IMG/VR virus record: IMGVR_UViG_3300032240_001498 | Location: 128,001-192,000 of that record | Strand: one strand, 5' to 3' | Length of the DNA: 64,000 nucleotides | Origin: a virus | Lineage: Duplodnaviria > Caudoviricetes | In this document: positions 1-64,000 of the stretch, piece by piece | How positions within the stretch are numbered: position 1 is the stretch's first letter | How the letters are laid out: every line of letters begins with the position of its first letter | The notes under the pieces: model-generated | Database searches by the model: none | Told to the model about the DNA's origin: nothing | The model's input: only the letters and a program-made list of their open reading frames with translations | Made by a program: the position numbers and the translations under genes

Positions 1-2
1 CA

Positions 3-1634
3 AAACAAATTCAAGTTTGGTTGTTCAATGCACCTGCTAAAGCCTACAGTCAAGTACACGAACAGGTGTTTACAAATGTAAACCCTCAAAATACTACATT
101 CTTCTTGGCTCAAGTGCCAAGCACTGCACTACCGCATGAACCGCAGATGATTGTTGAATACAACAAGCAAAGACTAATACCTCCTCAGGTAAGTTACTAC
201 GTTGTGGAAAACGACCAGTCAGAATTTACGGTTGACTTGAATGATCCGTTATTGCCCGGTCGAATTGACTTGACTAATGTTAAGGTATACAAGAATGGAA
301 AACCTTTAATTCCAGGAATAGAATTTAACTTTACACCCGCACCTGTAAAAGTCACATTCCCATTGGGAACCACCCAGAACGGAGATGTATTGGCTATTAT
401 GAGTTTGGTTGGCAATCAATACATGTTTGATGACCAAGATCAATTTTTAACAATACAAAATATACCCAACAGACAAGCTGGTGATACACTAAGAGTTATT
501 ACATTTAGTAACGATAGTGGCGCCTTTATAAACCCAACAACAGGTGTATCTAGAGATGACACAGCACAAGAAGGCATGTTCCGCAAGGAGAGATATCCTG
601 CCAATGCAGTTGGCCGTTATGTAATGAGTCGACCTATTTTCAATACAAACTATGTTTGGGTAGAATACAACGGATTGCCGCTACAAAACGACATAGACTA
701 TGCTGTAGAAGATGACGGAGTTACTGTAAGACTTAGAGAAGGCATCTTCCAAAGTAAAGCTGACAAAGTGGTTATTATGAGTTTGAATGATAGTTCATAC
801 AACGGAAGCCATGCATACAGAATGTTCACTGACTTGGTTGGACGAACATCTTACAAGCGTTTGAGTCAAGCAAATACAACCGCGCTGGCACAACCTTTGT
901 TAGCAACTGATACAATAGTGTATGTTACAAATGCATCAGCGTTAACTCCACCTAATACACAGAAGAATTTACCAGGGATTGTATACATTGCAGGCGAGCG
1001 TATTGAGTTCTTCTTAGTAAACAACACATTGAACTCTTTAGGGCAGTTACGAAGAGGCACGTTGGGCACAGGTATTTTAGACGGCCTGCCAGCAGGTACA
1101 GCAGTAATTGACCAAGGTCCGTTACAGAATATCCCAGTTAAAGAAAAAACCGTTATTGAAAAGTTTGTAGGGTCAGCAACAAATAGTGTGTTTACTCTGA
1201 CGCAGATAAATCTAGTTGAAAGCGCACCGTACGGCGATCAAATAGAAGTTCGTGCTAACGGAATTTTACAACTCAAGCCAACTATCAATATATCGACTAC
1301 TGATATCAACATAGCACTTGATTCAGGACAAACTGATTCGTTGGGAAATTCCAACATTTCTACCACAACGTCTTATTATACCGTCACAAAACGGATAATT
1401 AATAATAAGAGTGTCCCAGTGGTTATTTGGAATAACGCCTTTACGGTTACTACCTATATTTCTGTATCACAGAGAATAGGTGAGATCTTTGAAAACACAC
1501 CGGCTATTAGTTTCATAAACGAACAGCCAGCCGCTTTACCAAACGATGCTTATTACCCAGGTGATCCAGTAATTATACTAGAAACTGGCGAAGTATTAAC
1601 AGATGAGAGTCAAGTACCACTTGAAGGAATTTAA
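3..1634 (+). CDS. C-terminal part of a very large virion structural (baseplate wedge-like) protein, truncated by window start
   Basis: Frame is open upstream of the TTG at 21 to the window edge (KQIQVWL). Beta-rich N/T/V/G composition; first gene of a tail/baseplate operon. Confidence 0.6.
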   Translation, partial: KQIQVWLFNAPAKAYSQVHEQVFTNVNPQNTTFFLAQVPSTALPHEPQMIVEYNKQRLIPPQVSYYVVENDQSEFTVDLNDPLLPGRIDLTNVKVYKNGKPLIPGIEFNFTPAPVKVTFPLGTTQNGDVLAIMSLVGNQYMFDDQDQFLTIQNIPNRQAGDTLRVITFSNDSGAFINPTTGVSRDDTAQEGMFRKERYPANAVGRYVMSRPIFNTNYVWVEYNGLPLQNDIDYAVEDDGVTVRLREGIFQSKADKVVIMSLNDSSYNGSHAYRMFTDLVGRTSYKRLSQANTTALAQPLLATDTIVYVTNASALTPPNTQKNLPGIVYIAGERIEFFLVNNTLNSLGQLRRGTLGTGILDGLPAGTAVIDQGPLQNIPVKEKTVIEKFVGSATNSVFTLTQINLVESAPYGDQIEVRANGILQLKPTINISTTDINIALDSGQTDSLGNSNISTTTSYYTVTKRIINNKSVPVVIWNNAFTVTTYISVSQRIGEIFENTPAISFINEQPAALPNDAYYPGDPVIILETGEVLTDESQVPLEGI

Positions 1635-1636
1635 TT

Positions 1637-4390
1637 ATGACAAAAATTACGCAATTACCTGTAGTTTCAGCAATGGCAGACCAAAGTCTGTTTGTTGTTG
1701 TTGACAACGGTGTAACTAAAAAACTTACCTATTCAACACTTAAGGCAACCCTTAAGGGAGATAAAGGTGAAACTGGAGCCAAGGGCGATACTGGTGCCCA
1801 AGGTGCAAAAGGTGATACCGGCGCAAAAGGTGATACCGGCGCACAGGGTCCTGTAGGTCCACTTGCTCCGTTTAGTACAGCAACTACGGTTCGTCTTGGT
1901 GGTTTTAAAGTAGGCACCGGTATCAATGTCACTGGTGACGGAACACTTAGCGTTCCTATTGTTACAATTAACACAGCTACAGCCAGCGCATCTGGTACTG
2001 TTGTTCCCGGACTAGGATTAAAATTAGTTGACGGTCTAGCAACAACAATCATATCTCCGAGATTATATTTGAGTGTTTCTGAAGAATATGTTGTAGGAAA
2101 TTCAGCATCTAGTGGGTACACATTTGAAGGATACAACGGATCAAATCCCGTACTTACTGTACAGCCTGGTGCAACATATTCTTGGGTCTTTACATCTAAT
2201 CCGGGAGAGCACCCTTGGCAGGTACGTTCAGCACCTGGTGGTGTTGCAATCACTGAAGGTCGCTGGTGGTTTGTCAGTAACAATGGCACGGTAATTAAAG
2301 GCGGAGCACTTGCAAATATAGGTAGAGATGACGGAACATTGTTCTGGCAAGTTCCAAATAATCCTTCTCAGTACATCTTCTACTATCAGTGTACTCATCA
2401 TCCTGCTATGGTTGGCCAGATCGTAGTACAGAATGATCAGAGTATATTCTTAGGTCGAACTAACACTTACAATAGTGCTGTTCCCACAAACATTATTCCT
2501 GACGGTGATGCTACTAGAAACATTGGATCATTGGCAAAACGAATCGGAACAACGTTCACACAGAACGTTAATTTCTCTGGACTATTGGTAACAAATACCA
2601 ATGGTAGACTAACATCTACAGGTGGCTTTGATGTTGGCAAATCTGTAACAAAGGTTCAAGTAACCACAGGCGGAACATATATCAATACACCGCAAGTTAA
2701 GGTTATAGATATTACAGGAAAAGATTTTGCAGGAACTGCGGCACTATCTCCGACTTCAGTTGATCGTCTTGATGTTAATATAACACCAAGTGTTCCTGAC
2801 ATAGCATCGACTGCTACGGTAGATATTACTATCAGTAATCCAGCGTCAGGTACCCAAGCAACAGCTATTGCAACTGTGGATCTCTACCTAGATGACCTAC
2901 AGGTTAGTTACTCAACTACTCCAACAGCATCTTTGGTAGTCAATGCAAACGTAACATTAGGTGCAGGGGCTACACTACAAATCAGTGATCAAGCACAGGC
3001 AAACTCATTAAATGCGTTTATTGCATATCAAACTCTTGCAGATACTCGTGATGGACTTCCAAAGTTCTTAGATCCTGGTACAAACACACTAAAGACTTTT
3101 AAGATACTATCTGTAGACCTACCAACAAGAACAATTTCTTTTGATCTCTCATTGGCTCGAGCAACAATACCTGCAGGTGTTTATGTGTTTGCTGTACCTC
3201 AGCCCACTATTGCTGATGGGGCATACCCTATCGTTTGTACAGGTATTCAAATTGGACAGTTTGTTGCCAGTAGCGGCCAATACTCAGTGGCTATAGCAGA
3301 TAGATTAGATACTGCTCGACTACCTCAAGGAACTACTGCTACCAGTTATCTGGCAGTCAGTTGTACTCCATTAACTGGACAGCCGGGTTTTTACTTCTTG
3401 TCAAGTGATATCGCAGGAACCAACATTAACAAAGTTAAAGTTCGTTCCGGTGTAACCAGTACTGTATTAGGTACAGGTGGCTCCGGATATACAAGCACTC
3501 CTACTATTAGTGTAACAGTAGATGGCACACCTAATCCTGTATTATCTAATAATATTAGAGCTATCCTAGCTCCAACAACAGTAAGCGGTGTAACGGTTAC
3601 AAATTTTGGTCAACAATATACCGCGGCAGCTCAGGGCATTTTAGTATCGCCATTAAGTAGTGTAGGCACAACTGTATCAAATGCAGATAATAATCTTTGG
3701 AAAGTTACTACAAACTTGTATCCATTAGGTACTGCACGTACAGCAGGAACACAACTCTATGTGTATGCCACTGGATCTTTTGGTAACGGAAAAGGTGACG
3801 GCGCATCACTTGCTATCACCGCAGGTCAAACAGTAACATCTTTAACTAACCCTGGTTCTACTCCCGGAACTGTTGTCAGTGTGACACCTATTTTCAACAA
3901 GAGAAATGGGCTTCGTTTATACAGAGTTAATATGAGTGCAAGCTCATCTGCGGCCGTTGATGAAATCTTAAACTTTGGCGGTACTGCCGGAGCTGTAGCA
4001 ATTACACAAGCAGGTGCTCAACCTGTATTAACTGCTACTACAACTACACCAGGAACTGTTGTAGTAGGAACTGGTCTGGCTGTAGATAACAACGGACTGC
4101 TAACTGTAAATCTAGGATCAGGTACTGTACCATTTGCCGCAATTAACTCAGTGGGAGATATAGATACCCAGGGCGATGTTAATGCCACTGGTAATATATA
4201 TGGAACTAACGTATTTGCCAACACAATAGTTGTAAGCAAAGTATCACCAGCTACTTCTAAAGGAGCTGTTGGGGACAAAGCAGGTATGTTTGCCTACGAT
4301 GCAGGACATTTATCCGTTTGTGTAGCGGACTATACAGACGGCACAGCAAACATTTGGAGACGTATCTCTTGGACAAGTAGTTCGTGGTAA
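1637..4390 (+). CDS. Tail fibre/appendage-like protein with N-terminal collagen segment and cupredoxin-like domain
   Basis: 917 aa, G/T/S/V-rich; 12 Gly-X-Y triplets; HP...YYQCTHHPAM motif; fibre repeat IPDGDATRNIGS. Confidence 0.7.
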   Translation: MTKITQLPVVSAMADQSLFVVVDNGVTKKLTYSTLKATLKGDKGETGAKGDTGAQGAKGDTGAKGDTGAQGPVGPLAPFSTATTVRLGGFKVGTGINVTGDGTLSVPIVTINTATASASGTVVPGLGLKLVDGLATTIISPRLYLSVSEEYVVGNSASSGYTFEGYNGSNPVLTVQPGATYSWVFTSNPGEHPWQVRSAPGGVAITEGRWWFVSNNGTVIKGGALANIGRDDGTLFWQVPNNPSQYIFYYQCTHHPAMVGQIVVQNDQSIFLGRTNTYNSAVPTNIIPDGDATRNIGSLAKRIGTTFTQNVNFSGLLVTNTNGRLTSTGGFDVGKSVTKVQVTTGGTYINTPQVKVIDITGKDFAGTAALSPTSVDRLDVNITPSVPDIASTATVDITISNPASGTQATAIATVDLYLDDLQVSYSTTPTASLVVNANVTLGAGATLQISDQAQANSLNAFIAYQTLADTRDGLPKFLDPGTNTLKTFKILSVDLPTRTISFDLSLARATIPAGVYVFAVPQPTIADGAYPIVCTGIQIGQFVASSGQYSVAIADRLDTARLPQGTTATSYLAVSCTPLTGQPGFYFLSSDIAGTNINKVKVRSGVTSTVLGTGGSGYTSTPTISVTVDGTPNPVLSNNIRAILAPTTVSGVTVTNFGQQYTAAAQGILVSPLSSVGTTVSNADNNLWKVTTNLYPLGTARTAGTQLYVYATGSFGNGKGDGASLAITAGQTVTSLTNPGSTPGTVVSVTPIFNKRNGLRLYRVNMSASSSAAVDEILNFGGTAGAVAITQAGAQPVLTATTTTPGTVVVGTGLAVDNNGLLTVNLGSGTVPFAAINSVGDIDTQGDVNATGNIYGTNVFANTIVVSKVSPATSKGAVGDKAGMFAYDAGHLSVCVADYTDGTANIWRRISWTSSSW
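1757..1864 (+). repeat. Collagen-like Gly-X-Y repeat (12 triplets) with an exact 18-nt tandem duplication
   Basis: GDKGETGAKGDTGAQGAKGDTGAKGDTGAQGPVGPL; gcaaaaggtgataccggc occurs at 1805-1822 and 1823-1840. Confidence 0.95.
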
Positions 4391-4411
4391 AGTCTACAGT
4401 TAACAAGCGAA

Positions 4412-4417
4412 TAAATA
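4412..4417 (+). promoter_or_regulatory. Putative T4-type late promoter (TAAATA)
   Basis: TAAATA just upstream of ATG 4423; the same hexamer recurs before many structural genes in the window. Confidence 0.5.
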
Positions 4418-4422
4418 ACATT

Positions 4423-5091
4423 ATGGATCAATCAAAAGACAACAAAATGACAGAAAATCAAGATCAAACAGCTAAACCAGCGACGCCGGACGAACAAGGA
4501 AACTTGTCTATTCGCGGTCATATTAAGATTTTTGACCCAGAAACCAAGGAAGTTATCATTGATAAGCCTAACGCTATTCACTATGAAAATTTTAGCATAG
4601 CTTTAGCAAACAGTATCAGTAATTATGGTCAGGGTTGGATCGCTGAAATGTGCTTTGGCAATGGCGGTAGCCGTGTAGATCCTACTGGTATCATTACCTA
4701 TCTAACTCCGAACGCAATCGGCAACAATGCAAATCTGTATAATCAAACATATATAAAAGTCATTGACAGCAACAGCGTGGATAATTTAGATCCATCACGT
4801 AATTTTATGAATGTGCGTCATATTACAGGTCTTCCTTACACTGATGTTATGATCAGTTGTTTGTTAGACTTTGGTGAACCTTCTGATCAAACAGCATTTG
4901 ATAACTCAACAAACTATTCAGGAAACTATGTGTTTGATGAATTAGGTCTTAGAGCATTTAGTTCTAATGGTGCAGGAACTGGCAACCTTTTAACACACGT
5001 TATTTTTCACCCAGTACAAAAAAGTCTAAACAGAATGTTGCAGATAGATTACACAATTAGAATTCAAAGTTTAACTACAATTACTGGATAA
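4423..5091 (+). CDS. Virion structural protein (tail/baseplate associated)
   Basis: ORF track starts at GTG 4384; in-frame ATG 4423 (or 4448) is more plausible. Sits between tail genes. Confidence 0.55.
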   Translation: MDQSKDNKMTENQDQTAKPATPDEQGNLSIRGHIKIFDPETKEVIIDKPNAIHYENFSIALANSISNYGQGWIAEMCFGNGGSRVDPTGIITYLTPNAIGNNANLYNQTYIKVIDSNSVDNLDPSRNFMNVRHITGLPYTDVMISCLLDFGEPSDQTAFDNSTNYSGNYVFDELGLRAFSSNGAGTGNLLTHVIFHPVQKSLNRMLQIDYTIRIQSLTTITG

Positions 5092-5095
5092 TTAG

Positions 5096-6970
5096 ATGTC
5101 TTATACAATAAAATTTACTGACCCGTCAAAATCGCTCGAAGCAATTATAGTGCCGGATAATGGACTTGAAACTTCCAAGACTCCTCTAACCTTAGTTGGT
5201 CGAAACTGGCCTTCATATGGCCAGATTATTGAGACAGATCTAGTACATATTTTAGAAAACTTTGCCAACAGTTCAAGACCTGCACAAAATATTGAAGGAC
5301 AATTATGGTATGACACTTCAAATCCTAATAGTAAAAAATTAAAAGTATTCGACAAGTCTGACTATGCACCAGTAGCAGGCGTACACAGAGAGCCAACCTC
5401 TCCATTAGGAATTTCTCCTGTTTATACTGGAGACATTTGGGTCGACACATCAAATAACCAACTGAGTATTTTTAACGGTTCGAGTTTTACACTAATTGGA
5501 CCAAACTATTCGAGCGCATTAAAAACAGGTAGCTATGCTACAACTTCTACAGCCATTGACGGAACTATTCATAACATTGTTATTAACTACGTTAATGATA
5601 ACGCTGTTGAAATTATATCTCAAGAAAATTTTACACCTATACAGGTAATCGACGGATTTAGCAATATTAAAGCCGGCGTAAATATTTCTGGTAAAAATTT
5701 AGGTACTGCACAAAGTCCATCATATGCAATTTTTAACGGAGTTGCGTATCAATCGAGCAATCTACAACAAACAATTCCAGCACTACAGACAGTCAGTGCC
5801 AACAACTTTGTTCGTAATGATATAGATCAAAAGGTAGCAGGACAACTAACAGTTGGTACAGATGCTGGTATTAAAATTGGGCTTGATCCTACGTTTGTTT
5901 TACAAAGAGATCCGGTTGGCCACACCGCCAGGTTTTTGAACACCGACAACCAAGGAAGATTTATATTTCAAATAACAAGTAACAATATTCAAAATACGTT
6001 ATTAACTCTTGACGGTAATACAGGACCTCAAGGAACTGAGTTTACTAAAGTAAATTTTCATTCTCAACCTAAACCTGGTGCAACTGTAGCTTACGGAACA
6101 TTTCAGGTAACTTCTGGAACTACTATGAATAGCGTAGTAGTAAATTCAACCTTATCAAACTTTGAGATTACTTCAGATAATGCGTTGTATGTTCGCGGCG
6201 GTGCAGGAGTAGATGGTGCGTTAGTTGTTACTAAAGAACATATATTAGTTGGACCACTTGCAGTAGGACGACCCACTGGTCCTGACTCCAACCAAAATGA
6301 ATCATCGGCAGCTGTAATTCCTAGAAAAGATCAATCATACGATATTGGATCAAGCACTCAAACCTGGCTCAATATATGGGGGAAAACTATTCACGGTTCC
6401 TTAGATGGCAACGCTTCGACTGCATCAAAATTAGTTGGTAATTCTTATTTTGGTATAACTGGGGATATTTATCATACGGCATTATTGACGTATGACGGTA
6501 CTCCTCGGGCAAACACCCAGCCTTATAACATAAATGTAAAACTTGACAAAGCGGCAATCTATGGTCAAAATTATGTTCCTAAAGTATCCGGAGTTTCAGT
6601 TACTGGTCCTACATTTGCTGACGATGATTTCATCATGATATATCGCCCATCAGCTCAACCAGACGTTGGCATTCAAGGTAATGGTACCCTATACAAAGAA
6701 TCAAGATACGATTTCCTAAAAGACCTATATGAATATAGACTTTCTACCGGTGCTATAGTTCCGTTTGCACAAGATACTGCTCCTCCTGGATGGTTACTCT
6801 GTGACGGTGCAACATACGATGGCGGCACAGGAACTCCGTACAATAATCTATTCCAAGTAATTAGACAGAAGTTTGGTGGACAAACAAATACACAGCAGTT
6901 TAATGTTCCAAATTTATTGAATCAATTAAGTTGGGGAGCTGGATACATCAAATATTATATAAAGACCTAA
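5096..6970 (+). CDS. Tail/baseplate fibre protein, paralogue 1, with C-terminal tail-collar-like domain
   Basis: Shared N-terminal domain (MSYTIK...LTLVGRN...YG...LENFA...GQLWYD); C-terminal GAIVPFA...PPGWLLCDG...FNVPNL. Confidence 0.75.
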   Translation: MSYTIKFTDPSKSLEAIIVPDNGLETSKTPLTLVGRNWPSYGQIIETDLVHILENFANSSRPAQNIEGQLWYDTSNPNSKKLKVFDKSDYAPVAGVHREPTSPLGISPVYTGDIWVDTSNNQLSIFNGSSFTLIGPNYSSALKTGSYATTSTAIDGTIHNIVINYVNDNAVEIISQENFTPIQVIDGFSNIKAGVNISGKNLGTAQSPSYAIFNGVAYQSSNLQQTIPALQTVSANNFVRNDIDQKVAGQLTVGTDAGIKIGLDPTFVLQRDPVGHTARFLNTDNQGRFIFQITSNNIQNTLLTLDGNTGPQGTEFTKVNFHSQPKPGATVAYGTFQVTSGTTMNSVVVNSTLSNFEITSDNALYVRGGAGVDGALVVTKEHILVGPLAVGRPTGPDSNQNESSAAVIPRKDQSYDIGSSTQTWLNIWGKTIHGSLDGNASTASKLVGNSYFGITGDIYHTALLTYDGTPRANTQPYNINVKLDKAAIYGQNYVPKVSGVSVTGPTFADDDFIMIYRPSAQPDVGIQGNGTLYKESRYDFLKDLYEYRLSTGAIVPFAQDTAPPGWLLCDGATYDGGTGTPYNNLFQVIRQKFGGQTNTQQFNVPNLLNQLSWGAGYIKYYIKT

Positions 6971-6974
6971 CACT

Positions 6975-8840
6975 ATGTCATACACATTAAAACTAACAAA
7001 TGGCACCATACTTTTAAATCTGTCTGATCAAAAAACAGATCAACTCACTACCAGTCTAACTTTGATTGGTAAAAATGTACCTGCATACGGAACTTATTTT
7101 AATGAAAATTTAATATACCTGTTAGAAAATTTTGCAAGTCCTACACAACCAAGAAGTCCGTTGTATGGACAGTTATGGTATAATTCTGCTCAAGGTAGAA
7201 TGTACTACTACAATAATAATAATCAATTCCGTCCAGTTGGTAGTCCAATTGTAAGCCCTACTCAGCCTACAGGCTCTGTTCCTGGAGATTTATGGCTAGA
7301 TTCTACTAACAAACAACTAACAGTGTTTGACGGCACAGATTTTATCCCTGCAGGCAAGTCATATGCAACTCCGCAAGGGAAAGCAGGTTGGGTTATAGAA
7401 CAGATTATAGACAATACAAACTTACCTAAAACAGTTTCTACATTATATAACAATGGTAGAGTATTGGCAGTATTAAGTGAAGTAGCATTCACTCCGGCAA
7501 CTCCGTACAACGGAATTCCTACAATCGGAGTTGGCCTAACACTAAACAACAGTTTATCAGGCATGCGAATAATAGGTACTGCGACCAATGCGTTGAGTGT
7601 TGCAGGTATTGAGGCAAATAAATTTATAAAAAATTATGGATATCAATATACAACAGGGACTTGGGCGATTTTAAACAATGGCGGTTTGTCAATTGGTCCT
7701 AACGGAACTGAGCTAACACTATCGCTTGGTAATATACTAGGTGGAACAAATCAAGATGCATTAATTTTAAGTGGCAGAATTGGTAATGGCGGAAGTACCC
7801 CTAGCGCCAAGTTGGTTTTTGCCGCTAATGATTTTAATAACGGTACTGTAGTTGGAATGACTATTGATCCGTTTACTAAAAGTGTAAATTTCTTACCCGG
7901 TGTTGCCAGCGGAGCTGTTAACGTATCGGGCGATTTAAATGTAACTGGTAATTTAAATGTTGTTGGTACAGGCACTAACGTACAGGTTAGAAATTTAGAA
8001 GTAGATAACATCAAGATTGAATTAGCATATCCAGTAAACAGTTTACCAGATGCGGCTATTGACGGTGGCGGTATTGTACTACATGGTACTACTGAACATA
8101 CTCTCACATATAAAAACTCTTTGGTAGGTTGGGCATCAAGTGATAATTTCACAGTTGCCTATAATAAAGGCTATTACATCACTAACCAAGCTGGTAATGA
8201 TATCAAGGTAATAGATGCTGGCAATGTATTTGTAGCCAATGCACCAAATTTAACATCTATTGGCGCTTTGGGAAATCTAACAGTTGGCAATCTATTCATT
8301 AGCACCAGCACTATTTCTACAGTAGACGGCACCAGTGATTTAGTTCTAAACAAAACTGGTGTAGGAAATGTAAGTTTAGGTGGTAAGAAACTTTATCAGT
8401 CAGGCACTATCGGTCCAAGTGATAGCACAACTACAGTTGTTACAAAGTACTATGTAGATAATTTACAAGTGCTTAAGAGCTCAGTATCATTTGTATTTTC
8501 TCTAGATGTAACTCAAGTAACTGACGTTAATCTGTTTGCAATTAATTTTCTAAATAAAATTTTACCGATTGGGACTCCTGGTTCTTTCTATTATATTCCA
8601 GAACAGGCTAGATGTAGAATTAACTGTATGAACTATGCTGTGCCTAGTTGGGCACAAGACGGTGTAAGCAACTATGCCGTAACCGCAGTTGATCAAAACG
8701 GCGTTAAAAATGCAGTAAATGTACTAACCGGTGTTACTGTTAGAACAACAAGTCCTGTGGTGTATCCTGTATGCTCGCAAGAAATTAGAGAATATATTGT
8801 TGCCGGCCAGCAGTGGGTCTTTAGCTCTATTATTAGTTAA
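6975..8840 (+). CDS. Tail/baseplate fibre protein, paralogue 2
   Basis: Same N-terminal domain (MSYTLK...LTLIGKN...YG...NEN...LENFA...GQLWY). Confidence 0.75.
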   Translation: MSYTLKLTNGTILLNLSDQKTDQLTTSLTLIGKNVPAYGTYFNENLIYLLENFASPTQPRSPLYGQLWYNSAQGRMYYYNNNNQFRPVGSPIVSPTQPTGSVPGDLWLDSTNKQLTVFDGTDFIPAGKSYATPQGKAGWVIEQIIDNTNLPKTVSTLYNNGRVLAVLSEVAFTPATPYNGIPTIGVGLTLNNSLSGMRIIGTATNALSVAGIEANKFIKNYGYQYTTGTWAILNNGGLSIGPNGTELTLSLGNILGGTNQDALILSGRIGNGGSTPSAKLVFAANDFNNGTVVGMTIDPFTKSVNFLPGVASGAVNVSGDLNVTGNLNVVGTGTNVQVRNLEVDNIKIELAYPVNSLPDAAIDGGGIVLHGTTEHTLTYKNSLVGWASSDNFTVAYNKGYYITNQAGNDIKVIDAGNVFVANAPNLTSIGALGNLTVGNLFISTSTISTVDGTSDLVLNKTGVGNVSLGGKKLYQSGTIGPSDSTTTVVTKYYVDNLQVLKSSVSFVFSLDVTQVTDVNLFAINFLNKILPIGTPGSFYYIPEQARCRINCMNYAVPSWAQDGVSNYAVTAVDQNGVKNAVNVLTGVTVRTTSPVVYPVCSQEIREYIVAGQQWVFSSIIS

Positions 8841-8853
8841 TTAGGAAAAACAA

Positions 8854-10962
8854 ATGGCATACGAAATAAGAAAATCAAACAATACATTAGTTACAAATCT
8901 TCCTGATTACGAAATAGATAATACTACCCTATCGATTAACCTGATAGGAAGAAATGCGTCTAACTTCGGCGATGCGCAAAATGAAAATTTTGTCCGCATG
9001 CTAGAGAATTTTGCAAATCATGTACCACCAGTAAATGCCTTAGCAGGACAGATTTGGTTTGATACAGCAGTAAATGTACTTCGTCCTATTGTTTATGATG
9101 GCGCCGCATGGCGCCCTATTGCTACAATCTTAGTTGCCCCGACCAGCGCAGTCACCGACGAGCAAGGCAATTTAATCACAGCCCAAGAACCGGGTGATCT
9201 GTGGTTTAAATCGGATGATTCTCAACTTTATATTAATACTGGAACAGGCTTTAGTCTAATTGGCCCACAGGCTGTTCCTGGCTTTGGCACAACTAGATTT
9301 GTTTCAACAGCGATGACGTCTATTTCGCAGATAAAGCATCCTACTATTCAAATGCAGGTAGACGGAGAAGTTATTGGGGTTATCAGTAGTGATTCATTCC
9401 AACCTAATGCCGCAGGCTTAGCACTAGGGTTTCCTCAGATATACCGTGGCCTGACATTAAAAAATTACAGTCCCGGAACAAGACAATCGTCAACAACTAC
9501 TGATGTATTGTTCCACGGAATAGTTGAACAGTTAGACAATTCATATACTCGTAGAGAGCAAGACGAGTTGATTACCGGCAATTGGTCTATAGCAGACATG
9601 AAAATGTTCCAGTTTGGATCAGCCGGTAATGCCAAGATAAGTTTCCTTTCAGTGGGAGGCGGCTTTCCTGATAACCTAACTATTGATCATCCTACTGGTA
9701 TTATCACAATTAAGGCAAACGGAAGTTCGTTATTATATTCAGGTGATACGTTATCTCCTAACGCAAACGATGTACAGGATCTTGGTAGCTCTGGAAAAAG
9801 ATTTGATAGTGTTTATGCCAAAACATTAAATTCTGGAGCGCCGACAACATCTGCTAATATTAATGGACAATGGGCTCTTACTACAAACAGTAAAATTCTT
9901 CCACATGGAGATTCTGGAAACGATTTAGGTACTGCCGCATTACGTTTTAGCAACGTATATACCTTTGGTATAAATTCAGGAGCAGACTTAGGAGCATTTA
10001 AAGGAAATTGGCAATTAGACACAGGATCTCAATTCAGTCCTAAGACTGACTTAGGTAACGATTTAGGACAGTCTATTAAACGATTTGGAACTGTATATGC
10101 AAGTGGATTAAGCGCGGCAACTGACGCTGACCGGTTAGTCATTACTGGCGATATCAATACCAACGGTAGCATCAAGCCTGTTGCTGACCAACAGTATAAT
10201 ATAGGTGATCCTACTGCCAAGTGGAACACTATGTATGCTTATGATACACGGTCTGATTCTGCCACAATCGGTGCCTTAAATGCAACAATTTTACAATTAC
10301 AAGACAGTTTTCAGAACAGTATTACACGTTTTGACCGTGATGCACAATTAACAGCAGACTCAGACACCCGTGTTCCTACACAAAAAGCCGTTAAGGCCTA
10401 TGTTGATTCCGCAGGAGTCAATTCCGGAACACAGATCGGGCAAATTGCGCAACAATTACAAGATGCTATAAATGCCCTACAATTACAGGTTAACAATTTA
10501 CAAACAGTTCCAACAGGAACAGTATTTTGGTCTGCTAAATCAGTAGCCCCAGCTGGTTACTTAATTTGTGATGGCGCCGCATATCTAGCAACAGCCTATC
10601 CAAAATTATTCCAGGCAATTGGATATACCTATGGCGGTAGTGGCGGCACATTCCTTGTTCCGGATCTCAGAGGTCAATTTATCCGAGGTTCAGACTTAGG
10701 CCGTGGCGTTGATGCAGGGCGTGTATTTGGTTCAACGCAGGAAAGTAGTTTTGCTTCTCATAGTCACGGAATGCCAGGTGACGATCAATTAGCATTTGCT
10801 AATGGAGTTGCCGGGTGGACTGCTAGAAGTCGCGGTGGATTTGGCTACGATGCTAGATCGGTATCGGGTGGTGGCGCTGCCGTTTGGTCAACCACTGACG
10901 AGGGCGGTGCAGACACTCGCCCAACTAACGTAGCTATGCTACCAATCATTTACTATAGATAA
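8854..10962 (+). CDS. Tail/baseplate fibre protein, paralogue 3, with four P..D...DLG...RF..VY repeats and tail-collar domain
   Basis: Same N-terminal domain; C-terminal PTGTVFW...PAGYLICDG...FLVPDLRGQFIRG...DTRPTNVAMLPII is a typical tail collar domain. Confidence 0.8.
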   Translation: MAYEIRKSNNTLVTNLPDYEIDNTTLSINLIGRNASNFGDAQNENFVRMLENFANHVPPVNALAGQIWFDTAVNVLRPIVYDGAAWRPIATILVAPTSAVTDEQGNLITAQEPGDLWFKSDDSQLYINTGTGFSLIGPQAVPGFGTTRFVSTAMTSISQIKHPTIQMQVDGEVIGVISSDSFQPNAAGLALGFPQIYRGLTLKNYSPGTRQSSTTTDVLFHGIVEQLDNSYTRREQDELITGNWSIADMKMFQFGSAGNAKISFLSVGGGFPDNLTIDHPTGIITIKANGSSLLYSGDTLSPNANDVQDLGSSGKRFDSVYAKTLNSGAPTTSANINGQWALTTNSKILPHGDSGNDLGTAALRFSNVYTFGINSGADLGAFKGNWQLDTGSQFSPKTDLGNDLGQSIKRFGTVYASGLSAATDADRLVITGDINTNGSIKPVADQQYNIGDPTAKWNTMYAYDTRSDSATIGALNATILQLQDSFQNSITRFDRDAQLTADSDTRVPTQKAVKAYVDSAGVNSGTQIGQIAQQLQDAINALQLQVNNLQTVPTGTVFWSAKSVAPAGYLICDGAAYLATAYPKLFQAIGYTYGGSGGTFLVPDLRGQFIRGSDLGRGVDAGRVFGSTQESSFASHSHGMPGDDQLAFANGVAGWTARSRGGFGYDARSVSGGGAAVWSTTDEGGADTRPTNVAMLPIIYYR

Positions 10963-10966
10963 AATT

Positions 10967-12922
10967 ATGTCATACGTACTCAAAAAAACTAACGGAACAA
11001 CATTGGTTACCATTCAAGATGGTAGCATAGATTCAGCCACCGACCTTGTATTTGTAGGCAAGAACTATGCAGGGTACGGTCAAACAATAAACGAAAATTT
11101 TTTAAAGTTATTAGAAAATTTTGCAAATACAAAACAGCCAGCTGATCCTTTAAACGGACAAGTGTGGTACGACTCAGCAAATTTAAAATTAAGATTTTAT
11201 GATTCTGTCAATGCTCGATTTAAGAGCCTTACTGTAACCGATGTTGCAAGTAATAAACCCAGCGATTTAAAAGCAGGAGATCAGTGGTTTGATACAGTAG
11301 ATCAAAAATTATACGTTTACAATGGTATGGATTTTGTGATGATCGGTCCAGAGAAATCTATTACGGCCTTACAAAGTGCTATTGGTCCTAGTATAGTTGC
11401 TGATAATCTCAATAACAACTATACGGTATTAGGTGCAAGTGTTGGTACAGGCGGAGGTTCAACCGTTGCTGTATTTTCACCAAATGCATTTACACCAAAT
11501 ACAAATAGTTTATTAGCAAGTGATCAAAAGTTTGCTAACGTTGCTCGAGGTATTACATTACCTGGTACAAGAGTTGCAAATGGTTCAAAAGATCCAACAG
11601 TTATTGGTGCATTGCCAGATAGAGCAAACAAATGGATATTCTTTGGTGCCGCTGGATCAAGTTGGGGATTATTAGAAAATGATGCTCTAGGTAACATTAT
11701 ATTTTATGATTCAAAGAATTATATTCGCAGAGATGAATTTGCCAGTTTTAGCGGAAGTTTAACAGTTAACAGTGACTTTGGTATCCTTGCAGGAACCAAC
11801 AGAGTCATTCAGATGCACGTAACAAACAACACAATTGGTAATTTATCTAACATTAATTACACCACATTGAAGTTTAACGTTAATCCTGGGACAGGCCTTA
11901 CAAACGTAATTACTCTTGACGGAACAAGCGGATTAAAAGTTTTACCAAGCTCTGTATCAAATGTTGATTTAGGAACATCTGGGGATGGCGGAAGTTTTGT
12001 TAATGGATATATCAAGAATTTATATGCGTCTTCATTAACTACTTCTACGAGTGGTGTAATACGAGGTAATTGGGTATTAGCCGCCGGATCTCAAATTTCA
12101 GGTGGAACAATTACAGGTAGCTCAAGCGCATTAGCAACCAGCTCTACTTATTTAGAAAGCTATGTAAGGGATGCACAAACATTTGTACATACTGATATTA
12201 CAGATGTTCCATTTAGCATTACACAGCGGAATAGTGCAGGCGCGATACAGGTTACAGGCATATCTGTTGCATCAACAGGCACTTCCAAAATTACCGGTGC
12301 TTGGATACTAGATACTGCATCTACTCTACAAGCAACTACAATTTTAGGTGCAGGTACTACTGGTTATGTAACTCCGAGTCAAGGTGTTGCAAATAATTCT
12401 ATTGCTCAAAGAGATGGTACTGGCGGATTATCAGCCACTGCTATTACTACTCCGTGGATATATGCAGGCTCTGGCAATAGCGCAAATGGAAAAATTAGTG
12501 GAACATGGACGCTTGATGGAACCAGTACATTAGAAGCTACCTATTCAGACCTTGCAGAAAAATATCATGCAGACGGACCCTATGAAGAAGGTACTGTATT
12601 AGTGGTTGGGGGAAGTTACGAAGTTACAACTACTACTAAGAGAGCTGATCCTAGCATCGCTGGAATAGTTTCAACCAAGCCGGCATTTAAAATGAATCAA
12701 GCGGCTGGTCCAGAAAGCACACATCCATACATTGCACTCAAAGGCCGTGTTCCATGCAAAGTAAACGGAACAATACGCAAAGGTGATAGATTAGTTTCTA
12801 GTTCATTAAGCGGACATGCAGAAGCATGGAAGCCTGGGGATGATCCAAACGCTGTACTAGGTATAGCCCTAGAAGATCATATAGTAATAGATGGTACAGG
12901 AATAATAGAAGTTAAGGTCTAA
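10967..12922 (+). CDS. Tail/baseplate fibre protein, paralogue 4, with C-terminal Peptidase_G2-like intramolecular chaperone domain
   Basis: Same N-terminal domain; C-terminal SDLAEKY...GTVLVVGG...GIVS.KPA..MN...ALKGRVPCKV...KGD. Confidence 0.75.
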   Translation: MSYVLKKTNGTTLVTIQDGSIDSATDLVFVGKNYAGYGQTINENFLKLLENFANTKQPADPLNGQVWYDSANLKLRFYDSVNARFKSLTVTDVASNKPSDLKAGDQWFDTVDQKLYVYNGMDFVMIGPEKSITALQSAIGPSIVADNLNNNYTVLGASVGTGGGSTVAVFSPNAFTPNTNSLLASDQKFANVARGITLPGTRVANGSKDPTVIGALPDRANKWIFFGAAGSSWGLLENDALGNIIFYDSKNYIRRDEFASFSGSLTVNSDFGILAGTNRVIQMHVTNNTIGNLSNINYTTLKFNVNPGTGLTNVITLDGTSGLKVLPSSVSNVDLGTSGDGGSFVNGYIKNLYASSLTTSTSGVIRGNWVLAAGSQISGGTITGSSSALATSSTYLESYVRDAQTFVHTDITDVPFSITQRNSAGAIQVTGISVASTGTSKITGAWILDTASTLQATTILGAGTTGYVTPSQGVANNSIAQRDGTGGLSATAITTPWIYAGSGNSANGKISGTWTLDGTSTLEATYSDLAEKYHADGPYEEGTVLVVGGSYEVTTTTKRADPSIAGIVSTKPAFKMNQAAGPESTHPYIALKGRVPCKVNGTIRKGDRLVSSSLSGHAEAWKPGDDPNAVLGIALEDHIVIDGTGIIEVKV

Positions 12923-12924
12923 AA

Positions 12925-12948
12925 AAAAGCTACCCTAGGGTAGCTTTT
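12925..12948. terminator. Bidirectional intrinsic terminator between convergent gene blocks
   Basis: Perfect 24-bp palindrome aaaagctaccctagggtagctttt with A/T tracts on both sides, between stops at 12922 (+) and 12950 (-). Confidence 0.9.
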
Positions 12949-12949
12949 C

Positions 12950-13513
12950 TTATGCTTCAACAGTTTCTGCCTTGGCTTTTTTCTTTGGCGGATCTAACTC
13001 ATCTGCTGTCTTACGTAGTTTGGCCGCTTCTTTATATAAAGCATCGGCACGTGAACGCATTTCTGCAGGGGTCATCTCAGTTGTTGAAATTTCCTTTTCA
13101 GCTTTTGGTTCTGTGTTAGTTGCTGGCTTACCATCTTCGGTAGTTGCTAAGTCGTTAACTGACACACCTTTTTGCTGTGCAATGAGCTTATTCAACTCAT
13201 CCAAAGGGATCTCATCGTTTCTTGTTGGTGTAACGATTACACCGTCTGTGGGAACCTTTTTAAGATGTCCGTTGGTATGCAAATGTGCTAACATATTGTT
13301 ACCGTCCGGAAACTTTTTAACAGCCAAGATTTCCGAAACTTCATTTGCCTGCTGGGCTAAGTCACTCTCGACAACACTCATTAGAGCGTCATGGTATGCA
13401 TCTCCAAGCGCATTAGTGCCAATGACTAGGGCACTATTTGCATCTCCGGGGATGGTGCGATATGCAATCACAACCCTTGCCCCGTTATTTTTCATTTTAC
13501 CAACGTGTTTCAT
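12950..13513 (-). CDS. Hypothetical protein
   Basis: 187 aa ORF with GGAG SD; tiles with neighbours. Confidence 0.8.
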   Translation of the reverse strand: MKHVGKMKNNGARVVIAYRTIPGDANSALVIGTNALGDAYHDALMSVVESDLAQQANEVSEILAVKKFPDGNNMLAHLHTNGHLKKVPTDGVIVTPTRNDEIPLDELNKLIAQQKGVSVNDLATTEDGKPATNTEPKAEKEISTTEMTPAEMRSRADALYKEAAKLRKTADELDPPKKKAKAETVEA

Positions 13514-13525
13514 CGAAGGCTCCTA

Positions 13526-13807
13526 TTATTGAGCGGCCGGTGCTGGTTGCTGTACGCCGTCGGCTACTCCTGGTGATGGAGGAAGCGATTGTGGGTAAAC
13601 TGCTTCCAAGAATTTGTTTAGCTTGTTAAACACAGCGCCAACAGCTTCCATTTCAGCGGCACGGAATGCGCCACGTTGAGCGGCTACGTCAATAACTGAA
13701 CGTAGGTTTGTTAGGTCTGCAATTGATAGTTCTGGGGTTGCCGCAGGGGCTTCTTGTCCACCTACTGGTGCACCTTGTTGAACTTGACCTTGATCTAAAT
13801 CTGCCAT
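13526..13807 (-). CDS. Hypothetical protein
   Basis: 93 aa ORF, AGGAG SD upstream. Confidence 0.75.
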   Translation of the reverse strand: MADLDQGQVQQGAPVGGQEAPAATPELSIADLTNLRSVIDVAAQRGAFRAAEMEAVGAVFNKLNKFLEAVYPQSLPPSPGVADGVQQPAPAAQ

Positions 13808-13819
13808 TTGTATCTCCTA

Positions 13820-14095
13820 TTATAATTGGTTTAAGTATGGGCATGCCAGACTAAACATAGTTAGTTCAGACGCATCTTCGAAGCCTATTTCTTGAGTTTC
13901 GATCATGCGGTTATCTTCACTAATTTTGAGTGTCCGTTTTATAGCATATCTACTGTTTAAGTTACTGTAAACCCAACTACTTATTTTGTCAGAATCAGCT
14001 TTTATACTCATTCTGACAAAGTGCTTAGGGAAGTGATTTAGTCTTCTTTGTCCTAATACATTCAGCGGATTAACTGTACCTTTTGCAAGTGACAT
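13820..14095 (-). CDS. Hypothetical protein
   Basis: 91 aa ORF; TATAAATA late-promoter-like octamer at 14109-14116 just upstream. Confidence 0.7.
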   Translation of the reverse strand: MSLAKGTVNPLNVLGQRRLNHFPKHFVRMSIKADSDKISSWVYSNLNSRYAIKRTLKISEDNRMIETQEIGFEDASELTMFSLACPYLNQL

Positions 14096-14107
14096 AATAT
14101 ACCACTT

Positions 14108-15367
14108 TTATTTATAGTAGGCATGAGAGCCAAAGGGTGGAATTATGGTTTCGTTTCCGTGGATAATAAACAGGCTATCACAATAGTGTTCATCACCCCA
14201 GCTACCGCAAGGATAACCGTCTGTAAACATAATGAACTTTTTAGGCTCAATTCCTTCTTCTTTCATAAAGTTAAAGTTAACGTCAAAGTCTGTACCGCCG
14301 CCACCTTTTACTTCATAGTCCATAATTTCGTCTGCGGTATCGCCAGTGAATTTAGCATAGTTGTAGACTTCGGTATCAAAGCACCAAATGTCAAGTTTGA
14401 AGTCTTTGTATTCTTCCATAATACCTTTAACTTCACTCATAAAGTCTTTGGCTTGAACATCTGAAATAGATCCGCTCATGTCAATGGCAATACTTACGTC
14501 AATAGTTTCTTCGTTCATAAGTCCGGGCAAAACTGCACCGCTATGTTGACTTTTACGATTAGGACGACTGAAGCTGAAATTGCTTTTAACAATACTTTGG
14601 ATCTGCATACGCAACAGTTGTCGCCAGTCCATCTTTGGCTCAGTAAAGTCTTTGATCAAACGTGCAACACCTGCTGGAACACGACCGGCTCCTGCTGACT
14701 GTGCCGCGGCAACCATTGCTTCTTTGATCTCGTCACGGATCTGTTTCTTTTCTTCGGCAGTAAGTTTAGGACGGCCCTTGCCTTTACCTTCTTTGTCTCC
14801 ATCTTCATCGCCACCACCTTCGCCTTCACCTTCTTCGTCAAGGTGCTCGTCGAGCAGTTCTCCTAATTTAGAGATGTCAATCTTTTCTGCCTTTTCATAA
14901 ATGTCATCGTAAATTTCTTCATATGACATACCGCGGTATTTGCTGTCTTGGAAAATCTTAATCCAATCAGGCACTTCGCCGATGCGTTCATCTTTAAGAA
15001 TTTGATTGACTGCAAAGTCTGCCGCAATGTTTGACAGTTGAGGATCGCGACCGTTACGGCGACCCATATGGTCAAACACATTATGTAGAACTTCGTGAGC
15101 AAACCCAAACTCTGCTTGTTTAGGAGTAAGTTTATCTACAAAGCCGACATTGTAGTAAAATCTGCGGCCGTCAGTTGCAAGGGTAGAGCACCAGTCACTT
15201 GCATCAATTAGTTGCAGACGAGTTGCCATGTTACCAAAAAATGGATGGCGAAGTAGCAAGCCTACACGGGCTGTAATCAATTTGTCAATTACTTTATTTT
15301 TTTCGGATTCTGTATAGACGCGAGTTTTGTCAACTTTGGTCTTTTCTTGTTTCATTACTTGGGACAT
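14108..15367 (-). CDS. DUF2201-type metallopeptidase-like/vWA protein (partner of MoxR-type ATPase)
   Basis: HExxH (HEVLH), acidic/Gly linker, C-terminal vWA MIDAS (DMSGS...GGGT...TDG). Confidence 0.85.
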   Translation of the reverse strand: MSQVMKQEKTKVDKTRVYTESEKNKVIDKLITARVGLLLRHPFFGNMATRLQLIDASDWCSTLATDGRRFYYNVGFVDKLTPKQAEFGFAHEVLHNVFDHMGRRNGRDPQLSNIAADFAVNQILKDERIGEVPDWIKIFQDSKYRGMSYEEIYDDIYEKAEKIDISKLGELLDEHLDEEGEGEGGGDEDGDKEGKGKGRPKLTAEEKKQIRDEIKEAMVAAAQSAGAGRVPAGVARLIKDFTEPKMDWRQLLRMQIQSIVKSNFSFSRPNRKSQHSGAVLPGLMNEETIDVSIAIDMSGSISDVQAKDFMSEVKGIMEEYKDFKLDIWCFDTEVYNYAKFTGDTADEIMDYEVKGGGGTDFDVNFNFMKEEGIEPKKFIMFTDGYPCGSWGDEHYCDSLFIIHGNETIIPPFGSHAYYK

Positions 15368-15397
15368 GTTAACTCCGTTTCTTTAGTGTATGTATAT

Positions 15398-15426
15398 ATT
15401 ATATACTTTCTTTTTGGTTTTGTCAA
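15398..15426 (-). promoter_or_regulatory. sigma70-type promoter for the vWA gene
   Basis: Minus strand TTGACA-N17-TATAAT, perfect consensus. Confidence 0.9.
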
Positions 15427-15623
15427 CCTCTAATAAGGCCAAAAATACTGTTTTGGAGATCTGCGACTTCGTCGTTAGGCACATAAAAGTCCGTTCTAGG
15501 ATCCCAATATTCTCCTGCCTTTGTGTCATAATAAAGGACACGGCCGTTTGGATAATGGAAAGGACCTTCTAGGCCTTTTCGAGCGGTGTATTCTTTATTA
15601 TGCTGAAAGACGGTGTAAGACAT
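15423..15623 (-). CDS. Small hypothetical protein
   Basis: 66 aa ORF, start overlaps previous stop (TGATG). Confidence 0.65.
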   Translation of the reverse strand: MSYTVFQHNKEYTARKGLEGPFHYPNGRVLYYDTKAGEYWDPRTDFYVPNDEVADLQNSIFGLIRG

Positions 15624-15799
15624 CAGTAGTTTTCCTTAATAATGTAGTAGTGTGTTGTTGGGTACTTTTCCAAAAGCTCTTGTTCTTTAATCCATTTGTT
15701 CATATCTGGCGCAGTAAAAAACAATTTACTGGTAAGTCCCTGAACTGATTTATTAGTTCCTTTTTCTACTACTGTTAGATACCAAGATTTTACGGCCAT
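15623..15799 (-). CDS. Small hypothetical protein (58 aa, absent from ORF track)
   Basis: Manual translation MAVKSWYLTVVEKGTNKSVQGLTSKLFFTAPDMNKWIKEQELLEKYPTTHYYIIKENY; AAGGA SD; TGATG coupling to next gene. Confidence 0.65.
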   Translation of the reverse strand: MAVKSWYLTVVEKGTNKSVQGLTSKLFFTAPDMNKWIKEQELLEKYPTTHYYIIKENY

Positions 15800-15822
15800 T
15801 TTATTTTTCCTTTATTTAAAAT

Positions 15823-15843
15823 GAAAAAGGCCCCGAAGGGCCT
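15823..15843 (-). terminator. Intrinsic terminator with cUUCGg tetraloop
   Basis: Minus strand AGGCCC-TTCG-GGGCCT-TTTT just after the AAA ATPase stop. Confidence 0.9.
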
Positions 15844-15847
15844 AATT

Positions 15848-16933
15848 TTAATTCTCCATTGCTGTGATAATGTACTTGCCGTACTTGTCATGGAAACGAT
15901 CAAAGTTATTCATCTTTGATGCATCAAACGGCAATTGATAGTTAGTCAACGCAACCTTGGAACCCATAACAACCAGCTCAGTTGGGAAATTATCCATCAT
16001 AAAGCCAAAGAAGTTGTCTGCCATTTTATTCCAGTCTTTAACCTTCTTTTCATGTGCAGTTTGAAGTTCGTAGCACAGGCTAATTACCAAAGAATACATC
16101 GCTGAAATTTCTTTGATATCGCACTTGGTAACAGATCCATCTAAGATAGATTCTGGCTTAGGCATTTGCTTGGCGACCTTGCGGTGAGCCATAAACTTGA
16201 CAGCAAGTCCATCACCTACCGCACCTGCGATGAGGTCAGTGAGCGTAGATTCAGGCAAGTCATCGTCGCCAAGCAAATCTGATACGAAGCTCCAAGAGCG
16301 TGGAGTAGCAAAACTACGTGCTGAACTCTTTGGATCAAAGTCGTACAAGTCGTTTTTAGCAAAACCAATGTAACCAACAACCTGTTCGTTAATCTTGTTG
16401 GTAACTGCCCATTCTTGCCAGTCATCAAAACTAACCTTCAATTCCAAGTGCAAGAAACGGTTTGCCAACGGAGCAGGCATGCGATATGTAACGCCCTTGT
16501 CAGTTTCACGGTTACCTGCGGCAACAATGCTAACACCTTTTGGCAAGTAATAAGTACCTACACGGCGGTTTAGAATAAGTTGATATGCCGCGGCCTGTGT
16601 AGCAGGAGCCGCTGAGTTAAGCTCGTCCAAGAATAGGACTGCTGTAGATTCTGGATCGCTAGGCAACTCAATCGGAGGAGCCCATTCCATGGAATTTGAT
16701 TTGCTGTTGTAAAACGGAATACCTTTAATATCTGTAGGTTCCCACAAGCTCAAACGAACGTCAATTACTTCACGCCCTGTCTCACCAGCAATCTGGTGAA
16801 CAATATCTGACTTGCCAATTCCGGGAGGACCCCACATGAAAACTGGACGATTTACTTTGAAGCACTTGCGGATAGCCGCTTTAGCTTCATTGGGACTTTG
16901 TGTACGGTTAGTACTGATCTCACCTTTTGCCAT
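15848..16933 (-). CDS. MoxR/CbbQ-like AAA+ ATPase
   Basis: Walker A GPPGIGKS, Walker B LFLDELN, AAGN and PLANRF motifs. Confidence 0.9.
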   Translation of the reverse strand: MAKGEISTNRTQSPNEAKAAIRKCFKVNRPVFMWGPPGIGKSDIVHQIAGETGREVIDVRLSLWEPTDIKGIPFYNSKSNSMEWAPPIELPSDPESTAVLFLDELNSAAPATQAAAYQLILNRRVGTYYLPKGVSIVAAGNRETDKGVTYRMPAPLANRFLHLELKVSFDDWQEWAVTNKINEQVVGYIGFAKNDLYDFDPKSSARSFATPRSWSFVSDLLGDDDLPESTLTDLIAGAVGDGLAVKFMAHRKVAKQMPKPESILDGSVTKCDIKEISAMYSLVISLCYELQTAHEKKVKDWNKMADNFFGFMMDNFPTELVVMGSKVALTNYQLPFDASKMNNFDRFHDKYGKYIITAMEN

Positions 16934-16987
16934 TTGTGTAACCTTTCAAAATAAAAACAAATGTAATTTACTACGCTCTAAGTATAT

Positions 16988-17016
16988 ATTATACGGCATC
17001 TTAGCGGAGAAGTCAA
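16988..17016 (-). promoter_or_regulatory. sigma70-type promoter for the AAA ATPase
   Basis: Minus strand TTGACT-N17-TATAAT. Confidence 0.85.
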
Positions 17017-17047
17017 GACCTTTTGGATAAACCAATCCGTTGTATTT

Positions 17048-17437
17048 TTACAACAGATGTTTTGCTTCGTTTGAGCTCCATCCGAATTTATGGACATCGC
17101 CGGAGAAAAGGATTAGTTGGAAGGCAGTTTTTTCTTTGAACACAATGATAGCATCTTTGTCCAAAAAATATGGACAGTCGATAAATCGATCCATCCAAAT
17201 TATTGTTTGCGAAGTTACTTGAAATTCTTCGTCTTTTGGAAATTCAATGCGATAGTCTTTGTAGCCCAACACATCTCGAAGATATTTGTATCCGTCAAAC
17301 GTTAGTCCCCAACCGCCCACTTTTTTATTACGTAGACTTTTCCATACACTTTTGTGGAATTGGTCAAAACTAACATTCTCTGATCTTTCGCCTAGCTCTT
17401 CGTAGAGTTTTTTGCTGAGATCTTTTTTGGTAATCAT
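17048..17437 (-). CDS. Hypothetical protein
   Basis: 129 aa ORF, ATGA overlap with upstream gene. Confidence 0.7.
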   Translation of the reverse strand: MITKKDLSKKLYEELGERSENVSFDQFHKSVWKSLRNKKVGGWGLTFDGYKYLRDVLGYKDYRIEFPKDEEFQVTSQTIIWMDRFIDCPYFLDKDAIIVFKEKTAFQLILFSGDVHKFGWSSNEAKHLL

Positions 17438-17721
17438 TCTTTGATAAGTTCACCAGTGGTCAATTTGTAAACACCAAAGTCGCTACAGTTGAAAAGTTTG
17501 TTTAATTTTTCTGCGAGATTATGGGCATGACCTGAATTTGAGAAGGATACTTTTTTGTATTTTGGACCAAGTTGTTGTGCTACTAGACTTGTGGTTTTTA
17601 AATTAACCGGTTGTGCTTTATAAAACACCGCCCATATGGCATCAGCTTCAAGTACTTGTTCTGTCTTGTAGTTTTTCTTATTTGTTATTTCTAACAATAC
17701 TTTAGGTTTAGGGCGTGACAT
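17434..17721 (-). CDS. Hypothetical basic protein
   Basis: Start moved to ATG 17721 (MSRPKPK) behind GGAG; TAAATA at 17747-17752. Confidence 0.7.
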   Translation of the reverse strand: MSRPKPKVLLEITNKKNYKTEQVLEADAIWAVFYKAQPVNLKTTSLVAQQLGPKYKKVSFSNSGHAHNLAEKLNKLFNCSDFGVYKLTTGELIKE

Positions 17722-17762
17722 AAGTGCATCTCCAAATATACGCACTTATTTATTATATACAG

Positions 17763-17990
17763 CTAGAAATTGCCGCCATCCATTTGTACTTGTGTATCTG
17801 GCTGATCCTGCATTGCGGCCTGCAGAATAGTGTCTAGTTCACCGCTAATACGTGTCATCACTACCGCTAGACTATTGGCCAACTCCGTGGCTTCTAAAAT
17901 GTCTAAAGTGACAATTTTCTGACCTGATTTAGCCGCAATTCTCGCCTTATCTAAGTAGTTTTCGATAGGAATTGTGTTTAATTGTCTCAT
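17763..17990 (-). CDS. Hypothetical protein
   Basis: 75 aa ORF tiling with neighbours. Confidence 0.65.
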   Translation of the reverse strand: MRQLNTIPIENYLDKARIAAKSGQKIVTLDILEATELANSLAVVMTRISGELDTILQAAMQDQPDTQVQMDGGNF

Positions 17991-18487
17991 GGGGTAGACT
18001 TGCCTATAGTGCTCAATACTTGACGCATCTCCAGTTCAGTTTTAAATGGACCTTTGTTTGCGTATCGTTCTAGTGTAATCAGTTTTGGGCAGAATGATTT
18101 GACCCAGCCTTTACGGAATTTGATTACATAATATCCTGCACAATACTGACTCTTTGACTTATCGCTCTTTGAGTAGATTGGTAATTTTTGTTGGACGTCA
18201 TAAACAGGATTATAGGGTTTACTTGAACAAGGGAATTCGTATATGCTATAATCTTGATCTTTAGACTTTACGTCCTTTCCAGTTTTTTCTTTCTTCAGTT
18301 GTTCTTCACTAATTGAAATTCCAAATAGTGTTTTAAAAACTGCTAGGTCAGCAAGGTCAACTTTTTGACCTTTGCGCATGAAACTATAACCTTTTTTCTC
18401 TTTGGTTAGGGTTCCTAGTTTTTCACCTTCAACTTCTAACAACCAAAACTTGCCATCAATGATCGGCTTAGTTAATGCTTCTGTCAT
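17987..18487 (-). CDS. Hypothetical protein
   Basis: Start moved to ATG 18487 behind GGAGG SD. Confidence 0.7.
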   Translation of the reverse strand: MTEALTKPIIDGKFWLLEVEGEKLGTLTKEKKGYSFMRKGQKVDLADLAVFKTLFGISISEEQLKKEKTGKDVKSKDQDYSIYEFPCSSKPYNPVYDVQQKLPIYSKSDKSKSQYCAGYYVIKFRKGWVKSFCPKLITLERYANKGPFKTELEMRQVLSTIGKSTP

Positions 18488-18501
18488 ATTTGCCTCCGTG
18501 T

Positions 18502-19485
18502 TCATACTGTGTATCTTGCGTTAAGTGGGTCTGCGTAACTTTGAATTTGTTCCGTAACTTTGATCAAGTCGTAGGTTCCGCAGAACTTCATAAGTCTAAT
18601 TCCAACTTGCGGAATTTCTTTTGGTACTGCATTTTCTGCAATCGTCTGCGCAATAATCGCTTTAATTTCATCTGGCTGTGCAGTAAGATCGCACAACTTA
18701 ACATTACGGATATAGTCGTCCAATACTCTGTGTTCTACACCTTCATGGTCGGTCCAACGTTGGAGCATGAGATTGTTCCAATTATATCCTTTTGAGTTTC
18801 TGTCAGCAAAGGCTTCTCTGAGTCCAACTTTGTTCTTAGTACCTTTTTCTCTAACGCCGGGGAAAGCAGAAAAGATGTTGTCGGAGGTATCTCCTCGTAT
18901 ACACTTCTCGAATAGGAGCCATTCTGGGTCCGGAGCAGGCTTGGTAGTTTTTGTTTTCTTGTCAACAACTGGTTTCCCCTTTTCATCAAAATAACCTTCG
19001 TGTGTAGTAGTAACACCACTTACACCATTATACTGTCTTACGTTAGGCGCAATCAACTGTGCGAAGTCGCCGTCTGTTGAAATGATAACATGGTTATCGT
19101 TTGGATGTGCTTGAATGAAGCCAGCGATCAAATCGTCAGCTTCTAGTTGCTTATGTTGCAATACTGTACAATTGGTCTTTTCATTTAAGAAATTCTTGAA
19201 CTCATCAAATGTTTCCCAAAAAACTTTATCTTCTTCTGCATCACGTGGGCTCAATGCATCACGTGCTACTTGTCTATTTCGTTTGTAAGGCTCATAATGA
19301 TCCTTACGCCACGAGCGACCTTCTAATGCGAATACAACATGTTTCCCATCAAAGTCTTTCCATGCTTTACGAACTGAGTTAAGAATAACGTGCAAGCTCA
19401 TTCCGACCTTTTCGGATATGTCTCCACGAACTACGTGACGGGCACGAAAGAATGTATTTGCTGTATCTACAATAATATATGTCAT
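18502..19485 (-). CDS. T4 RNase H-like 5'-3' exonuclease / flap endonuclease
   Basis: IIVDTANTFFR, LEGRSWRK, EADDLIA, STDGDF, GDTSDNI acidic motifs. Confidence 0.9.
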   Translation of the reverse strand: MTYIIVDTANTFFRARHVVRGDISEKVGMSLHVILNSVRKAWKDFDGKHVVFALEGRSWRKDHYEPYKRNRQVARDALSPRDAEEDKVFWETFDEFKNFLNEKTNCTVLQHKQLEADDLIAGFIQAHPNDNHVIISTDGDFAQLIAPNVRQYNGVSGVTTTHEGYFDEKGKPVVDKKTKTTKPAPDPEWLLFEKCIRGDTSDNIFSAFPGVREKGTKNKVGLREAFADRNSKGYNWNNLMLQRWTDHEGVEHRVLDDYIRNVKLCDLTAQPDEIKAIIAQTIAENAVPKEIPQVGIRLMKFCGTYDLIKVTEQIQSYADPLNARYTV

Positions 19486-19878
19486 TTAAAATATTTCCGC
19501 CTTGCCATTGCCAAGACTGTTTACGTTGATGTAACCGACACCTCTTTGAGACATGTTAACATTTTCTTCCATTGCAACATCTCTACAAAGATCTTTGAAC
19601 CAGGCGTCAACTATTGCTTCTTCAGTGTCGCCTGTGTAACCGGACTCTCTTAATTTTACTATAAAATACTCGTTCCAGTCAAGCTCAAAAAAGCCATTAC
19701 GAATGTTATCTTCGTTTATATGTGTATTTAATACCGCAACATATGGCTCTTTTTTGAGTGTAGCCGCTTCTTTTGGCGGAAGTGTTTCGGTTACGACTTC
19801 TGCATATTTTTTAGCTTCAGCTTCCATTTCGGATTGGCTAGGCTTTCTTTTAAAAAACTGTTTGATTCTTTCTATCAT
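19486..19878 (-). CDS. Hypothetical protein
   Basis: 130 aa ORF tiling with neighbours. Confidence 0.7.
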   Translation of the reverse strand: MIERIKQFFKRKPSQSEMEAEAKKYAEVVTETLPPKEAATLKKEPYVAVLNTHINEDNIRNGFFELDWNEYFIVKLRESGYTGDTEEAIVDAWFKDLCRDVAMEENVNMSQRGVGYINVNSLGNGKAEIF

Positions 19879-20519
19879 AATTCTGTCCTTTGTGGTTTTT
19901 TCCTGTAGTCTACGTTAGAATAGTTAGTAGTAATTACCCAACGATCTTCATCGCTTTGGTTATCCTGTGTTTGATGTTGCAACCATCCGGGAAAGAATAG
20001 CACATCACCTGTAACTGCGGCTACTGGTTGATATTCTTCGAGACTGTTGGGCTGTGTATTTTTACGTTGGATACTACGTAGATCAAAATGCGGATCTTTA
20101 AACAAAATAAATCCACCGTTTTCAGGCATTTGCAAATATGCCGCAATACTTAGACTGCACATTCCGTGAGCATGTGGAAACGTAAATCCGCCTTTCTTGT
20201 GTAGATTAACCCAACTATTAGTGACCCAATAGGGCATGTAACTTTCTAAGAGTAATCGTCCAAACAAAACTTCAACAGCTACTTCATGTTGCCATGCATA
20301 AAACTCTTTAAACATGGGATGATGATGAGGTGGCATTTTTTGATTAGACACAGAACTCCATGCTTGTCCGACTTCTAACTCAAGCTCGCCACCGTTCTCT
20401 GCACCTGCCATAATTTCTCTGGCGGCATCTAAATGGGCATCAGTAAATCCATCATAGTGTGCTTTAAACACTATTGGCGGATAAGGATTGATGGCCTCAA
20501 TCTTCATTAGGTTCCCCAT
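19875..20519 (-). CDS. 2OG-Fe(II) oxygenase superfamily protein (TIGR02466-like)
   Basis: SWVN...PHAH...YL...GDVLFFPGWLQH...R pattern; triad is HAH rather than HxD. Confidence 0.75.
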   Translation of the reverse strand: MGNLMKIEAINPYPPIVFKAHYDGFTDAHLDAAREIMAGAENGGELELEVGQAWSSVSNQKMPPHHHPMFKEFYAWQHEVAVEVLFGRLLLESYMPYWVTNSWVNLHKKGGFTFPHAHGMCSLSIAAYLQMPENGGFILFKDPHFDLRSIQRKNTQPNSLEEYQPVAAVTGDVLFFPGWLQHQTQDNQSDEDRWVITTNYSNVDYRKKPQRTEL

Positions 20520-21364
20520 TCGTTCTTGAAGAGTGGCACTTGTAGTCTATCACTGTATCTCCAGCCTTTTCGCATTGCCATTTCTGCCACTGCACGATTG
20601 TTAAGGGTATACACCCGCTCAACCCCACCAACAGGCATAACATACACAGGCCCTTTAAAACCTGCCGCACGATATTCTTCAACTGCTCGCTCTGCATCTA
20701 CAAGGTCCTCTTCTGTTGCTACGACAAACTTTAAATATGCATAACCAATATCTTCATAACTGCATACTACTTCGGGCTTAATTGCATCTTCCCAAGGTTC
20801 TCCTGAGCAAGGCAGTTTAGCACTGATACTGAATGTTAGAGCATTACGTCCACGGTCTTTATTACCTAGTGTCCAGTTTAACAAATATTGTCTAAAATCT
20901 TTTAATAGCCGCATTGTGCCGTTTGTTTCAAATGTAATTTCTTTTAGTCCTGCCATCTTCGGATGATCTAACAATGCAGGATATGCCTTCTGCCATCCTA
21001 ACATTGGCTCGCCGCCTGTGATAACAAGATGCTCGTCCTGCCATTCACCGTGCGGTAGCATTTCTATAATACGTTCTACAATACCATCAGTTTCGACCAA
21101 TGGACTAAGATCTTTAAAACGGGCATCCCAGCTGGCATAACTGTCACAGCCTGTGCTTACTAATGGCAGTTCATTATAGTCTTTGAATTCTAAAATACGC
21201 TCTGCAATGGCTTCACGTTCATTGGACAGTTCACCACGGGGCATACCAAAACCTTGACAGGTAAAGTTACAACCAAATGTACGCAAGAAAACAGAAGGGA
21301 CGCCCATATAACGTCCTTCGCCTTGTATGCTATAAAATAATTCTGCTAATTTAATCTTGCTCAT
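20507..21364 (-). CDS. queE: 7-carboxy-7-deazaguanine synthase (radical SAM)
   Basis: ELFYSIQGEG, FLRTFGC, ITGGEP, ETNGT, SAK, YLKFV, RLQ..L motifs; Cys motif CX3CX36C. Confidence 0.9.
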   Translation of the reverse strand: MSKIKLAELFYSIQGEGRYMGVPSVFLRTFGCNFTCQGFGMPRGELSNEREAIAERILEFKDYNELPLVSTGCDSYASWDARFKDLSPLVETDGIVERIIEMLPHGEWQDEHLVITGGEPMLGWQKAYPALLDHPKMAGLKEITFETNGTMRLLKDFRQYLLNWTLGNKDRGRNALTFSISAKLPCSGEPWEDAIKPEVVCSYEDIGYAYLKFVVATEEDLVDAERAVEEYRAAGFKGPVYVMPVGGVERVYTLNNRAVAEMAMRKGWRYSDRLQVPLFKNEWGT

Positions 21365-21584
21365 CTTCATCCTGTCTTTCTAAAAATTGTGTTACTTGAT
21401 CTTCTGCGTCTTGTAAGAATTCTGCGTATACGGTAAATGTAGCAACACCGTTGCTTGCGTGAATGTCAAACGGAATAGTACCGCGAGGAATCCAATTAGG
21501 TCCTACTTCACGCTTAATTTCAAACATCTGCATATTTTTAATCTTATGCATAGTTTGATCAAATATGTCTTTAGCTGTAGTCAC
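21351..21584 (-). CDS. Hypothetical protein
   Basis: 77 aa ORF with short overlaps at both ends. Confidence 0.65.
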   Translation of the reverse strand: MTTAKDIFDQTMHKIKNMQMFEIKREVGPNWIPRGTIPFDIHASNGVATFTVYAEFLQDAEDQVTQFLERQDEDEQD

Positions 21585-22261
21585 AGGTCACCTTTTAACG
21601 AATCCATAATTACTCTACGTTCTTTATTATACACTTGTTTTTGGAGAAAGTCAAGAAACTCTTGATGCTCCATCTTCTCTGCTTTATTTAGAATATTTTG
21701 ACATGCCCGCAAATAATATCTGCGTCTAGCGGCTTTGGTAATACCTTTAGCATCTTCTACAGCAAATTGGAAACTGCGTACTAGACAGTCTGCGGCCTCA
21801 CTAGGTTTGCCGTGCCATTCTACATCACCATCATTGGTAATAACTAGAACGGGTTTATTGATAGTGCTGTTAAATTGAATACTGTTGCTTGACATGGGCT
21901 GATTTATACCTATTCCTGCTCCAATAGTGTATCCTGCTTGATAACCTATGGCAGTATTATATGACCCCGATGTAGGATGCTGTAAGGCCTGATAACCAAA
22001 CCCTATGTTTGGATTGTAGCTAACAGGTTTAATCTGCTCTATAGTTCGGCGAGCGATAATTTCCTTTCCCCGGGATCGTATTACGGACACCGCCGATCGC
22101 ATCCTCGACGTCACCCTTTCTACGAGGGATAAGGTGGATATGAGGCCAGTTAACAGTTTGACCTGCACTTGGGCCATAGTTAAGTCCAACATTGAAACCG
22201 TCCCAAGTTCCGGCTTCCACCATTGCTTTACCTTCTCGAATCGCGTCTTCAAAAGCATCAT
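21581..22261 (-). CDS. Hypothetical protein with GYQA repeats; true start uncertain (233-nt overlap with HIT gene)
   Basis: C-terminal 150 aa fill the gap between genes; GGAG-6nt-ATG at 22261 lies inside the HIT gene. Confidence 0.6.
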   Translation of the reverse strand: MMLLKTRFEKVKQWWKPELGTVSMLDLTMAQVQVKLLTGLISTLSLVERVTSRMRSAVSVIRSRGKEIIARRTIEQIKPVSYNPNIGFGYQALQHPTSGSYNTAIGYQAGYTIGAGIGINQPMSSNSIQFNSTINKPVLVITNDGDVEWHGKPSEAADCLVRSFQFAVEDAKGITKAARRRYYLRACQNILNKAEKMEHQEFLDFLQKQVYNKERRVIMDSLKGDL

Positions 22262-22427
22262 TTAAAACTCCAATTGTATTATATTTAGGTACAAACAACA
22301 AATGTCCTGGCGTACACGGATATTTGTCATAGTATACTGCAATATGAAAATCTTCTTTGTAAACATTATCCCAAGGTGCGGTGCTATCCTCAATTGAATC
22401 GGGGATGTCGTTAAAAATCTTATCCAT
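22029..22427 (-). CDS. HIT family nucleotide hydrolase
   Basis: YPCTPGHLLFVPK, GFNVGLNYG..AGQTV, HxHxxP (HIHLIPR). Confidence 0.9.
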   Translation of the reverse strand: MDKIFNDIPDSIEDSTAPWDNVYKEDFHIAVYYDKYPCTPGHLLFVPKYNTIGVLNDAFEDAIREGKAMVEAGTWDGFNVGLNYGPSAGQTVNWPHIHLIPRRKGDVEDAIGGVRNTIPGKGNYRSPNYRAD

Positions 22428-23181
22428 GTATTTCCTTTAATGTTGGTGCATAGTTTCCGAGATGTTGTACAGTGATAGCACTGGCATTGATAGCAAATAC
22501 AATGGCCTTATGCATGTCTAAAGTATTTAGGTATTCGTATGTTAGTGCAGATAAAAATGTATCACCTGCACCGCATACGTCTGCTACTTCTACGTTCCTT
22601 GCACCGAACGCAAACTTGTCATAAATGACTCCGCGTTCACCGTAGGTAACAACTAATCCAGTAGTTGGAAAACTTGTAGCACGGCTATTTTCGAGTTCGT
22701 TAATTTTAATAAAGCATCCTTCTAATCTTGCTAGGTCTGTTTTCTTTGTATCGACAAAAATTGGACCAGAGAATGTACCACGTAGGTCCTCAATTAAATC
22801 GTAACTAACTGTACCTTTATTATAATCACTAATAACAATAGCATCGTAATCTGATAGTGTATCTTCTATTGTAAGCGGGAGTGATGCAACATCTTTATCA
22901 ATGCGAACTATTTGCTGTTTACTGCGAGTATCAATAAGCCTAGTTTTAGTAGAAGTTTCACGATGTAAAAATTTTACATTGCATCCTAATGCTTCTAAAT
23001 TCTTACGCACATTCCCAGCCATACCTTCTTTGACGATATCGTACTTTGGTACAAACACTGGCACAGGTGCTTCAGGACTTATACGATCTACGCTACCGTA
23101 TCTATAGACGTCGGTGCAATCATCCCCGACTAATAATATCTTGAATGATTTTTGTTGTTGAGTATTCATCGATTCTGTCAT
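22420..23181 (-). CDS. PfkB-family sugar kinase, RfaE/HldE domain I-like (heptose-7-phosphate kinase)
   Basis: RISPEAPVPV, GMAGNV, ISDYNKG, DVCGAGDTF. Confidence 0.85.
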   Translation of the reverse strand: MTESMNTQQQKSFKILLVGDDCTDVYRYGSVDRISPEAPVPVFVPKYDIVKEGMAGNVRKNLEALGCNVKFLHRETSTKTRLIDTRSKQQIVRIDKDVASLPLTIEDTLSDYDAIVISDYNKGTVSYDLIEDLRGTFSGPIFVDTKKTDLARLEGCFIKINELENSRATSFPTTGLVVTYGERGVIYDKFAFGARNVEVADVCGAGDTFLSALTYEYLNTLDMHKAIVFAINASAITVQHLGNYAPTLKEIHG

Positions 23182-23521
23182 ACCAAAAGATCTCTTTTAC
23201 ATATTGTCCTGCTACTACGCTCTTGCCTTTCCAATCACTGCCCTTGACCATTATGTCCGGTTTGTAAAGTTTAAGCAATCTGATTAGGTCTTCTTGACTG
23301 TCAAAAAATTCCACAATATCTACAGCCTTGAGATTTTGTAGCATTACCTTACGAAAGACTTGATCGTTAATTGGACGAGTATCGCCTTTGAGCTCTTTAA
23401 CCCTGCGATCAGTATCAATGCATACAATAAGATAATCGCCCAAACTACGAGCGGTGTTTAACATTGCTACATGCCCTGGGTGCAGGATATCAAATGTACC
23501 ATTAACTACTACGGTGGTCAT
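23120..23521 (-). CDS. Cytidylyltransferase-like protein, RfaE/HldE domain II-like
   Basis: NGTFDILHPGH (HxGH), KGDTRPIN, VKGSDW, STTKII. Confidence 0.85.
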   Translation of the reverse strand: MTTVVVNGTFDILHPGHVAMLNTARSLGDYLIVCIDTDRRVKELKGDTRPINDQVFRKVMLQNLKAVDIVEFFDSQEDLIRLLKLYKPDIMVKGSDWKGKSVVAGQYVKEIFWYDRIDEYSTTKIIQDIISRG

Positions 23522-23877
23522 TTTTGACTGTCACCTTTGCCTACACGATAATTGTCTTCTACAGAGTCTGGAGTAGATACTTCAATAACTGTACCTGCTT
23601 CGATACACTCTAATTGATGTGGCATACAGGGTGTGTTATGCCAAACAGCACCATCACGAACTTCTTTCTCGTGAACTTCGGCAGTAGCAGTATCAATCCA
23701 ACGGATAATAAATTTACCTGATTGTATGTACCAAGTTTCTTCTTTGTCTTTATGGAAGTGCATACTGAATTTTGCACCTGTGTTAAAGTTCATAAACTTT
23801 CCACAGTACTTGTCGTTAGTGGCCCAGATAAATTCTGAACCCCATCCTTTTGGAACTAAGCCTTTTAATTGTGTCAT
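23518..23877 (-). CDS. Cupin, mannose-6-phosphate isomerase-like
   Basis: KGWGSE, SMHFH..KEETW, PH, EVSTP. Confidence 0.8.
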   Translation of the reverse strand: MTQLKGLVPKGWGSEFIWATNDKYCGKFMNFNTGAKFSMHFHKDKEETWYIQSGKFIIRWIDTATAEVHEKEVRDGAVWHNTPCMPHQLECIEAGTVIEVSTPDSVEDNYRVGKGDSQK

Positions 23878-24125
23878 TCTGGTAATGGGTTAAATCTTTG
23901 TAGGAAACTTTCGAGATAGCAACTGTATTCGCGTACTTCGTTAGTTTCTTCTTTTGTTTCTTTAATATAATGTACCCAAGTGTGTCCTTCTAATTCAATA
24001 GTATGTAACACATGGAATACATCTCGTCCAGTGCCGCCCCACCTGCTTCCATCTTTTGGACGCTTAGGGGGTTCGGTTGCTTTAATTCTATCTTCTGTTG
24101 TAAAAGTTGTCATTTTGTCCACCAC
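23874..24125 (-). CDS. Hypothetical protein
   Basis: 83 aa ORF; start may be ATG 24113. Confidence 0.6.
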   Translation of the reverse strand: MVDKMTTFTTEDRIKATEPPKRPKDGSRWGGTGRDVFHVLHTIELEGHTWVHYIKETKEETNEVREYSCYLESFLQRFNPLPE

Positions 24126-24610
24126 TCCTCATAAGGAAATTCTATCCAAACATCTTTCTCTGCCTTGTTAACTTCCATGCCGGCAAAGTCCATTTTAACA
24201 TTGCATTCACTTGCAAGGTTATCTACTACTACAGCAAACTTTACAGTTTTGTTCCAAACGTCATTATCCCAACGTATGGCACTCGGTAATGCACTAGAGC
24301 GCCAATCTTCCATGAGCCAGTTAAATGTAGCACCAGTATCGTTGATGTCGTCTACAACAAGAATATTTGCGCCATCATATGCATCTGAGGCTAGGCCACA
24401 ATTACTTACAGTATCACCACCGTCACGTAGACTGATATCTAGACTATTCATCTTAATATTAAAATATTGACTGATCATGACAGCAGGCAACAGCCCACCA
24501 CGACCGATGCCTACTATGATATCAGGCCGCCAATCACTGAGCATGATATCTCTACATATTTTTGCAATTAAGCCATTAAACTGTGGCGGTGTTAGTATTA
24601 GCTTGTTCAC
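24110..24610 (-). CDS. Type I phosphoribosyltransferase (xanthine/guanine PRT-like)
   Basis: IVGIGRGG, PRPP loop ILVVDDINDTGAT, WIEFPYE. Confidence 0.85.
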   Translation of the reverse strand: MNKLILTPPQFNGLIAKICRDIMLSDWRPDIIVGIGRGGLLPAVMISQYFNIKMNSLDISLRDGGDTVSNCGLASDAYDGANILVVDDINDTGATFNWLMEDWRSSALPSAIRWDNDVWNKTVKFAVVVDNLASECNVKMDFAGMEVNKAEKDVWIEFPYEEWWTK

Positions 24611-25067
24611 GTCTGCCTTTCAAATAAGTTTCGTTATGTATCCATTTGTTGTTAACTAAAAATCCCCATTCACGCTTTTTAGGACCTGGCATGAATAGTG
24701 TCCAAGGTGTAACACCTGGCTCTAATTCAATACGGTGATAGCTTTCTGGTTCGCAGGTTCTAAAATGACCTGGACCGCGCCATACCTTATACTCACCCCA
24801 CTTTTCACCTAGGGTATTAATCTTAGGAATCCATTCCCAGTAGCCACCTTTAAGGATTAGGGTAGCATATGGCCAAGGGTGATCATGGACTTCGTCCGGA
24901 TCGGATTTTAAAAATTTATGTAGGAACACGTTGAACGGAAACCATGTACGTTCTTTGAGAAATATATAATATCTCTCTAGGTACGGCTCATCGTCAACAC
25001 GATCCATAATAATTCGTTTACGTCCTAGTTTGTCTAGGGTATCAAGTAGTCTGTCTGTTAGTTTCAT
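24576..25067 (-). CDS. Cupin-fold protein (HDHPW family)
   Basis: HDHPW...GGYWE...YHRI; start moved to MKLTD. Confidence 0.75.
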   Translation of the reverse strand: MKLTDRLLDTLDKLGRKRIIMDRVDDEPYLERYYIFLKERTWFPFNVFLHKFLKSDPDEVHDHPWPYATLILKGGYWEWIPKINTLGEKWGEYKVWRGPGHFRTCEPESYHRIELEPGVTPWTLFMPGPKKREWGFLVNNKWIHNETYLKGRREQANTNTATV

Positions 25068-25248
25068 TTTCGCTCTTACAAAGTTCATACACTATTTTAA
25101 ACTGTTCCCAAGATTTTTGCAACCCCGGAAACTCCGAACACAATCTTCCTAGTGTAAGTGAATCTACTCGATATTGTACAGCCCAGTTGTGTTGAGTTTC
25201 CAAATCGATAGTTTCACTCGGTTCAAATTTTTTGTGTTTTACAATCAT
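25042..25248 (-). CDS. Hypothetical protein
   Basis: 68 aa ORF coupled to neighbours. Confidence 0.6.
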   Translation of the reverse strand: MIVKHKKFEPSETIDLETQHNWAVQYRVDSLTLGRLCSEFPGLQKSWEQFKIVYELCKSENETNRQTT

Positions 25249-25541
25249 CAGATCTTCAATGTTTCCATTGTGATAATCTTACCAATCTCTTTTCCAAGAT
25301 CTTTGTCATCTGTGATAATATGTAACGTTCTATAACTTCGATCTTTGATACGATCATAGAAGTTGGTTTCAACTACCATACCGCCCTGGGCCTTGTATGC
25401 AGTTATACGAATACCTTTATCACTGTCGAGACTGTGATCATCAACTGACAATGCGTTACGACGTGATAATTTACTCTGAACGACTTCAGCTTCGTCACTT
25501 AGCATCCAACTACGTAGTTTATGCTTGAACCAATTAATCAT
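25248..25541 (-). CDS. Hypothetical protein
   Basis: Start moved to MINWF (25541), overlapping upstream stop. Confidence 0.65.
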   Translation of the reverse strand: MINWFKHKLRSWMLSDEAEVVQSKLSRRNALSVDDHSLDSDKGIRITAYKAQGGMVVETNFYDRIKDRSYRTLHIITDDKDLGKEIGKIITMETLKI

Positions 25542-25710
25542 ATTTCTTAGCTTCGTTGATTTTTGTGATGTGATCGGCTTCGTACTTTGCCAATGCTTCA
25601 CGGAATTCATCTTCACCTAATCCGTGCCATCCACAGCAATCGCCAGTTGGGCTACGACCACAACCGCATGTTCCAATTTTTTCACCTTCTTCTGGTACTC
25701 TTACTTGCAT
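25534..25710 (-). CDS. Small CDGSH-like iron-sulfur protein (variant)
   Basis: CGCGRSPTGDCCGWH resembles CxCx2Sx3PxCDGSH; AAGGA SD before ATG 25710. Confidence 0.6.
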   Translation of the reverse strand: MQVRVPEEGEKIGTCGCGRSPTGDCCGWHGLGEDEFREALAKYEADHITKINEAKKYD

Positions 25711-25723
25711 GATTTTTCCTTTA

Positions 25724-26623
25724 TTATAAGTCTGGGTTGATGGCAAGTCCTTGCCATTCTTTAATTTTAATTTCTTCAGTTTCTGGCGTATCATCTTGCC
25801 AAGAACTGATCCAACGTGAGCCGGTCCATTTAGCTTGATAAGTGTAACTGTTCTTGCCAGTAGTCTTAACCATATAGTTGCCTTCACGTACGGGCTTGAT
25901 TTTCTTAGAGAACCAATCAGTCATTGGATACTCGATGTCGTCCATGTTACGATACTTTTCCCAATTGCCTGTTAAGTTTTGTGAGTGGGCTATATAAAAG
26001 CCAAAGTCACTACTCTTGCCGTCTGTATTGCCACCCCAGTTATCAATAGTTTCACCATCGTACTCGACACCATTAACAAGCTCTTCACCGTCAATCTCGT
26101 CATAGTTTAGAGTTAACTTGGTAATGTCAAATGGCATAGTTAGTGGAAGATCGGTTTCAAAGAATGTGCCTTTTTCGTTTGAGTTACCGATGAACACTAC
26201 AGTACCAGCTGGCTTCTCGTCAATCCAGGCTTCATCACCGCAGGACCATTCTGGTTCATTTTCGTCTCCACCACTGATATCTTCTAGACTACGTTCATAG
26301 ATGATGTTGCCATTTTCATCTTCAATTTGAAGTGTACCGGCATTACGGCTAACACCATGTGCGTGTGCCATGTCATCACACTCGTACCAGCTACCTGGAG
26401 GAAACGGTTGCATGTCTTCTGGGATATCGTTTTCATCGGCGTAGTCGCTGTCCCAAGCATAGTCGCTAAGATCAAGTCTGCGATGTTTGAAGTAATCATA
26501 AATCTTACGATCTACAGTACCCATAACTTTTTCACCACCATAACCCCACATTGAAATTTTGTAGGTACGTGGGGTCCATTTTAGGACCTGCATTAGTTGT
26601 TCTTTTTCCTCTAGCGTTGCCAT
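25724..26623 (-). CDS. Hypothetical acidic protein
   Basis: 299 aa, AGGAG SD. Confidence 0.75.
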   Translation of the reverse strand: MATLEEKEQLMQVLKWTPRTYKISMWGYGGEKVMGTVDRKIYDYFKHRRLDLSDYAWDSDYADENDIPEDMQPFPPGSWYECDDMAHAHGVSRNAGTLQIEDENGNIIYERSLEDISGGDENEPEWSCGDEAWIDEKPAGTVVFIGNSNEKGTFFETDLPLTMPFDITKLTLNYDEIDGEELVNGVEYDGETIDNWGGNTDGKSSDFGFYIAHSQNLTGNWEKYRNMDDIEYPMTDWFSKKIKPVREGNYMVKTTGKNSYTYQAKWTGSRWISSWQDDTPETEEIKIKEWQGLAINPDL

Positions 26624-26634
26624 ATGATCTCCTT

Positions 26635-27378
26635 TTATCTTGGGGCAAATTCTTGTTGTAATTTAATGTTGTCAAAGAACTCTTTCTTTGTATTACCATC
26701 GGTATTAAAAGCACCTTTAAGTACTGTGGTCTGTGTTAACGAACTGTGCGCCATAATACCACGATTCTCACAGCAACCGTGTACCGCTTGAATATAAACA
26801 CCTAGGTCTTTGGCTCCTGTTGCCTTTTCGATTTCCCTAGCAATGTCATTGCAAAGTTCCTCCTGGAGAGTACCTCGTCTTGCACACCACTGTGCAATTC
26901 TTGTGTACTTAGACAAGCCGATGAGCTTCTGAGCGGCAATAATGCCAATATAGGCAACACCAGTAACGGGTTGGTGATGATGACTACACATAGAACGAAG
27001 CTCACTTCGAACAACCAACATACCTTCATAACGGTCCGCCGAGTCGTTTGGAAATGCTGTTGCGTCTGGTGCTGGTTCATATCTTCCTGCCATTATTTCA
27101 TTAAAGTACATCTTGGCAAGTCGTCTTGCTGTGCCTTTGGAGTTTGGATCGTTTTCGCGATCAATTAACAAGCAGTCTAACACTTTTTCAAATGCTTCTG
27201 TTGTTTCATCGATCAGCTGTTCTTTCATTTTGACATCAATGTATTCACTGATGTTATCTCCGGCCCAAAATCTTTTACCATTGCGTTTCATTACAAAACC
27301 CAAATAGTTGTGTGCTGTGCCTTCTTGATATCCGCTGTCGCCGTACATGGCGTCGAGTGCTGTTGCTTTATTTGTCAA
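26635..27378 (-). CDS. folE: GTP cyclohydrolase I
   Basis: SMCSHHHQP, GLSKYTRIA, QE, HGCCENRG; TTG start with GGAG SD. Confidence 0.95.
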   Translation of the reverse strand: MTNKATALDAMYGDSGYQEGTAHNYLGFVMKRNGKRFWAGDNISEYIDVKMKEQLIDETTEAFEKVLDCLLIDRENDPNSKGTARRLAKMYFNEIMAGRYEPAPDATAFPNDSADRYEGMLVVRSELRSMCSHHHQPVTGVAYIGIIAAQKLIGLSKYTRIAQWCARRGTLQEELCNDIAREIEKATGAKDLGVYIQAVHGCCENRGIMAHSSLTQTTVLKGAFNTDGNTKKEFFDNIKLQQEFAPR

Positions 27379-27419
27379 TTTATTATTCTCCGAGTTAATG
27401 ACGTGGATGTCTATATGTT

Positions 27420-27448
27420 ATTATACTGAATTATTTAGGTTAAGTCAA
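27420..27448 (-). promoter_or_regulatory. sigma70-type promoter for folE, with TAAATA in the spacer
   Basis: TTGACT-N17-TATAAT; TAAATA at 27432-27437. Confidence 0.85.
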
Positions 27449-28228
27449 GCGAAGCAGAGTATTTTTCTTTACGGCCGCATCCAACACATTCATTTGGACA
27501 TTTTGACTTTCTGCATATTTCAATAATGCTGAGGTATCTTTAGGAAAACATGCACCACCGAATCCAAAGGAACCATCAGGCCCTGGAACTTGCATATGAC
27601 TATTGCCGATTCTAACATCGCTTTTAATCATAGACGCAATCTTATTGTAGTCACAATCACTGGCTTTTGCTAGAAAATACAATTCGTTCATAAATGTAAC
27701 CTTAGTGGACATGAATGTGTTGATTGCATATTTTGCCAAACTTGCTTCTGCAATAGTGCAATGGTGAACGTGTTCCAAACCACCTTGTGTTTCTTTAATA
27801 ACACTTTCGGCTAGATCTCTATAGGCTTTAATGCGACCGCCGATGATGGCAAACTTGCCATTGGCATAATCTCTAGCGGCATTAGCGGCAGTTAGAAATT
27901 CTGGCGCATGTACAAGATTTGGATATCGGTTGTTTAATCTAGTATATGTATCAGGTGGTGCTGTGCATTTACTGATAATAACGCCTTCAAACTTGATTAT
28001 TTCCAACTTTGCTAGAATGTCTTCTAAGATGGTAGTATCACAAGTACCGTCCTCGTCTTGCGGAGTAGGAACACAGATAAAGACACCATCACATTGTGAT
28101 AGATCTTGGAATGGATCTCGACCACGTGCTTTGTCATTGTCGACTAATACTAATTGATCTTCATTCCAAAATGCCTGCTTGATAGCGTTGCCTACAAATC
28201 CTAATCCTACAATTCCTATTTTACCCAT
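27440..28228 (-). CDS. UDP-glucose/GDP-mannose dehydrogenase family protein, lacking C-terminal domain
   Basis: GIVGLGFVG, ICVPTP, KCT, PEFL, KYAINTF, GFGGACFPKD; only 262 aa. Confidence 0.9.
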   Translation of the reverse strand: MGKIGIVGLGFVGNAIKQAFWNEDQLVLVDNDKARGRDPFQDLSQCDGVFICVPTPQDEDGTCDTTILEDILAKLEIIKFEGVIISKCTAPPDTYTRLNNRYPNLVHAPEFLTAANAARDYANGKFAIIGGRIKAYRDLAESVIKETQGGLEHVHHCTIAEASLAKYAINTFMSTKVTFMNELYFLAKASDCDYNKIASMIKSDVRIGNSHMQVPGPDGSFGFGGACFPKDTSALLKYAESQNVQMNVLDAAVKKNTLLRLT

Positions 28229-29316
28229 TTTAATAATTCCCCAGCACTAAAGAAGTGCTCTGTTAAATCGTGTGTTTGTTTTTTTAGCTGTGGAATAAAT
28301 TGATTATAATTGTCCATATACTGCATAATCTTCCCACACAACTCTGGACGATATGCCTTGTATGCTTCAAATGATTCTGTCCATACACTTGGATATCTGA
28401 ATGTATCGTAATACATTTCAGTATAACTAAGTCGATCCGGAACCATTGGAATAGCATCTACAATAGCGCCTTCATAACAACTAATGCCAAGTGTCTCTTG
28501 TAGATTTGCACTAAACACTAATTTAGCTTCGCCTAATAGGTTATGATATTCATTCTTGGTTAGATGTTGATCCTGACATACAACAAATTCATATTGTGGC
28601 AAGTGTTCTTTTAGGTCTCTAAAAATTTCAACTTGTTTCTCAGGAGCGATACGATGTGGAAATAAAATAAGATCACGTTTAGGCATGTTCTTGTACCCTG
28701 TTAACGTAGTATCCATATACTCCATGGGCCAACCGGTGCGTATAATTTTAGTATACTCACCCGCTAAGATCTCACTTAGTTCTTCCTCATACCAGGGATT
28801 TTCAGTTTGGAATCCACCGTTAAGTAATTCTCTATGAAACAACTCAATATGAAAGTTGGTAGCAAAATAGTTATGATCAAATGCATAAAAGAAACCCTGT
28901 TCAGCATGTCTAACCCAAGGTTTATTACCAACTAGGCGTCCTAAGAAATCTTGAGGATCATATGATCCAGCATGCCATAAGCCGTGTGTAGTTACTGGAA
29001 TACCCAGTAACTCGCTCATGTATTTTAAATTTATAATGCCTGGATGCCAAGCATCAGTAAAAATAAAGTGGTCGCCGGGATGAACGGCTCCGTTACAAAA
29101 TAACCTGCCCATTTGTTCAACTTGGCTAGACTTGTATATATTGGTTCCACCAAAATTAAGAAAAGCACCAGGAGTAGTGGCTGTAGGAATATCCGTAGGG
29201 CCAGAGATAACTTGAACATTGTGTCCTGCCTTTCGTAAGAGAGCAGGTACATGAGTCTTCCATTGTCCCGTGTACCTAGTTTCTACTGCTTCTAAATCAA
29301 TTAGAAAAACGGTCAT
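28216..29316 (-). CDS. GT-B fold glycosyltransferase (GT4-like)
   Basis: FPHRIAPEKQ and Ex7E motif (ETLGISCYE). Confidence 0.8.
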   Translation of the reverse strand: MTVFLIDLEAVETRYTGQWKTHVPALLRKAGHNVQVISGPTDIPTATTPGAFLNFGGTNIYKSSQVEQMGRLFCNGAVHPGDHFIFTDAWHPGIINLKYMSELLGIPVTTHGLWHAGSYDPQDFLGRLVGNKPWVRHAEQGFFYAFDHNYFATNFHIELFHRELLNGGFQTENPWYEEELSEILAGEYTKIIRTGWPMEYMDTTLTGYKNMPKRDLILFPHRIAPEKQVEIFRDLKEHLPQYEFVVCQDQHLTKNEYHNLLGEAKLVFSANLQETLGISCYEGAIVDAIPMVPDRLSYTEMYYDTFRYPSVWTESFEAYKAYRPELCGKIMQYMDNYNQFIPQLKKQTHDLTEHFFSAGELLKWVK

Positions 29317-29557
29317 TATTATATGGCCTTGGATTCTTACCTAGGTAAGGTTTACGTTCACCGTTTCCACGGTAACCTTTTCCACCATTTTTCCTATAAG
29401 TGAAATCCCTATAGGCCTTAGACTTATACAAGTCTGCTTGGTTGAAATCGATCATTTCAAAACGGCAATGATCGTGCCATGCCTCAAGATCATCAAAGAT
29501 CTTGCTGACTTCAGGCTTCATAGTCAGATATTTGTCGAGCCATTTTGGCTGTGCCAT
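29297..29557 (-). CDS. Hypothetical protein
   Basis: 86 aa ORF inside the modification operon. Confidence 0.7.
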   Translation of the reverse strand: MAQPKWLDKYLTMKPEVSKIFDDLEAWHDHCRFEMIDFNQADLYKSKAYRDFTYRKNGGKGYRGNGERKPYLGKNPRPYNNDRFSN

Positions 29558-29569
29558 TTTTTAAGTTCC

Positions 29570-30001
29570 TTAAATTACAATGGATTGTGACGGGCGAGTA
29601 AGATTATAATGAATGACACATCCGTTCTCACCGTCCTCGGATACGTCAATTATTACAGCACGGTTTGGATACCTTGCCGCAATCTGGGAATACAAGTCGT
29701 CTGCGATCATTTCGCAACTCTTGTAGTTTAATTCTAATACGGAATTTTGACCATTATACAACGATATGAGCCATCGCTTGAACTGGATGAACTCGATGTC
29801 CCTGTCATTGTGGAACACATCGATTGACACCCTAAAATGGAAAATGTGACGATGAGGAGTACCAAGGAACGATACATCATATTCATCTCCTGTAGCAAGT
29901 GCTGGGTCTGTTGCCGCGGCAGGGTAGCAGTGAATGCCTTCCTTCTGGAACGTAACCCAAATTTGTCTTTGTGCGGCTTCTTTAATTGTTTCTATAGTCA
30001 T
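29570..30001 (-). CDS. QueD-like T-fold protein, probably DpdL-type (predicted CDG decarboxylase)
   Basis: GIHCYP, LGTPHRHIF (LxxxHRHxF, which I recall as the DpdL signature; verify), SCEMIA, V.EDGENG. Confidence 0.65.
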   Translation of the reverse strand: MTIETIKEAAQRQIWVTFQKEGIHCYPAAATDPALATGDEYDVSFLGTPHRHIFHFRVSIDVFHNDRDIEFIQFKRWLISLYNGQNSVLELNYKSCEMIADDLYSQIAARYPNRAVIIDVSEDGENGCVIHYNLTRPSQSIVI

Positions 30002-30549
30002 TTGATAATCTCGTCTTTACCATATTGATCCCAACTTGTAAACTTATTTCTATCAAGTAGGTCGTGGAGGTTATGGCACCATACTCCAGGATTTGTAGCG
30101 GCAAAATCTACATCATCAATCTTAATTGTAGCATTATATCCTAGCTGTGTCAAGTAGGGCAATTTAACCGAAATCTGTGGAATAAACTGACGATGTTCGA
30201 CGAGGCCGCTTTCTAATAGACCTTCTACCTGTGCTACATCGAGATCCAATGTACACCAGTATCCTGAATCAAGACATTCTTGGATCATATATTCCCAAGG
30301 AGCCCACCCATCAGCATCGTTAGTTTCAAGTTTAGGAAAACTTTGATTAGCACCAAAGTAGATATGTTTGATACGTTTACTCTCATCAAGCAATGCTTGA
30401 GTATCGTTTGCAATATGCAGTACTGTTTGAGGATCATGTGTGCCCACTACAAACAGAGTTTTCATTCCGTAAGCAGGAGTCTTTTCAATCTCTACGCCTG
30501 TAAAGAACATGATGTCTGTTGCAACACCAGAATCGTAATCTCGTTTCAT
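29998..30549 (-). CDS. Conserved-looking hypothetical protein in the dpdA operon
   Basis: 183 aa, alternating beta/alpha pattern, ATGA overlaps on both sides. Confidence 0.7.
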   Translation of the reverse strand: MKRDYDSGVATDIMFFTGVEIEKTPAYGMKTLFVVGTHDPQTVLHIANDTQALLDESKRIKHIYFGANQSFPKLETNDADGWAPWEYMIQECLDSGYWCTLDLDVAQVEGLLESGLVEHRQFIPQISVKLPYLTQLGYNATIKIDDVDFAATNPGVWCHNLHDLLDRNKFTSWDQYGKDEIIK

Positions 30550-31124
30550 CTTTCGTTATCCCACCAAAGCCAGCCAATTAAAATATATTTGTCGAGGTTG
30601 GCAGTAATCTGCCCTCGATGAATATGTGTGTATGCAGTTGGGAACAAAATTGTTTTGCCTTTGACTGCGTCAACAACTCTGTTCTGATGCAAAAATTCAG
30701 TTCCGCCATTTGGTACGGTATTCAAATAGGTTAAAAATGTTATTGCACGATCGCAAAACTCATGACCGCCGTCAATATGCCATGCGTGATAACCTGCACT
30801 AGGTTTATACCACTGTATTTGTGGTAAATCACGTATAGTAAACTTTCCAGCGTGTTCATATATTTTAGCATCTGTACAGTATTTGTCAATGAATCCGGAC
30901 AATTCGGTATGATAATTTGGCCATTTAAAATCCTGTGGCTTGCCCAATGTTCTAGCATCACCTAAATGGAAATCAACGCTGTCTTTATAATCTGGTCTAA
31001 TTTGTTCGTCCGAACCTGTAACACCTGGATTGGTTAAACCATTACTATCTGCAAGTCTAAAAAGTCTTAACAGTTCGTCACAGATAGTAATGTCTGATAA
31101 TTGATATTCAGCTATAAAGTCCAT
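30546..31124 (-). CDS. 2OG-Fe(II) oxygenase (prolyl-4-hydroxylase-like)
   Basis: QIQWY...WHID...FLTYLN...GGTEF...FP...HIHRG...KY. Confidence 0.85.
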   Translation of the reverse strand: MDFIAEYQLSDITICDELLRLFRLADSNGLTNPGVTGSDEQIRPDYKDSVDFHLGDARTLGKPQDFKWPNYHTELSGFIDKYCTDAKIYEHAGKFTIRDLPQIQWYKPSAGYHAWHIDGGHEFCDRAITFLTYLNTVPNGGTEFLHQNRVVDAVKGKTILFPTAYTHIHRGQITANLDKYILIGWLWWDNER

Positions 31125-32767
31125 TAGGCATTATCAATTTCTAATGCATCGAGTTTGTCTTCGTCAAGCTCTGGCATTGCAGTTACAGGACTTACAGTTT
31201 TATCTAACACTACTTCTTCAGTATCAAATAGACTTGTAAAGTTATTTTCGGCATTACCGCCGCGTAGGCGCATACCCATCATGTTAGACAACATGGGTTT
31301 AGCATCTTCAATCATCTGGAAAGCTTCTGCTTTAGATTTTGTATTGAACAATTCTTCTACAAAACGGCTAAAGTAAAGAATATTACGTGGAACCCAATCT
31401 GAATACTGGTCGCTACCTGTTTCAGAGTCTTTGAGTTTCTTCCAATGACGCCAATCAGGTTGAGCCTTTGCAGTTTCAATGTCCATTAATTGATTAGCAC
31501 GTTGTACAGCAACAATATGGCATTCAACATTATGACCCATCATTAGAGCATAAGCAAAACTATCCCAACTTGTTCTGTTTGGAATCTTATCAAGTTTATT
31601 CTTACGGGGAACAACATGATAGTGTGCCTCATTCAAGTGATCAAATTTAACACCGCCTAATTCTGCATCAGTTTTACGAACACCTAGATCATAATAAGCA
31701 ATATCACCCATTGTTAATCTACGACCAATTGATGATTCAAACGGGAATGGAATATCCGAACCTGACAATGCTTTATTGTCCGGCGCCTTATCCATAATAA
31801 CTGACCAACGTTTAGTTGTATGTTGTGCGTTGGTATATACCAAACCGTGTGCAGTAGCAATAAACGGACTTGCACAGTCAAAACTAATTGTAAGCTCTGG
31901 ATTGATATGCTTACGGATCTGACGTTGGATCAAGGTCAAGTAACATGCCCAGTCTAATTGTGCTGTACCTAAGAAGTGAATCCAGTTCTTACCAGTTAAC
32001 AATCCATCTTCACGCATGGTCATTAGCCGCTTGAGCGTAATGTCCATCTTACACATGTTAGCACCACCAAAGGCCCAACCTTCAGCTGACGGGTTTTTAT
32101 TTTCACCCCATGTTTTGTTTGGATCGCTAAATTGTTTAACACCGTTGTACCAATCTTCTGCTGAATCCCAGTCCCAACCTTGTAGCACGTTTAAGAACTT
32201 GGTTTGTCCTAGACGATTTTCTAAGAAGTATCTGTTGTTGTACTGCGTTTTTTCTAAACAATCTTCAACAGTCTTAAGACCGGTCTTTGGACTGTGTACA
32301 TGGTCACAAGCCCAGGTCGGAACGTCTAGCATCATAGACCAATCAGCAGTAAGTTCAAGCCATTCTAAAATACTTTGACGAGTTTTAGTTGCACTAGGAC
32401 CTTCGAAGTCTAACCAATCAAATTTAAGAACACCCTTACCGATCTGATATCCACCGGAGTCACCTAAGATCATCGTGTTGTTTCTATCACGTTGTTGGAT
32501 CATCGACTCCTGCGTCAAACTTTTATTCAAGTCTAACTGTGCATGACCTGCAGAGTATAGACCATACTTGTATGTAAAATATCCTTCTTCAGGATTAAGG
32601 AAGTTCATACCTTCGATGCCGCGATCAAATCCTGCCGGAATTCGATCATCAGGAATAAACTTTTCTAATCTTTGTTTTGCAATGTATGTACTATAGAAAG
32701 AGCTAATAGCTGGCAAATAGACAGCATAGTCTTTCTGTAGTGGAGTTAAATTAACTTGTTGTTTCAT
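31124..32767 (-). CDS. dpdA: TGT-fold DNA-guanine transglycosylase (DpdA-like)
   Basis: All TGT motifs in order: DSGGYQ, MMLDVP, VLQG, AFGG, IHFLG, SFDCASP; co-located with folE/queE and directly after polymerase and clamp. Confidence 0.8.
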   Translation of the reverse strand: MKQQVNLTPLQKDYAVYLPAISSFYSTYIAKQRLEKFIPDDRIPAGFDRGIEGMNFLNPEEGYFTYKYGLYSAGHAQLDLNKSLTQESMIQQRDRNNTMILGDSGGYQIGKGVLKFDWLDFEGPSATKTRQSILEWLELTADWSMMLDVPTWACDHVHSPKTGLKTVEDCLEKTQYNNRYFLENRLGQTKFLNVLQGWDWDSAEDWYNGVKQFSDPNKTWGENKNPSAEGWAFGGANMCKMDITLKRLMTMREDGLLTGKNWIHFLGTAQLDWACYLTLIQRQIRKHINPELTISFDCASPFIATAHGLVYTNAQHTTKRWSVIMDKAPDNKALSGSDIPFPFESSIGRRLTMGDIAYYDLGVRKTDAELGGVKFDHLNEAHYHVVPRKNKLDKIPNRTSWDSFAYALMMGHNVECHIVAVQRANQLMDIETAKAQPDWRHWKKLKDSETGSDQYSDWVPRNILYFSRFVEELFNTKSKAEAFQMIEDAKPMLSNMMGMRLRGGNAENNFTSLFDTEEVVLDKTVSPVTAMPELDEDKLDALEIDNA

Positions 32768-32784
32768 GGATACCTTTAATCATA

Positions 32785-33519
32785 TTAGGCCTGCGCTGGT
32801 AAAATGTATTCGTATGTTGCTAAACCGCTATCTAACGTAATCTTTAGTGCGCCTTGATTACTAATACTCAGTTTAGTATTATTAACATCTGCAATTTTCA
32901 AGATGCTTAATACCTGTGCAACTGGCCAGCTTAGATTAGCTGTAATCTTACTTGTAAGACCGTCTGCAAATACAAACTCACCTGCGTGTGTATTAACATC
33001 ACCAAATGTAAACTTCAATTTGTCGCCATCTGTTTTTGCAACAAATGTTGAGTGTTCTGAGTTTGCACTTGCTTGGAAGTTAAAACGCTGTACACTTGCT
33101 ACTGTAGGAGTAATGGTGATATCCCAGTTAACACCTTTGAACTTAGGAACCTTAAGTTTTTCTTCAATAACTGCTTGGTTCATGAAGCGATAATCGTTCT
33201 TGAAGTCACCGCCTTTGTTTTCAAAGTGCAATCCTACAGGAATATCTTCACCGTTGCGCTGACCCTTAACAAGAGTGATCTTTGCATCCTCTTTGTATTC
33301 TGGGCAGTCCAAATGTATCTTTAGTTTGTTAAGTTGTGGCATACCAAAAATACCAACCATGTCTGGTTGTGCATTTGCAGTTTCTGCTGACAGGATAATT
33401 GAGCGGTCACCAGCGACAGAGTCAATTTGAGTTTTGTCTTCTGTACCAGTAATCTTAACTACTTCTAAAAATCCTAGATTGTGCGTATGTGATACGATGT
33501 CTTGTAAAATATCTTTCAT
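32785..33519 (-). CDS. Sliding clamp (gp45/PCNA-like)
   Basis: 244 aa next to family B polymerase; C-terminal LKITLD...YEYILPAQ. Confidence 0.7.
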   Translation of the reverse strand: MKDILQDIVSHTHNLGFLEVVKITGTEDKTQIDSVAGDRSIILSAETANAQPDMVGIFGMPQLNKLKIHLDCPEYKEDAKITLVKGQRNGEDIPVGLHFENKGGDFKNDYRFMNQAVIEEKLKVPKFKGVNWDITITPTVASVQRFNFQASANSEHSTFVAKTDGDKLKFTFGDVNTHAGEFVFADGLTSKITANLSWPVAQVLSILKIADVNNTKLSISNQGALKITLDSGLATYEYILPAQA

Positions 33520-33537
33520 GTTAAAGTCCTTTTATAT

Positions 33538-33566
33538 ATTATATTTAGATTTTGAATCAAAGTCAA
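33538..33566 (-). promoter_or_regulatory. sigma70-type promoter for clamp-dpdA operon, overlapped by TAAATA
   Basis: TTGACT-N17-TATAAT; TAAATA at 33542-33547. Confidence 0.85.
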
Positions 33567-33571
33567 GTAAA

Positions 33572-36241
33572 TTATTCAAATGTGAACAAATTACCAAACG
33601 TATTATTTTGCGTGGTTGAGTTCAAGTCCCATTCCAACACACCAATCAAGTTATCAAGTTTGTTATTGATAATTGTTGTTTCCATTTCAGAATGATCAAA
33701 TGGTAATTCCTGGAACCACTTGGGCAATCTTAATTCGTCTACGGGATATGCAATACTTGTATAGCCCATAGGGTTATCGCGAACTTTGCAAACAATAACT
33801 TTCATTCCGTCAACAATCTGCATAGAATACTTGTCACCGTTCATTTCTCGCAACACGTTCCAGTTAATACTTGCACGTACATGACCTGGCATATTGGCCT
33901 TACCTGCTTTCTTTTCCTTCTCGCGATATTCAGTAATATTGTTAGCACGTTTAGGAGATCCTTTTTCCCAACCCGGTCTAACTTTAAACTCAGTTCGGAA
34001 TTCGCCAATGCGGTCTAGGATCTCTTTTTCCTGGCTACCGTTGAGTACTTTAGTTAGGATTTCTTCCAAGAACTTCTGCATAAATTCCGGAGTATCCGAA
34101 CGCTTCAAATCCAAGCCCATGGCCTTGATCTTGCCTGGCTTACCATCTATGTCTGCACGTTTGTTTTCTTTATCGTAATAAAGAACAGCATAACGCTTCT
34201 TGGTAATGAACAGGCCTTTAATAGCAACCAATTCACGACCTGCTTTGATGACCTCGCCACGGCTCTTTGGACAATGGAAGAAGTCCAACATCATCTGCGG
34301 GAATGTTCCGTTTACTTCGTCTGCAATCTGATTATACAGTTGAACAACAGTTTCTTTATCCCAAGGCAATCGACCTTTATCGATATCAGTCTTTAATGTT
34401 GTATAAGCCGAGAAATATGCAGAGTCTGTATCACCGTAAATGATGCTACGGCCTTTGTAGTCATACTCTCCGCAGATTACTTCATTTATTTTTGCGGCCA
34501 TGTGACGAGCAATGCATCGGCCTGTAAGAGTTGTGGATTGGCCAATACGCTTATCAAAGAACCTGCAACCAGCGTTAAGAATAGCACCGTATAAAGAGTT
34601 AAGGTTAATTTTCTTAACCAACTGACGTTTGTCCCAGTATTCTTCTTCAATTTTGTTTCCTGCATTAATAGCTTCCTTTAGTTTGGCCTGCATGTCTTTA
34701 CGTTCGCTGTACCAGCGTTTTAGCAAGCCGGGGATAATCCCTTCGTTTTCGTATGTGAAAATTGTACCGTTAGCACTGAGCATCCACGGCTGATTACTTT
34801 CATAAATCATCTCATAGATTTGAGCACCACTCAGCACGTCAACTTCGCCGGACTCCCATTCAACAGTAATGTCATTAGCTTTGTCTTTGGCCATAACAAA
34901 CTCATATTCGTTAGAACCAAACTTACCTTCCCATGCCGCGGCAAATGAATTGCCCTTGGCCATTTTAGCATCAATTTCTGCTTGGGTGTAATCTTGACGT
35001 AACTGTCCGACAATAGTTTCTGGACCCATGTTAAGCGCACGAATCGCTGACGGATAAAGTGAGTTAATATCGACTGATCCAATCCAGTCGTGAAGTCCTT
35101 TTTTAGGATATGCAACATAAGCACCGGCCGCTTGGTTGTCTGCGCTTTCATCACGCTTTGGGCGACTTGGAACTATCAAGCCTCTGTGGTGGGCTTCATT
35201 AACAATGGCCTGTTCAGTTACAGCCACAGCACCCATTGTGGTCTGTAGCAACACAGTACATTCATGTGCCAGCGTATTAGCAAGATCAATAAACTTTAGT
35301 TTCTTGTCTAGTTTGTCAAGTAGTGCAGTATCTTGTCTGTTGTACTCAATAAACTTGCGGAAGTCATTATTGTATAGTTGATCAAGTGTGCCTTCGTAGA
35401 CTGTTTTGTTTTCACCAACTTCCATCTCACCAATAGCATCTAGTCGATATGTATGGCGTTCTTCATATGTGTACTTGCGATACAGTTCAAGACTGTCTAA
35501 GTGTACACGACCAACAAAGTCATAAGTGACTGCGGCTTTACCATACTTTTCATATTCACGTTTCTTTGGAAATTGATCCCATAAACAGAAACGACGAGTA
35601 TCTTCCTTGCTCAATACCTTTGTAACGCGGTTAACAGTATAGGGAATATCATAACCTTCACTGTTCCAGCCGCTGATGATATCTGCATCCTCAATTAGCT
35701 TTAGGAAAGTGTCAAGCATTTCTCCTTCGCTTTCGAATAGATGCGTGTTAGGAAATTCTTCAACTAACTTTTCAGCATCCTCCATTTTTAAGCCCTTTGG
35801 AGGAATAGCTAACGTAACCATTGTTTCCATCCATTGTAGGTAAACAGAGATCGCAGTAATTGGCATAAACGCATCTTCTGGACTTGCGTAGCCACGTTCT
35901 GGATCAAAGTCTACCTCAATGTCAAAAAACGCCACGTTTAGTTTAGGAGCATCTTTACCTAGATAGTTTTCTTCTAGGATACGGAATGAGGCATTGATGT
36001 CACTTTCAAACAGTCGGTGACCTGAATGGATTTTTTGTTCTTTGGCAAATTCCTTGAATGATTTACAAGAAACTTTTGACAGGCTTTCGCCATAAATTGA
36101 TTTGTACTTGCCCCTATTATCTGGATAATAGAATACGTACCTTGCGGGATAGTCGACATAGATTCGACCTTTTTTTGGATCACGCTCAACGACACGTACA
36201 CGGTCATTGTCACGATCCCAGATGGCATCGATATAACTCAT
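33572..36241 (-). CDS. Family B DNA polymerase with 3'-5' exonuclease
   Basis: ExoI FDIEVD, ExoII GWNSEGYD, ExoIII YNRQD, DINSLYPS, KINLNSLYG, YGDTDS; no intein-sized insert. Confidence 0.97.
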   Translation of the reverse strand: MSYIDAIWDRDNDRVRVVERDPKKGRIYVDYPARYVFYYPDNRGKYKSIYGESLSKVSCKSFKEFAKEQKIHSGHRLFESDINASFRILEENYLGKDAPKLNVAFFDIEVDFDPERGYASPEDAFMPITAISVYLQWMETMVTLAIPPKGLKMEDAEKLVEEFPNTHLFESEGEMLDTFLKLIEDADIISGWNSEGYDIPYTVNRVTKVLSKEDTRRFCLWDQFPKKREYEKYGKAAVTYDFVGRVHLDSLELYRKYTYEERHTYRLDAIGEMEVGENKTVYEGTLDQLYNNDFRKFIEYNRQDTALLDKLDKKLKFIDLANTLAHECTVLLQTTMGAVAVTEQAIVNEAHHRGLIVPSRPKRDESADNQAAGAYVAYPKKGLHDWIGSVDINSLYPSAIRALNMGPETIVGQLRQDYTQAEIDAKMAKGNSFAAAWEGKFGSNEYEFVMAKDKANDITVEWESGEVDVLSGAQIYEMIYESNQPWMLSANGTIFTYENEGIIPGLLKRWYSERKDMQAKLKEAINAGNKIEEEYWDKRQLVKKINLNSLYGAILNAGCRFFDKRIGQSTTLTGRCIARHMAAKINEVICGEYDYKGRSIIYGDTDSAYFSAYTTLKTDIDKGRLPWDKETVVQLYNQIADEVNGTFPQMMLDFFHCPKSRGEVIKAGRELVAIKGLFITKKRYAVLYYDKENKRADIDGKPGKIKAMGLDLKRSDTPEFMQKFLEEILTKVLNGSQEKEILDRIGEFRTEFKVRPGWEKGSPKRANNITEYREKEKKAGKANMPGHVRASINWNVLREMNGDKYSMQIVDGMKVIVCKVRDNPMGYTSIAYPVDELRLPKWFQELPFDHSEMETTIINNKLDNLIGVLEWDLNSTTQNNTFGNLFTFE

Positions 36242-36245
36242 AATT

Positions 36246-36306
36246 CTCCTTACCGCTTATGGCCGGCTAACCTTCAACATTGCGATTTATGGCTCGCTGA
36301 ACCGTT
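36246..36306 (-). promoter_or_regulatory. Polymerase 5' leader with two tandem hairpins (loops GCCAUAAA / GCCAUAAG) abutting the SD
   Basis: GCGA-GCCATAAA-TCGC (36282-36297) and GCCG-GCCATAAG-CGGT (36252-36267), then AAGGAG; TAAATA at 36315-36320. Confidence 0.6.
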
Positions 36307-36320
36307 CTCAAATATATTTA

Positions 36321-36614
36321 TTAATTAACCAACATGCGGACAAGACCGATTGAGTCAATGGTTGTTAGCAAGATGTAATTAGCCAACATACCAAATGACT
36401 TCCGAGTCCATGAAGCCCACGCATACATAGCACAGCCACTAATCCAGATAGGATATAGTACAAGAAGAGGGGGATTAGGGACTGTGACTGCCATTGTGAT
36501 ACTACAGCCAATAGATATAGCCCAAGCAAGGAGCTCAACACAAAAGCGAAGTCCGTTGCTATTCCAATCATCCTTGATCCACTCTAATGTTGGCTTAAAG
36601 AATGTATCAATCAT
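36321..36614 (-). CDS. Small multi-pass membrane protein
   Basis: Start moved to MIDTFF; about three hydrophobic segments. Confidence 0.7.
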   Translation of the reverse strand: MIDTFFKPTLEWIKDDWNSNGLRFCVELLAWAISIGCSITMAVTVPNPPLLVLYPIWISGCAMYAWASWTRKSFGMLANYILLTTIDSIGLVRMLVN

Positions 36615-36915
36615 TATCGCCGTTGCGGTTTGGATTTTGTGCATCATAATCGCTTTGACGGATTGCGTGACCGCTGATATCAACGATAGTTTCTAAGTCA
36701 TCGAACTCAGTAAACACACGTTCCCAATCGCCCTTCTGTGCGATTTTGATAGCTTTTTTAATAATGCTGGGTTTAACTTCTAGTTCTTCTGCGACAGCTT
36801 TGATAGTGTCGTTCAAACCTTCGTTGAGGTCTTCAATTTCTTGTAGGACAGTAACGCCTTCAGAAATAAGTTGTTTGATTTTTGCTTGCTCTGGTGCGCC
36901 GTATGCTTTGCTCAT
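36607..36915 (-). CDS. Putative dsDNA-binding protein (T4 DsbA-like)
   Basis: Helical ...IEDLNEGLNDTIKAVAEELEVKPSIIKKAIKIA pattern; position upstream of polymerase. Confidence 0.55.
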   Translation of the reverse strand: MSKAYGAPEQAKIKQLISEGVTVLQEIEDLNEGLNDTIKAVAEELEVKPSIIKKAIKIAQKGDWERVFTEFDDLETIVDISGHAIRQSDYDAQNPNRNGDND

Positions 36916-36919
36916 AATT

Positions 36920-36964
36920 AATCTCCTGTACAGTAATTATATACTGAACACAGGAGATTGTCAA
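36920..36964 (-). promoter_or_regulatory. sigma70 promoter whose -10 is the loop of a hairpin that also sequesters the SD
   Basis: TTGACA-N17-TATAAT; arms AATCTCCTGT/ACAGGAGATT (10 bp) and CAGTA/TACTG (5 bp). Confidence 0.85.
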
Positions 36965-36971
36965 GTCTTGA

Positions 36972-37361
36972 TTATTTTTTGTTGGCTTTGGCTTTACCAG
37001 CTTTCATATTTGCCTCCCAGTGCGCTAATTCTGCGGCACGACCACTGTGTTTTTTGGCAAATTTACGCAGATTGCTTACACTACTTTTTGTAGGCACATG
37101 ATATCGCTTGCTATCGCCTTTGTCTTCTGGATGACGACCATTTGCAAAGTTTTCGTCAACTTGTTTTTTGATCCAAGTATCAGGTGTTAGATTATGCTTG
37201 TCGACAAACATATCATGTAATTTTTGTCCAGAAATATCTGCATCTTTACAAATTTTCTGCATGAGTTTATCTATTGAGTCGTAACTATGGCTTGGTAATT
37301 TCTTAAGTCCTTTTTCAAGTTTAAGAACAACGTCTTCAGTTATAACTTCTAGAATTCTCAT
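36972..37361 (-). CDS. Putative capsid-internal protein
   Basis: N-terminus MRILEVITE resembles T4 capsid-targeting sequences; internal VDE|N; basic C-terminal module. Confidence 0.6.
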   Translation of the reverse strand: MRILEVITEDVVLKLEKGLKKLPSHSYDSIDKLMQKICKDADISGQKLHDMFVDKHNLTPDTWIKKQVDENFANGRHPEDKGDSKRYHVPTKSSVSNLRKFAKKHSGRAAELAHWEANMKAGKAKANKK

Positions 37362-38590
37362 TTGTCTAATTTTTTACCAAGCATGACTTCAAGATAGATG
37401 TCGTATGCATCTTCTTTCATCTTCTTTTTCTTCTTTGGATGTTTGATATGAGCCCAAGCCGCACCTTCTGCTTCTTCTTTGCTCATACCAGGATGTGCCT
37501 TCATCATGCTCTTGGTAATGTGCTTTGCCTGACGATCAACTTTGGCACCTTCCATCGTAGTTGAAGTATGCTTTAGTGTACCATGACGATGCTGATGTGT
37601 GATACCGGGAATAACTTCTTCATCGGTTTCTTCTTCTTTATCAACATCTTGTTCACCGTGTACTAGGAAGTCAAACACTGTTTCAATATAATCAGATGCT
37701 AGACTAATCTTAGTCTGCACCCACGCATCCAACTGTGTGCTAGAATCCATTTGTTCTGCTAATTTAATAGCCAATTTTGCCGCAGTGATTAACTGTTGCT
37801 TGGCCATTGCGCCTTCTGTATCTGTATTTTCAAACATATCGCCTACCTCATCTCCAATCTTTGCACCAGACATCGCGCCCGATGGAGTTTTAGTTATTAA
37901 TGCTCCTGCCGCACCGCCAACAACTGCACCTTTGATGCCTTCCACCACACCTTGCTCTTTCATTAAAGAACTACCACCGTGGTGTTTTTCAATATCTTGT
38001 TCCTTACCACTAATAGAGTAGTCCATAACACCTACAATTTTATCTGTAGCCTGAGCAATTTCACTTTGAACCCAGTCTGGTAAATCTTCTCCTCTACCAA
38101 TTGCATTGTCTAAATGTGTTACTACTCGTTTGATTGTATGCAATTGATTTTTAACAAAATCGCCCTCACCATCCGAATGATTATCGGGATCAATATTTTT
38201 TAATTGTGTATCTTTAACATTGCCTTTAAATTCTTCCGCCACACTTTCATTATGCACACATTTACGAACCCGCCCACCGTTTTTGCCTTTTTTTGTACCA
38301 ACAGCATGATGATTCGGCCAGCACTTGGTAAACCCATTGGCATCCTTTTGACCTTTTTTAATTTCATTGAGCATGTCTAATTGGGCTTGGAATTTTTCTT
38401 CCATTCCCTCAGCATAGTCTTTTTTATGTTTTGTATCGCCTTGTTTCATAGCTTTCTTCTTGTCCTTATGTGCGCCTGCGCCTGTATTGATTGCGTTCTT
38501 AGCAACAAAGTTACGTGGCTTGGGTGGTTCTATTGAAGCAACCTTTTGTTTATGACGGACCTTGAATCCTCTTTTGCCTTCGTTTATCAT
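37358..38590 (-). CDS. Putative capsid-internal modular protein with duplicated D.EG...QL...WVQ..I..A.DY domain
   Basis: MINE|G start; many [ILVM]xE sites; two copies of a ~55-aa helical domain; CW...G.KK...CV module. Confidence 0.6.
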   Translation of the reverse strand: MINEGKRGFKVRHKQKVASIEPPKPRNFVAKNAINTGAGAHKDKKKAMKQGDTKHKKDYAEGMEEKFQAQLDMLNEIKKGQKDANGFTKCWPNHHAVGTKKGKNGGRVRKCVHNESVAEEFKGNVKDTQLKNIDPDNHSDGEGDFVKNQLHTIKRVVTHLDNAIGRGEDLPDWVQSEIAQATDKIVGVMDYSISGKEQDIEKHHGGSSLMKEQGVVEGIKGAVVGGAAGALITKTPSGAMSGAKIGDEVGDMFENTDTEGAMAKQQLITAAKLAIKLAEQMDSSTQLDAWVQTKISLASDYIETVFDFLVHGEQDVDKEEETDEEVIPGITHQHRHGTLKHTSTTMEGAKVDRQAKHITKSMMKAHPGMSKEEAEGAAWAHIKHPKKKKKMKEDAYDIYLEVMLGKKLDK

Positions 38591-39225
38591 ACGACTAAAT
38601 TATTCCCATCTAATGCATTTGTGCTGGGCTTTTGTTTTTTAGCCGCAGGCTGTTTTGGTGATTTCTTACCAGTACCAGAAGTCATGCTACCTGTGTAACT
38701 TTTATTGAACGCCCTGCGTTGTAGCTGATGACCAACACTACCACCACTAATTGAACCTACACCAACAACTGCTGTAGCTGATTCTTTAATACGTTTTCCG
38801 TCTTTATCATACTTGCCGGATTTTTTCTTGGCAATAGCAATAGCGGCCTGTTGTGCTCCGCCTTCTGCTATTTGTTGTTGTGTCATCTCTGCAATCATCT
38901 GTTCTCCGCGGGCAATCATGTCTGCCATTTCTTCAATGCTTTCACAATGCCAACGGCGTAAGGCCAATGCCTTTGGAGTAGGTTCACCATTGGGCTTCTT
39001 CATAGGCCCTTTGTTGCCACCCATTCTAGCACAGAATGATTTACGGCGGTTGGCAGCTTTACTGCCCTTCTTTAACTTGCTAGGCTTGGTAGTAACCGCA
39101 GTCTTTAATTTACTGCCAGGATGTTCTCTACGATAAGCGTTTACAGCCTTTTGACTTAGGCCATTTGTCTTGTCGTGATGATTGACTTTGTTCCAATCTT
39201 CTGCAATTAGTTCTGCGATTTTCAT
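38587..39225 (-). CDS. Putative capsid-internal protein (DUF6321-like module)
   Basis: Start moved to MKIAELIAE (ATGA overlap); RRKSFCARM...ALALRRWHC module. Confidence 0.6.
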   Translation of the reverse strand: MKIAELIAEDWNKVNHHDKTNGLSQKAVNAYRREHPGSKLKTAVTTKPSKLKKGSKAANRRKSFCARMGGNKGPMKKPNGEPTPKALALRRWHCESIEEMADMIARGEQMIAEMTQQQIAEGGAQQAAIAIAKKKSGKYDKDGKRIKESATAVVGVGSISGGSVGHQLQRRAFNKSYTGSMTSGTGKKSPKQPAAKKQKPSTNALDGNNLVV

Positions 39226-39518
39226 TCTTTTTTCTCTCCAGTCATGTATGGAAGACTGAACCATAACTTAAACCACTCAGGAGTTCCTGGTTGTATATTT
39301 TGTTCACGCATAATACGTGCATTCTCTGCGGCAGTAACACTTATGTTGCTACCTTGTTTTAAACTGTTCTTGTACTCTGCTAAACGTTCTTGTCCGCCTA
39401 GCCCACCTAGAAATTGTAAACGTCGGATTTCTTGTGCAGGATCATCTGGTGCTAGATATGTATCACTATCTTCTTCGATAGGTGCTATATCTGCGGATGT
39501 TATTCTGTACTGTTTCAT
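39222..39518 (-). CDS. Hypothetical protein
   Basis: 98 aa, C-terminal PGTPEWFKLWF. Confidence 0.7.
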   Translation of the reverse strand: MKQYRITSADIAPIEEDSDTYLAPDDPAQEIRRLQFLGGLGGQERLAEYKNSLKQGSNISVTAAENARIMREQNIQPGTPEWFKLWFSLPYMTGEKKE

Positions 39519-42500
39519 TTACGTTCTAATAATTTAATGTAGCCAGCTAACAAGTTTTCAACGTCTTCGCTGACTGGTACACAGTTATTTACACGTTTTG
39601 CTTCGTGTGTCGCATTACGTTCCGGACTATCTTGCATACCTACTCCAGCCATTGTTTCTGCTGGTACTTTTTGCTTGGGCAACTTAACTGGTTGTGCGGC
39701 ATCTGGATGAATACCTTTTTTAGCAGGAGCGCCTATACCCATACCTTTGCGGGTCAATTCCATTAATCTCATGATCCATTCCCTGCCTAATTTTTTAACA
39801 TCAAAACCTTGAGCCCATACAGCATATTGTTGCTCCGGAGTAGCATTAGGATCTTTTAATATATTTCGTAAATCAGTAAAACTTACACCAGTGCCACCGG
39901 CTTCGGCAGATCGTTCAGTAACATCAGGAGTGACCTTGACATGTTCATAACCTTGAAACTTATTAACAGCTTTCATTAATGCAGTCGACATGTCGTTGGC
40001 CATCTTTGCTCTATCTTTGCCAACCATGATTATAATATTTTCATAGCGGGGAGGCTGTCCTTTTAACGGATTAATCAACTCGTGTTTGACCTTTTGTAAC
40101 AAGGTACCTCCTTCCATGGTAGCACTAATATTCTTAGCGTACTCGGGATATAGTCTATGCCATGTTTGTACTTTAACAGCTGGAGGAATAGGATCATTCG
40201 GGCCTTCTGCATTACCAATAAACAAATACGGATCACCACCTACCTGCGCGGCCTTCTTGATAGTATAATCAAATAACTGTTCGTGCCCTACGTGTCCAAC
40301 AAAGCTACCAATGGCAACTACTGCTGTTTTGTTTTCTCCACGAGGGCGTTCTGTACGAGCATTTGTCTTAGCATCTTGTTTTGCTTGAATAACATTACGT
40401 TGTTCTTGACTTGTGATCTTAATAGGACCGAGACGACTGTTAATAACAATGCCCTCGTAGTCCTTGCCTAATAGATCCTTGCCGATAATATTAGGATCAT
40501 TGATGATTGCCTTTTCTAATTCAAGTTTGACCGGCTCAAGTGCGGCTTTGACCTCTGCGGCTTGATCACGCTTCTTGCTATCCAGCATGGCCTTGAACTG
40601 TTTGATGTTTTTTAGTGGCGGAACAATAGCTGTAACATCTAATGCTTTTTTCTGTGTTAGGCTGTTGTCGATAAACATGACACTACCCTGTTGCTTTAGA
40701 CTGGTTAACTGTTTGACAATATCGGCAGAGTCTGGCAAATCTTCACCAGTAGTAGCGTCGGTGACTCGGAATGGCACAAATGCTATCTTTACACCCTTGG
40801 GTAATTTATCATAGTGTATGCCTACGAATACCAGTTTACCTTCCTTAGTTTCTTTTGCAAAGTTTATATCTAACACTTCGCAGGTAACTTGTTTATTGAC
40901 TAAGAATTCTTTACCCAGCTGTTGATCGATAATTTTTATAGCGACCATGTAGTCATTAAACTGCTCGTCAAATTTCTCGCTCATGGCCACGCTTTCTGGG
41001 CCCATAAAGTCTAGCACTTCTTTATCGGTAATTGACTTTAGTTCTGGATCGTTATCATCTATGCTGTTTGGATCTTCAATACCTTTTTGCTTAGCCAGTA
41101 AGCGTTTCCTAAACCTAGCAATATTGCCTTTTAAGAATCCGCCTGCATATCTTGGTTCAGTGCGACTGGTACCCATGAAAGGTCTGCCTTCGGCATTCTT
41201 ACCAAAGCGTCCGCCCATACCATCTACTTTAACATTTAAAGGAATATTTTTTAATTGAAATTGATCATTACCCTGATGCAGTTCATCTAGTAGGTCCAAA
41301 AAATCTGCACTCTTTAGGTCTTTTAGATGTGGCATGCCTTTTCGCAACTGAGATTTTACTGCCGGCTGTTCTTCGGCTTCGTTAACTGGTGTTGATTGTT
41401 TTGCGGCTTTCTTATTAGTAAATGCTTGCTCGTATGCCATTGCGGTATTAATGGCTTCTTTTCTTAATCCTCGTGCGTTCGGTAACTTCAGATGCTCTAC
41501 CATGTAATCAATGGCGGCCATCTTGGTATCGCGATCTCTAACAGGATCGTTTTTTGTAATCATTTGTGAGCCGGGCTCGAAGCATATACTTACAAAACGA
41601 CGGAACAGTTCCGTGCGTTGATTGTCGTCTAGATATTTTGTAGCGAGTTGTACAGTTCCAATGAAACTGTTCTTAAGTTGTTGATCTTGTTTATTTGGTT
41701 TCTGCCCAAAGAAGATTTCAAATTGTTGAGCTAGATTTTTAATATACTGTCTACTATCTGTTGGTAATAGTTGCATTACTGGTATACCGTCTTTTTCCAT
41801 AGGCTCGCCAGTATTAGGGTCATTGTAAGGAATATATTTCTGACTTACTCCACCACCACCTTGACCACTGACTGCAAAACTGTAGTCGCTGTCCGTAACC
41901 GGCTCGTCGCTGATTTTTGTACCCTTCTTCAATACACGAGCAACATACTTGGTGCTTACATTTGCGGCATACGGTAAAGCACGATCGATATACTTATGGA
42001 ATACACCTTTAATACCAGCAGACAAATCTTCCCATGCACTACTATGACTGTAGTCTTGCCACGGTGTTGGTAGCCCAGTCTTTGCATCGTGTTCGCCGTA
42101 TTCAAAATCAATCTGTAATTTAACCGGCAAGTCATTTAATGTAACTTGCCACATACTTGAATATTGATTATTACCTGGACTAAATCCGATAAAAACAGTA
42201 TTGCCAACTTTTTTACCAATTAATCCTGTTAAGAATTGTTTAATAGTTTCTTCATGTTTGTCTGGAGCCTGCGTATCAATATCACCTACTTTAGGTTTAA
42301 CGCGAACAAATTCTTCATCGGGAATTTTTTTATCAAAGAATTTTGCAGTACTACCGCTTAGGAACTTTTGTGCCGCCACAGAATTTTCATGCCAAAGGGG
42401 TTCTTTAAATCGTTGTGCAAATAAATCGTTAATATTATGCAACAAATCGGACAATACTTGTACTACATATGAACGATCGTGTACTCGTAGATCTAACTCT

Positions 42501-42625
42501 TGTGCTTGGTGTTGTCCCGGGATACCTTGCCAACCAGGCATAGGAGTACCATCGTCTTTATGACTGGATTGATTGCCGCCTTCTGACAAGAGGCGCGGTC
42601 TAGAAAATAACTCTAGTAATTTCAT
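39515..42625 (-). CDS. Multidomain protein: Pol-beta-type NTase + ligase-type (KxDG) NTase + HxGH NTase, with capsid-targeting-like N-terminus
   Basis: LSGS...GDID...QIDF; VKVDG...TCEV...EGIVI...IKI; GSFVGHVGH; LSE|GG and VNE|A candidate cleavage sites. Confidence 0.7.
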   Translation of the reverse strand: MKLLELFSRPRLLSEGGNQSSHKDDGTPMPGWQGIPGQHQAQELDLRVHDRSYVVQVLSDLLHNINDLFAQRFKEPLWHENSVAAQKFLSGSTAKFFDKKIPDEEFVRVKPKVGDIDTQAPDKHEETIKQFLTGLIGKKVGNTVFIGFSPGNNQYSSMWQVTLNDLPVKLQIDFEYGEHDAKTGLPTPWQDYSHSSAWEDLSAGIKGVFHKYIDRALPYAANVSTKYVARVLKKGTKISDEPVTDSDYSFAVSGQGGGGVSQKYIPYNDPNTGEPMEKDGIPVMQLLPTDSRQYIKNLAQQFEIFFGQKPNKQDQQLKNSFIGTVQLATKYLDDNQRTELFRRFVSICFEPGSQMITKNDPVRDRDTKMAAIDYMVEHLKLPNARGLRKEAINTAMAYEQAFTNKKAAKQSTPVNEAEEQPAVKSQLRKGMPHLKDLKSADFLDLLDELHQGNDQFQLKNIPLNVKVDGMGGRFGKNAEGRPFMGTSRTEPRYAGGFLKGNIARFRKRLLAKQKGIEDPNSIDDNDPELKSITDKEVLDFMGPESVAMSEKFDEQFNDYMVAIKIIDQQLGKEFLVNKQVTCEVLDINFAKETKEGKLVFVGIHYDKLPKGVKIAFVPFRVTDATTGEDLPDSADIVKQLTSLKQQGSVMFIDNSLTQKKALDVTAIVPPLKNIKQFKAMLDSKKRDQAAEVKAALEPVKLELEKAIINDPNIIGKDLLGKDYEGIVINSRLGPIKITSQEQRNVIQAKQDAKTNARTERPRGENKTAVVAIGSFVGHVGHEQLFDYTIKKAAQVGGDPYLFIGNAEGPNDPIPPAVKVQTWHRLYPEYAKNISATMEGGTLLQKVKHELINPLKGQPPRYENIIIMVGKDRAKMANDMSTALMKAVNKFQGYEHVKVTPDVTERSAEAGGTGVSFTDLRNILKDPNATPEQQYAVWAQGFDVKKLGREWIMRLMELTRKGMGIGAPAKKGIHPDAAQPVKLPKQKVPAETMAGVGMQDSPERNATHEAKRVNNCVPVSEDVENLLAGYIKLLERK

Positions 42626-42993
42626 GGACGGTATTCGCCTTTCTTAATATCTTTGCGATAGTGATCGTCTAGCATGTTGCATAGTTCTTCACACATCTCT
42701 TTGTTGAATACTTCTTGGGGGTGTTGTAGCATTTTGTTGGCATTATGGAATTCCATACAGCCTTTCTTAACCATTGGCATCCATACATTTGCTGTTGAAT
42801 CGTCGGTCATCTGTTCTGCAATATCATGGAACTGTTTACGATGGATATCGTCATGATCTAGAATATAAAAGAACAACTCGTTCTTAAATTGGTCTTTTTC
42901 TTCAAGACTCATTGTATACTTTTCGTCTGCTGTCTTGTCTTTGTTCTGATCAGAGTTGACATTAAGGTGGCTAAAAAATTCGTATAGTTTCAT
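42622..42993 (-). CDS. Putative capsid-internal/hypothetical protein
   Basis: N-terminus MKLYEFF resembles T4 internal-protein targeting sequence. Confidence 0.6.
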   Translation of the reverse strand: MKLYEFFSHLNVNSDQNKDKTADEKYTMSLEEKDQFKNELFFYILDHDDIHRKQFHDIAEQMTDDSTANVWMPMVKKGCMEFHNANKMLQHPQEVFNKEMCEELCNMLDDHYRKDIKKGEYRP

Positions 42994-42995
42994 GA

Positions 42996-43442
42996 TTAAA
43001 AATTATAGTTAATAGCCAATAGTGCGCCTTGGCTGATATTGACATTTGCACGTACCCAAGTAAAGTTACCTACAAAGGTTAATGCTACTGTTGAAGTTGT
43101 TTGTAAATTCTGATTATAAAGATACGTTTTTGCTGTATCTTTGACAGGAAACCAGTCAGTTTCTATAGGGTTTGAGGCTAATGTGGCCTGCATAGTAACT
43201 GTGCCTACATAATCTTGTGTTGTCTTGTATGTAACGGTGTGCAATCCGCTACTGATTCCATAATACCCGCAACCTTTTTCTTTGTTGCTAGGGAATGTTA
43301 GAACATTATATGGGGGATTAAATGTGCTTTGATTGTGATAATATGCTGGCATACTTAACACGCTGGTCGTTGTTAAGACCGCTGTAGTACCAGTAGTATA
43401 GATATCTGTATAGAAACTTAGAGTTGTGCTTTGTGCCGGCAT
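42996..43442 (-). CDS. Putative virion structural protein
   Basis: Beta-rich 148 aa, first gene after a TAAATA promoter, AAGGA SD. Confidence 0.55.
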   Translation of the reverse strand: MPAQSTTLSFYTDIYTTGTTAVLTTTSVLSMPAYYHNQSTFNPPYNVLTFPSNKEKGCGYYGISSGLHTVTYKTTQDYVGTVTMQATLASNPIETDWFPVKDTAKTYLYNQNLQTTSTVALTFVGNFTWVRANVNISQGALLAINYNF

Positions 43443-43457
43443 AGTTTTTCCTTACGC

Positions 43458-43474
43458 CCTGTATTTATTACAGG
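43458..43474 (-). promoter_or_regulatory. Late-type promoter (TAAATA) inside a 6-bp inverted repeat
   Basis: CCTGTA-ATAAA-TACAGG; TAAATA at 43462-43467. Confidence 0.55.
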
Positions 43475-44157
43475 AGCAAGGTAGACCTGGGAACAAATTC
43501 TTCTATTTTCTGTATATATTCGCCTACAACCAAGCTCATCATAGTTAAAAACTTAGCGTTAGATACATAACAGAAGGGGTTTGCAACGTACTGTTTTGTA
43601 CCTATCATAAACCCTTCTGTACTTCTACCTATTTTAACAGTATCTTCGTCATATTTAGAAATCCAGCTCCAGAATTGCAAACGCTTATCACGTGGTATCT
43701 TTTCTTTAAAGCATACCTTGTGTGTGTATTTGCCGTAGGGAATAGCATCGCAGATGACCTTGTTTCTGTTGTTAACAAGAAACTCGGCTTCTTCGGGATT
43801 TTCTGGACTGTATATATAGGTGATACACCAAGCTAGAGCTTGTTCTAGCTCATCAACCAGAGACGCATCATTTGTATAGAAGTTAAAGGTACTGCCCTCT
43901 GCTCTGATCTTAATCTCTTTATCGAGGAATGGTTCTACAGCATCTACAAATTTGAGTAAACGCTCTTTTTTGATAGTCTCAAAATGAGTTCTAAAACTTA
44001 CCTTTGGGGGTTTATAGAATTGATCATCAGTGCAGAACTTTTTAACCCATTCTATACCGCGCAGACGTATAAGATTTGACCCTTGTACAGAGCACTCAAT
44101 CTTATACGGCCATTTGCCAAAGAATAGTTTATTCGTTGACAGTTTCTGCATCTTCAA
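43468..44157 (-). CDS. Hypothetical protein
   Basis: 229 aa, overlaps the clpA end by 29 nt. Confidence 0.75.
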   Translation of the reverse strand: MKMQKLSTNKLFFGKWPYKIECSVQGSNLIRLRGIEWVKKFCTDDQFYKPPKVSFRTHFETIKKERLLKFVDAVEPFLDKEIKIRAEGSTFNFYTNDASLVDELEQALAWCITYIYSPENPEEAEFLVNNRNKVICDAIPYGKYTHKVCFKEKIPRDKRLQFWSWISKYDEDTVKIGRSTEGFMIGTKQYVANPFCYVSNAKFLTMMSLVVGEYIQKIEEFVPRSTLLL

Positions 44158-46408
44158 CTTCTGGAGTATTCTTAACAGCTACGGGTAGTATTTCTACCAA
44201 GTCAAATACAAACTTGTCCTTGTCCATGGTTAGATTAATAACACCACCGTTAGTTAACTTGCCAAACAGGATCTCACGTGATAGGGGCTTCTTGATCTCG
44301 TCTTCAATAACTCTAAACAATGGGCGAGCACCCATCTTAGTATTGAATCCTTTCTTAACCAAGTACTCTAATGCGCTGGTATCTGGTTTAACATGGATAT
44401 TCTTATCTTTAACTAATGCGTTAAGTTCGTCAATAAACTTCTTAACAATCTTAATCATTGTTTCATGACTTAGTTTGCTGAATTGAATAATGCCGTCTAA
44501 GCGATTGCGGAATTCAGGAGCAAAGAATCTATTAACAGCATCTTTGTTGTCATATTCTTTCTCCATCTTACCAAAGCCAATACCGTTTTTCTCAGCATCA
44601 CTTGCACCTAGGTTACTGGTTAAGATAACAATAGCCTGACGTGCATCTGCTTTCTTACCGTTGCTACCTGTAACAAACCCATTGTCCATAAGTTGCAATA
44701 GGATATTGCTAACGCTTGGGTGTGCTTTTTCAATCTCGTCTAGCAACAGGATACAGTTTGGATGTTCTTGTAGTTTAGTAATCAATTGTCCGGCATTATC
44801 TTCAAAGCCAACATAGCCGGGAGGGGCACCAATCAACTTGGCAACGGAATGTTGTTCTTGGTATTCACTCATATCAAAGCGAACCATTTGCACACCCATT
44901 TGCTCTGCAAGTACTTTAGCAGTTTCTGTCTTGCCACAACCTGTTGGACCAACAAACAAGAAACTACCAATGGGTTTGTTAATTGCTTTAAGACCAGCTT
45001 GGCTAATGTAAATTTTGTCTAACAAGATATCAATTGCTTTTTCTTGGCCAAACACCTTGTTACGCATGTTCTTATCAAGCTCTTTAAGATTCTTATTTTC
45101 CTTGCTAGACACCTGTTCTAAAGGCAAGCCAGTAATCTTAGCTACTTCAAAAACAATTTCATCATGATCGACAATACCACCATCTTCGTCACGTACCTTA
45201 AAGCGGGCACACGCACAGTCAATTAGGTCAATGGCCTTGTCTGGCAATTTACGATCGCTAATATATTTGGTTGAATACTTAACTGAATCGACAATGGCTT
45301 GAGTTGTAATCTTAACATTGTGATGTTTTTCGTAATACTTCTTAAGACCCTTCATGATCTTAATAGCAGTTGCTTCATTTGGCTCGTCAACTGTTACACG
45401 CTGGAATCGACGCATTAGCGCACGATCCTTCTCAAAGTGCTTGCGATATTCTTCCCAAGTAGTAGAAGCAATAACCTTTAGAGTACCTTTGCCCAATGCT
45501 GGCTTTAACATATTGGCCATGTCGTTTGATCCGCCACTTACTGCACCTGCACCGTTCATCATGTGTGCTTCGTCGATGAACAGAATAGTGTTCTTTTTAC
45601 GTTCAAGTGCATGGATAACCATCTTCAAGCGTTCTTCAAAGTCTCCACGATACTTAGATCCGGCAAGCATGGCACTAATATCTAGTGAGTATACAACGTG
45701 ATCTTTGATATACTTAGGTACTGTACCTGCTAGGATCTTGTTAGCAAGTCCTTCTGCAATAGCAGTCTTACCCACGCCTGGATCACCGATCATCATTACG
45801 TTTGATTTTGTACGACGGGCAAGAATAAGTTGAATTTCTTCAATTTCTTTTTCACGACCAATAACTGGATCGATCTTTTTCTCTTTAGCACGTTTGCTAA
45901 GATTCACACAATATTGTGCCAACATCTTTTCTAGTTGTGGGCTGGCACCTTCTTTGCCCTCTATAACTTCAGATTCTTCAGCTTCGTTGTTTAGATATTC
46001 AATGAACTTGTCTTTGTCAATCTTAGACTTACGAATCACATAAGCGGCATAACTTTTCTTTTCTGAGAACATGCTCAAAAAACAGTCCATTGGTTCAATA
46101 GTACTTCTACCGCCAAACAATACCTGTGTAAATGCTCTGTTAAGCATACGTTCCATTGCATGGGTTTTTTTAGGTTTTTGTCCATCCACTGATGCAATAG
46201 AAGATAATTCAGTTGTTACATATTCTGTAATGTCCGTCTTTAGCTGATTAGTATCAGCACCAAAGTCTGATAGTTTTTTATCAAATTTTTCATCTAACAA
46301 CAAACCGTATAGGAAATGTTCTAGGGTGATATATTCGTGTTTATGACTCATCGCAAGATGAACAGCACGTTCAAAAATACGTTCTAGGTCTTGATTAGGT
46401 TCAAGCAT
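44129..46408 (-). CDS. clpA: ATP-dependent Clp protease ATP-binding subunit ClpA-like
   Basis: Clp N domain, GDPGVGKT/FIDEAH, GPTGCGKT/LLDEIEK, GAPPGYVG, IGF ClpP-docking loop. Confidence 0.92.
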   Translation of the reverse strand: MLEPNQDLERIFERAVHLAMSHKHEYITLEHFLYGLLLDEKFDKKLSDFGADTNQLKTDITEYVTTELSSIASVDGQKPKKTHAMERMLNRAFTQVLFGGRSTIEPMDCFLSMFSEKKSYAAYVIRKSKIDKDKFIEYLNNEAEESEVIEGKEGASPQLEKMLAQYCVNLSKRAKEKKIDPVIGREKEIEEIQLILARRTKSNVMMIGDPGVGKTAIAEGLANKILAGTVPKYIKDHVVYSLDISAMLAGSKYRGDFEERLKMVIHALERKKNTILFIDEAHMMNGAGAVSGGSNDMANMLKPALGKGTLKVIASTTWEEYRKHFEKDRALMRRFQRVTVDEPNEATAIKIMKGLKKYYEKHHNVKITTQAIVDSVKYSTKYISDRKLPDKAIDLIDCACARFKVRDEDGGIVDHDEIVFEVAKITGLPLEQVSSKENKNLKELDKNMRNKVFGQEKAIDILLDKIYISQAGLKAINKPIGSFLFVGPTGCGKTETAKVLAEQMGVQMVRFDMSEYQEQHSVAKLIGAPPGYVGFEDNAGQLITKLQEHPNCILLLDEIEKAHPSVSNILLQLMDNGFVTGSNGKKADARQAIVILTSNLGASDAEKNGIGFGKMEKEYDNKDAVNRFFAPEFRNRLDGIIQFSKLSHETMIKIVKKFIDELNALVKDKNIHVKPDTSALEYLVKKGFNTKMGARPLFRVIEDEIKKPLSREILFGKLTNGGVINLTMDKDKFVFDLVEILPVAVKNTPEVEDAETVNE

Positions 46409-46913
46409 TAAATTTCCTTCTATTTGATTTTAATTTTTTAAGCGCCATTGCCCATTTTAACTGGCTGACACGATCTGAAAACACAACCCCTTCGAGATGG
46501 TCCAACTCATGCAAAAATACCTTGCACATGTAACCGTCAAACTCACCTTCCATTGGCTCCCCGCTACTATTTTGCCAACTGACCTTAATAGCTTTAGGCC
46601 TCTTTATATTAACATATATTCCGGGAAAACTCAAACATCCTTCTTCCAAATCAGCTATATCTTTTGTGTTAGCTGTTACAATTGGATTAAAAAATACAGT
46701 AGCATTTTCTGGAATACGTGGATCGCCCATTGCAAACGCTCGAGTCTCTACTCCTGCTTGATTAGCCGCAAGCCCAATACCGCCGTTGGCAAACATGGTT
46801 TCAATTAAATTCTTTTCTAATTCTTTTGGATCGACTACTGGATTAGCAAAATCAAAATCAGGCATTTTACTTCGTAGTATCGGGTTTGGAAATTTAATAA
46901 TTTGTAGTATCAT
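46401..46913 (-). CDS. def: Peptide deformylase
   Basis: GIGLAANQ, EGCLS, HELDH. Confidence 0.95.
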   Translation of the reverse strand: MILQIIKFPNPILRSKMPDFDFANPVVDPKELEKNLIETMFANGGIGLAANQAGVETRAFAMGDPRIPENATVFFNPIVTANTKDIADLEEGCLSFPGIYVNIKRPKAIKVSWQNSSGEPMEGEFDGYMCKVFLHELDHLEGVVFSDRVSQLKWAMALKKLKSNRRKFNA

Positions 46914-47719
46914 TACTTGATGATCTTTCTTATAGCTTCTTTTTGTTGTTCGCTAATAGTTGGAATTTTAATTTTTAATTGCAAAAGTAATCGACCTCTA
47001 CTACCACTATTGTTGACATTTGGCATTCCGTGATCTGCAATAGCCATTACTGCATCGTGTTGGGTGCCAGCTGGAACATTGCCGGTTAAAGTCTTTCCGT
47101 CAATAGTAGTAATGTTTATTTGAGATCCTAACATTGCATCAAAGCAATTAATATCAATTTCTTTAATTAAGTCATCACCTTGTCTAACAAACTCATGATG
47201 ATTCATTACCTCGACAGTGATTAGAACATCACCTGCTGGAAGTCCGCTAAGGGTATCATCGCCCATACCACTTAGGCGTAAGGTCATTCCATTGTGTATA
47301 CCTGCTGGGATTTTTACATTGACAATTTTTTCCTGACCATTTGCTTTGATAAAACTAAACACCATTTCTTTGCCATAGAATGCATCTTCTAAAGAAATAC
47401 GTGTGCCAAAGTTTAAATCTCTATTGCGAGATCTATGGGGTCTAAACAAATCACTAAATTGACTGTGACCAAAGAATGCATCAAATCCTGGCGGGAATCC
47501 AAATCCGGAATTGTGTTGATGATACGCTTGTTGTGGCTGATCGTATCCGCTACGTTTTTGTTCGTCGCCTAGTGTGTCGTAGGCTTCTTGGATTTCTTTG
47601 AATTTAGCAGTATCGCCTCCGCGATCGGGGTGGTGCTTCATTGCTAGGCTTCTATAAGCCTTTTTGATTTCATCTTGTGATGCGCCTTTCTGGACGCCTA
47701 AGGTATCGTAGTAATTCAT
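46913..47719 (-). CDS. dnaJ: DnaJ class B (CbpA-like) co-chaperone
   Basis: J domain with HPD, G/F region, C-terminal domain, no Zn finger. Confidence 0.92.
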   Translation of the reverse strand: MNYYDTLGVQKGASQDEIKKAYRSLAMKHHPDRGGDTAKFKEIQEAYDTLGDEQKRSGYDQPQQAYHQHNSGFGFPPGFDAFFGHSQFSDLFRPHRSRNRDLNFGTRISLEDAFYGKEMVFSFIKANGQEKIVNVKIPAGIHNGMTLRLSGMGDDTLSGLPAGDVLITVEVMNHHEFVRQGDDLIKEIDINCFDAMLGSQINITTIDGKTLTGNVPAGTQHDAVMAIADHGMPNVNNSGSRGRLLLQLKIKIPTISEQQKEAIRKIIK

Positions 47720-47728
47720 ATCGGAAAT

Positions 47729-47781
47729 AAAAAAGCAAGGTTCATAGTGTAATTATACACTCGAAGCCTTGCCTGTGTCAA
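47729..47781 (-). promoter_or_regulatory. Overlapping intrinsic terminator and sigma70 promoter upstream of dnaJ
   Basis: TTGACA-N18-TATAAT; hairpin GCAAGG-C-TTC-G-AGTGTA-TAAT-TACACT-AT-GAA-CCTTGC then T6. Confidence 0.8.
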
Positions 47782-47789
47782 ATAAAGAA

Positions 47790-48002
47790 TTATTTTTTCT
47801 TGGCAGGTTCTGGAACCTTTTCGCCTTCGACTTTCTTATGAGTTTTGATCTTTTTGCAATCTTGAGCTTGCTTACCAGTTTTCTTATCCATTACAGCTTT
47901 ACCTGCCTTGTCTACTTTTGGTGTGCAAACTTCTTTAGTTTCTCCGCCTGCAAATGCTGTAGTGGCTACGCATAATGCTAATAGTGCTAATAATTTTTTC
48001 AT
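47790..48002 (-). CDS. Small secreted basic protein
   Basis: Sec signal MKKLLALLALCVATTAFA; two Cys, Lys-rich. Confidence 0.75.
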   Translation of the reverse strand: MKKLLALLALCVATTAFAGGETKEVCTPKVDKAGKAVMDKKTGKQAQDCKKIKTHKKVEGEKVPEPAKKK

Positions 48003-48013
48003 TTTATGTTTCC

Positions 48014-48553
48014 TTATAAAACAGGATCTGGGTCCTGCGGTACTATTTTCTTACCACTTGCTGTTGTAGCTATTGGTGTTGTTCCCCAGCTCGGTGCTGG
48101 CGCGACTGGTGCTGAAGGTGCGCCTCCAAACCCGCCTCCGCCAAAGCTACTTGGTGCTGGTGTTGCGGCTGGAGCGCCGAAGCCCCCAGTCGGTGCACCG
48201 AATCCTGCGCTAGGTGCGCTAGATGTTGCTGGCCCGCTCGGGAATCCTGTCGTTGGTGTTTGTGCTCCGCCATTGTTTGCTCCATTTAGTTTTTCTTGTG
48301 TACGACCAAATGCCGCAATACCTAATACAGCACCCATCGCAATATGGAATAAGCCAGCACCTTGTAGTGTTAATGGATTCCATTGCGTAATTGCTGTGTG
48401 TGTAACGGCTTGTAAGACGCTCCATAGCACTGGAAATACTACCATGTCCATGGTACAGATTAACATGTACATCCAACCCATCATTGGACGCCATTTTGAA
48501 TTCATCCAATCTTCTTTTTTCTTTTCGCTTTCGCTTGTAAATTGTTCGCTCAT
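48014..48553 (-). CDS. Putative holin (GTA 3TM holin-like) with low-complexity G/A/P tail
   Basis: WRPMMGWMY plus hydrophobic segments, then FGAP/FGGG repeats; lysis cassette context. Confidence 0.6.
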   Translation of the reverse strand: MSEQFTSESEKKKEDWMNSKWRPMMGWMYMLICTMDMVVFPVLWSVLQAVTHTAITQWNPLTLQGAGLFHIAMGAVLGIAAFGRTQEKLNGANNGGAQTPTTGFPSGPATSSAPSAGFGAPTGGFGAPAATPAPSSFGGGGFGGAPSAPVAPAPSWGTTPIATTASGKKIVPQDPDPVL

Positions 48554-48563
48554 ATATTGTCCT

Positions 48564-49148
48564 TTAAATCCATAAGAATACGCCGTTTAGGCTTAATAGT
48601 AAACCAATACCTGCTACTACAAAACTACCCCAGAACAAAGGCATACTAACAGCAAGAATACTGGCTGACAATAATACGATTGCTAATTGATATGCTGTTG
48701 ATGCATAACCAATCCAAGGACTACGTGTCTTAGCATCATCGCGTTCTGCTTCTAAGGCTTTGGCTTTGATCATTAGGTCTTTCTTGCCTTCTTTAGGCTC
48801 GTTTTCGTAACGATCGATCTTCGCAGCCATCTCGACAGCACGGGCTTTATCGCCATTGTGTTGCGCTTCGTACAAGTTCTGCTCTGCTAGGCTTTGTTTG
48901 ATTGATTTAGCTTGATAAAAACTATAAGTGTCGTTAGCCTTGATAGTATTGTTCAATACTGTGCTAGATAACTTACCGCCGTACCATGCGTTAACTGCTA
49001 GACATAGAGCAAATACGTTAATAACCATACCTGCTTTGTCTTTGATCTTTGCTTCACGCTCTGAACGTGATCCTGCCGGAGGCTTAGGTGCATCCGGATC
49101 TTTTGGTGTTTTGTTTACTAAATTTAATACTGAATCGATTAGTGCCAT
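48564..49148 (-). CDS. DUF4337-like membrane protein
   Basis: TM - ANDTYSFYQAKSIKQ coiled coil - two C-terminal TMs; TAAATA at 49171-49176. Confidence 0.65.
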   Translation of the reverse strand: MALIDSVLNLVNKTPKDPDAPKPPAGSRSEREAKIKDKAGMVINVFALCLAVNAWYGGKLSSTVLNNTIKANDTYSFYQAKSIKQSLAEQNLYEAQHNGDKARAVEMAAKIDRYENEPKEGKKDLMIKAKALEAERDDAKTRSPWIGYASTAYQLAIVLLSASILAVSMPLFWGSFVVAGIGLLLSLNGVFLWI

Positions 49149-49173
49149 CGTTCGCTCCTTGCTATACTCTTAT

Positions 49174-49422
49174 TTAATACATTGATGCTAGATTTACCAG
49201 TGCGTTCATTGCTGTGTTAATGTTTTCTTTTAACTGTAAATCTTGCACACTTTCGTTAATATTCTTTTCGTGATACAGATCAGTGATCATTTCTGTATAC
49301 TCGCCTGCGCTAAGTTGTTTTTGTTCTAAGGCTTGTTTTAAAGCCATTGCACGATTAGCAAGATCCTGCATGTTAGGATCGCCTGTGTTAAAAATAGCTT
49401 CTAATTGTTGTTCGATAGTCAT
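49174..49422 (-). CDS. Hypothetical helical protein
   Basis: 82 aa, ATGA overlap. Confidence 0.7.
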   Translation of the reverse strand: MTIEQQLEAIFNTGDPNMQDLANRAMALKQALEQKQLSAGEYTEMITDLYHEKNINESVQDLQLKENINTAMNALVNLASMY

Positions 49423-49820
49423 CTTGGTTTCTTTCCTATAACATTTTGAATGTTAACAGCATTGCGCTCAATACTGCTAAATTTTGTAGTACAGTACATC
49501 ATACTAACAGGTTCTTTTCCGTGATATCGTTCACTTAATCCTTTAACGATTTCGGCCAACTCGCTACCCATCTTAGTAGCTTCTTCATTATGCGGAATGC
49601 TTTGAGTGTAGTTCTTAAACTCTACAGCAGTACGCCAAACACGGTCAACTTCTTCAATTACTTCGGGTTTGCCACATTTAGCCGCACCTAAGTTTGCTTC
49701 AGTTCTAATTTTGTTGATTAATAAGTATTCGTTGTTGTCAAATCGTGCCATAAAGTATGCATCATATAATGCACACCCTTGCAACAAACTGATTACTGCA
49801 AGTAGGATTAATTTTTTCAT
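49419..49820 (-). CDS. Lipoprotein
   Basis: MKKLILLAVISLLQGC lipobox. Confidence 0.8.
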   Translation of the reverse strand: MKKLILLAVISLLQGCALYDAYFMARFDNNEYLLINKIRTEANLGAAKCGKPEVIEEVDRVWRTAVEFKNYTQSIPHNEEATKMGSELAEIVKGLSERYHGKEPVSMMYCTTKFSSIERNAVNIQNVIGKKPR

Positions 49821-50086
49821 TTGATCGTCTCAAATATTTTCTTTTGACTGTTATACCATTGTATCCAAGCATCTACTCGAATACGGCATTCTTGGTATTG
49901 TCCATAGTTGTCGACTACTACTGATACGACTTCACTAAGTTTTGTAGTATTTGGATCAGTTTCTTTTAGATCAGGACAAGCTACTTTTAACTCTTCTGGT
50001 ACTTGCGGAAAACTCATTGTTACAGGTACTGAGGTAGCACATGCTGATAGGATCAATACAGAAAGTAAAACTAATAATCGTTTCAT
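49817..50086 (-). CDS. o-spanin-like lipoprotein
   Basis: LSAC lipobox, P.EL...CP.L, follows i-spanin-like gene. Confidence 0.75.
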   Translation of the reverse strand: MKRLLVLLSVLILSACATSVPVTMSFPQVPEELKVACPDLKETDPNTTKLSEVVSVVVDNYGQYQECRIRVDAWIQWYNSQKKIFETIK

Positions 50087-50565
50087 TTCTTAACCTCCTC
50101 AATGGTAACAGTTCCTTTGCGGAGTTTTGCGGCATCATTTAAAATGCTTATAGCTTCTGGAGCAACCTTACATTCTGCGTCAATACGCTTTTCAATTTCT
50201 TTAATGCGATCTTGATAGACTATTTGTAGTTCTTTAACTTTCTTTACACGATCAACATATACTTTTTTTACAACTACATTTGTTTCTTGTGATTTAACTT
50301 CGGCGGCCGCTACCTTTGCTTCTGCTTCTTTTACTTTATCACGCCATGCCATTTCTGTGTCATAGCCACCACGTAGCCACACACCTAATATTACTAGAGC
50401 AATACCTACTGGTTTAATAAAACCTATATAACGTCCGTACACAGGAATAAACTTGCTGAACCATCCGGCAAACATTCCTGTAATACCTAGAGCAATAATA
50501 AACCAGTAGACCCAGTTTAGAACAGCATCAGGTATCAAACTGAACATCCAAGCAATTTGGCTCAT
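50083..50565 (-). CDS. i-spanin-like protein
   Basis: N-terminal TM segments, coiled coil, C-terminal Cys (AEC...EAISILNDAA); directly after endolysin. Confidence 0.7.
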   Translation of the reverse strand: MSQIAWMFSLIPDAVLNWVYWFIIALGITGMFAGWFSKFIPVYGRYIGFIKPVGIALVILGVWLRGGYDTEMAWRDKVKEAEAKVAAAEVKSQETNVVVKKVYVDRVKKVKELQIVYQDRIKEIEKRIDAECKVAPEAISILNDAAKLRKGTVTIEEVKK

Positions 50566-50568
50566 GAA

Positions 50569-51195
50569 TTATCCTTGTAGAACGTGGATAGCGTGTTGGT
50601 AATGCTGTTGGCGATCTGCTAAACCTAATGTGCCGCCGTTGATCTTCTTAGTCATAGTAAGAATGTCACCTGAATCTGCGTATTGGTTTAAGTTATTTGT
50701 TTCCCAGAACCAGCAAGCTGATTGTATAGCACCTTCAAACGTGGCCAGGAAGTCTGGAATTTCTTCTAATGGGGTTTCGATGCTATTAGCAAATGCTGTG
50801 TAGTTTGATTTACCGGTAAGTTGAATCAACCCACGACCACAATAACGGAATCCATCGCCACTGGCTTCATCACCGTTGCCCATACGGTTAGCATAAGCAC
50901 GATTAGCAATAGCTTCTTGATTATGAGCATACTGATTAGCATTGCCAGAATTAAAATAACGTGGCCAAACTTTGCATAATGTTTCTGCACGATAGTTCAA
51001 GTTCTCTTTGAGAGCTCTATAACCACCCGACTCGTGTGCTGTCTGTGCTAAGAAAGCCGCTACACGCTCAGGAGTATCAATGTCGTAATCAGGAAGTATC
51101 TTAGATAACGCTTCGTGCCAATGATCAAGATAAGGGTTACCCGGAAGTATCTTTGCTAATTTGTCTACTGTAAAATCAAATGTAAAGTCTGACAT
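50569..51195 (-). CDS. Endolysin, glycoside hydrolase family 19
   Basis: AAFLAQTAHESGG, YANRMGNG, GRGLIQLTGKSNY, TKKINGG. Confidence 0.92.
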   Translation of the reverse strand: MSDFTFDFTVDKLAKILPGNPYLDHWHEALSKILPDYDIDTPERVAAFLAQTAHESGGYRALKENLNYRAETLCKVWPRYFNSGNANQYAHNQEAIANRAYANRMGNGDEASGDGFRYCGRGLIQLTGKSNYTAFANSIETPLEEIPDFLATFEGAIQSACWFWETNNLNQYADSGDILTMTKKINGGTLGLADRQQHYQHAIHVLQG

Positions 51196-51197
51196 GT

Positions 51198-51953
51198 TTA
51201 TCCTTTATTAAAATTTACAAGTGCGGCTTGGTCATGTTTTCTAATAACAAACTTGCCGCCTATCTTGTTGATATCATAGTTACCTAAATATTTGGTAAGA
51301 TAAAATATTTCCGATGTTGATGTTTCATCGATTTGATAAGGACCTTTAAGGTCTTCCATAATTTTGTCGTACTGACCGATGCACTCTAATTCTAATTTCA
51401 AACTATCGAAGAATGGCTTTTTAAATGTAAGTGTCATACTTTCATCAACTGAAACTTCAACGCCACCTTCACTGAAGAATGTGTTGACTTCTTGATTTCT
51501 GTTTTCGTTCAGTTTCATGTCGTAATCTTCCGGAGTCAACGGTACACTTTCTGTTATTCCATCCTCGGTAAAATCACGACTCATTGAATCTTTATAGAAT
51601 CTAAACTTCCACTCATCATTGCCTGTTAGTTTAGTTAATCCATCTAGAATTGTTCTAATCTGACTTGGCAACTTCTTAGTGCGTTCCATTTCAACAAACA
51701 CACTATACTTGCTGTCGCGTTCTTCACCTGAGCTAATGTCAGAGTCAAGAATGAATCCGTAGCCGCGCTCAAGGAATTCCATCATATCTATTGCAGGGAA
51801 TTTATCGTTGACTCTAAAACGTAAGACGGCGCAGTCACGATCGTTGCCCATTTTGCTGGTATACTGATCTACTGTAAAGATGTTATCTACACAGCCTTTT
51901 AGGTCTCCTTCTCTAAGACCTTCAAATAATTTATTGCGGGGTTGCTGGGACAT
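51198..51953 (-). CDS. Hypothetical protein (possibly virion)
   Basis: 251 aa; LFE|G near N-terminus. Confidence 0.7.
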   Translation of the reverse strand: MSQQPRNKLFEGLREGDLKGCVDNIFTVDQYTSKMGNDRDCAVLRFRVNDKFPAIDMMEFLERGYGFILDSDISSGEERDSKYSVFVEMERTKKLPSQIRTILDGLTKLTGNDEWKFRFYKDSMSRDFTEDGITESVPLTPEDYDMKLNENRNQEVNTFFSEGGVEVSVDESMTLTFKKPFFDSLKLELECIGQYDKIMEDLKGPYQIDETSTSEIFYLTKYLGNYDINKIGGKFVIRKHDQAALVNFNKG

Positions 51954-52485
51954 CTGTCTGCTCCGTGCTGTCTATTTGGCCTGGCATAGCCTCTTGTGCC
52001 GCTTCTGTTGGCTCCATATTAGATGCTTCTGCTTTTTGCATAGCTTCGGCGTATTGAATATTGTCTTGTAATTCTTTGCCTGTAAAGATATCTTGCATTA
52101 ATTTCTTAGGAACTGTGATCTCTACTACCCAAATAGGATGTGGATCGATCTTGCCTTTCTTTGTACCAGGACGAAAGTCGCTTGGCTTGCGTACCTTGCG
52201 TGGGACTAGAATTTTATTCTTTTGGAATGTAACTTTGCAACCATACTCTAATAGACGTTCAGCGCCTTCTGGATCTGGCATATCATTTTCTGGCCACATG
52301 AATTTACAGCTAACAAAATATCTGCTGACGTTAGGGCCTGCAAGCAACTCGCCATCTTCCCAATTTTTAAATACGTACAGATCTAGATCATCTAAAACAC
52401 GCTCATAGTCTTTGAGAATTTTAAATGATGAATCGTCTGCCGCCAATGTTTGTATGTTCTTTACAATGTCTACTATATCGTGCAT
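51931..52485 (-). CDS. Hypothetical protein
   Basis: 184 aa; TAAATA at 52507-52512 upstream. Confidence 0.75.
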   Translation of the reverse strand: MHDIVDIVKNIQTLAADDSSFKILKDYERVLDDLDLYVFKNWEDGELLAGPNVSRYFVSCKFMWPENDMPDPEGAERLLEYGCKVTFQKNKILVPRKVRKPSDFRPGTKKGKIDPHPIWVVEITVPKKLMQDIFTGKELQDNIQYAEAMQKAEASNMEPTEAAQEAMPGQIDSTEQTDVPATPQ

Positions 52486-52610
52486 GTGAGTTCCTGGTAA
52501 CTCGAATATTTATGCTAAGAATCGTCTATCCAAAAAAACCCTATTTGAGCTTGGTTTTTTCAAACCTAAGTAAATATCTTTGCAGGTCTCCTAACTAATG
52601 GAGGTTAGAT

Positions 52611-53363
52611 TTGTCAAGAAACATCGCAAAAAGACGTAGCACTCCTCAACAGAGTTCACGTTACAACGACAGTCAAAATGTAGTAGAGTTAAATTCTTAC
52701 TTTAAAAAGAAACAGCAGGTAAGCATACTTCCGCGGAACACATCGCAGGAGTACTACCTAGAACTGCTAAAAAATCCCAAAAAACACATAATATTTGCCA
52801 TTGGACCAGCCGGCACGGGCAAAACTATGCTTGGGGTACAATGGGCCATTAAACAATTAAAAGAGGGGGTGATTGAACGGATAATCATTACAAGGCCAGC
52901 AGTAAGTGTTGACGAGGAACATGGCTTCCTCCCAGGTACATTGAACCAGAAGATGGAACCCTGGACAAAGCCTATAATGGACGTATTTCAAGAATATTAT
53001 CACACCAAACAAATAGCAGAGATGCTAGAAGAAGGTGTAATTGAAATTAGTCCGTTAGCATATATGCGCGGTCGTACATTTAAACATGCTATAATTGTTG
53101 CAGACGAAATGCAAAATGCTACTCCATCGCAAATGAAGATGCTACTTACACGGTTAGGTGAAGGTAGCCGCATGGTTGTAACAGGTGATTTGAATCAAGC
53201 TGACCGACCCCGTGAAAACGGTTTGTTGGAATTCTGCAGTTTATACGACGAAGGAGGTGACCACCGTATGATTGCCATGGCCAAGTTTCAAACAAAAGAT
53301 ATTGAACGCCATCCGGTTGTTCGTGAAGTTTTATCTATATACAAGGAGCTGGATACCGATTAA
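52611..53363 (+). CDS. phoH: PhoH-like ATPase
   Basis: GPAGTGKT, ITRPAV, GFLPG, RGRTF, DEMQN, TRLGEGS, GDLNQ.D; GGAGG SD; TAAATA at 52571-52576. Confidence 0.95.
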   Translation: MSRNIAKRRSTPQQSSRYNDSQNVVELNSYFKKKQQVSILPRNTSQEYYLELLKNPKKHIIFAIGPAGTGKTMLGVQWAIKQLKEGVIERIIITRPAVSVDEEHGFLPGTLNQKMEPWTKPIMDVFQEYYHTKQIAEMLEEGVIEISPLAYMRGRTFKHAIIVADEMQNATPSQMKMLLTRLGEGSRMVVTGDLNQADRPRENGLLEFCSLYDEGGDHRMIAMAKFQTKDIERHPVVREVLSIYKELDTD

Positions 53364-53383
53364 ACTCTAAATCAATTCAAGAG

Positions 53384-53430
53384 AAACCGCGCTTTCACCC
53401 AGACCTGCAAATCCGGATAGCGCGGTTTTT
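53384..53430. terminator. Probable bidirectional terminator between phoH and clamp loader (10-bp stem, 25-nt loop)
   Basis: aaaccgcgct (53384-53393) / agcgcggttt (53419-53428) followed by a T-run. Confidence 0.65.
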
Positions 53431-54356
53431 TATTGGTTCTGTAATCGGCGTAGTTTAGCCAGTACAGTTGCTAGATTAATTTCAGGATCAGCAATGAGGG
53501 CGTGATCGCATAGTCCTTGCTTGATGATAAACAATGCAGAATCTTTCTGGTCATCGTCTTTGCCAAACAAATCTAAGTTTTGATACAACCACGTGTAAAT
53601 TTCCTCCATCTCTTCAGGACGAACAGTTCCGCATAACAATTTACGTGCTTCTTGTATCTTACCTGCTTTAAACAAATTGACCATATCTACCTTATAGTCT
53701 GCTTGTCCGGCATCACCTACGCCTGGCAATACCAATGTATTATCAACTACGCTCTGTTGTGCAAGATTAATACACTTACGCAGGTCTGGATAAGTTGCTT
53801 TAACAATAGTATCCAATGTGTCTAAGTCAAACTCAACATTTTCTTCTACTAGGATAGTTGCAACACGAGCAGTGAATTCTGTTTGATCTGTCTTAACCAT
53901 ATCAAACCCTTGTGAACGACTATACAACGCAGGCATAATCTTGTTCTTGAGATTACAGGTAAGAATAAAACGTGCTGTGTCGTGATACTCTTCCATAACA
54001 CCACGCAACACAGCCTGTGCATTATGTGTTAAGTAATCAGCTTCGTCTAACAACACAACCTTAAATGGACCAAACGGGATCATGCTGACAAATGTTACGA
54101 TCTTATCTTTTAAGAAATCAACACCGTTGTCGCGTGATGCATTAATCTGCAGAATATCATATTCTTCCACACCAATTTCATTTAGCAATACCTTTGCTAG
54201 GGTAGTCTTACCAATACCAGGACTACCGCTTAAGATCAAATGCGGAATTGATTTTTCTTTAATCCAAGTCAATACCTGGTTACGTTGGTTATCATCTCTA
54301 AAGACATAGTCTGCGACTGTCTTAGGACGATATTTCTCTACCCATAATTCTTTCAT
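53430..54356 (-). CDS. Clamp loader AAA+ subunit (gp44/RFC small subunit-like)
   Basis: LWVEKYRP, GSPGIGKT, NASRDNG, LLDEAD, SR, DLRKCIN. Confidence 0.93.
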   Translation of the reverse strand: MKELWVEKYRPKTVADYVFRDDNQRNQVLTWIKEKSIPHLILSGSPGIGKTTLAKVLLNEIGVEEYDILQINASRDNGVDFLKDKIVTFVSMIPFGPFKVVLLDEADYLTHNAQAVLRGVMEEYHDTARFILTCNLKNKIMPALYSRSQGFDMVKTDQTEFTARVATILVEENVEFDLDTLDTIVKATYPDLRKCINLAQQSVVDNTLVLPGVGDAGQADYKVDMVNLFKAGKIQEARKLLCGTVRPEEMEEIYTWLYQNLDLFGKDDDQKDSALFIIKQGLCDHALIADPEINLATVLAKLRRLQNQ

Positions 54357-54568
54357 TGTACAGTCCTTTGTTCGAATTTTTTAACTTGACCTCTGCTGTC
54401 ACTGATTGTGTCAACAATTCTATTATAAGAATCTTCGTCTAGTGCAGAGCGATAGATAGTTAGTGCTTGTGCCATCATTACACCCGCAACTTCTAAGGGT
54501 CCGTATTCACTTGCTTGTTTATCAGCGAACGATAGCATTTCACTGTAGCATTGTTCTAAGTCACTCAT
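54353..54568 (-). CDS. Hypothetical protein
   Basis: 71 aa, coupled stops/starts. Confidence 0.65.
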   Translation of the reverse strand: MSDLEQCYSEMLSFADKQASEYGPLEVAGVMMAQALTIYRSALDEDSYNRIVDTISDSRGQVKKFEQRTVQ

Positions 54569-54780
54569 TAGTGTTTATGACCGCAATCGCAGTCACCCTT
54601 TGTAAAAAAGTTTTTAATTGCTGTTATTAGATTATAAAATCTAGCCTTGTATGTATCTGAAAGAACGCTGTCAATCATAGCTGGCTGATGTGGACAACGA
54701 CCTTGATACCATGTACATGTTCGTACGGTATCTTCTGTTATTTCAATACCACATGCATTACATTTTTCCATTTTTCTCAT
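54568..54780 (-). CDS. Small Cys-rich hypothetical protein (possible Zn ribbon)
   Basis: CNAC...CTW...CPH. Confidence 0.6.
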   Translation of the reverse strand: MRKMEKCNACGIEITEDTVRTCTWYQGRCPHQPAMIDSVLSDTYKARFYNLITAIKNFFTKGDCDCGHKH

Positions 54781-55228
54781 TCTCCGCTTGGACTACACGT
54801 TTACGTAGACTACTTGAACTGAAACTGTGGTCCCGTCCGTTATAGATAATTTCAATACCACGTTTGGCACAAATTGCCTTACCTGTAAAATCTTTGTCTT
54901 GATACTCTACACCTAATATTCTAACATCAATTGGTAATGTTAGCAAGATGTCTTCTAGGTCTTTTTCTGTATTATAAACAACAATTTCGTCTACATAAGT
55001 CACAGCACTTAGTTGGATTTGTCGTTCTACAATGCTTTGTATTGGTGCGTTCTTTTCTGGACGATCCCATTGAGCATTGTTTTGTAATCCTGCAATAAGA
55101 TAATCGCAATGATTCTTTACTTCTGATAGCATGGCAATGTGCCCTGCGTGTAACATGTCAAATTGACTAAAGGTTATGCCAATTCGTTTACCTTCTTTTT
55201 TTAGTTCTTTTATTTTGTTGAATATCAT
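54758..55228 (-). CDS. Cytidylyltransferase (TagD/glycerol-3-phosphate CT-like)
   Basis: FDMLHAGH, ER..QL, SSSSLRKR; start moved to ATG 55228, 7 nt after a -10 box. Confidence 0.85.
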   Translation of the reverse strand: MIFNKIKELKKEGKRIGITFSQFDMLHAGHIAMLSEVKNHCDYLIAGLQNNAQWDRPEKNAPIQSIVERQIQLSAVTYVDEIVVYNTEKDLEDILLTLPIDVRILGVEYQDKDFTGKAICAKRGIEIIYNGRDHSFSSSSLRKRVVQAENEKNGKM

Positions 55229-55235
55229 ATCCCTT

Positions 55236-55272
55236 ATTATACAGGGAAGAACAGGGTAAGTCAATACCCTGT
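55236..55272 (-). promoter_or_regulatory. sigma70 promoter whose -35 is the loop of a perfect 8-bp inverted repeat; near-leaderless transcript
   Basis: ACAGGGTA-TTGACT-TACCCTGT; N17 to TATAAT; ATG 7 nt later. Confidence 0.85.
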
Positions 55273-55274
55273 TA

Positions 55275-55484
55275 TTATTTTCTTGCGGCTATTCGTGCGC
55301 TGATTTGTTCAAAACTTGACCGACTACGGTTGTCTTGTCTTTCTAGAAACTCAACAACCTTGGTAAGTTGTGCAACCTGCAACTCTAGTTTGCTGAGTTT
55401 TTCAAACAGTTCCTCTGGAGTCGCACCAGAGGTTGCTGGTTTTAGATTTTCGTAATCTTGATCGTTGTGTTTATACTGATTCAT
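55275..55484 (-). CDS. Small coiled-coil hypothetical protein
   Basis: 69 aa heptad pattern. Confidence 0.65.
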   Translation of the reverse strand: MNQYKHNDQDYENLKPATSGATPEELFEKLSKLELQVAQLTKVVEFLERQDNRSRSSFEQISARIAARK

Positions 55485-55487
55485 AAT

Positions 55488-55898
55488 TTACATAGGAATG
55501 TTAAAATTAACATTTGACCCTGCTCCAACTGGTGCTCTGCGATCAACGGAATCATCAGGCTTTTCATCAGCTGACATAATCATAGAATCTAGTTCAACCA
55601 TGCGAATCTCTGTAATATCGCCGTTGGCATCTTCGTAATGAACAGTACGTGTCCAGCGACTATGCTCGATAAGAATCCATTCGCCAACTTTAACATCTTT
55701 TTGTTCAGGACCGACTGCCCAAACACGACCCCAGCGGGGGCGAATACCTTCACTCTTACCATTATCGCTTTTTAAAACAATACCGCTTTTGGTAACTTCT
55801 TCACCAAATTCCATGTCAGTTACAAATACCTTGTCATGCAAGGGACGGAATGTTCCGCTTATCTTTGTAATGTGACCTGATCTATTAAACTCACTCAT
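55488..55898 (-). CDS. GroES-like co-chaperonin
   Basis: RPLHDKVFV...TKSGIVL...GRVWAVGP...VKVGEWIL. Confidence 0.8.
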   Translation of the reverse strand: MSEFNRSGHITKISGTFRPLHDKVFVTDMEFGEEVTKSGIVLKSDNGKSEGIRPRWGRVWAVGPEQKDVKVGEWILIEHSRWTRTVHYEDANGDITEIRMVELDSMIMSADEKPDDSVDRRAPVGAGSNVNFNIPM

Positions 55899-56088
55899 CT
55901 TGACCTTTCGTATCTTGATAATATTGTGAAACTATATCTTCACGTGTTTTTATTACTTTGCCGCCTGCGCCTAATTCATCGCCTCGTGCGTTCATACGTA
56001 CATTTCCTACAGCAGGCACAGTTTCGTTAACTTGGATTAGCTTGTCCATGTCTACTTCTTTACCTTGCATTGATCTATATTTTGGCAT
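55891..56088 (-). CDS. Hypothetical protein
   Basis: 65 aa, AGGAG SD. Confidence 0.7.
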   Translation of the reverse strand: MPKYRSMQGKEVDMDKLIQVNETVPAVGNVRMNARGDELGAGGKVIKTREDIVSQYYQDTKGQDE

Positions 56089-56097
56089 GAGATTCTC

Positions 56098-56619
56098 CTA
56101 TTTTAAAAATTCATGTATATCTAATTCGTATTTGATACTGTCTACTTTATGTACCCCTATGAGGTACAGACAATAGCTGGCTACTGAACTGCCACGTCCT
56201 ACGCCCCATACAATGTTGTGTGTACGCATAGTATCTACCAAGTATTTAAGATATTTTAGAACCATGATAAAATTATGTTGAGCAAATAATTTCAATTCTT
56301 CAGCTACTCGGTCCTTTTGCTCTATTGTACGGCATTCGCTATACAGCCAATCTACAATATCATATAGCCGATATTCTTCGGGCATAAACCATTGTTCTTG
56401 ATTTGCGGCATCAAACTCAGATTGAGTAGCATCGGTTTCTAAGAAAACCTTACAGACCTCTATAGGATCGTGATTTTTTCTTACACTTTCGTTGAATTTC
56501 TTACATTCATCCGGATTATCTAAGAAAATATCTCCAAGAGAAGTGATTTTACCAGAGTACATGCCGTTAAAGACATCCTCTGCGTTTAATATCACTTGAC
56601 CATGTTTAGAGAGTTTCAT
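56098..56619 (-). CDS. Stand-alone fragment of DNA polymerase III alpha (DnaE-like), ending before the catalytic aspartates
   Basis: RVAEEL...YL..L...IVWGVGRGSSVASYCLYLIGVHKVD...EFLK*. Confidence 0.8.
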   Translation of the reverse strand: MKLSKHGQVILNAEDVFNGMYSGKITSLGDIFLDNPDECKKFNESVRKNHDPIEVCKVFLETDATQSEFDAANQEQWFMPEEYRLYDIVDWLYSECRTIEQKDRVAEELKLFAQHNFIMVLKYLKYLVDTMRTHNIVWGVGRGSSVASYCLYLIGVHKVDSIKYELDIHEFLK

Positions 56620-56625
56620 ACTGAC

Positions 56626-56654
56626 AGTATAACACTTCTGTGTGTTAATGTCAA
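56626..56654 (-). promoter_or_regulatory. sigma70 promoter giving a leaderless DnaE-fragment mRNA
   Basis: TTGACA-N17-TATACT, then 6 nt, then ATG; no SD. Confidence 0.8.
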
Positions 56655-56890
56655 TCCACTTTGATAAGATCGTCTAGATCTTTGTTTGATTTTTCCATTA
56701 AGGATTTTTGGGAAGCAATTTGTCGTTGACGCAACTCGTATTTGTATGCTTCTAGGCTTACTAACACTTGTTCTGCTAGGTATCCGTTGGTGCGCAATGC
56801 TATGAAATATTTTCTAGTTAATTCGGATATTTTATTTTCCAAATCGTTTTCTTTAATCTCACCGAGGTTAGGCAACAACGGATTAAACAT
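56651..56890 (-). CDS. Hypothetical helical protein
   Basis: 79 aa, TAATG coupling to the upstream gene. Confidence 0.65.
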   Translation of the reverse strand: MFNPLLPNLGEIKENDLENKISELTRKYFIALRTNGYLAEQVLVSLEAYKYELRQRQIASQKSLMEKSNKDLDDLIKVD

Positions 56891-57468
56891 TAGTTATATC
56901 TACCTGTTAGTTTTGCCAACTGAGTCACACCACCGTCAGTGGAAGCAATGTCGTAAATGTATGTGGTAGTTGTATTCAATGTAGCAGGAAACGCTGTACT
57001 AGATTGTGCGTCCAGTAATAATGTATTTGTTCCTGTTAAAACACTTACAGTAATATTGGTAGCAGAAGTGTTATGTAATTCTAGTCGTACATTAGCATGA
57101 ATTTTGGAAGCTGGCCAGTTAATGACAGTAAAGTTAGTTGAAGAACTCAATGCCCATTTTTGGTAGTTGCCTTCTGTAAAATCTACAGTTTGTGAACCGC
57201 CTACTGGAACCAATGTTTTATCTTGTACTAATTGTCCATAAGATTGTAATGTGGCATTTTGTAAAATATTTCCGCCAAGATTATTTGTTTGATCAATAAA
57301 AATAGCATTATTGTTAATATCGGTAAATTGCTTTGATGCATTGGTAAATGCATTTTTAATATTGGTAAAATTGTCTCTAAATCCCTGCGTGTCGTTATCC
57401 TGACCTGCAACGGGATAAACAGTACTAATGCTGTTTGACCAATTGGTTACTGTATTCTGTCTTGACAT
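56890..57468 (-). CDS. Virion structural protein (tail/baseplate associated)
   Basis: YPVAGQDNDTQGFRDNF coiled segment + beta domain; GAGG SD; TATAAATA at 57490-57497. Confidence 0.6.
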   Translation of the reverse strand: MSRQNTVTNWSNSISTVYPVAGQDNDTQGFRDNFTNIKNAFTNASKQFTDINNNAIFIDQTNNLGGNILQNATLQSYGQLVQDKTLVPVGGSQTVDFTEGNYQKWALSSSTNFTVINWPASKIHANVRLELHNTSATNITVSVLTGTNTLLLDAQSSTAFPATLNTTTTYIYDIASTDGGVTQLAKLTGRYN

Positions 57469-57489
57469 GTTAATTCCTCTGTAGTTCTA

Positions 57490-57497
57490 TATTTATA
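57490..57497 (-). promoter_or_regulatory. T4-consensus late promoter TATAAATA
   Basis: Exact octamer overlapping the upstream stop, about 20 nt before ATG 57468. Confidence 0.6.
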
Positions 57498-60339
57498 ATG
57501 ACAGCGGATTGCCATCTTCAGTTTGAATATCTGTATCTGCAAATACAGCGTGTGTTATATCGGGGTCTGTAAACGCATTATAACTTTCTGTATCTAAGTA
57601 GAAAGATGTACTTACACCGCCACCCTGAGCCGCAGTTAATCCAAATACCAATTGTTTGACACCTAAATTAAAGTTTAGCACGGACCCAAACGGTATTCTA
57701 GATTCAACAGGGTTACTTATGGTAATTTGAGAGTTTGGAACATCTACATAGGTAATTACAGTACCTTGTTTTACTCCCCTAAATAAACATCTCATGCCCG
57801 GTAACAGTCCGCTAATCTCAGATAATGTTATTACATTACGAACATCGTCGGTAGGAGAGATTGTTACAGATGTAGTCCTTGAAGAAATAGCATCTTCAAC
57901 AGTGATACGATCAATATCAAAATCAATATTCTTAAAATCAAACCCTTTGTTTTTAATGTTGGTAATAATATCGCTTGATCTATTCGGGACAGTATAGCAT
58001 AAAATAAATGCTTTAATAAATCCCAACGGAGTACCAGTTGCTCGTTGCAGAGTCTGCATGAATTTTGGACGTAGTTGTCCATCTACACTAATCAATTGTC
58101 CTTGTGTGGGAGATATTGCCGCTAATGATCCTTGTTCATTGATAACGCTATCTGGGTAATAGGTTACAACAGAACCATTGACCACTTGAGTAAAACTAGG
58201 ACTAACGCTAATTTTGTTGCCGTCCATTTGATCATCGATGATATCTAAGTAGATCACATCATACAATACATTTCCGGCATCATCAACTGCTTGTGCAGTT
58301 TTTATATCTCCGAAGTAGTAACGCTTTCTCTGAAAATAATTTGTTAATGCAGGAGTGTATGCATCTATATCAATTTGTTCGACGCCATATTCAATGGTCA
58401 TCTTAACTTTACTTTGTACACCAAAATCAGGATCATCAGATTTATACAGTAAACTTCTGTCAAAGACAACAGAGTCACTGACCAACGACTTAACATACGA
58501 TCTTTGATCCGGAGTTAGTAACGGACTTACAAAAATGTTTGTGTAAGGAATAATTGAAGTTTCTTCAATTTCGATAGTAAAGTCTTTAGAAACAGCAGAT
58601 AACAAATAGCTGTCTCGAGCAGAGATATTGAAATGATATTGCTTATCAAATGTTGTGCGACCTAAGTCAAAGGTAGTTCTTCCAAATCCTAAAATTGTAG
58701 CATCAAAATTAGTCTGTATGTTGTACGGGACAGTTCCTGTAATGTTTCCTTGATTGGTTAGACTTAGCCCGGGAGGTAATGATCCTCCAGTAAGGTTATA
58801 CACAATGTCAAGACCAACAGTTTTGTGTTTGGCAACAACGCTTAGATCGCTAACATATCCAGGTCGGATATATCCCAAGTCCGTATCAGTGACCCATTCG
58901 ATCGGATTCTCAACATCGCCCTTGACTATTATGTTAAAGATTTGATTATCAGAAACGGTATCGGTAGTGTCGTAATCGCTCTTTGTAATTCTAACAGTAA
59001 ATCTATAGGTTTGACTATATGCAGGTTGATAAGGGATGCGACCGTATAACAGTCCAGTTTCTTTGTCTAACTCTAATCCTTCGGGATGAACACTGGCTGA
59101 GCCTATGTATAACGTAGTCTTATCTGGGATGTCATATTTTAAAGGTGTATCTATGGTCAGAATGTAACCATAGTCGCCAAATTTTTCAACCTTGGTTATG
59201 TTATAAACAAAGTTATTGGCTACTGCAACATACGGAGCCAGTTGAACTTGCATCCCACTTAACGGAACCCCAATTGATTTACTGATATAGATTTTATTCT
59301 GTACAGCCAAATTTACAGTTGGTAAGAATATTTCATTTATTCGGCTGTCAGTATAAACTCTAATCTCTGGATTGACTCGGATTAGGTCCCAATCAAAGGT
59401 CACCGGACCAACAAACGGATATGGATCAAACACTGTTAGATCTATACCATGATTATTATTTGCTCGGATAGTTCCTAGATTAGCAGGATCTGGCAACAGG
59501 CTCTTATCAGCCGCCACCCATACCGGTGTTTGAAGATAACCTATGTCTGCTAAAAAGTTTGTGGTGTCGGAATCAATTTGTGTCGTGTCTGCACGGAACG
59601 CATTTGGATCTTCAACTCGTATTTTAAATTTTTGTCTGGCGCTAGAAATACCATCTGTTACAGTAATATAAAACGGATAAATCTTACTAACTGATGTAGG
59701 AACGCCGTCTGGATTCTTGTTAAAAAATACCACGTGATCATAAGGATATGCATCATACGATTCTGCATCATACCCCCCAATTTTGCTGGCGTTAAAATCT
59801 AGTGTTAGATTATCGTTTACATATCCGCTGATTAATCCTGTCTTTCCGTTTAACCGTAAACCGGGCGGTAATGCACCATCACCGTCTGCAATATAGTATG
59901 TTAACTCTTTTCCTCTTGGAAGTTTATTTGTTTGGGCCTGTAATAAAATATCTACACGATTTTTATTAAGGCAATAAGGTTCTGCTTTTGGCCCAACTTC
60001 TAAATATCCTTCTGGAGTAATCCAGGTAGGAGCAACAGGTCCGGTGATGTTTAGAGTAAATGTACGATCTGCAACACCATAGATGTTTGATGCACGTAAT
60101 ACTATTGTTGATGACACATTTTCATTAACTGTATAAGGAGTACCTCGTATTTCCAACGAAGTAACTTCAGCCAATGATGTGCCTGTGTTAATATAGAAGT
60201 TGAAAAATCCTGGAGGGGTACCGGATATAAGATCAAAGTCACTTGCTCCTACAGCGGTAAGCACAAATGATGCTTCTTGTGCTTGTACATAGGTACCTAT
60301 ACTTCCGGCAGGGGTAATCCATTTTGGTGGAGATGACAT
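57493..60339 (-). CDS. Baseplate/tail protein with repeated putative Ig-like domains
   Basis: Repeated W.T..G.LG...Y....G.LPPGL.L...G.I.G motifs. Confidence 0.75.
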   Translation of the reverse strand: MSSPPKWITPAGSIGTYVQAQEASFVLTAVGASDFDLISGTPPGFFNFYINTGTSLAEVTSLEIRGTPYTVNENVSSTIVLRASNIYGVADRTFTLNITGPVAPTWITPEGYLEVGPKAEPYCLNKNRVDILLQAQTNKLPRGKELTYYIADGDGALPPGLRLNGKTGLISGYVNDNLTLDFNASKIGGYDAESYDAYPYDHVVFFNKNPDGVPTSVSKIYPFYITVTDGISSARQKFKIRVEDPNAFRADTTQIDSDTTNFLADIGYLQTPVWVAADKSLLPDPANLGTIRANNNHGIDLTVFDPYPFVGPVTFDWDLIRVNPEIRVYTDSRINEIFLPTVNLAVQNKIYISKSIGVPLSGMQVQLAPYVAVANNFVYNITKVEKFGDYGYILTIDTPLKYDIPDKTTLYIGSASVHPEGLELDKETGLLYGRIPYQPAYSQTYRFTVRITKSDYDTTDTVSDNQIFNIIVKGDVENPIEWVTDTDLGYIRPGYVSDLSVVAKHKTVGLDIVYNLTGGSLPPGLSLTNQGNITGTVPYNIQTNFDATILGFGRTTFDLGRTTFDKQYHFNISARDSYLLSAVSKDFTIEIEETSIIPYTNIFVSPLLTPDQRSYVKSLVSDSVVFDRSLLYKSDDPDFGVQSKVKMTIEYGVEQIDIDAYTPALTNYFQRKRYYFGDIKTAQAVDDAGNVLYDVIYLDIIDDQMDGNKISVSPSFTQVVNGSVVTYYPDSVINEQGSLAAISPTQGQLISVDGQLRPKFMQTLQRATGTPLGFIKAFILCYTVPNRSSDIITNIKNKGFDFKNIDFDIDRITVEDAISSRTTSVTISPTDDVRNVITLSEISGLLPGMRCLFRGVKQGTVITYVDVPNSQITISNPVESRIPFGSVLNFNLGVKQLVFGLTAAQGGGVSTSFYLDTESYNAFTDPDITHAVFADTDIQTEDGNPLSL

Positions 60340-60902
60340 TAAACTCTTCCTACAACAACCTCAATCATGCCAGGAAATTCACTGTCATAATTTTCAAGGG
60401 CTTTACCAATAACAGATCCGACTTTTGGATCATCGCTAGATGTAGCAACTCCTGGTATATTACTTGCAACCATTAGGTCTCCCTTTTTAATAGTTCCTAC
60501 CACACGACATGGAACTCTCCCTAGTAGTGCAACTTCTGGGCCATAGCAGTCTGTGTTCATTACGTATGCCGGATAACTTGAAATGATACCTGCGATATTT
60601 CTACATCCTGCATCTGTACTGATTGTGATTTCTTTTTTACCTCCAAATACTACAACGGTGCCTGGATCATAAAATTCGTCACTGGTATATTTTTCTGCCA
60701 AGTCAGCATACGTAGCTTGGAATGAAGAATTACTGCCTAATACGTATGTACCATTTACTGTGCAGGTTCCGCTGGCCGATAGTGATGTTAGCCCGGTAAT
60801 GGCCTGTAATCCAGTTATAGATCCTGGACTGCTCATTGAGATTGACACAACATCTAGTACTAGACTGCTATCTAACGTATCGCTTCTTACTTTTGTTACC
60901 AT
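60339..60902 (-). CDS. Short protein made mostly of a Peptidase_G2-like chaperone domain
   Basis: ~60-aa N-terminus then ATYADLAEKY...PGTVVVFGG...ALLGRVPCRV.G.IKKGD. Confidence 0.7.
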   Translation of the reverse strand: MVTKVRSDTLDSSLVLDVVSISMSSPGSITGLQAITGLTSLSASGTCTVNGTYVLGSNSSFQATYADLAEKYTSDEFYDPGTVVVFGGKKEITISTDAGCRNIAGIISSYPAYVMNTDCYGPEVALLGRVPCRVVGTIKKGDLMVASNIPGVATSSDDPKVGSVIGKALENYDSEFPGMIEVVVGRV

Positions 60903-60915
60903 GATATTTTCCTAA

Positions 60916-63900
60916 TTATTTGATAGCACACTCTACTAAGCCTGGCTCAGTGGTAGTTGTTAATGCAAAGCCAAATGGATGACGTCCATTACTTACATTT
61001 GTTGCGCCGCCGTCTACGTCTGGGTAAATTGGGTCACCTTTCTTAACTGCAACATTTAGTTTAACTGGTACACGACCTGTTAATGCTATTGGCTGACCGT
61101 TAGCACCTGCATTCATCAAGTGAGCAGGGTTAGTTGATATAACACCTAGTACCCAGCAATCAGGACCTGTTACCGCAGTAACTTCCTCATCACCACCGAC
61201 CATAACAACTGTACCTGGATCGTACTCAACATCTGTTGTGTATTTCTCTGCCAAGTCAGCGTAGTTTGCTGTTGTAGCATTACCGCTCAAATTACCGCTA
61301 AATGTTCCAGCAGTTACGTTACCGCTGGCATCACGTTGCATAATCGAGTATGCCGTGTTAGCAGAGTAAACTGCTGAACGTTGACTTCCGTCCTCGCCTA
61401 GTAACTTGTTAGCTTTAGCCGCTGTACCTGTTGTATCTTGGTTCCAGGTAGTTACAGTACCTGTTAGTTTACTGTAATTTAAACTGGTAATCCAAGCTGG
61501 GTCGGCATAGCTACCGTTGGTGTATACACCGTTAGTTACAGTTGCCGCATTACCATCAATGCTTGTGATACCAGTCAATGCAATCGCACCACTTCCCCTG
61601 TTAATGGCAATTTGGGTAGTACCAAGATAGAACTGTTGTCCCACTGGTGCCGCACCGATTGAGTTATAGGATATATTTCTTGCGGTACCGCCATTATATG
61701 TACTATCTGCTACTGCTCCTGTACCGTCGTTCTTGAATGTTAGCGCATTAGCAACGTTGGCCGCAGTACCATCAATACTGTTAATGCCAGTCAACGCCTG
61801 CGCCGCACTACTGCGATTATTTGTAATAGCTGTAGTACCAATATAGAATGTAGCACCTACTAGATCAAGCGTACCAGTTGCGCTTGGCATTGTGATAGTT
61901 GGACTACCAGTTGCTGAAGGTTGTAGTATAGTGTTACCACTTGTAGCACCTGGCATCGTAAGAGTATTAATACCCGCTAATGCCAATGTACCAGTTGCTC
62001 TATTATTAGCAACCTGTGTAGTACCGATATAGAATGTATCACCCAGGACTGCTAACGTTGCTGTCTTTGCCGGCAATGTTAGTGTGTTGGATCCAGCAAC
62101 TGCCGCAGGCGTTAGTGTAATACCACCACTTGAGCTTCCTGGCATTTGAAGGTTAGTAATACCTGCCAAGTCTAAGTTACCACTTGTTCTATTCAACGCA
62201 ACAGCAGTTGTACCAATGTACACGTTTGTACCACCTTGAACTGAACTTGGAATAGTACCAGTTAGTTTGCCTGCATCTAATGTGCCAATGAAAGAAGGAT
62301 TACTGTATATGACAGCAGATGAGACCCCATTGGTAACCTTGCTAACGTCGTAGCTAGGAATCCAACTTGGATTAGGATAACTTCCAGTAGTGTATACACC
62401 GTTAACCACATAAGTAGCAGTTGTTGAGAAATTAGACTGCTGTACATTACCTGATGCAGTTTGATAACCTTGCGCAACCACCCAGCTTTGGTAGGCCATT
62501 GTCTGACGAGTCGGACCTTGGCTGGTAATATAAAGATTGTTTCCATCCCATTCAACTGCTCCAACTACTGTATTCGTTAATGTTGAACCAACATTTAACT
62601 GAATTGCTGATTGTAGTGTGGTACCTGCCGCAACAGTTAAGTATGCCGCACCCAGTGCTCCACCAATACCTAAACGATTAACTTGATAATTATTTGCACT
62701 ATTAAGAGCATTAGCACTTGACGCAGTAACAGCATTGTCAATAGTACCTGACGATGTAAGGTATGCCGCACCGTTGGCAAATATTGTATTGCTTGGCGGT
62801 GTACCAGTTAAGCCGTTCCATGGCGCAATAGCCGCATAGGTTGATGTCTGTGCTATCTGAGCATATACAGCGTAGGTTGAATATGTTGATGTATTTGCAC
62901 TTGTGATATTATCTGCAAACTTCAAGAACCCTTGTGCATTTACATAGGTTTGACTTGCCACGGTCATTCGTGTTGTGCCTGCGGTCTGTGTATAATACAA
63001 ATATGTACCATCGAATTCAATAGCACCTACTTGAGGAGCAGATAATACTGTTCCCGCAATTAGTTTTAAGGTAGGTTTTGATGATGTACCTGCGGCAAGA
63101 TATAGACTCTTACCAGTATTGATAGTTACATCACCTGAAATTGTGCCACCTGATTTTTCATACTTGTTGGCATTTAATTGATCGACTGCATCCTGTAAGT
63201 TATTAGCAGTTAATGGAAAGCTGGCAGTATATGCAACTGAGTTGGCATTAACCTGGAAGAAATAATATCCATCAACTTCTGCTAATACATAATCGCCTGT
63301 CTTTAAGCCAGTACCTAATGTAAAGGTTGTGGTACTTGTTTCAGTGTAGTCAGCACCACCAGTTTTTGCCGCATCCACGCTCTGACGAACACCGTTAACA
63401 TAAACACGAAGTTGTCCTGATCCGACAGTATAAGTTGGAGCAGTGAACACCGTTTGTCCGTCTGATGCTACAGTAGTAGCCAACCTTTGAGTTAGAATCT
63501 TTGTACCTGTTTGTAGGCCACCACCTAGTTCTTGACCCCAGTAGTACTGTCCAGTACCGCTGGCTTTCAATACAAAACCAACTGACGGACTATTTGAAGC
63601 TCCGGCTAAAATATTAGTTAGAGCACCGCTGGCTGTACCTGCGGCTGTTCCGCCGTGTTCGATACCTAATGTACCGCCAATCTGTCCTGCATCAATGGCA
63701 CCAAATAATGTATTGGCATAGACATTGTTGTACTTGTTGCCAGTAGTGCCAAGATCATATGTACCATCCTGTGATGGAGACAACCCTTGAGTAGTTAGGT
63801 TACTGGTAAGATTGATACTAACCCAACCATTGCTTGCACTAAATTGTGTACTGTTGAATGTTGCAACACCTAATAGACTTTGATTAAAGGTTAACGGTGC

Positions 63901-63999
63901 AGTATTATATAATGCTTTTGCATCCTGTAATGCTAATTTACTTTGTTGGATAGCCGCCGCAGTATTAATATGATGGTCAGTAATTGGATTAGTTGATCC
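60916..63999 (-). CDS. Long tail fibre protein, 5' end beyond the window, with C-terminal Peptidase_G2-like domain
   Basis: Frame is open upstream of TTG 63783 to the window edge (GSTNPITDHH...); G/T/A/S-rich; ANYADLAEKY...ALTGRVPVK. Confidence 0.8.
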   Translation of the reverse strand, partial: GSTNPITDHHINTAAAIQQSKLALQDAKALYNTAPLTFNQSLLGVATFNSTQFSASNGWVSINLTSNLTTQGLSPSQDGTYDLGTTGNKYNNVYANTLFGAIDAGQIGGTLGIEHGGTAAGTASGALTNILAGASNSPSVGFVLKASGTGQYYWGQELGGGLQTGTKILTQRLATTVASDGQTVFTAPTYTVGSGQLRVYVNGVRQSVDAAKTGGADYTETSTTTFTLGTGLKTGDYVLAEVDGYYFFQVNANSVAYTASFPLTANNLQDAVDQLNANKYEKSGGTISGDVTINTGKSLYLAAGTSSKPTLKLIAGTVLSAPQVGAIEFDGTYLYYTQTAGTTRMTVASQTYVNAQGFLKFADNITSANTSTYSTYAVYAQIAQTSTYAAIAPWNGLTGTPPSNTIFANGAAYLTSSGTIDNAVTASSANALNSANNYQVNRLGIGGALGAAYLTVAAGTTLQSAIQLNVGSTLTNTVVGAVEWDGNNLYITSQGPTRQTMAYQSWVVAQGYQTASGNVQQSNFSTTATYVVNGVYTTGSYPNPSWIPSYDVSKVTNGVSSAVIYSNPSFIGTLDAGKLTGTIPSSVQGGTNVYIGTTAVALNRTSGNLDLAGITNLQMPGSSSGGITLTPAAVAGSNTLTLPAKTATLAVLGDTFYIGTTQVANNRATGTLALAGINTLTMPGATSGNTILQPSATGSPTITMPSATGTLDLVGATFYIGTTAITNNRSSAAQALTGINSIDGTAANVANALTFKNDGTGAVADSTYNGGTARNISYNSIGAAPVGQQFYLGTTQIAINRGSGAIALTGITSIDGNAATVTNGVYTNGSYADPAWITSLNYSKLTGTVTTWNQDTTGTAAKANKLLGEDGSQRSAVYSANTAYSIMQRDASGNVTAGTFSGNLSGNATTANYADLAEKYTTDVEYDPGTVVMVGGDEEVTAVTGPDCWVLGVISTNPAHLMNAGANGQPIALTGRVPVKLNVAVKKGDPIYPDVDGGATNVSNGRHPFGFALTTTTEPGLVECAIK
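61555..62230 (-). repeat. Four copies of a ~26-aa fibre repeat (F/V)Y(I/L)GTT....NR.......GI
   Basis: VYIGTTAVALNRTSG..., FYIGTTQVANNRATG..., FYIGTTAITNNRSSA..., FYLGTTQIAINRGSG...; coordinates approximate. Confidence 0.8.
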
Positions 64000-64000
64000 T

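Follow-up and report, generated by a model that had tools for sequence, protein, structure and literature searches.

Tandem minimal pseudoknots in the leader of a family-B DNA polymerase gene of uncultured jumbo phages: a candidate translational operator

The stretch of DNA analysed here (the window, 64,000 nucleotides) belongs to a 200.6-kb IMG/VR viral contig whose completeness is estimated at 55%. The features surrounding the leader of interest are collected in Table 1. The ORF that lies 3′ of this leader had been called a DNA polymerase in a sequence-only reading of the window, and by Pfam its 889-aa product is indeed an enzyme of family B (DNA_pol_B, 9.4e-37; DNA_pol_B_exo1, 7e-18). In tblastn comparisons, the polymerase is 51% identical to that of the Sinorhizobium jumbo phage Phosso and ~42–43% identical to those of the 121Q-/RaK2-type phages and Atu_ph07. 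Megablast found no match to the locus among GenBank phages.

The stop codon of the upstream ORF and the polymerase ATG are separated by 79 nt of minus strand, which read AUAAAUA-UAUUUGAGAAC-GGU-UCA-GCGA-GCCAUAAA-UCGC-AAUGUUGAA-GGU-UA-GCCG-GCCAUAAG-CGGU-AAGGAG-AAUU-AUG. The TAA stop shares one base with the ATAAATA box, and the bases just 5′ of the first GGU are AAUAAAUAUAUUUGAGAAC. A TAAATA box followed by two hairpin units had been described at 36246–36320, and both are present there, on the minus strand. The remaining details of that description were likewise confirmed: the 4-bp stems GCGA/UCGC and GCCG/CGGU, the near-identical loops of 8 nt each (GCCAUAAA in unit 1 and GCCAUAAG in unit 2) and the direct abutment of the second hairpin on AAGGAG.

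Table 1. Features of the polymerase locus and its leader (window coordinates; S1, pseudoknot helix; S2, hairpin stem; SD, Shine–Dalgarno)
Feature	Position	Strand	Basis or detail
DNA polymerase gene, family B (T4 gp43-like), 889 aa	33572..36241	−	ATG 36241-36239
SD AAGGAG	36246..36251	−	read from sequence; immediately 3′ of the S2 3′ strand of unit 2
Unit 2, SD-proximal pseudoknot	36252..36272	−	R2 27.8 bits, E 4.8e-5
Unit 2, S1 5′ strand GGU	36272-36270	−	followed by linker UA
Unit 2, S2 5′ strand GCCG	36267-36264	−	
Unit 2, loop GCC	36263-36261	−	
Unit 2, loop AUAAG	36260-36256	−	
Unit 2, S2 3′ strand CGGU	36255-36252	−	
Unit 1, distal pseudoknot	36282..36303	−	R2 30.7 bits, E 6.8e-6
Unit 1, S1 5′ strand GGU	36303-36301	−	followed by linker UCA
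Unit 1, S2 5′ strand GCGA	36297-36294	−	
Unit 1, loop GCC	36293-36291	−	S1 3′ strand
Unit 1, loop AUAAA	36290-36286	−	
Unit 1, S2 3′ strand UCGC	36285-36282	−	
ATAAATA box, T4-late-type promoter-like	36315..36321	−	motif statistics and kept position in relatives
Upstream ORF, 120 aa from TTG, no Pfam match	36321..36683	−	stop TAA 36323-36321

The ATAAATA heptamer is under-represented in the window (8 copies versus 21.8 expected), and most of its copies in the 200-kb genome are found 15–35 nt before an SD and ATG. At the position of the box, relatives keep TATAAATA, TAAATA or TATAAT. Judged by its distribution, the box appears to behave like a promoter of the T4 late type (TATAAATA). Given this late-type behavior, the polymerase mRNA probably begins a few bases 5′ of unit 1, with the transcript start predicted ~6–8 nt 3′ of the box. 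The other ATAAATA sites in the window are located at 4411, 6466, 14109, 17747, 43462, 52507 and 57490, and one would not expect such a box at a gene of replication like that for the polymerase. The minus-strand genes directly 3′ of the polymerase gene are tightly packed (19875–32767 and 32785–33519) and may share the polymerase promoter, because no other minus-strand ATAAATA is encountered until 17753. Their products include a 244-aa protein of unknown function, a 547-aa putative DpdA-like protein that has no Pfam match, 2OG oxygenases, a UDP-sugar dehydrogenase, FolE and a radical-SAM protein. In each of the 10 large relatives checked, the gene for the 547-aa protein comes after the polymerase gene.

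Considered as a single sequence, the leader has a minimum free energy (MFE) fold that is not better than those of shuffled sequences (z = 0.24), and the loop word GCCATAAR is not enriched in the window (7 occurrences versus 5.2 expected). The fold statistic is what one would expect if the hairpins were a chance resemblance or an element acting at the level of DNA, for example a protein-binding palindrome or an origin hairpin. Comparison with related loci leads to a different conclusion. The first set of relatives comprises 80 loci with polymerases 75–85% identical, and three scans with more distant queries add ~240; more than 200 distinct leaders of these related viral contigs retain the element. 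The first 69 unique leaders have both hairpins and loops that are constant as GCC-N-N-A-A-N, with stems that include GCGA/UCGC, GAUCA/UGAUC, GGCCA/UGGCC and GCGG/CCGC for hairpin 1 and GCCG/CGGU, UUGCAA/UUGCAA, GUGA/UCAC and UGUAG/CUACA for hairpin 2. In the MAFFT alignment and in a model-based alignment of 100 leaders, 86–88% of the stem cells were paired, as compared with 21–43% when the partners were slid, and the observed covariation was reached by none of 500 shuffles. RNAalifold independently predicted both hairpins, with compensatory double changes at eight of eight pairs, and all four pairs of the unit 2 core stem are compensatory.

A covariance model of the tandem arrangement (R1) found exactly one match per source in 100 related loci (682 kb), always just 5′ of the polymerase start. 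Because the comparative evidence is decisive, the element is real despite an insignificant single-sequence fold, and we consider its structure to be secure with very little room for doubt. The covariation of both stems in homologous polymerase leaders, together with the fixed loops, also bears out the earlier suggestion that RNA structure is under selection here. An origin in chance or in a DNA-level function is correspondingly most improbable: massive compensatory change combined with conserved loops is the opposite of what a DNA palindrome site would show, the matches occur once per locus, and frequent G·U and U·G pairs mean that the fold is possible on the mRNA-sense strand only.

The MFE structure for 36273–36301 (minus strand) contains an additional UUCA:UGAA pairing around hairpin 1 (−13.6 kcal/mol versus −10.8 kcal/mol for two simple hairpins), and an extension of this kind had been proposed from the single-sequence fold. 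Relatives do not keep it, and the pairing competes with the GGU:GCC helix.

This latter helix defines the architecture of the element. Each unit is a minimal H-type pseudoknot, in which the GCC of the loop pairs with a conserved GGU upstream of the hairpin; the assignment follows from the covariation of GGY/GCC to AGY/GCU. In the wider leader set, where the upstream triplet was located by a rule blind to the loop, the SD-proximal units of 233 unique leaders comprise 112 with GGU/GCC, 38 with AGU/GCU, 5 with GGC/GCC and 4 with AGC/GCU. The totals are therefore 117 GGY/GCC and 42 AGY/GCU with no discordant unit (159 to 0; neither G..U nor A..C combinations occur). Distal units show GGU/GCC (67), GGC/GCC (20), AGU/GCU (5), AGC/GCU (1) and GGU/ACC (3), a concordance of ~96 of 97 units having a loop of the GCC, GCU or ACC type, and the sole GGC/ACC case is a hairpin of another type. 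For the three pseudoknot pairs of unit 1, an alignment of 100 leaders (A3) contains GC 92/AU 5, GC 100 and UG 74/CG 19/UA 3, and the few remaining cells come from rows that are displaced by one column.

The five distal units with AGU...GCU occupy four separate places on the polymerase tree. On the 230-row tree, switches between the A-U and G-C states number three for the proximal and four for the distal unit, and both sides always change together; this amounts to at least seven concordant switches, although recombination could lower the count of those that are truly independent. Extension of the pseudoknot helix beyond 3 bp finds no support in the leaders judged by eye, where the base before GG and position 4 of the loop show no consistent pairing.

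The unit plan that emerges consists of an S1 of 3 bp (RGY with GCY), an L1 of 1–3 variable nucleotides, an S2 of 4–7 variable base pairs, no L2 and an L3 of the form NNAAN. In unbiased alignments the two A residues of L3 are invariant, and they presumably dock in the S1 minor groove. S1 and the AA dinucleotide are far more constrained in sequence than the hairpin stems are. The near-identity of the loops, on which the sequence-only reading had laid weight, is thus constant across leaders, but the loops are not simply a sequence for protein recognition: they are alike because their GCC pairs with the upstream GGU.

The spacing of the two units and their placement relative to the SD are also conserved. 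Loop-to-loop distance is 29 nt in 58 of 88 tandem leaders and 28–30 nt in 81 of them, with stem lengths varying. The SD-like tetramer begins −3 to +5 nt from the end of the proximal S2 (n = 168), with 164 of the 168 cases falling between −3 and +3 nt, and it overlaps the proximal stem in 41 of these units. In one sister clade, the 3′ strand of S2 (CGG or UGG) is itself part of the GGAG sequence.

The element is also restricted to a single gene. At a threshold of >25 bits, the matches of the single-unit model R2 are limited to the two units of the polymerase leader per genome in the 200 kb of the present phage, in nine other large related contigs and in a 100%-complete genome of 399,796 bp. No third unit was detected elsewhere in these genomes, where the remaining matches have E > 0.01 and are at chance level. 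The best of the extra matches (G006, E 0.011) is located inside a 784-aa ORF and was dismissed. Searching 35800–36800 against Rfam 15 with cmscan (E ≤ 10) returned only a noise match to a snoRNA, outside the leader, so the element does not correspond to a described Rfam motif, and we found no description of it in the literature. The element is uncatalogued and widespread in a clade of uncultured jumbo phages, and its structure, conservation, position and uniqueness are directly established.

Three leader architectures can be distinguished among the relatives. Tandem pseudoknots characterize the clade of the present phage; other leaders have a different 5′ hairpin followed by a single pseudoknot near the SD (GGC..GCC or AGY..GCU); and a third group lacks a leader, with the polymerase gene beginning next to or within the end of the ORF before it. 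The duplication that had been proposed from the present sequence is therefore genuine for this phage but limited to one clade, with only the SD-proximal unit, or none, in related clades. Given the overlap or direct contact of the polymerase gene with the ORF before it in leaderless relatives, translation of their polymerase genes is probably coupled. The loci concerned are L204, L205, L212, L214, L215, L223, L224, L293, L322, L334 and L336 (at about 390–403), and the start codon is often TTG. In one group of sister-clade loci (L268, L273, L274, L280, L284, L296, L299, L306 and L316, at about 330–360) the distal element reads GUC-UC-GCCG-GAC-NNNAAR-CGGC. Judged by eye, this GUC...GAC element may be a further pseudoknot of this design in which U-A replaces G-C as the middle pair. 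In other sister clades the distal hairpins are unrelated (GAGUCG...CAUG).

It is conceivable that nothing binds this leader. A 5′ pseudoknot could block 5′-end-dependent decay and the SD-proximal pseudoknot could fix a modest rate of initiation, both independently of any factor. The promoter-like box ~6–8 nt before unit 1 would place structure at the very 5′ end of the transcript, the sister clades that swap the distal element for unrelated hairpins keep its position, and every conserved base can be explained by the fold. A generic stabilizer, however, needs neither a sequence-specific 3-bp helix and an invariant AA maintained over hundreds of sequences nor a duplicated unit at a fixed spacing of 29 nt, and restriction to one gene would not be expected when hundreds of genes share the promoter type. 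We regard a factor-independent role as unlikely, while giving it appreciable weight.

The small size of the pseudoknots and their location invite comparison with riboswitches. Like preQ1-I (RF00522), the units are H-type pseudoknots of very small size whose third loop is rich in A, positioned next to the SD, and the present genome encodes 7-deazaguanine synthesis. Two such aptamers in tandem could control access to the SD according to whether a nucleotide-related ligand (such as a 7-deazaguanine, one of its intermediates or a dNTP) is bound, and would then constitute an undescribed riboswitch class. Tandem arrangements are known among riboswitches, and a 7-deazaguanine DNA-modification cluster lies directly downstream, tightly packed on the same strand. 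Unlike preQ1-I, however, the element has its long helix as stem 2 rather than stem 1, has no L2 and no conserved pocket bases, gives no cmscan match to that family, and is not associated with deazaguanine genes. This last point follows from the DpdA-like gene, which comes after the polymerase gene whether or not a relative has the leader; as gene order is independent of leader presence, a link to the 7-deazaguanine cluster was dropped. The absence of any Rfam riboswitch match even at E ≤ 10 and the scarcity of invariant unpaired bases that could form a pocket, a consequence of an L1 that varies in length and sequence and of the missing L2, also argue against ligand binding, and we consider a riboswitch to be quite improbable.

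A second comparison can be made with guanidine-II (mini-ykkC), in which two hairpins, again with conserved loops and freely varying stems, are likewise arranged in tandem, the second of them beside the SD. The ACGR tetraloops of guanidine-II kiss each other, whereas the loops here are GCYNNAAN and pair within their own unit, as indicated by the intra-unit AGU/GCU covariation. No Rfam match to guanidine-II was obtained.

Closer parallels are provided by protein-binding leaders. In T4, gp43 binds a hairpin and an RBS-overlapping sequence in the leader of its own mRNA (PMC3014915). The operators of T4, RB69 and RB49 are, like the present element, situated in the leader of a T4-type family-B polymerase gene, where they adjoin or overlap the RBS; they consist of a short-stem hairpin with a loop of 6–8 nt, are unique to that gene and are dispensable in some relatives. 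Indeed, some relatives of T4 do not autoregulate gene 43 (PMC3014915). The operator loops of T4, RB69 and RB49 carry UAAC or UAAA, of which the 3′ AC or AA bases are critical (PMC3014915). Loops with YAA(A/C/G) are found in T4 (AAUAACUC) and RB49 (GUAAAU), whose leaders we read, and in the present phage (GCCAUAAA/G). More generally, the present 8-nt loops carry (A)UAA(A/G) or CAA(A), as do T4, RB49 and a SELEX variant, yet they belong to two hairpins, each of them a pseudoknot supported by covariation. The T4-type operator is a single hairpin of 16–18 nt, in contrast to two pseudoknot units with an upstream GGU here, and a review reports no evidence of a pseudoknot in the gene 43 operator (PMC3014915). 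With filters off, R2 has no match in the polymerase leaders of T4 or RB49 and only chance-level matches elsewhere, which indicates that there is no sequence homology. The analogy to T4 is nonetheless reasonable for a candidate operator.

Precedent for regulatory pseudoknots in 5′ leaders comes from T4/T2 gene 32 and from the E. coli rpsO (S15) operator, where an H-type pseudoknot is an autoregulatory protein site that controls initiation (PMC3014915). The genes and the binders differ, and the pseudoknot of gene 32, at a site far upstream, serves to nucleate cooperative binding, whereas in the present phage two minimal knots of 3 bp plus 4–7 bp abut the SD.

We tentatively favor a gene-specific translational operator at which a bound factor, most simply the polymerase, represses synthesis, and would give this explanation slightly less than an even chance of being correct. 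It is favored because the element is structured, confined to one gene, placed against the SD with which it sometimes shares bases, built around a constrained short helix and AA, duplicated at a fixed spacing, and can be lost where coupling takes its place. The ~70-nt 5′ leader would start just 3′ of the late-type ATAAATA promoter and fold into two tandem minimal H-type pseudoknots, in each of which the 3-bp GGU:GCC helix would stack on the variable stem of 4–7 bp. The second pseudoknot would end at, or overlap, the SD. Binding of a trans-acting factor would stabilize the fold and hinder access of the 30S subunit, thereby limiting polymerase synthesis. Most parsimoniously, this factor would be the polymerase itself, making control autogenous as for gene 43 of T4, RB69 and RB49.

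What we infer is that the box is a promoter and where the 5′ end lies, that the effect is repressive, and which factor binds the leader, if one does. The fold alone need not repress, since the SD is unpaired in the present leader. Specific recognition of the short helix and AA is suggested by the fact that these are far more constrained than the stems. Against a bound factor, it should be noted that the conserved GGY, GCY and AA can all be explained by an RNA tertiary fold without protein. As several related lineages lack the element, its contribution would be one of dispensable fine-tuning.

The structural and positional evidence that points to the polymerase would apply equally to another phage RNA-binding protein, either a replisome component or a regulator, and a dimer or a protein with two binding domains would fit two units at a fixed spacing. 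The ORF just upstream, however, has no RegA-type Pfam domain, and one would expect several targets for a general regulator, whereas the unit is unique in the complete genome. An operator for a protein other than the polymerase thus seems rather unlikely.

To our knowledge, T4-type coliphages are the only experimentally documented case of a replicative polymerase that controls its own synthesis through its mRNA, and we know of no structure of a gp43–operator RNA–protein complex. The leaders described here constitute a far better comparative data set, with hundreds of natural variants of a compact two-unit candidate pseudoknot operator from uncultured giant phages, and the natural 'one-unit' and 'no-unit' leaders supply built-in controls. 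If the polymerase binds, this would be a tractable system for RNA recognition by family-B polymerases; if it does not, the element would represent a new class of protein- or ligand-responsive RNA. A riboswitch, if that were the true explanation, would make DNA polymerase synthesis responsive to a small molecule, for instance a nucleotide or an intermediate of 7-deazaguanine synthesis from the adjacent cluster. In either case, the element deserves its own Rfam family, and in this phage group it can usefully mark where the polymerase gene starts.

The polymerase leaders of T4, RB49, Phosso, Atu_ph07, 121Q and RaK2 contain no such unit. The leaders of phages 121Q and RaK2 (L344, 90–120, and L345, 95–125) have instead a GCCUCC...GGAGGC hairpin and a run of U, which resemble a terminator and are followed by a plain SD. 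In Atu_ph07 (L084, 1501–4470), the polymerase is annotated as two adjacent CDS, 1501–3198 and 3217–4470, from which it appears that the gene is split or interrupted.

Follow-up and report, generated by a model that had tools for sequence, protein, structure and literature searches.

Why should one phage gene carry three nucleotidyltransferase (NTase) modules on a single 1036-residue chain, and where would such a protein act? The question is raised by P0001, a T4-like phage ORF in the window (the whole stretch of 64,000 nucleotides of viral DNA analysed here). The ORF is present as described in the initial annotation, and the motifs reported there were all found in it at the positions given, including LSE15/GG and VNE416/A (41378-41380; the slash marks a predicted cut). 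At least 769 homologues were found, mainly from viral contigs of 100-340 kb, and the motif residues are invariant across 28 aligned homologues (57-85% identity), so that they are not chance words. The parts of P0001 are as follows:

39515..42625, minus strand: whole ORF, 1036 aa
42581..42625, minus strand: leader, aa 1-15 (MKLLELF...LSE), a putative capsid-targeting propeptide with an L-x-E end
41378..42580, minus strand: domain i, aa 16-416, Pol-β-fold NTase from predicted structure and motifs
~42355 to ~42109, minus strand: invariant domain i motifs G91-S92 (~42355), D115/D117, and QIDF with D173 (~42109)
41378..41380, minus strand: codon of E416, P1 of the predicted V-N-E/A cut between domains i and ii
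40376..41377, minus strand: domain ii, aa 417-750, Rnl-type ligase adenylyltransferase from predicted structure and motifs
~41230 to ~40456 and beyond, minus strand: domain ii motifs K466-VDG (~41230), TCEV 581-584, E724-GIVI (~40456) and IKI 735-737
39731..40375, minus strand: domain iii, aa 751-965, HIGH-motif cytidylyltransferase-like NTase from profile homology
~40300, minus strand: domain iii motif GSFVGHVGH, aa 773-781
39566..39730, minus strand: basic linker and degenerate 'CW.GY..GTK..V.NCV' module, aa 966-1020, ending in V-S-E1020, from an alignment of C-termini
39518..39565, minus strand: C-terminal amphipathic peptide, aa 1021-1036, with a conserved [VI]-[SG]-E site ahead of it

Predicted folds of the three modules

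A Pfam search of P0001 returned FAD_syn alone (E 0.023), NCBIfam models gave no match, and a sequence search of the PDB gave none for the entire protein, domain i or domain ii. The initial annotation had proposed three unrelated NTase folds. This proposal is supported, for two of the folds by structure prediction (domains i and ii) and for one by profile homology (domain iii). Foldseek E-values were weak for the domain i and ii models (0.004 or worse), and the fold calls for these domains are based on the uniformity of the match lists together with VIA Z-scores.

Domain i (model pLDDT 89.8) is, on its predicted structure, a Pol-β-fold NTase. Its structural matches are almost all of this fold (nearly all of the best 50 PDB representatives), the highest being TUT7 at Z 7.9, with no match reaching Z 8; TdT gave Z 7.5 over 198 aa and Pol β gave Z 7.0 over 192 aa. 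A 'polymerase nucleotidyl transferase domain' cluster in AFDB matches with E 1.4e-5, and phrog_19290 with E 1e-31. The G-[GS] turn, D-x-D and third carboxylate of the Pol-β superfamily are present as G91-S92, D115-I-D117 and D173, the 22-residue spacing from G-S to D-x-D being above the usual. Membership of the RlaP family (PF10127) was considered and rejected: P0001 has no PF10127 match at E ≤1, and a genome-wide search at E up to 0.1 found none.

Domain ii (model pLDDT 88.0) is predicted to have the Rnl-type ligase adenylyltransferase fold. The structural matches listed for it are all ATP-dependent ligases, among them the Naegleria gruberi RNA ligase NgrRnl (Rnl5; 5cot; Z 10.6, rmsd 3.3 over 189 aa), trypanosome REL1 (Z 8.9) and T4 Rnl2 (Z 8.8). 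The invariant residues K466, E583, E724-G725 and K736 correspond, in the order expected, to ligase motifs I (K-x-D-G), III, IV and V. Sequence identity to the matched ligases is 10-15%. Domain ii differs from them in the long helical insert that separates motifs I and III, in lacking an OB domain or any other domain known to bind nucleic acids, and in showing a single Lys in motif V. Curated ligase models in Pfam and NCBIfam gave no match to it. It is homologous to WEM34319 of Xanthomonas phage X1 (hhalign 96.6%, E 6e-10; hmmsearch E 3e-13), and the module family comprises 221 clusters at 50% identity. Separate searches with domain ii and domain iii, restricted to proteins of about the same length, were not very informative; most matches were gene fragments from short contigs.

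The assignment of domain iii as a HIGH-motif cytidylyltransferase-like NTase is supported by profile comparisons. It matches phrog_3041 'cytidyltransferase' with E 2.4e-13 and the RibF motif with E 0.007, and its family profile matches the PF01467-bearing P-SSM2 protein PSSM2_194 with E 9e-12. H778-V-G-H781 and S-F-T-D-L-R920 (the S/T-x-T-x-x-R motif) are invariant or nearly so. In Pfam there is no direct match to PF01467, and FAD_syn scores 14.9-17.4 bits, under its cut-off. An NMNAT-like activity had been suggested, and this is not recognisable: P0001 has no match to the NCBIfam NMNAT equivalogs, and the stand-alone domain iii homologue in X1 gives only sub-threshold N-terminal matches to NMNAT models. 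An hhalign comparison of the domain iii profile with this X1 protein was not significant, and the link between the two rests on phrog_3041, which is common to both.

The closest described counterparts of domain iii are the 'cytidylyltransferases' of T4-like cyanophages (PSSM2_194, S-CREM2 gp154 and S-SZBM1_140; phrog_3041, PF01467), which share the H-x-G-H motif and have T4-type leaders of their own; mass spectrometry of virions has revealed them in S-CREM2 and S-SZBM1. Unlike P0001 they are single enzymes, without ligase and Pol-β modules, and 'NMNAT-like' is just an annotation for them.

Beyond domain iii, the tail differs in length and content among relatives, which reach 1742 aa and may carry LysM, DUF6321 or dCMP deaminase domains. 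The relationship suggested earlier between the NCVP module of the tail and the protein encoded at 37358 is real, if weak: an HMM of the C-termini matches at residues 89-112 (E 2.4e-5, 644 ORFs), while plain BLAST found no link.

Leader and predicted cleavage sites

In T4, head cargo carries a capsid-targeting sequence, cleavage follows L/I-x-E, and Alt is trimmed at both termini (PMC9026906, PMC3012670). The P0001 leader is likewise short, is hydrophobic at positions 4 and 7 (L4, F7) and ends in hydrophobic-x-Glu (L13-S-E15), and differs in having 15 residues rather than the 10 of T4. It resembles the N-termini of T4 Alt (MELITELFDE) and IPII/IPIII (MKTYQEFIAE; NC_000866), and residues 1-10 have pLDDT <50. 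Within the family M-x-L-x-[EDQ]-[LIF]-[FI] is kept while the length ranges from 12 to 58 aa, and the Campylobacter homologue CP21_014 has the same kind of start. [LIVM]xE stands immediately ahead of an invariant GGN in 102/102 relatives, a conservation which may partly serve the enzyme, since the GGN is itself invariant. Leaderless homologues in Xanthomonas X1 and Vibrio phiKT1024 begin MGGN, and both phages do have the protease. In P0292 domain i is placed after domain ii, again with I-L-E/GGN ahead of it.

The second site, VNE/A, had been placed between domains i and ii, and its position is indeed kept: [LIVM]xE lies at most 12 aa ahead of the ligase domain, often as two in tandem, in 119/120 relatives, although these 120 sequences are related, so that the counts overstate independence, and the motif is just three residues. 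The 40 aa ahead of the HIGH motif, at the ii/iii junction, hold a cut site in 0/108 relatives. Only E15, E416 and E448 are conserved sites in the 28-sequence alignment, and E448 is in a helix. Inside the domains the observed/expected ratios of cut sites are 0.45, 0.69 and 0.61, against 1.18 genome-wide; for P0001 alone the depletion (8 sites against 12.9 expected, p 0.10) is a trend and not significant.

Cleavage is thus predicted at two positions, after E15 and after E416, with E1020 a probable third. No site falls between the ligase and HIGH domains, and therefore two enzymes would be expected as products, not three. The last cut would leave aa 1021-1036 as a possible C-terminal propeptide, by analogy with T4 Alt, whose C-terminus is likewise trimmed by gp21 (PMC9026906).

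Homologues split at VNE/A, raised as a possibility in the initial annotation, do occur. On contig L010 the genes for domain i (390 aa) and domain ii (298 aa) overlap by 4 nt, with the boundary exactly at the i/ii junction and a T4-type leader on each. There are also many stand-alone domain-ii proteins of ~300 aa with leaders such as MKTFKQFLSE. A gp21-type protease is encoded in the P0001 genome (Peptidase_S77, PF03420, at G000:C1:91138-91572; 90.6 bits, E 1e-26), in which L-I-E/S occurs at residue 42 of the major capsid protein and the scaffold protein contains 23 cut sites (9.8 expected).

Head cargo or cytoplasmic enzyme

The surroundings of P0001 bear on where it might act, and include the following features:

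43462..43468, minus strand: ATAAATA late-promoter-like box, 26 nt ahead of ORF 42996-43442
42622..42993, minus strand: upstream ORF of 123 aa that starts similarly (MKLYEFF...) and whose stop overlaps the P0001 start (ATGA)
36972..39518, minus strand: three downstream ORFs with CTS-like starts, namely the next three lines
38587-39264, minus strand: DUF6321 ORF with internal start MKIAELIAE
37358-38590, minus strand: ORF carrying a CW...CV module
36972-37361, minus strand: ORF starting MRILEVITE

ORF 42996-43442 is the first gene of a tightly packed string that includes P0001, and the ATAAATA box is also found ahead of many structural-looking genes in the same genome. For the exact T4 late promoter, TATAAATA, the window shows no enrichment (2 seen, 6 expected).

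The gene is flanked by DNA polymerase and ClpA/deformylase genes and lies outside the head module. This position among replication and chaperone genes would suit a cytoplasmic multifunctional enzyme, never packaged, that works uncut in nucleic-acid repair or nucleotide metabolism, its N-terminal peptide being an ordinary helix and its linker a flexible hinge. Since the X1 and Vibrio homologues that have no leader presumably stay in the cytoplasm, the enzymes can work unpackaged, and a three-residue motif is weak evidence for cutting. On the other hand, the leader is variable and yet its [LIVM]xE end always falls exactly where the leaderless homologues begin; the cut sites lie at the i/ii and not the ii/iii junctions; the leaders of the stand-alone modules are close to the capsid-targeting sequence of T4 IPIII; and leader-bearing homologues of domain iii have been found in virions (PMC10665884). 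Given these observations, we regard a purely cytoplasmic role as unlikely. The virion evidence consists of mass spectrometry of CsCl-purified S-CREM2 and S-SZBM1, in which the cytidylyltransferases (gp154 in S-CREM2, leader MKNFSSFLTE) were detected, with the authors' own caution that detected virion enzymes could be contaminants (PMC10665884, PMC9146016).

We infer instead, and consider it probable, that P0001 is a phage-head cargo polyprotein that is packaged, cut and injected with the DNA. The initial annotation had called it a probable packaged, protease-cut polyprotein, and this view is strengthened by the leader, cut sites, MGGN homologues, split genes, protease, late-promoter-like box and cyanophage virion data; it is refined in that the cuts are placed after E15 and E416, with no cut site between domains ii and iii. 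P0001 would be made late in infection and brought into the prohead scaffolding core by its leader, which is of the kind that targets T4 Alt and the T4 internal proteins. The gp21-type protease would then release a Pol-β-fold NTase of about 45 kDa starting at G16-G-N, and a product of about 67 kDa in which the ligase-type adenylyltransferase is still fused to the HIGH-motif NTase and basic tail. Both enzymes would pass from the head into the host together with the DNA and be active there ahead of any phage gene expression.

The proposed cargo resembles T4 Alt and IPI-III in its leader, in the presence of a gp21-type protease, in being an enzyme, in possible C-terminal trimming as for Alt, and in the similar leaders of adjoining genes. 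It differs in that T4 cargo proteins are single units, none of them an NTase or ligase, whereas P0001 strings together three NTase modules with a predicted cut site inside the chain, and would therefore be a polyprotein. Among the points against packaging are the length of the leader, which exceeds the 10 residues of the T4 capsid-targeting sequence, the position of the gene outside the head module, and the absence of the exact T4 late box.

Possible functions and significance

What the enzymes do can be discussed only by analogy. RlaP, which occurs together with RNA ligases, adds one or two NMPs at RNA 3'-OH ends (bioRxiv 10.64898/2025.12.29.696909; PMC7824862). In the RlaP-ligase pairs of bacteria and jumbo phages, as in P0001, a Pol-β-fold NTase is linked genetically with an ATP-dependent enzyme of the RNA-ligase type; characterised RlaP adds one or two nucleotides at damaged RNA 3' ends ahead of ligation. 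P0001 differs from these pairs: domain i has no PF10127 match, the ligase matches no Pfam ligase model, the modules have head-targeting leaders and an attached HIGH NTase, and an end-healing enzyme was not found in the P0001 genome record. Specifically, a search of the 200.6-kb record, which may be incomplete (CheckV estimate 55%), found no clear polynucleotide kinase (PNK) or kinase/phosphatase, and no RtcB, Rnl2-type or other RNA ligase.

Drawing on the folds only, and on this analogy, we tentatively suggest that domain i might add nucleotides to 3'-OH ends and that the ligase might join RNA (or DNA) at 3'-OH/5'-phosphate breaks; the part of the HIGH domain would be to produce or process an adenylylated ligase cofactor. 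The roles that the initial annotation proposed, in repairing or tailing RNA, in the metabolism of NAD or signal nucleotides, and in anti-defence, are speculative. A link to 7-deazaguanine DNA modification, for which genes are present in the Campylobacter, Xanthomonas and P0001 genomes, was dropped because its support is co-occurrence in large phages alone.

It is also possible, though doubtful, that the protein is packaged and cut but that its modules are unrelated cargo sharing one leader, with separate host targets and no common pathway. The modules do recur alone: domain i without ligase in Campylobacter and Vibrio phages, domain iii without the other two in >200 cyanophage records, and domain ii as stand-alone proteins. 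The three modules may therefore serve more than one pathway. Their order is reversible (P0292, P0307), and further modules are fused in relatives, namely a DUF6267-type second ligase, a ParB-like domain, dCMP deaminase and LysM. The P0001 genome lacks DUF6267, another ligase-like family with a leader, which was seen in phage Melnitz. Against separate functions, X1 has a colinear leaderless operon of neighbouring genes in the same order (i - x - ii - iii), and fusions of ligase and HIGH domains, involving two distinct HIGH subtypes, appear repeatedly and always lack a cut site at the join. These two observations argue for a real coupling, at least of ii with iii.

T4 Alt ADP-ribosylates RNA polymerase, and Pol-β-fold NTases include protein- and antibiotic-modifying enzymes. 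The injected NTases could similarly modify host proteins or small molecules, by AMPylation or NMPylation, and not nucleic-acid ends. ANT(2''), LnuA, MenT and AbiEii-type toxins are indeed among the structural neighbours of domain i, and Alt, a protein modifier, is the only well-studied enzymatic cargo of the T4 head (PMC9026906). We nevertheless think this very unlikely, given that the best and longest matches of domain i are to enzymes that extend RNA or DNA (TUTases, TdT, Pol X) and that its partner has a polynucleotide-ligase fold with all the ligase motifs.

The fullest version of the proposal is that aquatic T4-like phages inject a capsid-loaded machine for nucleic-acid end repair, in which a 3'-extending NTase works with a ligase fused to a cofactor-making adenylyltransferase. 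As a whole this is rather a long shot. If true, damage by pre-existing host nucleases, whether to tRNA or mRNA by cleavage or to the incoming DNA by nicking, would be reversed ahead of the first phage gene expression, and the polyprotein with its protease-cut linkers would be a device for setting the dose of each enzyme.

Proteins packaged in the head and injected are the first phage products that the host encounters, and in T4 this set consists of small anti-restriction proteins and one ADP-ribosyltransferase. If P0001 is packaged, its family would add nucleotidyltransferases and a ligase to the injected arsenal, and T4-type phages would use protease-cut polyproteins, so that several enzymes are loaded by one tag. 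Packaging also offers a testable account of the repeated detection of 'cytidylyltransferase' in cyanophage virions. Three uncharacterised enzyme families with clear active sites are defined, and their natural leaders and linkers may be of use for putting foreign proteins into T4-type capsids.

Gene context and family of P0001

The window spans bases 128001-192000 of a 200.6-kb viral record from a T4-type phage, whose genes include one for a gp23-type capsid protein and one, at 91006-91644 of the record (G000:C1), for a gp21-type prohead protease (Peptidase_S77, E 1e-26). The capsid and scaffold proteins of the phage carry L/I-x-E sites at the expected places. The open reading frame at 39515-42625 (minus strand) encodes a 1036-residue protein, P0001, in which every motif named in the initial annotation was found in its place. 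The gene sits outside the head module, and its neighbours encode a gp43-like family B DNA polymerase, a ClpA/B-like ATPase and a peptide deformylase. The parts of P0001, and a related module in a neighbouring protein, are as follows.

P0001 residues 1-15: leader
P0001 residues 16-416: domain i
P0001 residues 417-750: domain ii
P0001 residues 751-965: domain iii
P0001 residues 966-1020: two-cysteine module
Window 37358-38590, minus strand: 410-residue neighbour, two-cysteine module at residues 89-112

The string of genes containing P0001 is headed by an ATAAATA box at window 43462-43468 (minus strand). Genome-wide, such boxes occur 8-46 nt upstream of 18 gene starts, many of them of large and structural-looking genes, and ATAAATA is likely to be the core of the phage's late promoter. 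The full T4 late box TATAAATA is uncommon within the window.

At least 769 homologues of P0001 were identified by word-indexed search; the best 120 share 51-85% identity, and most of their contigs measure 100-340 kb. Colinearity extends over about 960 residues in the family, while the C-terminal tail is variable, giving total lengths of up to 1742 residues. Most members end in a small, basic two-cysteine module (C-W-x-G-Y ... G-T-K ... V-x-N-C-V) with an acidic helix after it. The proposed relationship between this module and one in the 37358 protein was recovered as an HMM match to residues 89-112 (E 2.4e-5); possible binding partners of the module are DNA and the scaffolding core. Some relatives carry a fused DUF6321 at the C-terminus. 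A DUF6321 protein is also encoded at window 38587-39264 (minus strand), and a start at its internal Met14 would give MKIAELIAE, which is near the T4 internal-protein targeting sequence.

Across 28 aligned members the putative catalytic residues are invariant (G91-S92, D115, D117, D173, K466-x-D468-G469, E583, E724-G725, K736 and H778-x-G780-H781), as are the tetrad E15-G16-G17-N18 and E416.

Three nucleotidyltransferase domains

P0001 had been read as a fusion of Pol-β superfamily, ligase-superfamily and HxGH class I nucleotidyltransferase domains, and this reading is supported for each domain. The model of domain i (pLDDT 89.8) was compared exhaustively with 48,161 PDB representatives, and its matches are almost all Pol-β-fold nucleotidyltransferases, including TUT7 (Z 7.9), TdT (Z 7.5, 198 residues) and Pol β (Z 7.0, 192 residues), with TUT1, GLD-2, OAS2 and Pol λ/μ likewise among them. 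No match reaches Z 8, so the assignment of domain i as a predicted Pol-β-fold nucleotidyltransferase leans on the uniformity of the hit list, together with a match to the AFDB cluster 'polymerase nucleotidyl transferase domain' (E 1.4e-5) and the invariant G-S / D-x-D / D set.

All structural matches listed for the model of domain ii (pLDDT 88.0) are ATP-dependent ligases. On re-alignment the Naegleria nick-sealing RNA ligase scored Z 10.6 (rmsd 3.3, 189 residues), REL1 8.9, T4 Rnl2 8.8 and the ligase domain of Pnkp 8.5. In the model a long helical insert is present and an OB domain is not. Searching 1.84 billion representatives with a profile gave 221 clusters for domain ii, and many of these proteins are stand-alone, of about 300 residues, with a leader pattern nearly identical to that of T4 IPIII.

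For domain iii the evidence is profile homology: it matches phrog_3041 'cytidyltransferase' (E 2.4e-13) and the HIGH-motif region of RibF (E 0.007), and contains both superfamily signature motifs. The 'cytidylyltransferase' of T4-like cyanophages matches 84-92% of the domain (tblastn, to E 3e-6), and the family profile matches the P-SSM2 protein PSSM2_194 (E 9e-12), which has an above-threshold PF01467. None of the NMNAT models searched recognises domain iii.

Leader, predicted cut sites and probable head loading

T4 loads Alt and its internal proteins by means of an N-terminal targeting sequence of about 10 residues, where residues 4 and 7 serve targeting and residues 8 and 10 cleavage; gp21 cleaves after L/I-x-E, and in Alt both termini are trimmed (PMC9026906, PMC3012670). 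In NC_000866, IPII and IPIII begin MKTYQEFIAE and Alt begins MELITELFDE. P0001 starts MKLLELF, with L-S-E15 immediately before GGN, and about seven proteins of the genome have T4-type leader starts, several of them adjoining P0001. The family leader is 12-58 residues long, and its constant part is only the start, M-x-L-x-acidic-hydrophobic-hydrophobic. Outside the window, T4-like targeting N-termini (MKTFKEYLSE, MKIRELME and MKITELVME) begin the reading frames at 34050-34637, 43021-43416 and 98440-99189 of the whole record (G000:C1), which on sequence are candidate internal head proteins.

Among the relatives, [LIVM]-x-E directly precedes GGN in 102 of the 102 having GGN near the N-terminus, a predicted cut site lies at most 12 residues ahead of the ligase domain in 119 of 120, and 0 of 108 have one in the 40-residue stretch ahead of the HIGH motif; the sequences compared are related, so these counts are not independent, the motif is short, and GGN is itself conserved. 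The sites before the ligase are often two in tandem and mostly followed by Ala, even behind unrelated modules. Family-wide, the motif is depleted within domains i, ii and iii (observed/expected 0.45, 0.69 and 0.61, against 1.18 genome-wide); in P0001 alone the depletion is not significant (p 0.10). A [VI]-[SG]-E site is conserved ahead of a 16-residue C-terminal peptide.

The domain-i homologue of Campylobacter phage CP21 (30% identity) has the same type of leader, ending I-L-E|GGN, where the bar marks the predicted cut. Those of Xanthomonas phage X1 and Vibrio phage phiKT1024 begin MGGN, and both phages encode the protease; cleavage at E15 would thus yield their N-terminus after methionine removal. 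In two metagenomic relatives the order is reversed: P0292 has domain i after domain ii in one polypeptide, joined by I-L-E|GGN, and P0307 has the ligase before the Pol-β nucleotidyltransferase, joined by L-M-E|GGH. The cut site therefore travels with domain i. Split homologues were found on one contig as a 390-residue domain-i gene and a 298-residue domain-ii gene, overlapping by 4 nt and each with a leader, so that the internal site of the polyprotein is a gene boundary elsewhere.

Cyanophage homologues of domain iii also have leaders (MKSFSQFLTE in P-SSM2, MKNFSSFLTE in S-CREM2). Those of S-CREM2 and S-SZBM1 have been detected in purified virions, as have NMNAT-like proteins in S-CBWM1 and S-SCSM1, with a warning from the authors of possible carry-over of abundant proteins (PMC10665884, PMC9146016). 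This comparative evidence makes it fairly probable that P0001 is packaged and processed; the position of the gene outside the head module and the lack of the exact T4 late box count against it. The predicted products would be residues 16-416 (about 45 kDa) and 417-1020 (about 67 kDa), with the C-terminal peptide possibly removed at [VI]-[SG]-E.

Coupling of the modules and comparison with T4

As to function, the sequence of P0001 indicates no more than the chemistry; that the modules nucleotidylate proteins or small molecules is improbable. A Pol-β nucleotidyltransferase coupled to an enzyme of RNA-ligase type is reminiscent of RlaP and its RNA ligase partner in RNA repair, where RlaP extends damaged 3' ends by one or two nucleotides ahead of sealing (PMC7824862; bioRxiv 10.64898/2025.12.29.696909). 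Domain i was rejected as a member of RlaP, as it is not PF10127, and the record yielded neither Rnl2 nor RtcB nor a clear polynucleotide kinase. Membership therefore fails, and an RlaP-like way of working is possible. Our tentative suggestion is that domains i and ii would together extend and seal nucleic-acid ends.

The modules might instead be unrelated cargo packaged together, a possibility we hold with some doubt. Campylobacter and Vibrio phages have domain i by itself, cyanophages have domain iii by itself, and the module order of some relatives is reversed. Some indication of real coupling comes from uncut ligase-HIGH fusions, which recur with two HIGH subtypes, and from the leaderless, colinear operon of X1, which encodes domain i, a 334-residue protein, domain ii (assigned by hhalign, 96.6%) and a PF01467 protein that shares its PHROG with domain iii. 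The 334-residue protein (WEM34318, L004:5987-6991) matches no family and no PDB entry, and its ligase motif I is perfect (K-V-D-G-E-R); judged by this motif, the protein may be a second covalent nucleotidyltransferase of the operon.

Some further observations concern other phages. Gene 16 of Methylophilales phage Melnitz (L006:3329-4585) matches Pfam DUF6267 (E 4e-105) and has K-W-D-G, E-G-F-V and V-K-L-V ligase motifs and a targeting-type leader; this DUF6267 protein looks like another head-loaded ligase-like family. Leaders of this type also start the neighbouring genes 15, 17, 18 and 22. The CP21 domain-i homologue (CP21_014, L002 5002-7161) adjoins a radical SAM gene. Every isolate found here with a domain-i homologue comes from a phage group that has 7-deazaguanine genes, perhaps by coincidence.

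The literature searched describes nothing of this system beyond an unexplained virion 'cytidylyltransferase' of cyanophages. The principle of loading and processing, predicted for P0001 from its sequence, is shared with T4 Alt and the internal proteins. What is new is the cargo, namely three nucleotidyltransferase families without characterised members, and its layout as a polyprotein with a predicted internal cut site.
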